DNA of 64,000 bases from Octopus vulgaris. Its lineage: Eukaryota. Shown here piece by piece: positions 1 to 64,000 of the stretch; position 1 is the first letter of the stretch, and every line of letters starts with the position of its first letter. The notes under the pieces were generated by a model. That model did no database searches, was not told the origin of the DNA, and saw only the letters and a list, made by a program, of their open reading frames with translations. The DNA lies in contig OX597828.1 of NCBI GenBank assembly GCA_951406725.2, positions 39,804,001-39,868,000 on the forward strand. The letters are read 5' to 3'. The position numbers and the translations under genes are program-made.

Positions 1-1990
1 AACAAATAAAAAGGGGCCAAGAACAGATCCCTGTAGTACACCAGATGTCATCTCATAGGGTGAAGAGTGCTGTCCTAGAACTGTGACAACCTCTTTTCGG
101 CCGAAAATAAAGGACTTCAACCAGTTATAGAGTTCGTCTCTTATGCCCATCCGTGACTGTGATGAAATCTGGGTCGATACTTTTGACGTAAAAGTCAAAA
201 AGATGCACCTTGTTGCATAAACTACGGGCCTTCAAGAACAGCAGTTTGTATCTGGATTTCAGATGATGATATACAGGGGATGGCTGATTGTTCTTGGTTA
301 GTTTCCCAAGATTTTTGTATTGCCAGTTGTTGTTGTGGGTGCAGTTTGCTCAGTCCAACTGGTATCCCTTATCCACGACTCACCAGACTTGACAAATTTC
401 CAGATTTGCCCATCATCGCGGAGGCTAAAACTTTCTTGTGGCACAGAGTTGCGATTTAGGGAAGCTACAGATCTTAGCTTTGGGCATACATCAGGTGGTA
501 GGCCAGGACGTGCCCTAAAGCTGATTCTGTTGTCGCGCCGAGCTCTATCAGCAGCCAGATGGAATGCTCGCGCCTCAGTAAAGTTTGTAAACATCAGCCT
601 GATTAGCATGGGGTGGGATCCTGGTCGGCCAAGGCAGAAAGCACTTTGGGGGGGGGGGGGGGCACAGCTAAGGTCCTCAGATGTGTTTCTAATGAATGCC
701 TGCAGATCTACCACATCTTCCGGCACTCCGATGGCTATTAATTCATGAGTGGTTGGTTCAGCAACTCCCTCAATGCGTTGAGGTTCCGTACGAGCTACAG
801 GTAGGTTGCTGAGCAAGGCACTCCGACATGACCCCTCGCTGTGAGTTTTCGCACAGACACTGGTTCTGATTCCTGCTACTTCACGACTCAAAGCAGAAAT
901 CATTCGTCTAATTTCTGCAACTTCTGTGCTGATGGTCGATTTCTGCTTTAGTTGAGAAGTATCAGGAGAGGAGGGCATGGTTGGCTTTTGTTCCTGCTGA
1001 TGTACTTCAGCTGGAATGATCAATTTTTGTTGTCGAAGAGCAATAGAAGAGGAAGACACAGGAGGCTGTTTCTGTTTTTGTTGATGTTCTTCAACAGGAA
1101 TGGCCGATTTTTGTTGCTGCTGTTGAAGAGTGACAGGGGAGGAAGACACGGGCGGCTTTAGTTCTTGCTGTTGTTCTTCATCAATAGGCGCAGGAGTAGC
1201 TGTGTGGTAAGTAGCTTGCTAACCAGCCACATGGTTCCGGGTTCAGTCCCACTGCGTGGCATCTTGGGCAAGTGTCTTCTGCTTTAGCCCCGGGCCGACC
1301 AATGCCTTGTGAGTGGATTTGGTGGACGGAAACTGAAAGAAGCCTGTCGTATATATGTATATATATATGTGTATGTGTGTGTGTGTGTGTGTGTGTTTGT
1401 CCCCCTCGCATTGCTTGACAACCGATGCTGGTGTGTTTACGTCCCAGTCACTTAGCGGTTCAGCAAAAGAGACGGATAGAATAAGTACTGGGCTTACAAA
1501 GAATAAGTCCCGGGGTCGAGTTGCTCGACTAAAGGCGGTGCTCCAGCATGGCCGCAGTCAAATGACTGAAACAAGTAAAAGAGTAGGACTGGTTTTGGGA
1601 GACAAAGTAGTCGGTTTTTGCTGTTCAGCAGCAATGGCAGCGGAAGACACGGTTGTCGGGTTTTGTTGTTGCTGTTCTGCAGCAATGGTGGCAGGGGGCA
1701 CACAAGTCAGGCACTGAAACGACCAGTTTGGTAGCTGGACCATTTCCCAGAGTTTATCCATCATAGAAGTATGGTGTCCTTTCTTTTGACCTAGGATCTT
1801 CTGAAAGTTTGTGGCACATTGAAAGCAGATCGAAACACGACATTTACTGCATTCAACCCATCTGTTTCGGAATGAATTTTCGAGTTTTGTGCATAGATGA
1901 CAGATGTGGTTTGTTGGGCAACGTTCTATTTTAGGACAGCGACCAGTTCTGTTGCACGGCTCATCCACGGATGATACCGTGGCCCTTTTG
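1..1990 (-). mobile_element. CR1/L2-group LINE: PHD-finger ORF1 split by a SINE, plus an internally deleted ORF2
   Basis: C/H-rich PHD-like pattern at 1968-1700; Q/P-rich repeats; EN start (ARSLCNK..DFITVT) fused near 151 to RT (NWLKSF..SGVLQGSVLGP). Confidence 0.75.
1186..1585 (+). mobile_element. tRNA-derived SINE (aggcgcaggagtggctgtgtgg family)
   Basis: Pol III-like head, central (TA)n(TG)n, gtaaaaga tail; near-identical copy at 35334. Confidence 0.85.
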
Positions 1991-2175
1991 GGATCTTTTC
2001 CTTTTGCTAGACAGAATTCAACACAATTTCTAGTTAACTAAACAATTTGAAACTTCGTATACTGGTAGAATGTGTCAAAAGAAAACATTATTTTCACTTG
2101 GCTTTTTTCATAAATTTGTAATTCGTTTGTTTAACGTAGTTTAATTTTTCGAATTTTAACCAATTGTATCTCTAC
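1991..2175 (+). mobile_element. Left TIR fragment of the GGATCTTTTCC DNA-transposon family
   Basis: Matches 34358-34530. Confidence 0.75.
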
Positions 2176-3426
2176 CTTGCTGCTGCCTCTGCAACGGATT
2201 TCGCTTCCGTCGACCGCCCGGATGCTACTTGCCCCCGTTCCATTCCTTCGTCACCCTTGAAGTCACAAGGGTGGTCGTACAGCCCGTATCCACGAGGGCC
2301 TTGAACGTCTTCCCCTCGGCCTCCACGTCAATTAATGGCAGCATCTCCAATAGCACCTCTACTCGTTTGCGGGGAAAGTTTGAGAGGCAGCAACTTCCCT
2401 GCGGTCATTTTCCTGGTCGCAATCACGGGCGATGTGCCCTGTCTGCCTGCATCGATAGCAAACGGCCCTGGTTGCGTACAGTCCCGCGCCATGTGCAACC
2501 CCTGACATCTAAAACACCGACCTGAGGACGGCCGCTGTCGTTGCATGGTAGGCTTCTGTACGTCTTTCTCCGGTCGTCGTCCATCTTTACGCACCTCCGT
2601 CACCGCCATCGCTATCGCCTTCCGCCCAGAGTGTCGCGTCAACACGCGGGCTTGAGTCACAAGTTCGCTCAGCGCCATCTTTTTAATCCTGGGCAATCGT
2701 TGTAGGTGAATCCCTACATCGTCGGGGAACCCATTTACAAACGCCAGCCGCGCTGTCTCTCCAGTCCTTCTCCTGTAAACCCAGCCAGCGTCGCTAACCT
2801 TCTAACTTCTGCCACGTACTCGTCCACCTGCCCTCCTGTCCATCTGATCGTACCCAGCTTAGCAAAAGCTGTGTATTCACACTCTGTGTAGGCATCCCGC
2901 AGACGTTGCTCTAATTTTTCCTCGCTCAGGCGTTCCTTCTCCTCCATCTCAAGGTATAGCGTTAACGCGCTCCCTTCTAAATACAGTGCCATAAGACTTG
3001 CCACATCGCTTATACCTTGCAGTCTTGCCACCAGCCTGATTTTACGAATCCAGGCCATTACATTGCCTTCACCATTGAAGGGTCTGATGATGTCGCTGGC
3101 GATCCTGATTTTCGCAGACATCGTGGTGACAACTTATGTGGAGTGCCAAAATAGCTTGTGGTGCGTGCAAGAGATTCGAATATAAAGGCACCTACCTTCT
3201 CTTCACTCTGATGGAGACCCTTCAGTGGTAACGGATCCTTCAACACAGCCCGACCCGAACGCTAAAGATAGCAGCTGCTTCACCCAACCATAGTAACGTG
3301 TTCACCCGTCTTAACACGTCGACGACCCTCGTTCGAAAGGCAGAAATCACTGCTCGCGCCTGACGGCTGCCCCTTTCGGTAAACCCCAGTTCCGGTCAGC
3401 TCCCCAGCTGCTGACGTCATCCCACA
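2176..3426 (-). mobile_element. Ty3/Gypsy-like LTR retrotransposon 5' part: LTR (3137-3426), gag with Zn knuckle, degenerate protease
   Basis: 290-bp GC-rich LTR with TGTGG...CCACA ends; gag ATG at 3121; CFRCQGLHMARDC; frameshifts. Confidence 0.8.
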
Positions 3427-3785
3427 GAAACATGCAACCCATGCCAGCATGGAGAACAAACATTAATTGGCAATAGTAATGATGATGACTTATCATTACT
3501 CAAATAATACTTTGAGATTTTTATGAACAGACCACTTTCTCACTGAAAGACAAAGGTTAATAATGTCAGTAGATTTTGTAAATTCTACGTGCACACTTCT
3601 AAAACTACACAATGGATAAATCTCATATTTCAACATTTCTCAAATCGAAGCATTTATATGATTGAATATATTTTATATTCCATTATAAACTAGTTTTATT
3701 ATTTTAGTTCGAGTATTTCTAAATTTTATAAACAGTATTTATCTACAATAATCTTAAATGCAATGTTTTTTCAATTACATATTAG

Positions 3786-3882
3786 ACTGGCAAAAAAACC
3801 ATACGATTACTTCAAAAACATCAATATTCCTGGCCCTGAGCCATGGTTCTTTTTTGGAAATATGTTACAAGTCATGAAGAAG
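3786..3882 (+). CDS. CYP exon 2 ([32 protein letters not shown])
   Basis: ag/gt boundaries; proline-rich hinge PGPxP. Confidence 0.9.
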
Positions 3883-6800
3883 GTAGGTGGCATTGGAATT
3901 TTTCATACCCTATGTGTACCTTGTTTGATTGACTTAGATGGCTGAGTGATAAAAAAAAGTTATCATGTATACTTGCATATAGGTTGCACTATTTTTACCA
4001 AAAATTTTGATAAAATCAGGGCTGCAACTTATCTGAAGTAGATGGCAGTGTATCAATGGTGAAGTAGATCTATCAATCAGACTACCTTCATAAAGTCACT
4101 TCCACAAAATGTTTTAATATTTATAAGCAAAGTTTTGAAATAAAGGTGTATATTTGATAATATTTAACAAATATTAGTTACATTTATGTTATAAAAGGGC
4201 CATTGTAACTCCTCAGATTATAGTGTGACCTACTTTGACAACCCCAAACTAAGGGTGCGACCTATCTGCGAGTGTATACGGTAGTTAAAATTTTGCATTG
4301 TGATTGGTTTCTCAGCATTCTAAACATAATTGTTGTCGGTGTTGATTTGGCATTTATTAAAGTAGATATTTTAATTTATTTCTTGTTATTTTTATATAAT
4401 CTTTCTCTTTACTTTAAACAATAATGTTTAATGATTGGTATTTTATCATTTTGATTCAGTAAAATCAGTACCAGTAATACACTGGAAACAATTCAATTTG
4501 ACATTTTTCCTCACTTATAGAACTCCATCATCCTACATAACAATTTGAAAATAATTTTTTAAGCACGTATCAATGATCCAGAAGGGAAATTACAAGTTTT
4601 CACACTTGCAAACAATGCCATCCTTTCACACTTCTTATGCCCTCATTGAAAACAGGAAATTACAACCTCGCATTTCCTTTCTATTTCGCTCCATGTCTTA
4701 AGATTGGTTTCAAATTTTGGCATAAAGCCAGTATTTCAGTGTTCACCTGGTACTTATTTTATTGACCCTTAAAAGATGAAGGGCAAAATCAATCTCAGTA
4801 GAATTTGAACTCTGAACATAAAGACACATGAAATGTATTTTGCCTAGCATGGTAAGGTTTCTGCCAGCTTGCAGCCTTGATCCATGTCTTAATATTGATT
4901 TCAAATTTTGGTACAAAGCCAGCAATTTCGGGGGAGGGGATGAATTGATTACATTGATCCCAGCATTGAACTTGTACTTATTTTATCGATCCCAAAAGGA
5001 TGAAAGGCAAAACCAACCTCATTGGAATTTGAAATTGGAACATGAAGACAGATGAAATGCCACTAAACAAGGAAATTTCAAGGTCCCAATTTGCAATTAT
5101 TTTGAGCTGTACACACTTTGCTATTTAGAAATGCTCATATTTGAGTGCATGATATCCCATAAAGAAACTTACAAATGCTACAAAAAATACTATTCTTTTA
5201 TTCGTGTCAGCCATGTGGCTGTGGTCATACTGGAGCATTTTCTTCTTTGTACTTTTTAAAATTTACCAACCAGTAGAAACTCTTCGTTTTCATGGTTTAT
5301 ATGTGAGTGTGTGTGTATGTGTGTGTGGATAATATTGATTTCAAATTTTGGCCCAAAGCCAGTAATTTTGGGGAGGGATAAGTCGATTATTCTCACCCAC
5401 CCCACCCCCTGTGTTTGATTGGTACTTATTTTATCAACCCTAAAAGGGTGAAATGTAAAGTCAATGGTGGCAGAATTTGATTGTACTCTTTTATTCCAGA
5501 GGTGTTCTCCACACACCCATTTTCTGCTGCTTAATCCCTCCCACTCCATTATTTTTTTCTTTACTTTGTTTCTTTATAATAATATTGTGATTGGATCTTT
5601 ATGTAAATGAAACTAGATTTGTTTATTAATACAAGACTATTCATAAAAATATTATCTTGGAGGAGTGAAGAAACAAGTAATTAACCCTTTCTATTTTGAA
5701 ATTATAATTTAGTTATTCTTTTTTAGGGAATGGCAAAGTTTGACAAAGAAATGAAACAGAAATATGGAAAAGTATTAGGGTATGAACATTTTAAACAGTT
5801 TATATCTCATTCTGATGTGATGACTAAGTGTGTACATTTATTGTTTATTCCTCATGAAGTGCAATTGGGGTCTTGAAAATATATATATATGAATTTTAGG
5901 TTAGTCAAAATATATTTGCAACATATTCCAACTTACAAAGGCAAATTCACTGCAGTTGCAATGGGGAAAAGATTCTCTCTTATGTTAAAAGTGTAAAAAC
6001 CTTTTATCATAAGCACATTTCTGGCTCTTTTCTGGTTCTTTAGCCCTCCTCAACAGGGAAATACAACAGAGACATAACCCTAGGCAAATTCAGAGCCATA
6101 GCTTTAACCAAATAATGCAGTGAACATCAGTGACTACCTTGCATGAGTGGATGGAATGAAAATAGCAGTATCAGCACGAGGCAGTGATTAGGAATAGATG
6201 AACCTTAATTTAGTTAAAATATTTTTGCCACATATTTCAGCTTCAAAAGGCAAATTCACTGCAGTCACCATGGAGGAAAATAATTCTCTCTTATGATAAA
6301 AGGTGTAAAAACACCATATCAATTCAGTGCTTCCATCTAGCAGATTCCCACATGCACGCTTCTAGCTCTTTAGCCTTTCTCAATGTGTGTGTATGTGTGT
6401 GTGTGTGTGTGTCAGTGTTAATGTGGCTGGTCACATCAACTGCAGTGCCTGATTTGGCTCCTTGTCCATAGCCTGGATACATATACATACTGGAATGCTT
6501 CCACACTCACAGGATCATAAACACATGCATACCACATACATACACATGTATGTCCTTACATATTTGGTAACAGTGTCGGGGATTTATGACCATGTGTCCA
6601 GTGCAGTTGTATTGCCAGTGATATTTCTGTTTCTCTCATATTTTCTATTAATCATTGATCGTTGTTGTTCCATTAGAAATGTAGCTTTATTTAATTTCAT
6701 TTAATTTTAATCTTTAGTAAATATTTTCTTCTATTCTTTTATAGTTATTTCTTCTTAATTGTTTTATTTCCAACTTTAAATATGCTAACAGTCACTTTTT

Positions 6801-9800
6801 TTGATGCAGATAGTGTTGTGGAAATTTTACTGTCCATCCTGTCGACACAAAAACCAATCATGTTATAACTTCTGGAAGATATACAATGCAATTTTGTGAA
6901 CAGATATGAAAATTTGAATTGTAATTTTCCTATATTTTCTTACTTTTTACAGATTTTACATTTGTAATCAACCTCATATACTCATCAGTGACCCAGAAAT
7001 GGTTAAAGAAATTTGCGTCAAACACTTTGCAGTATTTACAAACAGATACGTAAGTTTACTTTTTAAAATTTAAGATGTTTTACATCCAGACATGCATCTA
7101 AAATAACATAAGCTTTCTTTTCTTGCCTCATTTACAGATTTTCAATAAGATGTGGACCTACAGCTGATTGGCATAAGAGAGTTCTCCCATTGAGTTGGCC
7201 ATAAGAAAACTGCACAAATGTTAAATAAGGAGTGAGAGATATTCATGTTGGAGAAGTCTGTTGATTATGAGAGTTTCCATTCTGTTTGTGCCTAGGTCAT
7301 TTTCTCTGCTGAAATTCTGTGGCATAGCCCAAAATGAGTGAATGATTTTGGGTACTTTAAATTATGAAATTTTGTTGCGTGTGGGATGTGGAGAAATATA
7401 CTGAAGAAGATGGTTTCAGTGAAAAGATGAGTTGTTTCTGATACGTTACAAGTACATGTGTCATCATGCATATTTAGAATATGAATTGTAGAACCAGTTG
7501 ACTTGAAATGTTATGGAGTTGGAGATCTGAGGATAGATGCATAGTACATAGATATGTAATGGGTAGTTGTGATAAGGAAGAGACCTTGCCTTGAGATGGG
7601 AACAGAGTCAATTTTGGTTTGGCAGTGGTTGGGTGTGTGGCTGAAAAATAAATTGATGGTACTTGAAGTATTCACGTGTTGAAAAGAGACAATTGTTGAA
7701 GACAAAACTAACTGATGTAAAAGATTTACAAATGTAAAATATTCAGTTACTCCACTAGCATTATCAGCATATTCAGATGAATGTGAGAACCAAGAAGTAT
7801 TTGTGAGTGATGATGGATTATTATGGGTTATTATGAGATATATAATTCTCTTACCACTAAATTGATACAAAGTTAGTGTCTGATATGGCTGAGGTTGGGT
7901 TTGTAAATGAAAGAAACATCAAGTGTATGTGGAGGATTTGTGTGTTGATCATAGTAATTACCAGGGATGAGAGTAACTGAATTTACACTTGTGAAAATTC
8001 AATTCCTCTCCCAATTGCATCAGTGTGATGTGATGATTGTATCAGGCGAGAAGTGTTTGTGAGCGAGGATATCAGAATGGATTATTATGACATGTATAAT
8101 CCTTTGGCCATGATAACATGCATTTATCATAAACATCTTTCTTTACACTTGTTCAAGATAAAGGCTGATGGAATCAATTGAAGCTTCCCTCCAGACTTCT
8201 AGCAGTAAACATGGTCATATCATCTCTGATAGCAATGTTGATAAAATTCAACAACACTAAATTGTTTAATCATCACTCATGGATCTTAGAATAAACCTTG
8301 TACACGTCTGATATGACAAAGCATTTGCCATGACCCTAGGGTAATGGGTTAATTTCTAGGTCCTCATCAATTACCAGGATCATTGATTTTCAATTACTTG
8401 GATATTAAGCTAATATGACTATAGCTTTTACCAATGCAAAAAGATTTTATTCACTGACAAACAATGCTGTTTGTCAGTGGATTATCCTCACCAAAATTTG
8501 ATTTGCAGATTCAGAAATCTTTTTGACTTTTCTCATTTTCCCCACAAAATGTGACATATTTCTCCACTTTTCTCTCTATTTTCATTTCAAAGTAAGATGG
8601 AATTATTTCTTTGTAATATCTTCTTCATGGTGTTTTCACATTCTTTATAGGATGTATTTCCACAAAACAAAATTAGTGATAGATTCATAAGTTTTCTCAA
8701 AGACAATCATTGGAAATTTACCCGTACTGTACTACTCCCAACCTTCAGTACCAGTCACTTAAAACAGGTAAGATCAATTCTATTTAATTTCATATAGTCT
8801 TAATTTTAATGAAAATTCTTTCCTCTTATTCTAAATTAAAAATATGTTGTTAATACATTTAAATATTATTTTTCCATTCCTTAAATCATTAGTTGATAAA
8901 CAAGAGGCTCTATAGCTTTGGTTGAAGGTAATAAGCTGTAATTATCTAACAAATCATAATGATAATAGTTTTACAAAGAGCATCTGTTGTGTCAGGGCAA
9001 GACTCCTCTTTACAGCAAACTCAGATATTGTTGCTACCAAGCTTATTTTCCATATACTATATGGAGAAAGTCTTCAATGCTGACACATTGACTTAATAAA
9101 AGCCTATAAGATATACATTTTCATCATAAGATTTCACCACATTTATTTATGTCAATTACATAACTTTATAATTGTGTTGGGGAGAATGAATTTGATTCAA
9201 CTAATTAATATACCTTTTTTCTAAAGGCCTATGTAGGAGGACTGATCTTTACAAATGTTTGCTGGCTTTCAATGACCTGAGGTATTAATGTATTTCAGTA
9301 ATTCAATGACTGATGGGAAAGGAATTCCAGATTATTGGTTCACTGGGAAAGCTATTGGACTGAATGGTTAGTGCAGCTCTTAAAGAAAAGATACAGTAGG
9401 TGTGACAAGAGGAGGTGTTTCATGTGGCATTAAGCAGAGATAGTATACAACAACTAGCTTCTGTCAGAAGACCAATGTAGACCGTATATGTAGTGAGAAT
9501 TGTTAAAATGAGGAGATAACATGAATCATATTTTCAAGAATTATTAGAAAATCAACTGTCTTAAATGTCTACAGCAGTAAAACTAAAACCATGAGAAAAG
9601 AATAAGAATAATTTTGGGAATTTCAATTTCTTTCAGACAATGGGAATTATGAATAGTGTTGTGAAAAACCTGGAAGAAAACTTTTCTCTTTTTGCTGACA
9701 GTGACAAAGCTGTTGAAATTAAACAGTGAGTGACTCTGTTTAAACTGGTTTACTTTTGTGTTGTTCTTGTTGTTATGTGTAAGTATGTAAGAGTGTTTTT

Positions 9801-12800
9801 GTATTGATGTCAAATAAAGTGTTTATCCTTAACCAAGTTACACAACCATGTTTGTATAAACTATTATAGCATCATCATCATTCTTTAATGTCCATTTTCC
9901 ATGCTGGCATGGGTTGGACAGTTTGACAAAAGCTTGCAAGCCAGAGAGCTGCACCAGGTTCCAGTCTGATTTTGCTTGGTTTTTACAGCTGGATACTCTT
10001 CCTAATGCCAACCACTTTACAATGTGTGCATTTAGCATGGCACAAACACAATCGCTTTTATATGGCACACGCACAGGACTTTTGCAGGCCAATCCCCTTC
10101 ACCAGCGAATGCTACCATAACACTTCTGCTGTGGAGGATAGGTCTTCTTGAGTACAGCAAGGTGCCAGGTATCTTGGTCCTTTGTCATCTCTTTCTGAAA
10201 GGATCAGCATTCTGAGGCAGAGTAAGGATTGTACTGTCTATGCCAAAAAGCACCAGTGTAGGTATTTGACCCATTCAAGTGAAAAATTACAAGCAATTTG
10301 TTAATTTTATAATAAGCAGAAAAAAAAAAATCATGTCTTTCTCACTATGCATGATAGCTTTGTATTTGGAGAGAAAAACTGGAATTGATACATTTCCAAT
10401 AATTATTATCAATGTAAGATATGTGAAATAATTTAACCTGTAAATTGAATCTATACCATCACGTCACATACTAGTAACATAGCTTTTGTTTTAGAATGTA
10501 CTCAATGCACAACAATAGTTCCCAATTAAAATGTATTTAAAAGAGCAGAACAAAGTGAGTTTTAGTATTATTTTAGTTTCTTATTTCTTTATTTTAATTT
10601 CAGAGTATTTTCACATTACACAGTTGATATGATTGCATCTACTGCATTTGGCATCGAAGTTAATTCACAGAAGAATCCAGATCATGCATTAATAAAATGC
10701 TTTGACAAATTCTTTTATGTCAATTTTTATGACCCGATCACTTCTGTTCAAAGTAAATATTTACTTATTCTCTTAAGATATGTTATTGAATGAATATGAC
10801 CTCATTGTTGCTAACTGTGTCTATTGCAGTGACACACATCATGTGTGTGCTTGTATCGATGTATGTTTAAATGAGTTTCTGTATGCGTGTGTGTGTAAAT
10901 TTTAACCTCTATACATTAGATAAAAGACTGTATTTATGTTAAGTGTACAGAAAAGAAAGAAAAGCCAAACTCAGACTTCATTGTAGTCATTTTCATCTCT
11001 CACTGAATGATGCTTCAGCTAGTTGTTGTTAATTTATCTATGCTATATGTTGGTGCACCGGTCTATATGGGCAGATAACAGGTTGGAATGAGCACTCCTG
11101 TGCTCAGGTGTTCTGCCCTGATCAATGATGCCTAATAACACAAATAATATCACAATATCCCTTTATTTTGGTCACAAAATAATCTGAAATTAAGCTCCTT
11201 TTTCGGCTTTATATATAAATAAATCATTGCACTTCACTCTTCAGATACATGAATTATAAAACACTAACCTTTTGAAACTCTCTAGAAAGTCTTAAATTGA
11301 AGCCTTTTGTTTTCTCTCCAGAAAATTCCACTTTCTATTGAACAAATCTAGAGATAGCAAGGCACCTAGCCTGTCTTTCATTGCATTTACAATATTTACC
11401 TCTACAAAATCAACACAAAACAGGCAAAAACAGTTTCATCTGAAATAGAATGTAAGCTTGTTGAGAACATTTGGATCTGTTTTAATTGTTGATTTCACTA
11501 AAAACAAAGGAACTCTCAATAAGTTTCTAGTTGTGATCAGTGAGTTTATTTATTAACATGTACATCATTCATTTCAAGAAAATTGCTAAGGTTTATCGGT
11601 TTATTACATGGAATACAAATTTTTATCGCCAATATAATCAACAGTACTAATTAGCCTGTGCATTTGTTGTCTCAGTATTATTTCCAGTAATTCCAAAAAT
11701 TCTGGGTACTTTCGGAATCAACACTAACTTTTCCAGTTCATTGCACTCTATCTCTATGTTTTCCAAAGATGTTATAGCAGAACGGAGAAAAAATAAAACG
11801 GTAATATTTGAAATTTATTTAATGTTATTGAGCATTTCATAGTATGTTTTCAGTCAATGTGTTTTAAAATGTTTTTTATAACCAGCAAGAAAAACATTTT
11901 TTTCTAGTGAGGAAAGGAGATTAGACAGTGAGAATTAGAATTATATACTATCTACTGAAAAATATGAAATATATGTTCTGCATTTCCTTATTACAGTTTC
12001 TGTTTAACTAAATTTATAAGAAAATAAAAAGGAGTTTTCTATGTTACTGCTCTGTTTATCATATGTCTATAGAATACCAAAACGCAATTTTGCTATATCA
12101 CAATATATATCTCGTTCATATTAATGTTCCACTTGTCCAAAAAAATTTACCAGTAAAATCCAGTGATTGGATATTTCTAAAATTAGTAGTTAGAATGCCT
12201 AATATTTATATTAAAACCTCAGTAATTTTATTTAGCTGTTTAATATTTCTAGATTTTCTTGTTGGTTTTAGGTAAGACGTGATTTTCTCCAACTTTTGTT
12301 GGATGCAAAACTTGAAAATGTTGATAAAATTGATGATGATATGAAACACGAACTGGAAACACTCACATTTGACAACATGCAAAACAGAGGCAAGTAAATT
12401 TTGATTATTTGAAATATAGGTTTGATATACAAAATATATATGAACATTTTAGATGCAGTATTCTGCAGAAATTCACTGAGAAAAGACCAAAGCCTTATTA
12501 AGTGGGAAAACAGATAAATCACAAATCCCTTCAAGGAGACAGCCCTGCTCAATATGTAAGAAATGTGTTAGTAGAAACTACTTAGTGCAAGCTTTGAACA
12601 CATTGAAGGTGTAGTGGTGTTATGGGAAGTTTAACAGAGAAAATAGACTTTGCGTGTAGCAAATGTGTGGGTACAATAAACACTAAGAATGTGCAGAGAA
12701 CAGACTTCTTGCAATGCCCAGGAATCCTTAGAAGTAGTAGATAGCTTCTGTTACATTTGAGACCAAGTTAGCAGTGATGGAGGAAGCTCTAAAAGCATAG

Positions 12801-12901
12801 TTGCTAGAGTAAGAATAGGCCGGGTAAAGTCTGCTTGTGAGTTGGGTGAACTTTTTGTGGACAATGTTTAGGATGTCTATGTGTGTGTGTGTGTGTGTGT
12901 T

Positions 12902-12932
<31 letters not shown>

Positions 12933-15900
12933 TAGTAGTAGTAGCAGCAGCAGCAGCAGCACCATATTTGATATGTGAGCAATAATCTATAATGGATCTC
13001 AGTGAGAATATTTGGGCAGTATTAAGATCTGATAAAATAAATATTCTAATACATTAGAGTTTTGTGTCTCATCAGCTAAATATGAATAGTAATGATCTGT
13101 GGGCACACCATATTTCATTAAGCAACCATAATATACTACAAAGTATATTAAAAATTTTAATAAGTCAATGCTGTGTTCTACTGTGTTAGCAGTGCTACGA
13201 CATCACTTAAGGTTAAGGTTATCTCTAGAGATTTTCTGTAGAATATACAGCCAGCACTTATTTTGCTATGATATTTCATATCCCTCATGCCTCATGTAAA
13301 CAACAATGAGATAGAAGATGGAAAATCAATATTGGGTGTGGATACCATATTTTAGGTGCCCATGCTGGTGGTACATAAAAGCACCCAAATACACTCTCGG
13401 AGTGGTTGGCATTAGGAAGAGCATCTAGCTGTAGAAAACCATGCCAAATCAGACTTGAGTCTGGTGCAGCCTTCCAGCATGTTAGCCCAGTCAAACGTCC
13501 AAACCATGCCAGCATAGACAACGGACGTTAAATGATGATAATCATGATGATGATCATGATGATGATATACACACACACATATATTTATATATATTTGTGT
13601 GTGTATATTGATATATATATATATCTGTGTGTGCATGATCGTTTTTATGTGTATGCACATAAGTACCACTCACTCGAACTAATCTCTTAACTAGGAAGAA
13701 ATCTATCATTGAACCATGAAGGTACAATAGTAATTTATAACTACCACCAAAAAAAGCACATGATGCATGCTTGATGGCAATGCATATGCCAGTGAAAATC
13801 TTTACCAATACACAAGGGTGCATAGTGCTTTTCTGTGCTATGGTTTTACTGCTTCCGTAAGACCCAGACAAACAGTTGTCTGAAATTATGTCTTAATCAC
13901 CAGTACCATGAAAATCTGTAAGGTCTTTGGTGTCTTAAACAGTATAAAATTTTACTGTTTACATTAGTTGAACTGGTGTACTCATCTTGATTGTTGCTTT
14001 CACTACATTTCAGCTGTTGTATGTTCCTGCCTTCTTCAGATATCTTGTGTTCTACTTGGTTGTTGTATTGGAATTTCAGACCTCACCTTTTATTTGATCC
14101 ACAGCAGGTACACTGTTCTCATTCTGCTCTCTGCGTCTCATGACAGAGAGCAGAATGAGAACAGTGAAACATTCATGCCAACTAGTGGAGAGCTCATGCA
14201 GATACATAATGCAGTCACCAGACACAATTATAGATGCAAATGCAAAAGCAGAATGTCAGATAAAAATGAAACAAGGCCGTGAGAAAGAGAAAGATGTAGA
14301 TATTAGAAACAGTGGTTTTTAGGCAATCTTATCAGATAAGAGTGAACATGTGCAAAAGCAATTAAGTTATCTAAGGAAGGCTGATAGTATTGGTATAATA
14401 ATGATATCTGTCCTCTAACCAGCACAACACAGTAGTTGTTTGTTCAACCAGATCAGAAAACAAGTCAACAGAGAGAGCATCCAAACACTGTTCATAAATT
14501 GAGTTGCAAGCCAGTGTGAAGAAACAAATCTAACGAAGCAGTAGTTTCATTACATGGGGAAATGGGAGCAAGAGAAATAATATTCTTAAGATTATAAACC
14601 TGGAAAAGTTCAGGACAAGTTATTACACTTGGAAAAGTTCAGGACAAGTTATTACACTTGGAAAAGTTCAGGACAGGTTATTACATCTCGTAAAGAACAG
14701 AACAAGAAAATTTTTACTTAAAATATTGCAGCTAAGGATAAAATTTCAAATAGAATATTTAGATTTAGAAAATATTAGCTTTTATTCAAACTGAAAATTT
14801 TATTACAAGTTATTACTTTCATTTGTTATTATTTGTTACTGCTATTAAAAATAAAATATAACTCAAAATATTTTTTGCCCTTCAAAAAAATTCAATTTTT
14901 TAATAATTGATTAATAATTATAAATTTGAAAATAGGTTATGAAAATATATAATTAGTTAGTTCAATAAATAAAATAATGCAAAAATTAATTATATATTTT
15001 TCCCAGGCTATGACATTTGTGAAGAAAAAAAGATACCCTTCCCCAACCCCTAACCCTAACCCTAACTAACCCTAAATCTAAAATAGATTGAAATGCAATA
15101 GATCGATACTAGGGCCATAATTATGGGTGACATTTTCATTTGACACCGCTAGAAAAAAATCCCATTTTCCGTAGCGGTGTCGTATGAAATTGTCACCCAT
15201 AATTATAACCCTAGTATCAATCTATTTTAGATTTAGGGTTAGATTTAGGGTTAGTTAAGGTTAGTTAGGTTTAGAGTTAGGGTTAGGGGTTGTGGAAGGG
15301 TATCTTTTTTCTTCACAAATGTAAATAAACCCAATCTGTTTCTTAAACGAGAGACATATTCATTATGCACAGAATGCTATTTACCTAAATGGGGGTCAGC
15401 GATTGGTTAAAATTGCCGAAATGCTTGAAATTAAAGACGAAATATCTTACAACATATAGAATTTTCTCAATAAAGCCAAGAAAAAATGATGTTTTATAAA
15501 CACATTCTACCAGTATACAAAGTTTAAAACTTTTTAGTTACCTAGAAATTATGTTACAAAGTGCTGTTCAAAAGGAAAAGATCCAAATGAATAAATAAAA
15601 TTTTCTTATGGAATTTACTGAACACTGTAAGGTAGCAGCTGAGCTGCACACACATCCCTTTCAGTTAAAAGGAAAGATTGCCAAAATGCTGGGCTATAGC
15701 CACAATTTCTGAGTAATATTTAAAATTTTTCATTTTTATGATATAATTGCACTACTTAATACAAATGACATAATGAAACTAACTGCAAATTAGTGGTGTT
15801 GTTGATAATTTTTTCGTTACCTTAAAACTTCATTGCATAAGACTGATACCATGAAAGTCCTCGAATTGAGCTCAATCATTTAAGCTTAATTAATTGGGTT

Positions 15901-18900
15901 TTTTTAAACTAAAGAAGTTTATTATGCTTAGATCTAATTTTTTTACTTATATTTTTTCATGATATTTTACCTCATAACTTTCTTGATAGAAATTTTTGTT
16001 GCATGGGATTGAAACTATGAAATTCGTCATGCATTCCTCTACCATTGAATCTATGATAAATATATTTTGCTTTTAAAATAAATAAGTTATTTATTTTAAA
16101 AGCAAGTTACACCAGTGACATATATTAAAAGTCCCCTTATAGAACTATATTCATAAAAAAGTATAGAACTATATTATAAGGTTGTCCCAAAAGTTCGTAG
16201 AAAGTCTTGGAAAATAATGGTCTCTATTTTGAGGAATAATTTTTGTTGTTTTTGTTAGTACTTGGCGAGTAAAAATTCAATTTTCGCAAGTGTTTACGAA
16301 CTTTTGGGACAACCTAATGTCACCCTCAAATTTGGGAAACAAGCACTCATAACATTTTTCTTTTAAAACTTCATTGCATGAGACTAATATCAGGAAAGTC
16401 CTCAAATTGAGCTCAATCATTTAAGCTTAATTAATTGGGTTTTTTTTAACTAAAACAGTTAATTATACTTAGATCCAATTTTTTGCCTTATATTTTACCT
16501 CAACTTTTTTGATAGAAATTTTTGTTGCATTGGATCAAAACTATGAAGTTTATTATGCTTTCCTCTACCATTAAAGCTACGATAAATATATTTTGCTTTT
16601 AAAATAAATAAGTTATTTAGATCTAAACTTGATTGGAGGCGTTACTTGCTCTCCTATAATGTTGCTAAAACTTCTGATGTAAACTTTTTTCTACTGGACC
16701 AAATGTAAATTTTTTATGCCAAAATGTAGCTAGGGACCAACCCTCTTCAAAACTGTTAATAGTTTTCAATTTCATTAAGAACTGAATTAGCGACAATGCT
16801 CTGAAGATACTGCATGTGAGCAAAATGCTGCCTTAAGAATATTATTCAACTACCACCATAGTTGAATATCACTCGGGGCTAGATTAAGACCAATAGAGCC
16901 CCTAAGCACTTAAAAGATTTTGATGTCCCATCAAAATATATGCAATAATAAACCATAAAGTAATTTTTATTTTTCAAAATGAAACAAAAAACTAACATTA
17001 AAATGGAAAATAAGGTTTGTTTTTATATACTTCCACTTCATTTATATTTGAAAAGTTTTCTCCTGCATTCTTTAATTGCAAAATCTTATTAGATCCTCAC
17101 TATGACACCATGAACACTTTGAAATTATATTTCCAATCATATAAACAGCTTCAAATATTATTTTAGCAAGTTTGAAGTAGTTTCTTTTGTGCCATAGTCC
17201 TTTTACCATTTCCATGATTCCCTGCTTCCCTTGAGGCCCTAAGGATGTTCTTATTTTGTTTAATGGTTAATCCAGTGCTGTGAACACATTTACAATGTGG
17301 ACTCTGCTGGCACAATATGATGAAACAAAAGTTACCATTCAGAAGACATGAACAATCACCAGACTGAGACAAACACATATACTGTCAAACTCTGTATAAA
17401 ACGAAGCACAGTTCTTTAAGCAACAAAATTGGATCCTAAAGGGTAGAAGAGAATTTGAAAGAGGAAATACATACTTAGCATCTCCATTTTGTAAAGACAT
17501 ATATTGGCGAAGTAAAAACGATTTAGCAATTTTAAAGACCACTGATCAAGTGACAATGAATCAAAATCAATGAACGATCAGCCATAACAAGCCATAAGAA
17601 GTAAAATGACATCCATTTAGCAATAATTTGTAATGTTAATTACTCATTGCTTTGCACCTGAAATTTTTTTAAGATATTTTGGTGTCTACTACATATGACT
17701 GCATTGTTGTAATCAAAACATGTGTGTGTTGCTTAACTGTTCTGTTTGTAATTATTCCTACTGGCTTTATAAACACCCAAAAATTATATCTGCTCACTTC
17801 CATTACTATATATTTATTGCCAGCTGCAAGTTCTATGTGTCTCTACCAAAAAGAATCTCTGAATCCTTAGTTCAGGATATTTCAATCTTACTATATAGCA
17901 ACATAAGCACAATTTATCATCTTTTATTAATGCAGGTTTAACAGATGAAGAAATTGTTGCACAGGTGGTGTTGTTCTTATTTGCTTCACACTTCGCAACT
18001 TCAACTGCGTTGTCGTTTTTTTCATATATCCTTGCCACTCAGCCAGAAATACAGCAGAAGGTATATGATGAAGTGATGGATGTCATTGGTGACGTAAGTT
18101 TCCCTAAGATTTTGGCACAAGACCAGTAATTTGGTGGGAGGGGCTAAGTTGATTACATCAACCCCAGTACTTGGCTGGTACTTATTTTATCAACCCTGAA
18201 AGAATGAAAGGCAAAAAACACCTGAGTGGAATTTGAACTCAGAATATGAAGATGGATAAAATGCTGCTGAGCATTTCACCTGGTGTGCTGGCGAGTCAGT
18301 AACCTAATAATAACTGAATAATTCATAAAGCAGAGATGTTGTAGTGATGTGTACTGCTGTATTATGTGATAAACAGTTTTGAGTTCAAGTAATATGTATT
18401 GTATTGTAGAATTGCACTTGTGTTAAGACATAATGCAAGAGATCTGCAATTGGTTAGCTCATCACTAGTGAGACTCCAAAACTTTGGTTGTCTGTGACTT
18501 AAAACTTCCAGTTATAGTGAATAGAAATGATTAGAGAAATTTAGCATTAATTATAACTAATTACTGGTTTAGATAGACTTCTAAAGTAATTATTTTAGAA
18601 GTCTATCTATGCTAGTGATACATTTCTAACTATAGAGGCTACTCAGCTGCATATGTCTGAGGTGATTGTGATATAACTGCTTTGTGTGTGTATGTATATA
18701 TATATGTTTTTATATATATATGTGGAGGTGCAATGACCCAGTGGTTAGGGCAGCGGACTCGTGGTCTTAGGATCGCGGTTTCGATTCCCAGACCGGGCGT
18801 TGTGAGTGTTTATTGAGCGAAAACACCTAGAAGCTCCACGAGGCTACGGCAGGGGGTGGTGATCCCTGCTGTACTCTTTCTCCCACTCTTTCTTCTGTTG

Positions 18901-21900
18901 GCCTGCTCGCTTAGCCAGTGGGGTGGCATCATTCGAAGGTTAAAACAATGCGAACACATTGTGACCAGCGATATGTAACAACATCTGATGGACTGGTCAG
19001 TCACGTGATATATATATATATATATGTATATTGACTAATATTATTGGGATATTAATATAGATAGAATAATTATTTTGGTTGCAAAATTAAAATATGAACA
19101 AAGACAATTGTGATTACTCAGAAAAGTGTGGAAATGACAGTAGCTATTTTGAATTTAATATCACCATAATCCTAAACTGTATTTTGTTAAATGCTTATAT
19201 TTCACTTATTTTATTTATGATTCAATAGCAAATCAGTGTCATGAATTGAATTTGATATTTATTTGTTTGCAGGAAGAACCTATGGTTGAAAATTTGAACA
19301 AACTAACTTACCTTGATATGTGTATGTCTGAATTACTTAGAATGTATCCTCCATCACTCAGGTAGTGTTACAATGTTTACATCTGCATGAAATAATTAAA
19401 TAATGTTTGTTGTAAAGAGGTGAGCTAATGTGATGCATTATGAATTTTATTTATTACTATCAGGAATATTCCACATTAAATTGTATCAACTGTATGGTTT
19501 GTTAATAGAATATATTCTACTTAAATACAAATGAAAACTATAGAGAAGGGATATAAGACTACTTGTTGTTGATGGCCTTCTTTTAAGAGAAGAGAGCAAG
19601 TAATTGAAAAGTGAACGAACAATTTTGTAGTGAAAATTATAAAGGAAAGCTGCAATATTTAATGGCATATCTCCCATTCTGTAACTCCCTATTTGGATCA
19701 ATATTCTTCCCTTATTGTTTTGAAAAGTGTGTTCCACAAGAAATATACAATAGTACCAAAAATGTGTTTGATAAGAAACACATAACAGGTCCAAATAATA
19801 TAATAGTAGCATAAGAAATGTATGATAGTACCAATGTTCATATCAATATTCTACACTTGGTGTGAAAAATATGTTCCATAAGGAATACATAATATTACCA
19901 AATATATAATAATAGCAATGGCATATCTCCTGTTCTGTAACTCCCTATTTATATCAATACTTCCGCTTATTGATTTTTAAAAATATGTTCCATAAGAAAT
20001 ATATATTAGTACCAAATTTTATAGCCTTTCATTACAACAAATTATGACATCATATGTTTACATGCGCAAAATCTACTTTGTTGTTGTGGTATAATGTAAA
20101 TGTACATTGCATGCCAGACAGGGGGAGCCCCAAAGGAGATCTGTATGGAGAATTGGACATTGGCACAAGAGCACAACCTCATCTTTGTTTCAAGTACGTC
20201 TGCAAGAGAGATATGAAGTTGATGGTTCTGGACATTCTGAGAGGGGAGGAGACTGCAAATGATCGCCTTGCTGGAGACAAATATTGCAAAAGTGTGTGAA
20301 GCAAGTGGAAGAGAAACAGGAACTTGCAACCAAAGAAAAGTGCACTCGACGAAAGGAAAAACCAGTAGCACCTGTAGAAAGCTTCTTTAAATGCAATCGT
20401 TGTATGCATGATTGCCACTCCCATGTGGGCCTATACAACCACTCACATGTGGGCCTATACAGCTACAACACACGCTGCATCACCAGCAGCAGCTGACATG
20501 ATTTCTTCAGGCATAGATCCATGGTCTCTCAAGACCGACAGATGCCTACAACTAACATAAATGTAATAGTCAGTCATTGCCCTAATAACAGAACATCCTG
20601 TGCATAAAATGTATGAGTTCATATTCATGTCTCAAAGAGAAAGCTACATTATCAAACGAAAGTGAAGTAATGATGTGCTTATAATTGTGTTCTATTGCAA
20701 TTATGGTCTGTACATTATTGAGGCAGTCTCAGACAAACATGAAGTGAGAATCTAGAAGAGTTTCTCCAGTGTTCTTATTATATCTGAATTGTGTCTGTGA
20801 TTCAGCTGTGATGTGTCCATATCAGACCATCACCTTCAAATATATAGTGATCAAAACTCTGTTTAAGTACTGAGTCAATAATTTTAACTTCATTTACTTT
20901 CAAGAGTTTGCTAAAATATGGGAATATATTTTATTGCCTTTGATGTGTAAATATATCTGTACATTGATTTCAAATTTTGGTACAAGACCAGCAATTTCAG
21001 TGATCGGTAAATCAATTACATTGGCCCTCAGGGCTCAGCTAGTATTTATTTAATGAATCCGGAGAGGGTGAAAAGCAAAGTTGGACTGGAGGAATTTGAA
21101 CTCAGAATGTAGCATTTTGCCCAACACAAAACATTTTCCCTGTTTTGTTAATGATTGTGTCAGCTAGATGCTGTAATATATATCTGTATATTTTATGGAA
21201 TTATTCTTAGGTATTAAATATTGCAATTAATTAAGAATTTTCCCTATTGTTCATTTATACAGGCTTCAGAGGTATGCCAAGGAAACTGTTAAGATAAAGG
21301 ACTGGATAATTCCGAAAGACATTCCTATAGACATATCTATTTATAGCCTTCAACATGACCCTGAATACTGGCCAGAACCACATAAGTTTATTCCAGAAAG
21401 GTAGGTCAAATTATTAAAATTTCGATATAAGAAAACAAAGAAATCCAATATTGATATATTTAAATATAAACTGAATAATAATCAATGAACTTATCTTGGT
21501 AAAGGTTAAAATATATTTGAATAGCCATATAAAATAGTGATTTAAAAAAAAAAAAATCTATATAAAAGCATTCTACATGCATGCGTGCACACACACACAC
21601 ACACATAAACACACATGTGTGCATGTGGATGCATAACATGTATGCACATACACACACATTTACCAAGTATCTAATAACCATATAGTTAGGCTATTGTACT
21701 CTACAACCCCAAACCTGCAGATAACATGACTGGGAATAATAACTTTACACTAAAAAATACAAATGTTGTACATCCTCTAATATCTGATGGTCAACTTCTT
21801 AATTCTACTGATCCTGATTTCCAGCATCATACATTCCCAATTCCTCTTCTATCCGTGCAGAATGACCTTCAATGAAACCCAACTGGCTGCTCTAACTACA

Positions 21901-23624
21901 AACATTGTTTCATATCTCCCACATATTTCTACAATTGCTCTGAACAAATATCAGACACTGATATATCCAACCTGAGGAGCCTCTACATCTAAAACTTGTT
22001 ATTATAAAAATACATTTGAATACCCTTTGAAAAGAAACTGCTTTGCTAAAAGCATCATTTACAGATGTCAAGTGATTACCAGTTCAACTACAAGAGAATA
22101 TGTTGATGCCACAGCCAACAACTTTAAGAAGCACATTTACACACACATCCCCTCATACACAAAGCCTAAATTGGCTCACTACTTCACTGGCTGAATACAT
22201 CTGGCAACTTAAAAATCAAAATCCCCAACACTCATTATAATTGAACATAGTGAAATTTACAACCCCACACATAGAACAAAAGTCATGCCAACTATGTAGC
22301 CAGGGAGATTAAAAATGGACTTTGTTTATTTTAATTTTGAAAAATAAAGGATGTATAAAAAAATCCACATTATTTATGGGATGACCCAATATATTTATAT
22401 ATGCGTTTATGCATATAGATTTATGCTTTTTATCTTTATTGAATGTGTGCATATAGGTTGTATGGATATGAACACTGTTAACCCCCAAGGATGATATATA
22501 TTTTCAATTTATTCAAGTATATATTGGGTTGTCTAGAAAGTTTGTGCCGATTTATAGTAGCTTACCTTTTGACTTATTTTAGAACATGGTTGAGTCCATA
22601 AAATAGGATTTGATTACGCCTCCATTTAGAGCACAGTTTAAGCTATCTTTTTGTGGAAGAAGGTATTTGTTTGTGGCCAACAAGCATGGTATTGTTTTCC
22701 AACATGATAATGCAAGACCACAGATTTCTTTGGGAACCAGACAAAAATTGCTGCAGCTTGGCTGGGATGTGTTACCCCACCCTCCATATTCACCAGATAT
22801 TGCTCCTTCGGATTTCCACTTATTCAGGTCTCTGAGGAATAGTCCTAATGGTAAAAATTTCAATTCCTTGGATGACGTAAAAAGATACCTTGATGAATTC
22901 TTTGCCATGAAACCACCTCAGGTATAATCCAGATTGCACAACCTGAGAATTGGAAGAAAGCCTCAACCTATCAAAATCCGTCGTTCATGAGCACCTGGTA
23001 AAGCTTGGGTATTTTCAAGTTAAAGGAAAGATGGAGATGCATTGTGTAACAAAATGGTTCATATTTGGTTGATTAAAAAGGAAATGGCAAGTATTTATTG
23101 ACCTTTTTCTTTCCTTTATAAATCGGCATGAACTTTCTGGAAAACCCAATATTTTTGTATTTACTTTTACTGTTTTTTTACTTAATCTACTTCATTACTT
23201 TTCTGCTAAAACCCTCCTCTTCCTCCTTGTCTGCCTAACATCATCATCATCATCATCATCATCACTATCATCGTTGTTGCTATTGTGATTTTAGTCCAAA
23301 TCACTTCAACTCCTCTCATATTTTTAAGCCCAAATGCACATCAGTTTTGTAGACACTGTTCCCTACTAGCATTCTTAACCATACACTGATACATGATTCT
23401 CTGCCCCAACCTCTCCTTAACCCTTTCAATTCTATACCCTGTTCTCAATTATCCCTCCTCCTTTTACTATGCACACAACCAATCGCCATTCCTTTTATTC
23501 TCACATACCTTCCTTCCTTTTCCTATCAACCCTGTACATCTCTTTATATTTCTCCTTCTGCACCTCCCTTCACCCATATACTTATTCTTTCTCCTAACTC
23601 AGTAGCCGATTTCTGCTATCTTGG

Positions 23625-23718
<94 letters not shown>

Positions 23719-23729
23719 CATACATACAT

Positions 23730-23781
<52 letters not shown>

Positions 23782-24785
23782 GTATGTATGGTGGGGAGTG
23801 GGTGGATGGGTGTTAAATAAATTGAGACAATATAACCAAGGCTCTGTGGAAATTATAGGATGTTTATAAAGAGAAAGGTAGTCTTACAACTGTTTCTGGG
23901 ATATTAGTGATATCCCTTCATCAGAGACGATATGAGAGAGTTAACTAGAGAGAAATAGTAGTGTTCAATATAAGGCATTATTTAGGAAAAAAATAAAATT
24001 ATATATATACATAGGATGTTGCAGGTCCATTATCCAAAGAAAGTGCTGTATAGAATGGGTAGAAATACTTCTTGTGCATGGTATGTAGATTCCAATTGGA
24101 GTTCATGTTTTGTTATTACAAGTAGATTGTGTGGAGACATAAATTCCATGTGCTGTTCATTCAAAGGGGTCTTGTGGTGGGAATGAAATTTTGAGAATGT
24201 ACTGGTAGGGGTAAGTAGACAGAGACAAGTGAATAGATATATATGTGAGGAGGAGAATGGTATTAGTCAAAAGGAATAAGGGAAGTAAGAAAGAAAGAAA
24301 CAGGAAGAAAAATAGAAAAAGGAGTGCTAGATGGTGGTCAAGATATTGTAAGGGAGATGGGAGAGGAGAGCTATCAGGATAAAAGGAATAGGGGGAGGGA
24401 TAGAAGGAAGAAATAAGAATGTAAGGAAGGAATATGCATGAGGATTGGGAGGTGGGGTGATATGTTTGGAAGGTACTAAGGTGGGGAGATAGGCAAAGAA
24501 AATGTTATGGTGTGGGGTGGGGGTAGTAAAGTGAGTAGTAAACCTCAAAAACGGAGGGAAGAATAAGATATAATGGTCAAGTTTGTAAAAATAGTAGTTA
24601 TTTATTGTACTAGCTAAAGTGATATTGGGGGCTGATGAATCAGAGAGAAGAAGAATGTTATGCATATAGATATTCACATGCACACACATACACACACATG
24701 CTTAAAAATGTGTATATATTATATAGGCCCACATACTATTATATAGGCCCACATACTTATGTACCTATACCCATATGCATATTTT

Positions 24786-24834
<49 letters not shown>

Positions 24835-27800
24835 AAGTGGAGTTGTAAGGTACCGCACAAGTGGAATTATATATGAAAGAAGGTTTGAAAATGCAATTTT
24901 AGAAGATGTTTATTTACTTTACCGGTTTCTCTTTTTAGAAAATGATTGTCAAATGATTGCAGTAAATCCCTAAATCATCCATAACTTTTGTATTATCTTC
25001 TCAAATTACACCAAAATCTCAGACAATAACAATTAATATCGTATTTATTGTCTGTGAAAATTATAGAATACAAAACAACTTTGATAAAAAATTATACCTA
25101 CTTTTCTGACGAAAACAATGCTGTTCTGAACATTTTGGCCGCAACTGTATATATATATACACACACACATATGTGTATGTATATATATTTATTATTAAAC
25201 ATTTAAAACATTTAAAATATTTAAACCATTTTGTAGTCTCGTTTTATTTAACATATACAGGCTCACACAAGACCCACATTAGACTCCTCATTAATATTAT
25301 TATGGAACCGGGAGTCTAACTGTGGCCCTCCTGTAGCATATATATAGCCTTACTTGCTTTAATTATGTTAATAATGAGAAATATTTCATTGATGGAGATT
25401 TTTATATTTTTATTAACGAATTGCTACATATGTTTTCACAAGACATGTCTTCTTATGAGACTACCTTACCACATCCTTAGGATATTATTAAATATTATTT
25501 ATGATATCCATGGACCTTCGGCAAGTCCCTTAATTTCACATAGATACTTCTTCAGGAAAATTTTGCCTTAATTTTATAAAGCATAAAGTTAAAGTCTGGT
25601 CATAGAGTGACCGATAGTTTTGTATCCACAAAAGCAACAGCCTTGTAGACGGCTCATCAGACTCTATACAAAGAGTAATTTAACTTTTCACCTCACTGAG
25701 TCAGAAAAATGCTACAACAAAATGTTTTAAACAACTAACAGTGAAAAAATGATATTGAGTATGGCTTAGTATCTATTTTGTGAAGGTCTCTTATTAGCTT
25801 AAACAGCAAACTGGAAGACCCAATTTACCAGTCAGTAGTGCTTGAAATGAACACATTTTCAGAAAACTTCTTTACAATTAGAAAATTATTATTTTTAAAA
25901 TCTCACAACATGAGATATTCAGCAACAGTACTTTGTAGTAAAGATTGTTTGCCAACATAACATGGCAGTCCTGGTTTAGGACTAATGTTGCTGTAAATTA
26001 GCCCCAAAAATCGCGATACACAGATATTGTTTTGAGCTGAGTGGGGATGCTAGATTCTCTTGTTCGAAAACATAAGGACACAGATCGTGTCATATAGCCA
26101 GCTGGAGATGATGTCTCCTGGGGCTAAATTACAGCAACATTAGTCCTAAACCAGCACTGCCATGTTATGTTGGCAATTAATCTATATTTCTTTACAATTA
26201 TTTAACACACCAAACTTAGCATACTTTTTAAGAATTTTGGTTCGCTCTACTTTGCAGATCTTACAGCATCTGTTCCCATTAATATATGGGCCTGGATGTT
26301 TTATGATCTTCCACCTGATATCATATGGGATCCCTTGATCACTGAGGTGCCACACATAGCTAGCCAGGGACTCCAAGGGTTGAGTGGTGGTTGCAGAAGC
26401 TTCACTTGAAAGCTGAGCTGGACAGTCCGATATATTTACATGTTTGGGTGCTGGCCATATATGCATTCCTTGTGTATCTTTGGTAGCCTTAAGGCCTGAG
26501 GATGTTGTTGGTGTCGCCTGTGGTCATGCGCAAACATAAACAATATTCACACATAAACACACATAATGCATGAGCACACACTTTATGCACAAACACACAT
26601 TCATGCCTTTAACACACACACACACACACACACACACCTAAAAGCAACACATGCACACATGCATGCTACTCACATAAAGCGTATACTCACACATACCTTT
26701 GCACATACATACACACATCTGATAACCTCATGCACCCATACATTAGAAGCAAGTCTTAAATTCCTCGGTTATAGCTTGGAGGACCATGATAAACAAGAGG
26801 GGGCTAAGAACTGATCCCTGATGGACTCCTGTTTTACACTAAACTACTTGCCATACTCATTGCCGACTCTCACCTTACTGACAGAATCCCTGTACATGGT
26901 TTGTACAGCTCTCACTAATCACTCATCTATCCCTAGTGTCCTCATTGCCCACCAGACAAGGGAATGGGGAACCCAGTCAAAAGCCTTTTCCATATCAACA
27001 AAAGCCAGAATCAGAGGTTCGTTTTTGGCCATGTATTTCTCCTGCAGTTGCCTCATCAGGAAGATATCATCAGTGTTGATTCTTCAAAGTATAAATCCAA
27101 AGTGCATCTCATCTATGCTAATTCTTTTCCTAATTAATTGAGCTACGTCCCTTTCTGCAACTTTCATCACCTGGGCCAGAAATTTGATGCCTCTGTAATT
27201 ATTTCTGCCTAGGGCATCACTCTTGTCTTTGTAGCAGTTGACTATAATATTGCTTCTCTGATCATTGGGCATGACTCCCACTTGGACAACCTGATTAACT
27301 ATACTGGTGACCAAGTCATATCTCACTCTGCCAGATATTTTAAGCATCTCAGCAGTGATTCCTGATGGGCTGAAGGCTTTCCTGTCTCCATATCCTTAAT
27401 TGCTTTATCTACTAAGCTACTGTCATCCAGATGGCTGGTCTCTCTGTTCGGTTCACATTAACTCTTTCGTTACCTATCCGGCTGAAACCGGCTCTGGCTC
27501 TGAGTATAAATGTGCTGTTTTCATAAGTTTTGAATTAAAATCTCCCATCAAACCTTAATCACAATTTATGTTCCTTACACTAGCTTAATGATAACTATGT
27601 TATTTTACTGAAGTCTTTGTTATATTTAAAGTAATTGAAAGAAACACAGAGCATCTCAAAATAAATACAGTAACGAAAGGGTTAAGCAGGCTCTCCTTCT
27701 CCCATGCATTTTCTACATTTAGCAACCTTTCATAGTGGCACTTCCAAGCCTCCTTCTTTGCAAAATCACTGACTGCAAGTGAGCCATCATCTATGAAAAC

Positions 27801-30104
27801 ACATTGCTCTGCTACCACAGCACGATCTTCTCTGACAATGTTTTGCAATCCAAAATACTTCAAGCTTCTGGTCTTCACATCGCAGGCCTTTCTCCTTTCT
27901 GCTTCTCCCCTGGCCAAGCATACCTGTCTTCTAACCTCCCTCATAGCTACCTGGTATAGTTCTTTGCTACAATACAAAATACACATAGATGAATAACGAT
28001 ATATTATGCACCTTACAAGGTAAATTCTTGTTCCAAAATTGTATGTGTTTTATATTACTTTTTAGCGTATCGCAAAACTGTCATGATTTACAAATCATTT
28101 GGTATTTTCTAATAACGGTACTCTAATCTTCAGATTTGCACCTGAAGCAAAAGACAAATTGAATCCTTATACCTTCTTACCATTCGGCATTGGACCAAGA
28201 ATGTGTATAGGCACAAAAATGGCAAGATTGGAATTTAAGCTTGCTATCGCTACCATAATCAGAAAATATAAATTTGTGAAATCTCCGAAAACTGAGGTAA
28301 GATAATGTGAATATGAAATCTTAATATATAAAACAGAGTTTGTGTGTGTGTGTGTGCATGGACATATGTTCCTTATGGATTTGAAAACCTAGTTGCCGAT
28401 TTTGGTGTATTAGGTATCAAATGATTCAGTAATCTTTCATCGACGAAATAAAGTAAGATTTTTGCAACTCTGCCTCCCTTATCTTTATGTCTTACATCAA
28501 GCATAATGAGAAAATGTTTAAAATATTTTACTAGGGAATGAAACTTTGAAGTTATACCGTCAACTTCATTAGTATTACTTAGTAGATAATCTAATGTGAA
28601 GTATTTTTGTGTTTTGTTTAGCCCAGCGTTACCTCTGATATAGCAGACCCATCGAATATCTTTTTTTTCCTTCCTGAAATACTGTAGATCTGTGTCTTTC
28701 TTTTGATGAAAGGTTGTGTTTCAAGAGAGATTTGGTTGCTTTCTGTAGTAGCTCAGGTTACTACAGACACACCTGTGTGTGTGTGTGTGTGTTTTGTTGT
28801 AGTGAAAAAAATACTTTTTCTCAGAATATTTTGCACAATAATTTTGTAAGAAATCTGGACATCTTTCTTACTGCTAACCATTCAGCTTCAAAAAACAATT
28901 GTTAATTGCTGGAAGTCAAGTAGACTGAGATGTACATATACTGTTATCGTATAGATTGGAAGTTCAATATGAAATTTGAACTCGTTATCTTGTGGTTAGT
29001 AATCCATTACCTTAAATTTGAAACCATTAAGTCTTTAAACATTATTATACTGGGTTTAGTCTTTTGACTATCGCCATGATAGGGTATCACCTTCAAAAAT
29101 GTAATTGACCATACTGACCTCATTACGTATTTCAATCTGTTATTTATTTGATAGATCTCTGCTTGATGAACTGCTAACTTTGAGACATAATGGGGCACAA
29201 TACTCGATTTTACAACAAATGTAAACACACACACATATTGAGTGCAATAATGGCTGTGGTTAAAAAGTTTGCTTCCCAGCCCCATGGTTCTATGTTCAAT
29301 CCCTCTGTATGGTACCTTGAGCAAGTGTTTTCTACTATAACCCTAGGCCAACCTCAGACTTGTGACTGAATTTCGTAGATTGAAACTGCAGCATTGTTCA
29401 TCAGAAAATGACTGAAAAACATGTTTATAAAGAAGAGTTGTTTGCTTCATACTCCACATAAGCTGGTTCTGTCCATAAGAAAGGAACAAATAATACAATG
29501 TGGCTGTAGGTAATAACCCCCCCGGGCAACACCAGGGTACATTGCTTGTATAATGTAATTTCAAACAATGATTTATTGTTACGAAATGTCAGTTACGAAA
29601 GGTGAGTGTAGACAATACAACTGGGAATTGAAACTGGATTGCATGTTGGCTGGCTGAATGCATAATTTATTACTGTACCCTCAGCCCCACTAGTATAGTT
29701 AGAAATTAATTTGTAACTCACCTGGGGACATGGGAAATCGACATTTGAAGTATTAATGCATCTTCCAAAGTGAAGTGAATCTTAAGTGTATTGTGATGAC
29801 TTTGACCATTTGAAATCTAAATTTTGATTGAACAAGGTAAGAATTCTTCTCTTATAAATGAGTTTTTGTAACTGTTATAAATATTAGAAGATTTCATATT
29901 TTGACTGAACCTGAAATTTTAAAGAAATATCATTAGTTGTATGATATTGATTGTCACACTTTATCGTTGATCAACAATTGAAATATCTTAATGCTCACTG
30001 ACTTTATTTCCTGGTAATTCTCTTTCTAGGTTCCTCTTAAGACAGGAGGGCAAATATTTCTTTATCCAGTGAATGGAATATGGTTGAAGGCTGAAAAGCG
30101 ATAA
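3786..30104 (+). CDS. Cytochrome P450, clan 3 (CYP3A-like); 13 coding exons, ~488 aa in window; N-terminal anchor exon not in window
   Basis: Exons 3786-3882, 5727-5779, 6953-7049, 8651-8767, 9637-9725, 10604-10752, 11676-11800, 12272-12389, 17936-18093, 19273-19361, 21263-21400, 28134-28296 and 30030-30104 join in one frame without stops. Motifs: IPGPEP hinge, WKFTR (C-helix), ELLR (ExxR), [14 protein letters not shown] (heme Cys). Confidence 0.93.
4690..5485 (-). mobile_element. Cluster of degenerate SINE fragments (family of 47210-47436)
   Basis: Repeated 'ggtacttattttatcgaccc..aaaggatgaaaggcaaa' and 'tttcaaattttggc' segments. Confidence 0.65.
5727..5779 (+). CDS. CYP exon 3 ([18 protein letters not shown])
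   Basis: 53-bp exon, ttttag/gtatga, KYG motif. Confidence 0.9.
6953..7049 (+). CDS. CYP exon 4 ([32 protein letters not shown])
   Basis: tacag/gtaagt; clan-3 pattern [14 protein letters not shown]. Confidence 0.92.
8651..8767 (+). CDS. CYP exon 5 ([17 protein letters not shown])
   Basis: tatag/gtaaga; WxxxR and PTFS motifs. Confidence 0.92.
9637..9725 (+). CDS. CYP exon 6 ([30 protein letters not shown])
   Basis: tttcag/gtgagt; 89 bp; phases match neighbouring exons. Confidence 0.85.
9870..10220 (-). mobile_element. SINE with RTE-like (ATG)n tail
   Basis: catcatcat..tccatgctggcatgggttggac motif shared by more than 10 copies in the window. Confidence 0.7.
10604..10752 (+). CDS. CYP exon 7 ([22 protein letters not shown])
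   Basis: tttcag/gtaaat; clan-3 E-helix D.IASTAFG. Confidence 0.92.
11676..11800 (+). CDS. CYP exon 8 ([10 protein letters not shown]...[11 protein letters not shown])
   Basis: ctcag/gtaata; open frame and phases fit. Confidence 0.85.
12272..12389 (+). CDS. CYP exon 9 ([13 protein letters not shown]...), GC donor
   Basis: DFLQLL motif; AG|GCAAGT donor needed to keep frame with exon 10. Confidence 0.85.
12500..12830 (+). mobile_element. Degenerate RTE-type LINE fragment
   Basis: Translates to a decayed [13 protein letters not shown]....IVARVRIG..K segment typical of the post-RT region. Confidence 0.55.
13355..13565 (+). mobile_element. SINE with (ATG)n tail
   Basis: Same family as 40410-40657 and 48040-48449. 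Confidence 0.7.
14601..14686. repeat. 29-bp minisatellite, 3 copies (tggaaaagttcaggacaagttattacact)
   Basis: Direct head-to-tail copies; third slightly diverged. Confidence 0.9.
15013..15585. mobile_element. Rearranged copy of the GGATC-TIR element: ~310-bp foldback (15013-15322) plus right TIR
   Basis: Arms are reverse complements; contain TAACCC/TTAGGG-like runs; ends in ggaaaagatcc. Confidence 0.8.
15822..16620. repeat. ~270-bp direct duplication (15822-16095 / 16363-16620)
   Basis: Both copies run from ttaaaacttcattgcat to aataaataagttattt. Confidence 0.8.
16177..16317. mobile_element. Tc1/mariner-type MITE
   Basis: TIRs aggttgtcccaaaagttcgta / tacgaacttttgggacaacct. Confidence 0.75.
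17936..18093 (+). CDS. CYP exon 10, I-helix ([27 protein letters not shown]...)
   Basis: tgcag/gtaagt; aligns without gaps to the CYP3A I/J helices. Confidence 0.92.
18724..19008 (+). mobile_element. tRNA-derived SINE (ggaggcgcaatggcccagtggttaggg family)
   Basis: A/B-box-like tRNA head; related copies at 37820, 41480 and 57569. Confidence 0.8.
19273..19361 (+). CDS. CYP exon 11, K-helix ([15 protein letters not shown])
   Basis: ttgcag/gtagtg; ExxR motif. Confidence 0.92.
19655..20020. repeat. Diverged tandem duplication, ~256-bp period
   Basis: aatggcatatctcc..ttctgtaactccctattt at 19661 and 19917. Confidence 0.7.
20060..20555 (+). mobile_element. RTE-clade LINE 3' end
   Basis: [29 protein letters not shown], a terminal C2H2-like knuckle and an RTE-type 3' tail. 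Confidence 0.75.
21263..21400 (+). CDS. CYP exon 12 (IPKD...[16 protein letters not shown])
   Basis: tacag/gtaggt; meander region. Confidence 0.93.
22524..23149 (+). mobile_element. Internally deleted mariner element
   Basis: TA-flanked TIRs ttgggttgtctagaaagtttgtgccgattt / aaatcggcatgaactttctggaaaacccaa; HDNARP and [15 protein letters not shown] motifs. Confidence 0.9.
23881..23928 (-). ncRNA. Minimal type I hammerhead ribozyme motif (Penelope-like)
   Basis: GTCT-CTGATGA-aGGGATAT cacta ATATCCCa-GAAA-C-AGTT-G-TA-AGAC on the minus strand. Confidence 0.65.
26182..26400 (-). mobile_element. Penelope-like GIY-YIG endonuclease C-terminal fragment
   Basis: LASYVWHL....[10 protein letters not shown]....PY.NG...CKIC..E pattern; a similar, more decayed piece lies on + at ~22020-22300. 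Confidence 0.65.
26770..27965 (-). mobile_element. RTE-type LINE RT fragment (pseudogenised)
   Basis: YKDKSDAL...[26 protein letters not shown] motifs with stops and frameshifts. Confidence 0.8.
27462..27681. mobile_element. piggyBac-type MITE nested in the RTE LINE
   Basis: TTAA TSDs at 27458 and 27682; TIRs ctctttcgttac / gtaacgaaaggg; removal restores the LINE frame (ESLLNVN). Confidence 0.8.
28134..28296 (+). CDS. CYP exon 13, heme-binding loop ([13 protein letters not shown])
   Basis: ttcag/gtaaga; FxxGxRxCxG motif. Confidence 0.95.
30030..30104 (+). CDS. CYP terminal exon ([24 protein letters not shown])
   Basis: ttctag acceptor, stop TAA, typical clan-3 C-terminus. Confidence 0.88.
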   Translation, partial: VPLKTGGQIFLYPVNGIWLKAEKR

Positions 30105-30214
30105 TCTGAAATTTGCCAAAGAAATGCTGTGCTATAATGTTCTTCACATTTCAAACAGTAAAATTAGTTCCTGTAGACAACACCAGAATAATTCTTTAAC
30201 AATATCAATTCTTT

Positions 30215-30246
<32 letters not shown>

Positions 30247-33084
30247 CGTTGTATTTAGTAATGGTCATGTTGCCAGTTTAGCCAATAAAAACACATGCAC
30301 TATATATTTGGTGTTAATTTGCTTCAGCTTTATTTATTTTTTACATTAATCTTAATCTTATTTCGGCGAGAGTTATTTCGGCCAGAGTTGCATAACGAAT
30401 ATATAAACATATATATATATATATATATATAATTTTATTCTTTATTCATTTATTTGTTTGTCATTTGACTGCGGCCATGCTGGAGCACGACCTTTAGTCA
30501 AAGAGATTGACTCCAGGATTTATTCTTTGTAAGCCCAGTACTTAATCGATCAGGCTCTTCTGCTGAACCACAAAGTTACAGGGACATAAACACATCAACA
30601 TCAGTTGTCAAGTGATGTTGGGGGTGACAAACACAGACACACAAACAAATACATATATAATAATAGCTGATGTACTCGGTAATTCCCGGGAGAGCGGGGC
30701 TTATCCCTTGGTTCTGTTCTCATAAAACTGTTTTGCTAATCCAGTAACAACTATTCAAAGTATGTTGCCCTTAAAATGGTTTTTGTGCATTTATTGAGAA
30801 TACCGAACTGTCTTACAGAAGATCTTGTTTTTAGGAATTCCCAATAAGTTATGAATACCCAAATTGTGAAGTCAGTTATGTAATAACATGAAATTAATTA
30901 CCTGATAGTAAGAATTCAAATAAAGTAGCCCCGAAAAGGGCCTTAATGCGTTCCCAGAGTATATAGAACTTCGGAGGAAATACTAATAAGGTATGTATAC
31001 TAAAATCATGAAGCATATTATATAATAACAGGCTAATCTGATATGAGATAATAACAATTCAAAGTAAATAACTCTGAAAAAAGCTTTTGTGTTCCCAGAG
31101 AATATTACCTTCAGTGGTGCTAGCATGAATAAGTCACTAACCAAAATAAGTCGATCTATTGTTTAGGAAATACTATTTACTTGTTTAAGAATTGTAGTGA
31201 ATAAATTGTGAAAATAACTCAACTAGTTCAAATACTATGAAATAAGCATACTCAATTTGATTTATATGAAATAATTTATGAACATGAATGGGTCATTTCC
31301 CATGGCTATATATAAGAATCCCTTTCAGGAGCAAATGGTTTATTTTCCCATGGATGTTTAAAAATAATATGTTAGTTATATGTAGCAGATATGAGAATCC
31401 CTTCCAGGTCCCTATTATCAATTATTTTCAACAATCAAAGTATGTCACTAGTTTTCCAGACATGAGTTCTACTCACATGTCAAGTTCCATCAAAATCGAT
31501 AAAACAATGTTAGAGGAGTTAGAGAACAACACCACAAACAAACATACCCACAGATTTTCACATATGTAGTAGATATAGCTAGATAGATAGATGTGTGTGT
31601 GTGTGTGTGTGTGTATATGACCAGGGCTCTATATGCAAAGTTGGATTTCACATAAACAAATTTTGTCCCTAACTCTGAATATGCATTGCTGAAATCGGGG
31701 TATGTCTTATACACCCCTGTGTTTTTTCATGTCAACAAATACTGTAATTAATGGAAAGGGAAATAACTCTGAGTAGCGTTGACCACAAACTAGATAAAAT
31801 CTCTGAGCGGTTTAAATGCACAAGTTTGTGATGTCCAAGTGGCTAAAAAGTGAGAGAGGAAAATGTAAAAGGAATAGAAGAGTAGAAGTACATGAACAAT
31901 GACTTGCCTAGTATTATATTTTATTGAAACCTGAATGATAAGACAAGATGACCTTGGCAGTATTTGAACTCAGATTATAAATAATCAGAACAACGACATT
32001 TATTGCTAATTAGCAAATGAGATAAATCCTACATGTTCAAAGTATTAGGAAAACCAACCAAATATTATTGAAATAACTTTCCCCACACATAAAAATCACA
32101 ATGAATAAAAAGAACAAACTAGATATCATAGTCTGAAATATAATATGTTTAACCATACAAAATGACAGTATTTAAAATCTAACTGGCCCACAAGTCAGCT
32201 CTTTCAGAGCTAACTAAGACAAACATATAATTTAACAAAGCTTCATCTTTGAACATGTTGAATTTAGAAAGAATTGCATGTTAAAGCTGGCGGGAAATAT
32301 CTCAAAAGGACGTTTTCAGAATTTCAACAAAAAAACCTCTACAAATTATCTGGTTTCTTAGACATAGTCATGCTGTGTAGGTTTTCAATTTCCAGGTAAT
32401 TTAAGATGTTGAATATTTGCTAATATATGAGTGTTTGAGAATGGTACACCTGTTTGTCTGCTTTACTTGTCCCAAAATTGTGGATTATGTCTTCAACATA
32501 TACAGAATTGTTAAAATGTCAGGCAAATTGCTTTGTGGTATTTCATCCACCTTAATGTTTTGAGTTCAAATTTCATCAAGGTCAACCTTTGCCTTTCATC
32601 TTTCCAGGGTTGATAAAATAAGTACCAGTTGAGCACTGGGGTGGATGAATCCAACTTAATTATTCATGGGAATGAGTATAAAAGCTACCCGCTCTACCAA
32701 GCCATGTTGAACCAATGTGGCAGAGTAAACTATCAAACCAGCATGATCTCAAGCTCCAATTCATGGCCTACACATCAGACTGTGGTTGGTGGAGAGAAGA
32801 TGCCGAGGCCTTCATCCTGCAATGGACTGAACATGGGGAGTCTAATCTAAAATGTATCTGTATGGTTGTGTGTGTGTGTGTGTGTGTGTGAGTGAATGTA
32901 TGTAACTATAGTTTCTATAGTCTAGTTTTAAAATGCCAATGACTACCAATACAAACATACAATGTGAAAATATATAAGCTATTCAACTTATGACAACCTA
33001 TTTTTCAGACAAAATCCATGGATAAATAAATAAATAAAAAAAGAAGGTGAGTTTTAATGTACATCTCTGTACATAAACGCAAAT

Positions 33085-34060
33085 AGAGGAAACTGATGTG
33101 ATATCAGCCATTGAAGAGCTGAGCTCAAACTCAGCAACGGGCCCTGATGGATTCCCTGCAATCCTCCTAAAGAAATGTAAAAGAGCTCTAGCTAGACCGC
33201 TTCAAATCCTTTTCCAGGAGTCCCTCAGGATGGGGAAACTCCCCCAAAAACTAAAAGAGGAATATGCCCTATCCATAAGGGAGGAAGCAGAGGCAGAGGC
33301 TAGTAATTATAGACCTGTCTCCCTGACCTCCCACGTCAGTAAAGTCATGGAGCACATTGTCAGGAAGGGACTGATTGAGTTCCTTGAGGACAATGACCTG
33401 CTCTCTGACACCCAACATGGTTTCGCTTGGGAAGGAGCTGTCTTACACAACTTCTGCGACACTATGACTGGGTACTGAAGCAATTAATGAACTGCTCAAA
33501 AGTGGATGTGGTATACCTCGACTTTGCAAAGGCATTTGACAAGGTCGACCATGGAATGATATGCCACAAAATACGGGGACTCAGCATCACAAGTAAAGTC
33601 AGAGAGTGGCTGCATGATTTCCTAAAGGACAGGAGCCAAGCTGTAGCAGCCAACAGAGCTCTCTCCACAGAGACACCAATAGTGAGTGGAGTGCCCCAGG
33701 GCACTGTGCTGGGGCCACTGCTTTTTGTGGTAGCCCTATCAGATATGCCATCAGTGACAAAGGCAGTCATGCTTACCAGCTATGCTGACGACGCAAAAGT
33801 CTCACAGTCAGTCAAGGAAACCTCTGATGCTACGCTCTGGCAGAAAGATCTAGATACCATCTGTACATGGGCTGAGGATAACAACATGCAATTTAATGCA
33901 AGTAAATTCCAAGCTACCAGTTAAGCACTACTCAGGAATCACAACATCAGTACGTTGGACCAAATGGAGCAACAATCCCAGAATCAAATATGGTGTGTGA
34001 TCTTGGAATAGAAATGAGCAACAATGCCTCATTTCACACACATTTCAACAAAATGGTAGC
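33085..34060 (+). mobile_element. CR1/L2-group LINE reverse transcriptase fragment (frameshifted)
   Basis: GPDG, NYRPVSLTS, QHGF, LDFAKAFDKVDH, GVPQGTVLGPLLF and YADD motifs. Confidence 0.9.
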
Positions 34061-34357
34061 AGAAATGATTACAGAAATGCATATTTATACACAGTTGAAA
34101 AAAACGTGAAGAGAAACATTTTCTAAATTAGTTTTATTCTATAAATATAACATTTTATATTATGTACATGTGAAAGAAAAGATAATTTTTGTCATGTAGA
34201 AGTACGACTATATATTTCACTAGCTAATTCGTAAATCTAACTAATAAATAAATCAACAATTCAAAATAGACTTCTTGTGATTATCTTTGGACATAGCATG
34301 TCTCAAAGGAGTGAGTGTCGTGGAGTTCAGTTACATCCAACAAAATACAAAAGTTTT

Positions 34358-35174
34358 GGATCTTTTCCTTTTGAACGGCACATGTCAACACAATTTCTAG
34401 TTAACTAAACACTTTAAAACTTCGTATACTGGTAGAATGTGTCATAATAAAACATTTTTTTCTCTTGGCTTTCTTGAGAAAATTATAATTTGTTTGTTTA
34501 ACGTAGTTTAATTTTTTGAATTCTAACCAATGAATCACCTCTAAATTGAGCAAAAATCATTTGCTGCGTCTAAAACTGAGACAACATCCTGTCACTAACC
34601 CTAAACCTCACCCTAACCCTAATTTTTTTTTCTTAATTGTTAAATTAATACAACACCGCTACGGAAAATGGGATTTTTTTCTAGCGGTGTCAAATGAAAA
34701 TATCACCCATAATTATAACCCTAGTATCGATCTATTGCATTTCAATCTATTTTAGATTTAGGGTTAGGGTTAAGGGTGGGGGAAGGGTATCTTTTTTTCT
34801 TCGCAAATGTAAATAAATCCAATCTGTTTCTTAAACGAGGGACATATTCATACAGCACGGAATGTTTTCACCCCAAATGAAGGTCAGCAATTGGTTAAAA
34901 TTGCCGAAATGCTTGAAATTAAAGTGGAAATATGTTACAACATATAGAATTTTCTCAATAAAGCCAAGAAAAATGATGTTTTATAAACACATTCTACCAG
35001 TATACGAAGTGTTAAAGTGTTTAGTTAACTAGAAATTGTGTTGACATGTGCTGTTCAAAAGGAAAAGATCCAAAAAATGTTTTATTTTGACACATTCTAC
35101 CAGTATACGAAATGTTAAAGTGTTTAGTTAACTAGAAATTGTGTTGACATGTGCCGTTCAAAAGAAAAAGCTCC
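34358..35174. mobile_element. Non-autonomous DNA transposon with long TIRs (Merlin/MULE-like), 8-bp TSD and a duplicated right end
   Basis: GGATC termini; ~130-bp TIRs; TSD aaagtttt at 34350 and 35175; internal telomere-like repeats. Confidence 0.8.
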
Positions 35175-35333
35175 AAAGTTTTTCCCAAAATCCAGGGTTT
35201 TTATAACTGCTCAACTTGACTTAAAAGAATCGAAATCAATTACAAATATTCTTTACGTAACTTTTTAGAATCCTTATATGAGCAGTTATATTAACCAATG
35301 GAAAAAACGGAAATAATAATTCTTCGGCAATAT

Positions 35334-35499
35334 AGGCGCAGTAGTGGCTGTGTGGTAAGTAGCTTGCTTACCAACCACATGGTTCCGGGTTCAGTCCCAC
35401 TGCGTGGCACCTTGGGCAAGTGTCTTCTACTATAGCCTCGGGCCGACCAAAGCCTTGTGAGTGGATTTGGTAGACGGAAACTGAAAGAAGCCCATCGTA

Positions 35500-35539
<40 letters not shown>

Positions 35540-35751
35540 CGTGTGTGTGTGTGTGTGTTTGTCCCCCTAGCATTGCTTGACAACCGATGCTGGTGTGTTT
35601 ATGTCCCCGTAACTTAGCGGTTCGGCAAAAGAGACTGATAGAATAAGTAATGGGCTTACAAAGAATAAGTCCCGGGGTCGAGTTACTCGATTAAAAGTGG
35701 TGCTCCAGCATGGCCGCAGTCAAATTACTGAAACAAGTAAAAGAGTAAAAG
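35334..35751 (+). mobile_element. tRNA-derived SINE (same family as 1186-1585)
   Basis: Near-identical to 1186-1585. Confidence 0.85.
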
Positions 35752-36093
35752 ACTAATATGACATTGCGTCATATTGCCAGCTACCACCAATTGGCGCCTT
35801 ATTTCAAAATGTCTAACATGGCTACTTGCTACATTCAGCCTTTCGCCAGAAAAATTGTTAAAATTTTGCGAAAAAGAAATTCGTAATACATATTTTTTTC
35901 AATACAACATTTGCATTAATAGTTATAACACATCAATATATACAATGCATTATAAATTACATGTTAAACATATGAAATTAGCCTTTCAATACGGCTTTAC
36001 AATTATAATGTTCGTATACAGTTCCTTTCAGTTCACGTGGAAAAAAAATTTTATGTATATAATCCAGAAATATAAAAAATATTTTGAAAATCC

Positions 36094-36304
36094 TCAAACA
36101 AACTGAGAAAGTATTTTTGGAAAATGTACAATTCTGCCACTTCTAGTCTTTTTCACTTCGGTAGGTGATTTCAAAATTGACTTTAGAGTGTTTCCATTAA
36201 CATTAGATTTGTTACTTTGAATATCACTTTGTTTCAAACTATGTCGATATGTATTGCTCACATCTTCATTTTCATGACAGGAATATAGGTCGAAATAAGC
36301 TTTT
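36094..36304 (-). mobile_element. Gypsy integrase C-terminal fragment
   Basis: KKAYFD...KTRSGRIVHFP motif. Confidence 0.65.
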
Positions 36305-36540
36305 TTGGCACTGTCATGCCTTTGGTTGTCAGAAGTGAAAATAGTCAACTTCGGGTATTTCCGTCAGGTTTATACCTTCGTTAATTTACGCCATTTATTT
36401 ACGTACCACCACACTGTTAGGTTTATAAAACAATTGAAGTTCAGTTTAAAGTTTATAAATAAATACATTTCATGTGTAATGTATACACATGTGTATATAT
36501 ATATGTATACACATGTATATATATATATATATGTATACAC

Positions 36541-36590
<50 letters not shown>

Positions 36591-36624
36591 TTTATTTTTT
36601 AAGCAGCAGAAAATTCAACAAAAT

Positions 36625-36662
36625 CTGTTACTCTGAGTTTCTCGTTGCCGTTCATCAGACAG
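36625..36662 (-). ncRNA. Minimal type I hammerhead ribozyme (left arm, mirror copy)
   Basis: Exact reverse complement of 36679-36716. Confidence 0.7.
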
Positions 36663-36678
36663 TTTTTTCTAGCAAAAA

Positions 36679-36716
36679 CTGTCTGATGAACGGCAACGAG
36701 AAACTCAGAGTAACAG
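36679..36716 (+). ncRNA. Minimal type I hammerhead ribozyme (right arm of palindrome)
   Basis: CTGT-CTGATGA-ACG gcaa CGA-GAAA-CTC a GAG-TA-ACAG. Confidence 0.7.
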
Positions 36717-36749
36717 ATTTTGTTGAATTTTCTGCTGCTTAAAATAAAG

Positions 36750-36785
<36 letters not shown>

Positions 36786-37139
36786 TGTGTATACATTACA
36801 CATGAAATGTATTTATTTATAAACTTTAAACTGAACTTCAATTGTTTTATAAACCTAACAGCGTGGTGGTACGTAAATAAATGGCGTAAATTAACGAAGG
36901 TATAAATCTGACGGAAATACACGAAGTTGACTATTTTCACTTCTGACAACCAAAGGCATGACACTGCCAATTTATTTACTTAGTTTTAAAAATTATTTAC
37001 TTTGTTGGAAAAATATTATTTAATTTTCTTTGATATGTATTCAGCCTTGAAATACAAACATACGCGCAAGTCGTTGTAGGATCGACTACTTACGACTAGC
37101 TAGCGCGAGTGCGCGCAGCGGGACCACTGTTCGCTAGTA

Positions 37140-37465
37140 GTACCTTAATTTCAATGAAGCTTCTATACCTGGATGAGATAAATTATGTAAGGTAGAAAAA
37201 ACAACTTTTCTATGCTTTTCAGGCACAAACGGTCTCGAAAAACCTGTAGAAATATCACACCAAATATGTGAATTACACGAATGGATCGGCAACATTTTAA
37301 ATTTTAAAGAAGTTGAATTGGAATTTTTATATAAAGAAAATTCTTTATCCGCAACTTGATCCTTAGACATTTCTTCCAAATTTATAGTGTTTAATGAGTT
37401 TAATGCATCTACATTCACTCTAGAAAGTGCATCTGCTGCCGAATTTTCAACACCCTTGATATAAC
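37140..37465 (-). mobile_element. Gypsy pol fragment (end of RNase H and integrase Zn-binding region)
   Basis: YIKGVENSAADALSR...CDISTG.SRPFVP...H.LSHPG. Confidence 0.8.
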
Positions 37466-37819
37466 CTTATATCCACACAAGCATTCTGCAGCCAGCATTT
37501 TAATGACAACGTATTCCATGACAATAATGTTGAAACATGGTCAGCAATTTTGGGGGAGTTGTAGAGTAAATTACATCATCTCTAGTACTCCATTGGTACT
37601 TATATTACCAACTCCGAACAAACGAAAGACTAAGTAACATGCTGCAAGCTTATTAGCGTATCTAATAGCAAAACACAACCAAATGCTGGCTACCAAAGGA
37701 GTCAAATCCAACAGTGGATAGGTGCACACAGACGTTTTCATATCCCCATAAGGCATTCAAAATGAGAATGGAACTAGATGAGAATAATTATTGAAGTGGT
37801 CATAAAAACACTATAATGG

Positions 37820-38208
37820 ATGGAAGCACTCCGTCGGTTACGACGACGAGGGTTCCGGTTGATCCGAATCAACGGAACAGCCTGCTCTTGAAATTAACGT
37901 GTAAGTGGCTGAGCACTCCACAGACACGGGCACCCTTAACGTAGTTCTCGGGGATATTCAGCGTGACACAGAGAGTGACAAGGCCGGCCCTTTGAAATAC
38001 AGGTACAACAGAAACAAGAAGTAAGAGTGAGAGAAAGTTGTGGTGAAAGAATACTGCAGGATTCACCACCATCCCCTGCCGGAGCCTCGTGGAGCTATCT
38101 TTTAGGTGTTTTCGCTCAATAAACACTGACAACGCCCGGTCTGGGAATCGAAACCGCGATCCTCTGACCGCGAGTCCGCTGCCCTAACCACGGGGCCATT
38201 GCGCCTCC
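37820..38208 (-). mobile_element. tRNA-derived SINE with TSD
   Basis: Head ggaggcgcaatggcc; TSD (c)actataatgg on both sides. Confidence 0.85.
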
Positions 38209-39099
38209 ACTATAATGGTTACAGATTCAGTAATTACTGTTGTAAGGAAAACAGATTAATTAGGTTGTTGTGTACATGATAGCTAAGCAATTATTCATAA
38301 AATATATTTCCTCCGTTAACTGTTTAAACCAGGTAAAATGGTGAGACAAATAGAAAATTTTATATCAAACTAGACAACACAACTGGGAGCATAAATTTTT
38401 GGTTTCAAATTTTGGTACACGGCTAATAATTTTAGGAGAATAGGGAAAGTCAATTCCAACTCATAACGTTACGAAGGATTTTGCCAAGCACGTAGTCTTA
38501 AAATTAATGCGTGTGCTTGGTCTAGGGGAGATAATTCTGTTATCACTGTCTAAGAAGAATATTTTTTGATAGGAAAATTGTGTCATAAAATGATACACTA
38601 TTATAAAATAGTATGGTGTGTGCACGTGTATACACACACACACACACATATTTATAGGCTTGATAGTAAGCCATGCACCTCGTTCCTGCAATTTGATTTA
38701 GATAATTATTATTCTTCCATCTTATCCATTATTCTAAATAAGGTTATTATCTTTACTTGAAAGTCTACTGGAATCTCCTGACTCGAGTGAGTGCTTATTC
38801 TCATGGCTAGAAATATCCTCATCGTCTTCCAGGTCATTTGTGGGTGAAGTAAGGGCGTATGGACAACCTTAACATTATCATGGGTTCTTCCAGCTCTGCT
38901 CAGCTAACTGATCTCATGAGTTTCTAACTCCTCCATGAGCTAAGCTGCCACTTCACAGATCTGGGATAGAGTATCTACAGGAATGATGCACTGCTTATTG
39001 TTCATTATACCCTGGCTACCCTGGAGAGAACCAAAGAAAAGGTTCATAAGTTTTCTGGGAATTTTGGTCTATGTATGTGTGTGTGTGTGTGTGTGTGTG

Positions 39100-39445
39100 T
39101 ACAGTAACCTCCCAGTTAAGTACACACCCATTTAAGTATGCATCCCAGATAAGTATGCACAAAATCTTCAAGAATCCTAGGCTCAAGTTTACTTGGATGA
39201 TTCAGTTTGATCAACTTAGCGATGATATCTGATCTCTGGGATTCATTCAAATGCTTCCCTTTTCCTTTGCTTGACATCATGGAGAAAACTAATAGAAAAG
39301 GTGACAAATATCATCTAAAACCATGTGCATACACGAGCCTTGCTGTGATTGACCACACGCATACATCTGTGCAAATGATTTGCTACCAGCTAAATACACA
39401 CAGTTGGTTAGGTTCAAGTTGCGTACTTAAGAGGGAGATTGTTGT
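39100..39445 (-). mobile_element. pogo/Tigger-like MITE remnant
   Basis: ta-cagtaacctccc...taagtac start with an imperfect inverted end; minus ORF with HTH-like KHLNESQRSDIIAKL. Confidence 0.45.
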
Positions 39446-40182
39446 GTGTGTGTGTGTGTAAATAATCTTTGCTCATTTGCATAACTGTTTTTCTCCACTA
39501 GCATGGAGTAGGCATATATTATTGAGGTATTGTTTTACATGTAAATGTTTGTTCTGTCACTAACCCTTATCTGTTTTTCGAGATAAGTCATCCCTTACTC
39601 CGTATCACTTCAAAGGTGCAAAGTCAGCAGATGATTTATTGACAAGCAACATAATAATAATGTCACTGTTTTTAGCTCATGAATTTTTGGAGAAGCACAC
39701 AGATTATCAGAGAAGCAAGAGGTCCAAGTATCTGATCCAAAATTCCCATCTATTCTTTATGGTGAATCTATTCCCTTTTTTTTTTTTACTGTTTATAGAC
39801 CAATCACTAGATTCCATGGGTCCTACTTTCTATTTTATTAACCTTTTTGATACCAAACTACATGAAACTGCTCCTGATTCTATGATACGATGTTGTCTCT
39901 GTTTTAAGGTTTTCATATCTGTACTGAAATCTTCAGTCAAAATTTTATGCAAGAACCATTGCTAAGTTAAGTTTTAAATGCCAATAAATTACCATAAAAG
40001 TTAATTATTCTATTAAATCCCTCCAAATTTATAAAAATCTATAAGAAGTGTATTCGTTGGATAGAAGAGTGAATGAAGTAGCTAAAATCTGAGATGATAC
40101 AGAATACAGATATAAAACTGAGCTGAAAGGTAAATAACACAAAACTTTCTCACAATGTTGATAAACTGTTTTTTATTGCAAA

Positions 40183-40188
40183 TTTATT
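40183..40188 (-). terminator. Candidate polyadenylation signal (AATAAA) for DNAAF4
   Basis: tttatt on +, about 65 nt past the stop; a second copy lies near 40172. Confidence 0.5.
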
Positions 40189-40251
40189 TAAAGTGTAAAT
40201 CACGTTCACAAGAATTTACAATAAAACAGGAAATGGACTGAGTTGTCCATT

Positions 40252-40346
40252 TCAACTCTGAATCACTTTCCGTATCTCTTCAGCGTCTTTGATAAGTTGT
40301 TCATTGCTGGGATCTAATTTTAGGGCAGCTTCATAGTCCTGTAAAC
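40252..40346 (-). CDS. DNAAF4: DNAAF4 terminal exon ([14 protein letters not shown]...IQS*)
   Basis: tttcag acceptor; TGA at 40254-40252. Confidence 0.93.
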
Positions 40347-43300
40347 CTGAAATTTAAATACAGAAACTATAATTAGTCAAGTAAACAAAGCAAATAACCA
40401 AATAAGTCTTGGCACATAAAAAGCACCATCCGAACGTGGCCGTTGCCAGCGCCGCCTTGACTGGCTTCTATGCCGGTGGCACGTAAAAAGCACCCACTAC
40501 ACTCACGGAGTGGTTGGCGTTAGGAAGGGCATCCAGCTGTAGAAATACTACCAGATCAGACTGGATCCTAGTGCAGCCTTCTGGCTTCACAGACCCCAGT
40601 TGAACCATCCAACCCATGCTAGCATGGAAAGCGGACGTTAAACGATGATGATGATGATAGCAAACACTAGCAGTTGATTGCACCAAATGATCTGAATAAG
40701 CCAATGAGAATAAGCCTTATGCATCAGCATAAATTATTGAGAGCCTATGAAAGCCTTGAAACCTAGCAGCTGAAAGCCTATGAAAACCTGGCATCTGATT
40801 GGTCAGAGATACTTTTCTCATTCTTGTGGAACTCGGGTAATGTGATTCTTAATGTTTAGCGAGCTTTTAGCCCACTAATTTAATATAATATTCGGTCATC
40901 CTTCGATAGCCGTAGAAATTAATCCAGTGAGGAAACAACAACAACTCGTATGAGTTTCCGAAGACTTTATGTACATGGAGTATTTTATTCCGATTTGGGA
41001 TGAGAGCATTTTACACAGCTTGTGTATTAACATTCAACAGAACAGAATGGAAGTTGAATAAGAAAAGGTTTTTGTCTTGCCGCCTTCCATGAATGGTATT
41101 GAGGATTTAACAAAAATTCAAATCGACGTGGGGTTGTCCCGTAGCCGGAACAGAGATGTAGAGGCCGCGTGGGAGAAGAGAAGAGGATGTTACTTGGCTG
41201 TGCAAGCCTTTTTATATCTAACCTTGTTAACGATGTGACAGGGGAGATAATTCTAGATGACTCTCATTAAAACCTGACGACACTGGATTTAAATAAGGTT
41301 GTCTACAAATGAAACTATTAACACAAATAGATATAAACTCTATAAATTTTTTTCTACCCTCTTTATACCAACAACATGGTGGAAGGCAGTAGAGTGACAG
41401 GTGGGGGCAATGGTGGAAGAGAGATAAAGTGATAAAATCTAATGGTAGAGGAATAAAGATAGATTATAATCAATCTTGTGTGGAAGCACACTGCCTAGAG
41501 GTTAGAGCAACGGACTCGCAGTCGAGGGATCGCAGGTTCGAATCTCAGACCGGGCGATGTGTGTGTTTATGAGTGAAACACCTAAGCCCCACGCAGCTCC
41601 GGCCGCAAGTAATGGCAAACTTCTGCTGACTCCTTCGCCACAACTTTCTTTCACTCTTTCCTCCTACATCTTGCAGCTCACCTGTGATGGACTGGCGTCC
41701 CATCCAGGTGGGGAACCTATACGCCACAGAAACCAGGAAACCAGCCCTTATGAGCCAGGCACAAATGCCAGTAAGGCAACGCAGGTAACGATCACACTTG
41801 AATGGTGCTTTTTACATGCCACCAGCACGGAGGCCAGTTTGTTGCTCTGGCAATGATCACGCTTGTATGGTACTTCTAGCGGTCCTCTACCATGAATGCC
41901 AGTCATCGAATTTGATTTTGATTCCTATCAGCTCACTTGTGCTCTGTTGGTCATACACACCCAGTTTAGTTCACTTCTTTCATTTTATGTTTGCATATAT
42001 GTGTGTGTGTATGAATGTGTGTGTATGCATATGTGTGTGTGTGTGTGTGTGTGAAAAGTGGTTGATGTTAGGAAAGGCGTCTAACTGAGGAAACCATGCC
42101 TAAGCTAACGTTGGAGTGCAATGCAGCCCTGCGGCTTGCTGGATTCTGTAAAACCATTCAAGCTGTGCCACCATGGAAAACTGAGGTTAAATAATAACAA
42201 TGACGATGATGATGATGATGACATTGATATTAATGATGCTGTTGTTGTTGCTGCTGCTGTTGTTGCTGCTGCTGTTGTTGCTGCTGCTGCTGATGATGAT
42301 CGTGATGATTATGATGGTGCTGCTGCTGCTGTTGCTGCTGTTGTTGTGGTTGTTGTTGTTGCTGCTGCTGCTGCTAATGATGATGATGATGATGATATAA
42401 AATGATATCACAGATACGTTTTTCTAAAACATTTTGAATAAAATTAATAATGAGCTGTAATTTACCTTCCACAAAAAGCTCCAGTTTACAGAACGCTGTT
42501 CCTCTTCTCACAAAAGCTCTGCACCTGCTGCTGGCATTCTGAGGTACAGGAGGCATGAGTAGATCCAAAGCCTGTTCAATGAATAGGAAATAACAATGAA
42601 TCTACATTAAGTCTTCATCAGATTAGAAATAAAGATTCCAGATTTGAATCTGTGAAGAGACCCAGCAAAAAATGTAGTTGTTTTTTAACCTCTTGTCTTT
42701 TGCTGGTTTCACTCATTGGCCTGCAACCGTACTGGGATACTATCTTTAGGGGTTTTAGTTGAACAAATTGACCCCAGCACTTATTTTTCTGTTAAAGCCT
42801 AGTATTTATTCTATGGGTTGGTTTTTGCTGAACCATTATGTTACAAACACATAAACCAACCAACACCAGTTCTCAAGCATTGGTGGGGAGCAAACACAAG
42901 TCCAAACACACACGAGATGGGCTTCTTACAGTTTCTGTCTAATAAATCCACTCACAAAGCTTTGTAGAAGACACTTGCCCAAGGTGTCACACAGTGGGAC
43001 TGAAATCAGAACCAAGTGGTTGGAAAGCAAACTTCTTATCACAAAGCCACCCCTGCACCTATGTAGACATAAAACTGAAGAACTAGAATCTCATTAACAT
43101 AGATTCATTGTTTCATCTCAGGTATTTAGACATTTCATCATCTTCATCATAATCATCATTTAATGCCTATTTTCCATGCTGGCATGGGTTGGACGTTTTG
43201 ATAGGAGCTAACAAGGATGGGAGCTGCACCAGGTTCATCGTCTGTTTCGACATGGTTTCTTGAGCTGGATGCCCTTTCTAATACCAACCACTTTACAGGG

Positions 43301-45932
43301 TGTACTGGCACCAGCACCAGTGCTTTTTATGTGGCACCTTCACCAAAAATAATCATAACCATGAAATATAACACAGCAATATTGTATGATAAATATATTT
43401 CATACGTAATTATTACTAGAGCACCAATACAGCATTGATATATTGATATATATCATCACAAGTTAGAGGGAGTATATATTGGTATATATCATCACTAGCA
43501 AGTGATAGATATGTATTTCATATCTCATCAATGGAACTATTGCTCTTTTCTGTCTCAAATTGGTGTTTATAATGTCCAAAAAACAAAGAACACATTACCT
43601 TTGAACTGTCTTCAATACATTTCATATAATTCTTTACTTTAAGGTGGCAAGCAGCTCGGTTAGAATATAAACTGAACATGAAGAAAATATTAAGGAAAAA
43701 CACAACAAACTTAAGATAATTATATTGATATAAAACATCTGAGAACTCACTACTGAGAGATGAAGGCTCTGCAAATTACACACTGGCAACCCATTTAAGG
43801 GAGCAGAAACTCTGAAAAGAACCAAAAATCTTGATGTGTACAAGACTCTTTAGTTATGTTGTAGATGATCTCTCTGGCGTTGGTAGCACTCTAAACATCC
43901 TCAATATCTTTTTTACTGCCAAATCCAAACACTTCTAAAATATTGGTTTCAAATTTTGGTCACAAGGCCAGCAAGTCTGGCGGATGGGGTAAGTCAGTTA
44001 CATTGACACCTGTGCTCAACTAGTACTTATCTTATTGACCCCCAAAATAATGAAAGGTAAGGTCAACCTCAGCAGCATTTGAACTCAGAACATAAAGATG
44101 GACAAAATACTGCTAAGTATTTAGCCTGGCATGCTAATGATTCTGCCAGCTCACTGCCTTGCACTTCCAAAATATTACCATCTCTGCACCTATCAAATCA
44201 TCAGAACTTGGATGTGACTACCCACCACATATCCACCCACCTACAAAATGCCACCACCCACATCACAGTCCCTGTGGCACTCCCAAGTCAGTTGATTGAT
44301 CAAATCTCTGCCAGTTCTACTTGACTTAACATTACTGGCTGCTCAGGAACTTTGACTCCTGACCTATTAGAAACAGTTAGGTTGGTGAGTGACACCATCC
44401 TCTTAGACATTTCCTTCTCTATGTCACACATATCCTTAACATACCAAAAACTACATTACAAAGTCAGACTTTTCTCATCATAACCAGAAAAGTCCTTCAT
44501 CATCTGATAACTAACAACACTCTACAAAGCTCAGAGGAGACCCACAACTGAGTACTGCTCCTACATCTGGGATAATGCAATTGTGACACTTATAAAGTCC
44601 TAGATTGCAATGAAAGAAAGACTACAGACTATTGAATTGACTGACATGGAGTTGTTTGCTAACACACTCCCACCTTTGGCCTAGATGTCATACCACTGCA
44701 TTTTCTACTGCTAAATATAGTGACCCCTACTCCTTAAAGATGGGGCTGGTTTCATGCCATCTCTACTCAGGCACTCCTGATCCTCTCATCTCTCCTCTTT
44801 TCATCACTCATACTGTGACTCACCCACCTATCCACCAAGTCTCACATTAATCACTATCTCCAGTCCTTTCTCCCCAGATCCACCTGGAACTCAATGACTT
44901 GCAACTGTTCAAGAAGTATGTTCACCACAAATCTCACCAACCATATAAAATGGAAATCATGATTGTATCCTACTTCCTCCTGGCCAAACCAACATAAATT
45001 AATACAAAAAATTACAATAGCGAAAACTGCATCACAAAGTGTGACTTTCCTCATCAGAGTCAGAAAAGTCTGTCATCTCCTGGCAATTACCAACCTTTTA
45101 CAAAGCTCAGGGAAGACCCATGATTGAGTACTGCTCCCACATCTGGAATGGTGCGACTGCTACACTTACAAAGAGCTAGATTGCACTCAAAGAAAGACTA
45201 TTCAGCTGGTTGACATAAAGTTGCTTGCCAAGACATTCCCACTTCTGGCCTAGATGGTATATTTTAAAAGATACGCTGGCATTTTATAATCAAGTTGAAT
45301 AGCATGAGTATATATATTAATGGCTGCCAAATAGTTCCCATCTTGGAAGAATTTACTGAAAAAAACAAAAAGACAAAAAAATTATTATTTTCAGGCAATT
45401 TCAACTATGAAACGGATGTTAAATATACTGTCTTAACATAATGACTGAATTATTTAGATCCTAGCCTCTGTTATTCTTTCTTTCACATCAATAATGCTTG
45501 ATAAAAATATTAAATCAATGCCAAAGCCTGACTGATATTTTATTGACACCAAAAAGCCTGAATCCTTTTTATTTTTGTTCTTTTTTTTTTAGGAGTGGAA
45601 GCTGTACAATAAAGCAGTGGCTGCCAACCTTTTCACAGTAGTTTCCAACATCTTTTATTTAAATGAGTTTTCCAATGTACCCCTTTTAATATGCTTATCC
45701 TTATGTGTGTGTGTATATATATACATACACACACACACACGGAGAATTCACAAAAAAACAAAAGGCGAAGACCGGTAGTGTAGACAACAAATAGATGTAT
45801 TAGTATAACGCTTGGGAAGTGAAAAAGTCTTTAACGTTTCGAGCCTACGCTCTTCCACAGAAAGGAACACAGAAAGAAACAGGGAGAAAAAATAAAGAAT
45901 GTGTAGTGGCTAGCGATCTATCATGGCGAAGG

Positions 45933-45978
<46 letters not shown>

Positions 45979-48900
45979 TACCAGTACTACATTTGCAGAC
46001 CACCTGAGTCCATGGACCCAAGGTTGGGAACCACTCCAATAAAGCAAAGCTTCAATGGAAGATGAATACAAGGTTTTTTTTTTACTTCTAACATACAGAC
46101 ACGTGCACACACACACACATACACATGTACACATAGAAATATAAAGATAGAAAGAGGGGAAGAGGTAGAGACAGAGAGAGAGACATTACAATTTATTAAT
46201 TGAACACATTCGACAAAACAAAGTTTCCTCTCTTCAAACAAATAGAGAAATATGCTCACACACATAAACAGAGAGAGGGAGGGAGAGAGAGAGAGAGAGA
46301 AATTAAAATAAAGAAACATTAAAACAACTGGTGTCAAATAAGTCAGCATCGAATCAGTGATGCCAAATTGGTAGCGACAAAACGACTGTGCCAAAACATC
46401 TCATACACTGCCCTTATATACCCAGGCATGTGCAGTTTAAAGGATGAATGATGAGATTCAGTTCACTTTTGCAATTAATCTTTTTTTCACCTACAGAATT
46501 ACAGGAAATCACAATGTATAAAGGGACCATTTATCTTTGAACAATGAATAATTGGAACCGAGAATAAAATATTTATGGTGAAGGCTCTGTAACAAAAAAA
46601 AACCAAAGTTGGTGGCACAGCATCAAGGACTCCACTGCATATATTTTTAGAATAGAAACAGCAAAATAGCAACGACATTAATAAAAAAATATTTTTTGGT
46701 AGTTAAAAAGAAGGTTAGTAGAACACTAATACCCTGGTGGCGGGACCATAATGACTGCATTAGTATCAGATATTGATCATTGTTCATTAAACTGGTTTGG
46801 GTGAATCCTGGTCAAATAGATAGATTAATTGATAGTGTCATAGTGTGGGTATTGTGATTTATCATCATCATCATTTAACGTTCAGCTTCCATGTTGGCAT
46901 GGGTTGGATGTTTTGACAGAAGACTGGACTGAGCCCCAGTCTCTGCTTTGACATGGTTTCTATGATTGGATGCCCTTCCTAATGCCAGCCACTTCACAGA
47001 GTGTACTGGATGCTTTTTGCATGACACCAGCACCAACACCAGCTAGGCTAAGAAAGGATGTGTTGGTGTAAATACTTGCTTGTGCAAGTTTGTCCGCATG
47101 TATTTTGTGCATGTGTGTGTATTAGGATAAGTATGCGTAAGCATAAATCATTTGATTGTGCATATTTGCTTGAATATATTTCTATGTGTGTGTTTAGGAT
47201 GGTAATAATGGCGAGCTGGCAGAAACGTTAGCACACCGGGCGAAATGCTTAGCGGTATTGCGTCTGTCGTTGCGTTCTGAGTTCAAATTCCGTTGAGGTT
47301 GACTTTGCCTTTCATCCTTTCGGGGTCGATAAATTAAGTACCAGTTACGCACTGGGGTCGTTGTAATCGACTTAATCCGTTTGTCTGTCCTTGTTTGTCC
47401 CCTCTATGTTTAGCCCCTTGTGGGCAATAAAGAAACAAAATAATAGTTTTTACCTTTGGCACACTATCATAATCATTTATGTCTGTATGTGTGTGAAAGG
47501 GGTACAATTAATTATATTGATCACCAAGTACTAGATGGGCACTATATTATCAACAACAGAAGAACAAAGTTGTCTCTGGCAGGATTTGAACTCAAAATAA
47601 AAAAGGGATTCCACTAAATACCACAAGGTATTTTTGTCCACTTTTCTTCCTCTGCCTTCTGTAGGAATAATAGTAACAATAACACAGAGAGCTGTTGCCT
47701 GACATCTTCAATACATGACAGTTGTTAATCTCAGTCCCTACCAAGGCAGATGATTGGTGCAGGATACCACAAGGTATTGTATCTGATGCTCTACTGATTC
47801 TATGATCCACCAGTTATGTACAGGAAATGCAATGAACTGGATGTTACTTACTTTCCTTTATCTCTCAAAAAGAGAGGGTTTTTCTCTTCTTCTGTGAGAT
47901 CCTTTGTCATAAATTCCTTTATCCGAGTGGCTTCAGCCTGTTTCCTTAACCACTTTGGTCAGTAGAATTCAGAATGAAAAGTAGAAGGAAAATAATTAAT
48001 TAATTAAAAGTAACAAAAAGCAATAAATTTATATAGCATGATCATTGCCAGAGCAACAGACTAGCTTCCATGCCAGTGGCACGTAAACAGCACCATTCGA
48101 GTGTGATCGTTACCAGCATTGCCTTACTGGCACTTGTGCCAGTGGCATGTGAAAAAATATTCGAGCAAGGTTGTTGCCAGCGCCGCTGGACTGCCTCCAG
48201 TGCAGGTGGCATGTAAAAAACACCCTTTGAGTGTGGCTGTTGCCAGTACCGCCTGATTAGCCCTCATGCCAGTGGCACGTAAAAGCACCCACTACACTCT
48301 CAGAGTGGTTGGCGTTAGGAAGGGCATCCAGCTGTAGAAACTCTGCCAGATCAGATTGGAGCCTGGTGCAGCCATCTGGTTCGCCAGTCCTCAGTCAAAT
48401 CGTCCAACCCATGCCAGCATGGAAAGCGGACGTTAAACAATGATGATGAACTAAGAACTTTGATTAGAAAAACCATGTGACATATTATTTTTATTAAAAA
48501 TAAACAATTATTAATTAACTGGTTATCAAGAAAGTTTTTTTGTTTTGTTTTGAAAAGGTGATAAAGTAGATCTATGGAAAAGGTAAGTTAATAATGGTGC
48601 CTCAACTCAACTGTATCATTACAATTGGGAATAAAAGAAAACCTACATGTTGATATCTTTTACTCTTTTACTTGTTTCAGTCATTTGAGAGCGGCCATGC
48701 TGGAGCACCACCTTTAATTGCGCAAATCAACCCCAGGACTTATTCTTTGTAAGCCTAGTACTTATTCTATCGGTCTCTTTTGCCGAACTGCTAAGTTACA
48801 GAGACGTAAACACACCAGCATCGATTGTCAAGCGATGTTGGGGGGACAAACACAGACACACAAACATATACACACACACACATACATATATATACATATA

Positions 48901-50894
48901 CATATATACGACAGGCTTCTTTCCGTTTCCGCCTACAAAATCCACTCACAAGGCTTTGGTTGGCCCGAGGCTATAGTAGAAGACACTTGCCCAAAGTGCC
49001 ACACAGTGGGACTGAACCCGGAACCATGTGGTTGGTAAGCAAGCTACTTACCACATGCACTTTTATGCAGTGCTGCATGGGTACTTTTACATGGTGTCAC
49101 ACATGTGTTGTGCCGCATGGGTGCTTTTATGTGGCACCACCACAAGTGTTTTGCACCACCAGAAGGACCAGCCTTAACACTTCTGTTGTGAAGTACAAGT
49201 CTTCTTGAGTACAGCAAGGTGCCAGGTACCTCAGTGCTTTGTCATCTCACCTGAAAGGTTCAGCGTCCTGCTTTGATAATTCTGCCTTATTGTAGTAGTA
49301 GTAGTAGTAGTCATTGTAGTGGTGGTGTTGGTGGTGGCAGCAGCAGTAGTAGTAGTAGTAGTCTTTTCAAATCATTTCCCTTTTTAACACAAATTTGCAC
49401 TGACTTTGTTTCTAAAGTCTCCTAAACTACTGGGAAAATCCAAATGGTAATTAATGGTATGGAATGTTCTGCAATCAAAAATAAGAGATTCCACACTATG
49501 CCCCTATTTCCCTTTGGTGCCTTTGGTTAGGCCAGACCCAATGTGAAGTGAACTATGACATTTATACCTGTTTCATGGTGACACTGGGGGTTTCATTAAA
49601 TGATATATGTCTCTTAATTTTCTACGATAATTTCTTATTGGTAATTAATAATTAAATAAGCCTTCATTACCTCTTCTTCTTGAGGTGTCTGTGATTCTCT
49701 GACAGGTGTAGGAAAAACTCTTGGAGTAAAGTTTACTTCAATTTTCCCACTTTCTCTTGTTGGAATATCAGAAAATATATCACTTTTCGCTGAAGTAAAA
49801 AAAAAAATTAAAACAAAGTTCAATGCATATTTTTAATCAAATTCAAATTCCCATGGTTTCTGAGATAATATAAATACTAATAGCATATAGAATTTACAAC
49901 AGAATATTATCATTTCATTAAATAATTTATAACAATTTTTTATTAATTCCTGAATTCTAATTGCAATTAGAAATTATAACAAAACTTCATTAATTAATCA
50001 ATTCTTTTCTTATGTAAATTAGCACCAAGTTACATCTTTTAAAGTTGTTGTGTTAAAAATGTTTTGTAAAAATCTATGGCAATCAGCTGAACAACTAAGT
50101 ATAACATATAAAGCTATTGTTCTAGATGTACTATGCATCCATTTATCTGAAGACTATACAGCATGCTCTAATATGCTGTGGCCAAGTGTGACAGTCTGGA
50201 TATGTTGTATCCTCTTCCCTGCTATCCAGTTTATTTCTATGAATTTTTCAAGTTTATAAGGAATATGTAAATTCATAAAATTATTAACCATCTAACAAAC
50301 AATAACTCTGAGCACCTTTTCAAACTCCACCCGTCTAACACCCGTAGACATATTTACAAAGTCAGAAAACAGCACAGCTCCCATGACTTTAGGAAACATT
50401 TTTTCACACTGAGAGTTGCTGAAGCATGGAACAAACTGCCAGCATCAGTTGTTAGTTGTCGGAGCACTGCATCCTTCAAAACTTCCATGCTTTCTGAGAT
50501 TTGCCAACACTACACCTGATTTTCTCCCCTCCATACACACGCAAGCATGTATCTGAATCATACACTGTTCGCTTTCCAGACATTTGTACATTACTGCATA
50601 TACTTTATACGCACTTTCTGACAAGTTGTGGTGCACTTGAGCACTGTATACAATAATTTCATTATTATTATATATAATGGAAGAAAAAAGTGTTAAAATA
50701 TTCCACCAATTTTTATTAGCTATCACCAACAGATACTTGTACCATCACTCAAAGTATGGATTGTCCAATAACAGCTAAGTTCCAGAAGGTTCTAAATACA
50801 GTCATGGGTAATCTTATTTCTTTCCAGATTAGCTCCACCTCCTCCTTCTACACATGCACGCATGCTTGTATGCACACACACACACACACACACA

Positions 50895-50952
<58 letters not shown>

Positions 50953-53900
50953 ATGTTTGGGACTGGATGTCAGACTATCGGCTTATCTCACAGTCAGATG
51001 TTTTCTGTGTCTTTAGACGAGGCATCTCTACTGGCTTCAATTTATCATGAAGCAGCAGAACAGGTTTGTGAACTTACTATTTCCATCAAACCTGTTATTC
51101 AAGAGGAATCTTTACATTCATTCATTCTTTCATTCATTCAACACGGTGGTTTTCAACCACTTTTTCCCCCATGTATCCAGTTGATTCCTATTTTAACTCC
51201 ACTGGACCACCATAGCCATTCAATGCGTATAAAAAAGATCCTACTGTATTTTTATGATAAAATATTATTAGGATTATGTATTGTAGAACCATAACAAATT
51301 TATTAGACATAAATTTTAATAACAAAATCTTGTATGGAACCCCCCTCCCCCACCCAAGGACCAAATGAGCCCTGGCTGACAACCACTGGTTTAACATGAC
51401 AGAAAACATAGAGGGACAAGGAAGTATTCAATAAAGTGAATGAGTGCACCATAAGATCACTTTGGGAGTGATGGGCATCTAGTTCTTGTCAGGACATCTG
51501 CCTGGGAGAGGAGTGGATAAGGTTATCTTAGCTGTGGTGGAAGCTAGCCTGGCTGCCTTGTAGGTGTGTCCAGGAAGACAAAGACTAGGCAAAGTCCATC
51601 CAAAGAGGAAAAAAAAAACTGTGCTGATCAGTTTTTATCCTTTAGCATCCAAATAGCCATATTCAGCAAAAATATTCTACCTGTTTTATATTCAAACTGG
51701 CCAGATCCAGCCTCTTACACCTACCCTACAATCATCATTTAATGTCCATTTTTCATACTGGCATGGTTTGGATGGTTTGACATGATCTGGCAAGCCAGAA
51801 GACTGCACCAGATTTCACTGTTTATTTTGGCATGGTTTTTACAGCTGAATGATCTTCCTAACACCAAGCACCTTACAGAGTGGACTGAGTTTCTTTTTAC
51901 ATGGCACCAGTTCTGGTGGGGTCTATTTTGGCATGTTTTACAGCTGGATGCCCTTCTAAAATGCCAACCAATTTACAGTGTGGACTGGATACTTTTTACA
52001 TGGCACCAGCACTGGCAGGGTCACCAAGTAACTTGCAAGACAAAGATCCTTTGAAGTGAGATCATTGGAGAAGGTCGCTTTGTGCCAGGTGATGAGTGGT
52101 AAGAGTGTGATAGAGGGATACATGCTAGAGGAGAAACATGGTTACCCAGTCAGAGGGAGACAGCAAAAGAAAATGGATATATTGGATGGATGGATGGATA
52201 TAAGCATATATGTATATATGAATTTATACCAGAATAAGCACATAAATGTGAAACAATGTGGAAAAAAGAGTACTCAAATATCAGAGGTAGAGCTGTTACT
52301 CAGAGTTTCACATTTACGATTTTTTACAATAGAATGAATTTATATTGAATTCATTTATTTTGTTTATTTTGTTTATCGCATGCTTAAGACCGTTATCTAA
52401 AAGGACCAATGAAACAAATCCATTTTTAAAGGTGTATCCTTTAACTAGTTTTGATCATATCGTTATTTCTGTTCTATTTTAACAAAACTGTCCGACGAAC
52501 GGGAACGTGATACTCTGAGTAACAGCATTTGTTATATCTCTGCTGCTTTTAAATAAAGTATATGAATTTATATACATTCTCTCAGTTACAATCTCCTATT
52601 TCTAAATTTTTACCCTTCAACTCTATAATTAAGCACAGACTACATTTGAGACACAGTTCCAACTCACAGAAGTGTGAAAATAGAAAACTAACTGAGATAT
52701 ATACTGGCCGTGAACATAATATAGAATTCTATATCAAACTTAAATATTTTAAAAATAAATCCAAATTACAATTTGACTCTTCATTTTCATTTTAAACTCT
52801 TCAAGTTCAAGCTTATGTCAAATATTTTTTTGCAAATTTGTGAAAATAATATTAAAAGAAAATTACTCTTTGTTTTTTCGGGTAATTTCTTTCTACTAAT
52901 AGTTTTGGTATTTTTATTCAAGGCTTTTTTTTCTTTGATTAATTTTGCCTTTTCCTGAAAAGAAAAAGATAAATTATAAATATATATTTTTACTGAATAA
53001 AAACAACACCAACTAAGGAGGGAGGGAAACAGAGAGGGAGAGGATGAGAATAATATAAAGTGAAGTCTTAAATATTCTGATTGTGGATCTGATGCAATAT
53101 TTATGAATTAACCATGAGAAACTCAGGTAGCTGACATCTCTCACTGGTACACACACACACACGCGCGCACACACACATTCCTATTCTGATACTGAAGGGC
53201 CAAAAACCTGCCCTCTTACATTATAGAAGTTTTGGAGGTAGACATTATTGTCAGAAATATAGTACAATCCCAAAACTTACTCTTTGATGATGTGTCAGAG
53301 CTAATAATAGATAAATTTATTTATGTCATACAAGTGTGGAAAATAGAGACAAATAAGTCCACTTGTCTGAAAGTCATGCAATGAGTACCACTTGTCAATC
53401 TATCAGACATATTCATTTCACCATCTGTCAAAAATAATGGTGGTGCTCCAGCATGGCCACAGCCTTAGAGATAAAATGTATAAAAGAATAAGAACCTGTT
53501 CAGCTAATAATTTTTGTTTGGCTTTCCATTCCTCGATTTCTTCAGTTGCTTTCTGTTTTTCGTGTTCTTTGATGTTGTGAATCCGTTCTCTCATGTCGTC
53601 TTCAATCTGAATAGCATGATAAAAAAAATAAAGATATATCCATTTAATTTGTTATGATACACTGATAAATATAAATAGGCCTAAATAATCTACCTGTTTT
53701 ACGTTCAAACAGTCATCATCAAAATCTCAAAGCTATGAGATGATACATGATTACTTCAAAATAATGTGAATAATAAGTAATTCATTTGACAGAGTAATCT
53801 GGATGCTCATGAGTTTAACCCATTAGCATTTAAACTGGCCCTGTCTGGCCCAAATAGTCTACCTGGTTTTTGTTCAAACTGACCATATTCAGCCTCACAC

Positions 53901-56900
53901 ACTTACCATACAATGTCATTCTGAACGTAAACAATCGCATCATTGAAACCTCAAAGCCATGAGATAATACATGATTAATTCAAAACAATGTGAATAAATA
54001 AGCATTACGTTTCACAAAGAAATCTGAATGCTTAAAGAGTTAAAGGAGACTGTGTAAGAGACATGCCTTTCTTAGAAACTTTGATGAAATCTAACGAGGC
54101 AGATCTGATAGAGAATCCACAACACTATGGTGGAACCAATTCATTGTAATCTTATTGTGAATACTTGAATTATAACAGCAAAGAGTATTTGCAATTATTA
54201 TCATCAACACTATCTATCACCCATCCCCATCATATTCTAGTCCCAAACCAAATTTCAGTCCTGATAGTCCTTCAAACAAAATTCCTCCTCGACCTTCCCC
54301 ATTTAGCTCCAAATATCCAGACAACATGCGAGAGGGTTGTGGCTGATGCTTAGAACAGCATAGCTTGGTCACAGCTGAAGTGGCTTTAATCATAGTTTAA
54401 TCAAAAGACCCCCAACTATGGCAACATTCAAGAAATTCTGCATTCACTAAGAATAAGCTGGCCAGAAATATAAATCCTGTCGACTTCAGTGGAGTTTGGA
54501 TTCAGAATGTGAAGACAAACGAAATGTTGGTAACCATTTCGCCCAATGTACTAACGATTCTGCCAGCTTACCGCCTAATATATATATAAATCCTGTGGTC
54601 AACGACCTGCTTTAATGAGATAAACCTGTTCAAGCTGAGTTTACTGTTGCAACATCATTGCTGCTACTGTTGCAATTTGCTGCCGTTTCCACTGCCTCTG
54701 CCACCATTGTGATTGCCGCCGCCGCTGCCAATTACGATAATAACAACAACTCTTAAGAAATCCTTGACATGCTAAAGTAGAGCTGGTAAGAGATATAATT
54801 ACTAAGAAAAGGACGATAGTCAAACAGATGCTTTCATACCATAAATCCTGAATGAAAGCTGAGTTTACTATAGCAACCAAAAAAAGCAAAAATGCCACTA
54901 CCATCACCACCACTGCATGCCATTATGACCACCCCCATTATCGAAGCCATAACGAAGAAAATAGCCATTGTCACACAATTGAATCAGTATCATTCATTCA
55001 CTGCCGCCATCATTCCCATCATCTTCATTATTTCCAAGTCAATGATAGGACCTCTATAACAATGGTTCTCAACCATTTTTTACCTTTTGGCTGGCCACTT
55101 GCTATGACTAAAGGACAACAAATGGACAGTCAGGGTGATGGAGCGGACACCAAAACAATGGACAAGACTTCACCCTCTAGCTGGGGCCCACGTGGCCATG
55201 ACTGGCCAGAGATGAGCAGCAATGGAAAGAATCCAAGGAGGAGTTCCTCTTTCAGGAGTGATGACGCCCTGGATAAGGATGAGGAAAGGATCCCTTTGAT
55301 TCCCATTTTCCTCTGCTCGACCCTCATAGCCATTCAATGTTTAAAAAATCCTGATATTTTTATAATTAAACATTATTAGGAATTGCATGAAAAATTGTTA
55401 AAATATTTAATGTATTGTAGAAGTATGTTCTTTTACTCTTGTACTTGTTTCAGTCATTTGACTGCGGCCATGCTGGAGCACCGCCTTTAGTCGAGCAAAT
55501 CAACCCCAGGACTTATTCTTTGTAAGCCTAGTACTTATTTTATCAGTCTCTTTTGCTGAACTGCTAAGTTATGGGGATGTAAACACATCAGCATTGGTTG
55601 TCAAGCGATGGTGTGGGGATAAACACAGATACACAAACATATACACACACATACATATATACGACGGACTTCTTTCAGTTTCCATCTACCAAATCCACTC
55701 ACAAGTCTTTGGTGGTCCTGAGGATATAGTAGAAGACACTTGCCTAAGGTGCCATGCAGCGGGACTGAACTCGGAACCATGAGGTTGGTAAGCAAGCTAC
55801 TTACCACCATCAAAAACATCTTTCATCCTCTCCATTATCATTCAACACCTTTACTCGTGTTGATGAAATCAGCATCACTTACATACACACATACATATCT
55901 TGCCACCAAGGCAGCAGATTTAATGTATACACATTGTTGTATATACATTAAGTATGATATATAGATTGCTTTTTTAATTTATTACTGCTTTGGTTGTATA
56001 AGCCAGATTTTTTATTTAACCCGATGACTATTCACAATATCAATGAATATATTATTTGCTGTTACTTATATATATCAGAAGCAACAAATCTCATTTAGGC
56101 ATGTGGTTATATGTGGCACCATTATTAGCTTACCATTTCCAGAGATCTACTTTATCATTTTTTCAAAACATCTCATTTAGGCATGTGATATATATATATA
56201 TCATTATCATCATCATCATTGTTTGATGTCCGTTTTCTATACTGGCATGGGTTGACTGAGGACTAGCAAGCCAAGAGGCTGCATCATGCTCCAATCGGTT
56301 CTGGCAAGGTTTTTACAGCTGGATGACCATCCTAACACCAACCACTCCAAGAGTGTAGTGGGTGCTTTTTATGTGCCACAGGCATGGGGGGTGGGACTCA
56401 AGCGACACTAGCAATGACCACACTCAAATGGTGCTTTTTACATGCCACCGGCACAGGAGCCAATCAGGTGGCACTGGCAATGACCACGCTTGAATGGTGC
56501 TTCTTACGTGCCACCGGCATGGGAGCCAGTCAGGCAGCACTGGCATCAGTCACTACAACGATTTCACTTGACACAGGGGGTCTTCTCAAGCACAGCATAT
56601 TGCCCGAGAAAAATCCATACTTACGTACATACATACATACACACACATATACATATATAAATACATACATACATATATATATATATATCATCATCATTTA
56701 ACATCCGCTTTCCATGCTAGCATGGGTTGGACAGTTCAACTGGGGTCTGGGAAGCCAGAAGGCTGCACCAGGCCCAGTCTGATCTGGCAATGTTTCTACG
56801 GCTGGATGCCTTTCCTAACGCCAACCACTCCGTGAGTGTAGTGGGTGCTTTTTACGTGCCACCGGCACAGGTGCCAGACAGGGCTGGCAAACGGCCACGG

Positions 56901-58489
56901 TCGGATGGCACTTTTTACATACATACACATATATATAAATATATATATATATATATACGTCCAACCCATGCTAGCATGGAGAACGGACGTTAAACGATGA
57001 TGATGATGATGATGATGACATATATATATTATACATTGTTTAAAATTTGAATTTCTCAAAAACTCACTACTAACTTTCATCATCTTTTTCAAAGAATATT
57101 TCTCATTTATTCTTTTTGTCTCTGCTCGTTTACTTTTTGCCTCTTCTGCTTCTTTCTGTGATTCCTCTATTGCTTTGTCCCGCACGAGTTTCATCGCAGC
57201 CTTGTCACCTGAAACATATCACGAGAAAATGCCCAAAGCATAAATACAATATTGACATCGCTACCACTTTTCTCATCATTCATTTATTTAATAGATTAAC
57301 AAATTATATTTGAAAATAATACAAAGATTTATTACCCACTATATCAGACTGCAATTTAGTCCACAGACCAGGTGTTAGCTTTAACAGTAAAAAGACCACT
57401 TCTCCATTTTTTAGCTGTACAGAACTTGCAGCATTGTCGACTTTTTCATGAAGAAAACATTCAAAGAGAAAAGGTCGGTAGTTCACCTGTAGAGTAAGAG
57501 GAAAATATTAAAATGAAATTCAAACATTATTTTACAAAGGCAAAATAACTGGGTTGTGACCAAACTAGTGGAGGCGCAATGGCCCAGTGGTTAGGGCAGC
57601 AGACTCGCAGTCAGAAGATCACGGTTTCGATTCCCAGACTGGGCGTTGTGTGTTTATTGAGCGAAAACACCTAAAAGCCCCACGAGGCTCTGGCAGGGAG
57701 TGGTGGTGACTTATGTTGTATTCTTTCGCCACAACTTTCTCTCTCTTTTCCTGTTTCATGAGTAACACTGCGATGGACTGGCTGTTGGGAACACATACGC
57801 CACAGAAACAGGGAAACCGAGCCCATGAGCCTGGCTAGGCTTGAAAAGGGCGAGGTTTTTTTTTATCATGACCAAGCTAGGACATCACACGAGTCGATAC
57901 TGTTTCCTCAAAATGGTAACTTTTAAATGAAATATTCTATAAATATCTTTCAGATGGTATGGATTGCGATTATATCGGAATTTAATGTAAAAAAAAAGAA
58001 GAAAAAATAGTTAATGGGTGTGCACACATACATACATATATACCTACGAAATGAAAGTTATGAGGAAAGAAATCGGAGGGTGCGGTACAATTGTATAAGT
58101 ATGCCAAAGAGTTAGTATCGATTTGACAAACACCATAAAATGACGTTAAGTGAATAAAATGCTAGTTTATATATATATATAAAAAAAAACTATTTACAAA
58201 TGCTTAGTATACGTGATTAACATTCCTGTGTATAATGTGTTCCGACAGAATTTGGATGGGCTTTTTCTTTTTTTAGTCTTTTGTTAACATTGTATCAACA
58301 CACACCAAAATTTATATACACACCCAACTGTTTTCTAAACAGCGTAGAAAAGAAGTATAATTTCACCTTTAGATAGTCACTAGACGTTAATACATCAGCT
58401 TTACTGCTGTGTATTCCTTTTAGAGCAACTTTGATGAGTACATTGGTTTCGGTCTCTTCCCATTCATAATCTTTTACTAAAACCGGCAT
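40252..58489 (-). CDS. DNAAF4: Dynein axonemal assembly factor 4 (DYX1C1); CS domain, coiled coil and TPRs; 11 exons, 393 aa
   Basis: Exons 58489-58367, 57486-57336, 57208-57075, 53606-53496, 52954-52867, 49789-49671, 47952-47852, 45355-45275, 43671-43599, 42571-42466 and 40346-40252 sum to 1182 nt in frame. Signature peptides [29 protein letters not shown] and [10 protein letters not shown]. Confidence 0.95.
40410..40657 (+). mobile_element. SINE with (ATG)n tail in the last DNAAF4 intron
   Basis: ggagtggttggcgttaggaagggcatccagc core. Confidence 0.75.
41480..41760 (+). mobile_element. tRNA-derived SINE
   Basis: Head similar to 18724 and 57569. Confidence 0.7.
42190..42396. repeat. Compound trinucleotide microsatellite (GAT/GCT/GTT)
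   Basis: Direct reading. Confidence 0.9.
42466..42571 (-). CDS. DNAAF4: DNAAF4 exon 10 (ALDLLMPPV...[15 protein letters not shown])
   Basis: aacag/gtaaat. Confidence 0.93.
43599..43671 (-). CDS. DNAAF4: DNAAF4 exon 9, TPR ([11 protein letters not shown]...IEDSSK)
   Basis: ttcag/gtaatg. Confidence 0.93.
44420..45255 (+). mobile_element. Two duplicated, degenerate LINE 3' fragments
   Basis: LYKAQ.RP..EYCS.IW-type segment present twice (44520 and 45095). Confidence 0.6.
45275..45355 (-). CDS. DNAAF4: DNAAF4 exon 8, TPR ([21 protein letters not shown])
   Basis: tttcag/gtatct; TPR consensus. Confidence 0.9.
45615..46036. mobile_element. hAT-type MITE with 8-bp TSD, carrying a nested hammerhead-bearing repeat
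   Basis: TSD caataaag at 45607 and 46037; termini cagtgg..ccaacc / ggttgggaaccact. Confidence 0.75.
45829..45864 (-). ncRNA. Atypical minimal hammerhead-like motif
   Basis: CTTT-CTGTGGA-A-GAGC gtag GCTC-GAAA-CG-TT-AAAG. Confidence 0.5.
47210..47436 (+). mobile_element. SINE with a Meta/MESC-like core
   Basis: ggcgagctggcagaa head and gcctttcatcctttcggggtcgataaattaagtaccag core; domain name from memory. Confidence 0.75.
47852..47952 (-). CDS. DNAAF4: DNAAF4 exon 7 (WLRKQAEA...[13 protein letters not shown])
   Basis: Conserved peptide; aag/gtaagt. Confidence 0.9.
48040..48449 (+). mobile_element. SINE with internal ~62-bp tandem repeats and an (ATG)n tail
   Basis: About 4 units of gccagtggcacgtaaa..cacc. 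Confidence 0.75.
48661..49055 (-). mobile_element. SINE (1186 family), minus strand
   Basis: Reverse complement of 35334-35751. Confidence 0.8.
49671..49789 (-). CDS. DNAAF4: DNAAF4 exon 6 ([20 protein letters not shown])
   Basis: Conserved DYX motif; ttcag/gtaatg. Confidence 0.92.
50300..50672 (+). mobile_element. CR1-type LINE 3' end with (ATT)n tail
   Basis: [21 protein letters not shown] motif followed by a 3' UTR. Confidence 0.75.
52867..52954 (-). CDS. DNAAF4: DNAAF4 exon 5 (lysine-rich linker)
   Basis: tttcag/gtaatt; supplies the phase 0 to 1 change needed. Confidence 0.75.
53496..53606 (-). CDS. DNAAF4: DNAAF4 exon 4 (IEDDMRERI...[10 protein letters not shown])
   Basis: ttcag/gttctt; open frame. 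Confidence 0.88.
53819..54039. mobile_element. piggyBac-type MITE with a partial tandem copy at ~53680-53818
   Basis: TTAA-flanked; termini cccattagcatt / aatgcttaaagag. Confidence 0.65.
55433..55806 (-). mobile_element. SINE (1186 family), minus strand
   Basis: Similarity to other copies in the window. Confidence 0.8.
56205..57020. mobile_element. Cluster of (ATG)n-tailed SINEs, including an inverted tail pair
   Basis: Two minus-strand copies and one plus-strand tail fragment. Confidence 0.7.
57075..57208 (-). CDS. DNAAF4: DNAAF4 exon 3
   Basis: tttcag/gttagt; charged coiled coil ...LKKMMK. Confidence 0.88.
57336..57486 (-). CDS. DNAAF4: DNAAF4 exon 2 ([12 protein letters not shown]...)
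   Basis: acag/gtaata; CS domain. Confidence 0.9.
57569..57855 (+). mobile_element. tRNA-derived SINE in DNAAF4 intron 1
   Basis: ggaggcgcaatggcccagtggttaggg head. Confidence 0.8.
58367..58489 (-). CDS. DNAAF4: DNAAF4 exon 1 ([13 protein letters not shown]...DYLK)
   Basis: ATG at 58489; AAG|gtgaaa donor; start of CS/p23 domain. Confidence 0.92.
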
Positions 58490-58515
58490 GTTTCCGACTA
58501 ATATAGTTTATTTCT

Positions 58516-58529
58516 GTTGCTTTGGTAAC
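58516..58529. promoter_or_regulatory. RFX X-box (GTTGCTTTGGTAAC) upstream of the DNAAF4 ATG
   Basis: 14-bp near-palindrome fitting GTTNCY-N2-RGNAAC, 26 nt from the start codon of a ciliary gene. Confidence 0.75.
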
Positions 58530-59874
58530 CGCAAAGTGTTCGTATAATATTTTGCCGTACAGAGTTATTGTTCCTTAGTCACATCGATGCTGATGGATTT
58601 TCACTTTGTTGCTTTCCCATCGTTTAATCCCAGGTCAATTTTTATCAAACAGATATATGATCAAAGGAATTCTGACCGTGACCATCTGACGAGTGTTATT
58701 TAACTATCTAACGTGTTCTTTATTTAAGGCAGTAGGACAGGATACGAGGGGGATTAAGAGCTGTTATTTCTAGCAGGTCGAACTCGGTGGCTCCTTATAG
58801 TTTATTGTGTAGTTGCGTGTGTGTGTATGTATGTGCGCGTGTACACGAACATGCATAGATGTAGGTGTGACTGGGTTCAGTCTCATTGTGTGGAACCTTG
58901 GGAAAGTGTCTTCCAAAGCCTTGTGAATGGATTTGATAGACAGAAACTGAAAGAAGCTCGTCTTGTGTGTGTGTATGAGTATATATATTAGTAAGTGGGG
59001 TAAAATGAGTAATTTCTGATTTTTGATTATTCTTTCCTTACTGGTTTGAAATCATTATATTACAAGTATTGCATCACCATTTTGTGTTGCTACATTATAT
59101 TTAAGAAAAAAATCGGTAAGTATAGTTGTTGTTGAAGTTGAGAGAATCTGAAACATATGTGGCAGGTCCTCTTTTTTCAAGAAATTTTTCTTAAATTTTA
59201 ACCCAATTGTAATAGAGGTTAGTAATAAAATATTTAGATAATTTTTGGTGAATAACAATCAATATTCTTTTCTCTGTTAGATTCCAAGTCAATCCCCCCC
59301 ACCCACACATTAATGTCTAATTTGATAACGTTCAATTGTCCAAAAAAACGTTGTCTAAACTGGGGCAAAATGAGTAATAACTAATTGCAATAATTTCTTC
59401 TCTTTAAAGTGTAAATATATCATGAAGAGAGACACTCCAGCAGATCAATGAAGAAGCTATAGAGAATATTTTATGATGAGTTTTTTGATTTAGTTGACTT
59501 TTGTTAATTTCATATCATGTGCCGTCTTTTCATGATCATCTTTCAATTTGACCCAGATATTTAAAATTTTTGTTTCTCAAATGTAATTCAGGAGAATTTG
59601 AGAGGCAAATTTACCCTATCTTGTTAATGAGTGACTAATCATTTTGTTTAATTTAATGGTTGAAGATCAAGCCCAGCATAGCACCTTGATAAGGGATTTC
59701 ATGATTGAGAAGTTTGCCTTGCGACTACTTGATTCCAAGTTTGACCCTGTTGGGTGGCACACTGAGCAAGTGTCACCCTATAACTTCAGTTGACTAGTCT
59801 CTTTTGAATGAATTTTGGTAAATGGAAAGCACATAATACACACACACACACACATATACACATATGTATGTATG

Positions 59875-60272
59875 GCATTATTCAGTTTATTTCAAGATTT
59901 CTTGCCAATAGAGATCCAAGGCTCCTTCATTGGAATCTCAACATCAACAACAGGGTATTTTTGTTTGTATGTATGTATATGCAGATTTGTATGTATTCTC
60001 ATGCATATAGTTGTGTTTCTAGACATGCTCATATATATTTAAATGATAAACTTCTGGAAAGCTTTTCAAATTTTTACAGTTCCTGTGATGGATTGGATCT
60101 GTAGTCTTCGAAGTAGCCTTCTCCTTTCTAGTTTTGAGAAACCTGATTTCTGAAGATTGGTATTCAGGCAGTGTGTCACACATCTTAGTGCCCCAATAAT
60201 TACCAGTATTAACCTGAACTTGTAATCTGGATAGAGTAGCTGTAGATTCCTCAATAGTTCAGTGTAGGTATC
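59875..60272 (-). mobile_element. 3' end of an R4/Dong-like RLE non-LTR retrotransposon
   Basis: Y.ELLRNLQLLYPDY....VIIGAL...LQIQSI.GT.KI, the C-terminus of a restriction-like endonuclease. Confidence 0.6.
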
Positions 60273-60604
60273 AGGGGGAGAGGATCCAGGTTTTCTTTTT
60301 GGGTGTTGCCCAAAAATTAAAAAAAAAAAAAAAAAAAACTATAAGAGGTGGGAATCGTAATTCGTAACAAATTTATGTATTCTACCTTAGTTGTAGCAGA
60401 CCTTATGCATATGAAACAGAAATGCTGTGAAACGGCAGGTAATAAACCTTGGTCCCGGTTCAACTAGAACGGGTGTTGCCTGCGTAACTAGAGCAATGCC
60501 CATGCATCTGCCACTGGGTATTTTCGTTTTTGTTGATCTTTAGCTTTATGTTAACATCCTCTGAGCAGCTAATTTCCACAACTGTACACAGTTTCTCTTT
60601 CCTT

Positions 60605-60993
60605 ATGCATGCCTTTATATACGCATGTATGTATATCTTCTCTTTCCCTTTTTAATTTAAAGTAAATTTTGACTGACCACCTACTTTGTGTTGTAAAGAA
60701 AAGCATTTCGTTTTAACAGTTATCCTTTAAATTTTAAGAGGGTTTGTGTATGTATGTATGCATGCCTGTATGTATGTATGCAAGCATGTATACATGCATG
60801 CCTTTATATACGCATGTATGTATATCTTCTCTTTCCCTTTTTAATTTAAAGTAAATTTTGACTGACCACCTATTTTGTGTTGTAAAGAAAAGCATTTCGT
60901 TTTAACACTTATCCTTTAAATTTTAAGAGGGTTTGTGTATGTATGTATGCATGCCTGTATGTATGTATGCAAGCATGTATACATGCATGCCTT
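60605..60993. repeat. 189-bp tandem duplication (2 copies, 2 mismatches)
   Basis: Units start at 60605 and 60794; bounded by atgcatgcctt. Confidence 0.9.
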
Positions 60994-62480
60994 GTAGTAT
61001 TAAGGTCTATATTTCTTCTGGCTTTTTACTTTCTGGGTTCCAACTCTGCTGAGATCGGCATAGTCTTTCATCTTTTCGAGGTTGGTAAATAAGTACAAGT
61101 AGATGTAATCGATATACCGACCCCCTTAAAATTGCTAACTTCGCGCAAAAATTTGGAACCATTATTAAGGTCTATAGAAGGGAGATAACTTCGGCAAAAC
61201 CAGCCATTTGATAAATTAAGCCCCACATTGAGTCGATATATAATTGACTAAAAATTTTGAAGGTGGTGCTCCAGCATGGCCAGGGCCCAATGGCTGAACT
61301 ACTAAAAGAATCAGCATTGAAAATGGGTGATTTTGATAATAAAATCGTCACTTTGTTTTTTAATTAAGAATTATGAAAATAATATCAAAAGATAAACATT
61401 TTTTAAAAAAATAAAGACAATGTTTTAAAAAATTGCTTTTCTGTATACTTTTCATATGTATTTAGAGACATTCAACATAAGTTTACCGTTTTACAAAATT
61501 AAATTAGAAAATTGGACAAAACAGAGAACACAACTGAATTTTTTTTTTTAAATAAGCATGCTGCGGACATAGGAAAGATATCTAAAAATAAATTTTATTT
61601 GATCTTGCTCTCAATAGAATAACCTCGTTTCAGGTGTATTTAATACAATGTTTATTACCTTAAGGGGTCAAGTGTTTGAATAACGAGCTTCAAAAGTTAC
61701 GAAATTTTCTTTTAGCTACTGCAGTCAGGTGGCATTGTCGATTGTATCTACTTTGAAATAATTTTGACCAATCAATCGGTATATCTGATGAGAGGATTGC
61801 TTTGTAATTTTCAAGTGCATCGAGAATCGAAAAGGAAAAAGAAAAAAAACGGATTTATTCTGTTTTTAAAAGTTACTTAATTATTGCTATTTCATCCAAA
61901 AATATCAATTCGCTTTTAAAAACTGCTTTTCCTATATCCTGCGTTGCTCAAGCTGCCTCAAACAGCGCGGCAAAATGTCACTATTTAGTCTCCCTGGTGG
62001 GTTGATCTTTCAAAAACAAACCAATTTGCAATTCTGAAATACTCTACGGGTCTTTATTTTTCTCTGAAGATTCACATTAGCAAAAGACTATTTTTCTTAA
62101 TTACAATTTCACTCTATCTCTCGCCCCGCCTCCATTCTCTCTCCCCTCTCTCACACACATTATTTCTCTCTCTCTCTCTCACACACATTATTTCTTTCCT
62201 CTCTCTCTCACTCACTCAGCTCTCATTCACCCGCACTTCTTAAAACTGCTATTCCGAGAGATAACTTATTTCTTTATAAATCCAGAAGCTGCTGCTTCAA
62301 GCAAAGCAAAACTAAATGCAACATGACGTTTATTTGTTATATCTGGAAGGACATCAACGAAGGAAAAGATTTCTGTTAATTTAAATAATTTTAACGCAGT
62401 AGTCAATTGGATAACAAACAGGGTTAACTATTCTAGAAGCTTATATTTCCACTTGTTCTGTTAATCTCTAACAACTCAGA

Positions 62481-62667
62481 ATGTCGGCAATCGTCTTTCT
62501 ATCATCGTTACTGGCAATTCCCACTTCTTATTGCTTAAACAATATTTTCACAGTGCGACAACCTTTGCTAATACTTTTCTGCGGTGTATTCGTCCTTTCT
62601 GTTATGATTGGTATTCCATACCTCTATATACGAAACCGGCGAAATGTTACAGATCGTTTCTTTTATG
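62481..62667 (+). CDS. TM6SF1: TM6SF1/2-like transmembrane protein, first coding exon (gene continues beyond window)
   Basis: MSAIVFLSSLLAIPTSYCLNN...DRFFY resembles the TM6SF1 N-terminus (VFVLSLSAIPVTYVFN...DPLFY); strong G|gtaagt donor. Confidence 0.75.
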
Positions 62668-63787
62668 GTAAGTCACCATGAAATTTCAACCAATATCTTT
62701 TTTATGTAATTTTTATTAATCTATTTTGTTTTACCCTTTTCAGCTGTTGTCTTCCTGGAAGTTGTTTACTTTACCGTCAAAATGTTTAATTATCTTATAA
62801 TATACTTCCTCCCCGCCCTCTGCTAACCACAGACACAGTTAATTCCCTTGCAAGCTCTTCTGTCAGTTTCTGACAAGAAGTTCACCTCAGCTTCCTCGGC
62901 AACCACCGAAACAGGCTAAATTACAAATCTGTGACCACAGATTCCTTCGGGATTTCAGCCGAATATCCCTTAAATTGTATTCTGCTTAAAAACATATACA
63001 GAGTATATCTTGGATAGTCCGGCGAAAGTAAGGAACATGTACACCTGGTGTTTAGGGTTTTTATTACGCGAAAACAGGTGGTGTACGTATTCTTTACCTC
63101 TGCCTTTAAGTCTTACAAATACTGACTGAAAAATAAATAAAATAATAGAACCCTTGGTATGTTTACAGATGTGGGTTCGTATTCCAGGGGAAATCTTCGA
63201 TCTTTTTCTTCCCCAAAGGGATTTTCAACCTAATATTTACGGGCGATGTTTCGCTTGTCGTAGCACACGTTTCCGTCGATTGTCTATTTACGTGCTAGTA
63301 TTTATAGTTTAATGTACTATGAGATCCACTGTTCCAAAAAAGAAATTAAGGTGGTTGTTGTTTGAACGCCTTTGATTAAAGGGTTGACATGTTGATAACT
63401 TTCCTGTGTCAGCCAAAAGTTGTTGATAGCCCCTTAGTCAAGTCGCATTAAACAGATTTGATTGAAGGTTTTCTAGCAATTGGCGAACCTATCTTTTTAC
63501 CTGATTAAGATTATATTATCCAAAGAATCCCCTTTTTAAGGCATTAGAGTATAAGTTGCTGGAATTTGGCTGCTATTTCTAGCATATTGAGTGACCACAT
63601 ATAGCCGCGTTAGTTGGCTTGTATCCGCAAAATGCAGAGCTAATTGGTGTGCTTAAATGAAAAGAAGACATCCCTATGCAAGTGTGTCTCTGCCCGAATT
63701 TGCTTCCTCATAACTATCAGAAAAATTAATATTTTTTAATAAAATTTATTATAAAGCCATTTCAGATGGTGTAGATTACAAGTATAT

Positions 63788-64000
63788 ACTCTTTTACTTG
63801 TTTCAGTCATGTGACTGTGGCCATGCTGGAGCACCGCCTTTAGTCGAGCAAATCCACCTCAGGACACCACAAATAATTGTTGTTGACACACTACGGCAGA
63901 AAATGTATTCACCTCAATAGACGTCATTGATTGGTTGAAATTGCCGAAATGCAAGAAATTAAACAACAAATAGCTTAAAAACTACAGAATTTTCTCAAGA
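63788..64000. mobile_element. SINE tail (minus) joined to a fragment of the GGATC-TIR element
   Basis: Matches to 55433ff and to 34850-34960. Confidence 0.6.

Follow-up and report, generated by a model that had tools for sequence, protein, structure and literature searches.

Results

Gene structure at the locus

The window (the whole 64,000-nucleotide stretch of Octopus vulgaris DNA that was analysed) holds most of a cytochrome P450 gene, which we rebuilt by coordinates as 14 coding exons in one open frame of 512 amino acids. Thirteen of the exons are inside the window, and exon 1 lies about 2.7 kb upstream. The initial annotation had described 13 exons, all intact and free of stops; the open frame and intact motifs stand, but the count was one short, as the first exon precedes the window. 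The features are listed below by their positions in the window, except for exon 1.

Exon 1: G000:C15:39801232-39801302, outside the window; start codon and membrane anchor
Exon 2: 3786..3882 (+); proline-rich hinge IPGPEP
Exon 3: 5727..5779 (+)
Exon 4: 6953..7049 (+); ends with the heme-binding Arg105
Exon 5: 8651..8767 (+); B'-C region (SRS1) and WxxxR, where the tandem copies diverge most
Exon 6: 9637..9725 (+)
Exon 7: 10604..10752 (+); E and F helices
Exon 8: 11676..11800 (+); G helix and SRS3; changes unique to the window copy
Exon 9: 12272..12389 (+); H helix, H-I loop; private 12-nt deletion, GC donor
Exon 10: 17936..18093 (+); I helix, SRS4
ASHFAT motif: 17983..18000 (+); Ala322, Ser323 (Gly site), His324, Phe325 (acid site), Ala326 (Thr site), Thr327
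Exon 11: 19273..19361 (+); K helix, ExxR
Exon 12: 21263..21400 (+); end of SRS5, start of the meander, PER of PERF
Exon 13: 28134..28296 (+); heme-ligand loop and helix
Exon 14: 30030..30104 (+); SRS6 and stop codon TAA

All acceptors read AG and all donors GT, apart from the GC donor after exon 9, which is common to all three tandem copies of the gene (described below). The deletion at the end of exon 9 is in frame, is private to the window copy and is present in RNA contigs too. WxxxR (WKFTR), ExxR (ELLR), PERF and the heme-ligand loop motif are all intact in the spliced frame. The best-matching database protein, P0001 (labelled Octopus vulgaris), is a chimera of two tandem copies. A scan of eight non-P450 open reading frames from the window gave one match to Pfam, a reverse transcriptase.

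An I helix lacking the acid-alcohol pair

The codons GCT TCA CAC TTC GCA ACT at 17983-18000 (+) read ASHFAT in the six-frame translation of the window, and the I helix of the Octopus sinensis orthologue, P0006, aligns without gaps to that of the solved human CYP3A4, with S/H/F/A opposite G/Y/E/T. Together these confirmed the motif and its place in exon 10. The window copy thus departs from the canonical (A/G)Gx(D/E)T acid-alcohol pair. We considered whether a canonical version might be supplied in some other way. The pattern [AG]Gx[ED]T[TS] is absent from the six-frame translation of the whole window, and an HMM trained on 19 exon-10 peptides from paralogues recovered, across 244 kb, the three known copies and nothing else. 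The alternative AGxET exon 10 that the initial annotation had named as a refutation is thus absent from both spans. Exon-10 DNA has at least three matches genome-wide. Inside the motif, the only residues that A-to-G editing could alter are His324 (to Arg) and Thr327 (to Ala); Glu and Thr are unreachable from TTC and GCA by this route (codon check), which bears out the earlier claim that editing is unable to restore them. The analysis supports the conclusion that the window P450 cannot use the normal acid-alcohol relay.

For expression, we examined 8 of 21 listed sequencing runs. None is recorded as RNA; exons are joined in the contigs just where splicing was predicted, and from these exon-exon joints we infer an RNA origin. 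ASHFAT was read unedited in contigs from 5 of the 8 runs, belonging to four studies (X15, X18 and X7 gave no contigs and are uninformative). In X1 and X2 (study P1), exon 10 was identical and joined as 9-10-11-12, with the window copy's exon-9 deletion; no motif differences were seen in these two runs, in contigs that drop rare variants. X3 (organism B, P2) differs by one base, giving Ala330Glu as in P0006, while X8 (P4) and X9 (P5) each yielded an ASHFAT contig with one silent difference together with an AAHLTT contig, at depths of 2–4. The ASHFAT frame is open and transcribed in both sister species. The initial annotation had asked for the spliced mRNA, and these contigs from four RNA-type studies answer it: judging by the exon-exon joints, the window gene is spliced into mRNA with its motif unedited.

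Fold and family placement

P0006 matches PF00067 (E 5e-96), and its AlphaFold2 model (pLDDT 91.7) has a continuous helix across 313-344. The best PDB matches were CYP3A4/3A5/3A7, with TM 0.85 to CYP3A4 and Z 43 to CYP3A7. The heme ligand and the propionate-binding Arg/Trp are conserved, and the features of the cytochrome P450 fold (Cys-ligand loop, ExxR, PERF, WxxxR) are all present. Nearest relatives and a tree, which took in clan-3-like rows only, place the protein in clan 3 (CYP3-like). Membership of a P450 family requires at least 40% identity to its named members. Considering that identity to vertebrate CYP3A-labelled proteins or chains is about 34–39%, the window P450 would fall outside CYP3A proper.

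The tree was a quick IQ-TREE run (LG+G4) on 39 hand-picked rows; the large octopus C26 cluster, lacking full-length proteins, was omitted. It places the ASHFAT/AAHLTT family as sister to an octopus AGHETT paralogue (support 99), and family and sister adjoin canonical cuttlefish-type proteins, all in a cephalopod-only clade (SH-aLRT 98). AGYETT is the reading in the cuttlefish relatives (the P0249 cluster and, next to it in the tree, the P0010 cluster). Word-limited protein searches and a profile-library search found no member of the family beyond three named Octopus species and one fragment. The spliced frame, the RNA-type contigs, the CYP3A-like matches and the tree bear out the initial description of an intact, expressed clan-3 P450 of a cephalopod. 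A link by descent to CYP5A, by contrast, was abandoned: a single clade of the family and the thromboxane synthases was rejected by an AU test on the 39-row LG+G4 tree (p-AU 0.00029).

Rarity of the motif among relatives

We compared 293 I-helices from 238 relatives outside the family, in which the acid is kept in 270 and Thr/Ser in 275. The acid is absent in 21 rows; dropping 6 that were visibly misaligned leaves 15 without the acid, of which 14 have Thr/Ser, so an acid-less ancestral state is not exotic. Both acid and Thr/Ser are absent in one row of the 293. The other 20 best exon-10 matches from the same genome (L004-L023) include 19 with acid and Thr both in place. An animal P450 that lacks the acid and has a non-polar residue over the iron is a rarity, and by these counts ASHFAT is not a chance occurrence.

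The His at the third position of the motif is found in 22/293 relatives, as well as at the matching site of CYP4F8 (PMC13049297) and LyoI (PMC12535388). The initial annotation had placed it near the distal pocket; from helix geometry, His324 sits two positions ahead of the Thr site and would face some 160 degrees away from it. The canonical sister already reads AGHETT, so the His is no sign of new chemistry. As a new catalytic residue it was rejected, being inherited from the AGHETT ancestor.

Paralogues and the order of losses

Contig C15 carries three tandem copies, A, B and C, of which C is the window gene. Both A (minus strand) and B read AAHLTT; A is interrupted by a stop at its codon 12, and in B the exon-10 donor is changed from GT to AT. 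In this assembly, both Thr-keeping copies therefore carry lesions and the Thr-less copy C none. The lesions of A and B are those of this assembly; AAHLTT transcripts are present in other runs. Intron divergence is 2.76% for C against A, 2.69% for C against B and 1.9% for A against B. The one annotated copy of Octopus bimaculoides also reads AAHLTT, as does a 67-aa fragment (P0279) that differs nearby, leaving this motif unchanged across O. bimaculoides, copies A and B and the fragment. From O. sinensis there are ASHFATSTE (P0006, with Ala330Glu in the I helix relative to the window copy) and a model that reads AADLTT and contains a frameshift-like stretch. Thr is absent only from the window copy and its O. 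sinensis orthologue. The closest paralogue (P0101, P0247, L012) is canonical AGHETT.

On these sequences, the acid and the groove Gly were likely lost first, through Gly-to-Ala and Glu-to-Leu changes at least 34 My ago, and a duplication a few My ago would have been followed by the loss of Thr from one copy. In the simplest order, Ala-to-Ser, Leu-to-Phe and Thr-to-Ala would have arisen in copy C before the 2.5-My species split. Two observations run counter to it: O. bimaculoides falls with A/B in the tree (support 99), and C shares residues 115, 123 and 133 with the outgroup paralogue. For these reasons, stretches of C may be of greater age and in part homogenised by conversion. The initial treatment of ASHFAT as one conserved unit did not survive, since the motif came about in two steps and its Thr-less form turned up in just two sister species.

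AGHETT, AAHLTT, ASHFAT and ASHFATSTE (O. sinensis), of which the last three are 85–97% identical, form a natural series that permits a direct test of the acid-alcohol pair's function and of a monooxygenase scaffold moving to other chemistry. Such a move has been inferred for thromboxane synthase and, to our knowledge, has never been caught in progress.

Selection on the window copy

As coding DNA came from one species only, selection was read from alignment columns and paralogue comparisons, not from orthologue dN/dS. Against O. bimaculoides, 7/104 conserved columns differ compared with 68/412 variable ones (P = 0.012, or 0.0015 without the two motif columns), and this lower rate in conserved columns indicates that the acid-less protein is under purifying selection. 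No difference was seen between the two ASHFAT orthologues in 44 near-invariant columns. SRS limits of CYP3A4 were transferred via the CYP3A4-P0006 alignment. Within these limits, non-synonymous divergence of C was 9.2% from A and 9.7% from B, compared with 2.7% in introns (P ~1e-5 and 2e-6). Of the 13 changes in copy C that could be polarised, 10 lie in the SRSs, which make up 84 of the 512 residues. Outside the SRSs, non-synonymous divergence from A/B, which are broken copies, was 2.4–2.6%, close to the intron value of 2.7%. The SRS excess comes mostly from SRS1 (11/57 sites), a region with raised synonymous differences as well. Neither SRS4 by itself nor the three changes of the motif by themselves reach significance (P ~0.11); the SRS signal holds when SRS4 is removed, and nothing is significant when both SRS1 and SRS4 are. 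The initial annotation had named a private motif with neutral dN/dS, or a lack of expression, as grounds for giving up its reading. The motif is neither private nor unexpressed, while the case for neutrality keeps some force in that its three changes fall short of significance.

The two sister species differ at 17/512 residues of this protein, compared with 2/334 and 2/503 for two other P450s (3.3% versus 0.6% and 0.4%), and divergence to O. bimaculoides is 14.6% compared with 4.4% and 3.7% for the same two P450s. The window gene evolves about 3–8 times faster than related P450s. Paralogues within one species have residues in common at 368 and 385 (O. sinensis) and at 502 (the window's species), and the C-type SRS blocks remain distinct in both species despite this within-species sharing elsewhere, which suggests gene conversion outside the C-type SRS blocks.

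Discussion

An octopus clan-3 subfamily that has lost both acid and Thr in two species would, from the sequences compared, be new within the known kinds of acid-alcohol-less P450. No paper on this family was found in the cephalopod-P450 literature (mostly open-access); supplements to cephalopod genomes may name the gene. The double loss is real and rare, but young, narrow in range and possibly decaying.

A ready-made peroxide as the proposed substrate

By analogy with known enzymes, we consider it the likeliest single reading, with a probability of about 35%, that this intact membrane-anchored P450 acts on a ready-made peroxide rather than on O2 plus reductase. Candidate substrates would be a fatty-acid hydroperoxide, an endoperoxide or H2O2. 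The ferric heme would bind the peroxide oxygen of the substrate and then cleave the O-O bond. No proton relay would be needed for this, and the residue over the iron would be free to serve as a specificity site, like Thr versus Ile/Val/Ala among fungal allene oxide synthases (AOS). We ranked this reading first because Thr was dropped on a short branch together with substrate-site changes in the copy that remained intact, which best fits a Thr no longer catalytic at that point. The odds given to the four readings considered here are a matter of judgement and are close to one another.

The acid-alcohol pair is described as delivering protons for O-O cleavage (PMC10293830, PMC9112060), and Thr-to-Ala mutants as typically losing effective hydroxylation and releasing H2O2 (PMC9112060). 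As summarised in one review (PMC13049297), SRS4 reads FATcFN in plant AOS, WATQGN in PGIS, ASxxT in 8R-AOS and AAxxI in 8S-AOS; 9S-AOS carries V/A axially, the identity of the axial residue differs with stereo-preference, and the Asn over the iron is dispensable in several AOS. We set the axial residue of AOS and PGIS on the Thr site, with the six-residue register read from that review and not from a superposition (PMC13049297). In this register, the groove Gly, the acid or both are missing from these enzymes, and the axial residue is variable. The combined absence of acid, Gly and a polar axial residue is a pattern of peroxide-rearranging enzymes (PMC13049297).

Also counted in favour were the intact, spliced gene, the conserved heme ligand and fold, the purifying selection on the acid-less protein, the constancy of AAHLTT, and the presence of lipoxygenase-like exons in the genome (nine matches, on C10 and C20). 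Several observations were counted against action on a peroxide. The lipoxygenase-like exons are on contigs other than that of the P450, and a stricter-than-usual search gave no lipoxygenase match on C15. The closest characterised match to the ancestral motif, the bacterial LyoI type, is reported as an NADPH/ferredoxin hydroxylase (PMC12535388), and the acid-less CYP114 likewise (PMC10293830). An axial Asn and a CYP74-type loop insertion are absent. Most basic residues on the proximal face are retained, and the gene evolves faster than related P450s.

A narrower version of this reading, in which a reductase-independent lipid-peroxide isomerase arose independently in octopuses from a CYP3-like enzyme and converged on the AOS I helix (FASHFA versus FATcFN), is in our view doubtful. 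If true, it would open a way, within the protostomes, to oxylipins of the thromboxane or allene-oxide kind, with diversification still going on at the residue over the iron, as in the fungal R-/S-specific synthases. More generally, use of lipid peroxides by the enzyme would point to unknown octopus oxylipin signals.

Alternative readings

Second in our ranking, though unlikely taken singly, is relaxed constraint, under which the product would be a weakly active or inactive heme protein (through decay, or as a ligand-binding pseudoenzyme) and the Thr loss would be drift after the acid loss; a decaying gene would make this an ordinary case of P450 birth and death. Protein divergence some 3–8 times that of two related P450s, non-synonymous divergence at the intron level outside the SRSs, and the non-significance of the SRS4 changes alone all point in this direction, as do the damaged copies (the stop in A, the broken donor in B and the frameshift-like stretch in the A/B-type model of O. 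sinensis), the private 12-nt deletion of the window copy and Ala330Glu in the orthologue's I helix. Drift fits poorly, however, with changes as uneven as 9–10% in the SRSs against 2.7% in introns (P ~1e-5, also without SRS4), with C-type SRS blocks that stay distinct in both species, with 0/44 differences in near-invariant columns between the ASHFAT orthologues, and with a frame that is open and transcribed in both species. Third, and again on the unlikely side, the enzyme could be a CPR/NADPH-driven oxygenase of one specific substrate, with a substrate hydroxyl or ordered water, aided by the new Ser323 and the retained Thr327, giving the protons. The membrane anchor and proximal K92, K97, K128, R131, K144, K440, K442 and K462 are kept, Ser was gained on the same branch as the Thr loss, and 15/293 relatives manage without the acid, 14 of them with Thr/Ser; against this, even P450eryF, which has Ala at the Thr site, still keeps the acid. 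Precedents come from LyoI (AGHITT; relatives AGH-V/L-TT), which is reported to hydroxylate with NADPH/ferredoxin in less than 12 min and to lose activity when the acid is restored (PMC12535388), and from CYP114, described as acid-less and dependent on a redox partner (PMC10293830), so acid loss with Thr kept is compatible with redox-partner catalysis. These precedents keep both Thr and Gly, however, while the window copy has neither, and the failure of Thr-to-Ala mutants noted above (PMC9112060) also speaks against an oxygenase.

Only a slim chance goes to a reductase-driven desaturase of the CYP710/CYP61 kind (sterol C22-desaturases with an I helix reading FLF(A/S)xxA). The CYP710A SRS4 consensus, F(L/M)F(A/S)QDA(S/T)(S/T)S, does put Ala on the Thr site and lack the groove Gly, but it keeps an acid (Asp) where the octopus copy has Phe (PMC9368853). 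Moreover, the likeness is confined to the young copy, with no indication of common ancestry and a fold nearest to CYP3A. Assembly error or RNA-level correction of the motif we regard as ruled out: nothing in its favour was found beyond the point that A and B, at 1.9% intron divergence, could be partly uncollapsed haplotypes, which leaves the window copy unaffected, whereas contigs from independent runs and the second species (P0006) carry the motif, the codon check leaves no editing fix and the exon HMM no alternative exon in 244 kb.

Comparison with known P450 systems

The octopus protein shares with vertebrate CYP3A (human CYP3A4/3A7) a common fold, a gap-free I helix and all heme motifs; it differs in having about 36–38% identity, in reading ASHFAT where CYP3A reads AGYETT and in belonging to a cephalopod-only clade. 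CYP5A1 is likewise of clan 3, and human thromboxane synthase is listed as AGYEI, that is, non-polar at the Thr site as in the octopus copy but with Gly and acid kept (PMC13049297); the two are not orthologous. Fish proteins labelled thromboxane synthase read AGYET[TS], with Thr kept.

The ancestral octopus AAHLTT, as still found in the paralogues, corresponds to the AGH-(I/V/L)-TT of LyoI (AGHITT) except at Gly (PMC12535388). LyoI and CYP114 are soluble, ferredoxin-driven and keep Thr, unlike the window copy, which departs from the LyoI type in lacking it. The CYP710/CYP61 enzymes (FLF(A/S)xxA) have Ala at the Thr site as in the octopus copy, but keep Asp at the acid site, (A/S)QDA compared with SHFA, and are of an unrelated clan.

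In losing both acid and groove Gly from SRS4, with Phe and Ser at these sites, the octopus copy resembles CYP74 and CYP8A1, although Ala326 takes the place of their Asn over the heme iron. CYP74 enzymes carry a nine-residue insertion in the heme-binding loop, whereas the octopus loop aligns gap-free to CYP3A4. Compared with AOS (CYP74A and fungal 8-/9-AOS) and CYP8A1 as a group, then, the octopus copy has no axial Asn, no heme-loop insertion and no dioxygenase fusion or linkage, and comes from a different clan; what it has in common with them is an I helix without the acid and, for most of them, without the groove Gly (FATcFN/WATQGN compared with FASHFA; PMC13049297).

Tandem copies and gene models

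Two paralogues that read AAHLTT lie upstream of the window gene (copy C), which carries the ASHFAT motif, on the same contig (C15 of the genome assembly G000):

G000:C15:39721377-39751934, copy A, upstream of the window copy
G000:C15:39761087-39790825, copy B, upstream of the window copy

These are near-identical and arranged head to head with approximately 9 kb between them. Codon 12 of copy A is a stop, and in copy B the exon-10 donor is changed from GT to AT and the exon-5 acceptor is shifted. Introns 8 and 9 diverge by only 0–0.4% between the two, a likeness that suggests recent conversion or uncollapsed haplotypes. All three copies share a GC-AG intron 9, and for the window gene the corresponding joint was seen in contigs from two sequencing runs (X1 and X2):

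12389/12390 and 17935/17936 of the window, boundaries of the GC-AG intron 9

Among the public protein models, none was found that describes the window gene correctly; the 697-aa model P0001 (CAI9733871.1) combines parts of copy B and of the window copy into a chimera and skips exons. The window also contains material resembling retroelements:

33077-33924 of the window, plus strand, broken LINE-type reverse transcriptase fragment (PF00078)
298-3133 of the window, minus strand, several ORFs resembling retroelement remnants

The Pfam scan returned no match for the latter ORFs.

Variation in exon 10

In the O. sinensis orthologue of the window gene (P0006; run X3), Ala330 is replaced by Glu (window 18008), which places a new acid one helical turn past the lost Thr, on the same face of the helix. 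At window 18024, ASHFAT contigs from runs X8 and X9 carry a silent base of copy B, at a depth of only 2–4, hinting at recombinant or converted alleles.

Other cephalopod clan-3 P450s

Elsewhere in the genome, at least 16 canonical clan-3 exon-10 matches (L004-L021) form a cluster on contig C26, mostly at G000:C26:0.70-2.49 Mb, with one member reading SGYETT. P0249 (CAE1143300.1), a cuttlefish protein labeled TBXAS1, has a canonical AGYETT and falls within the cephalopod clan-3 clade of our tree, apart from the vertebrate thromboxane synthases; its label looks like annotation transfer. The P0128 cluster (Logan proteins, 515 aa), a member of which was also placed in the cephalopod clade, reads AGQHTT in 4/5 members. 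His occupies the acid site, as it does in CYP51.

One further exon-10 match, L022, belongs to a second non-canonical clan-3 P450:

G000:C26:31049744-31049893, minus strand, exon-10 match with AAYENT

Here the acid is retained and the Thr site is Asn. The motif is the same in proteins from O. bimaculoides, O. sinensis and O. vulgaris, and the gene evolves slowly (2/503 and 17/455 differences in protein comparisons). As a candidate for unusual chemistry, L022 may be better conserved than the window gene. PGIS and plant AOS likewise have Asn at the Thr site.
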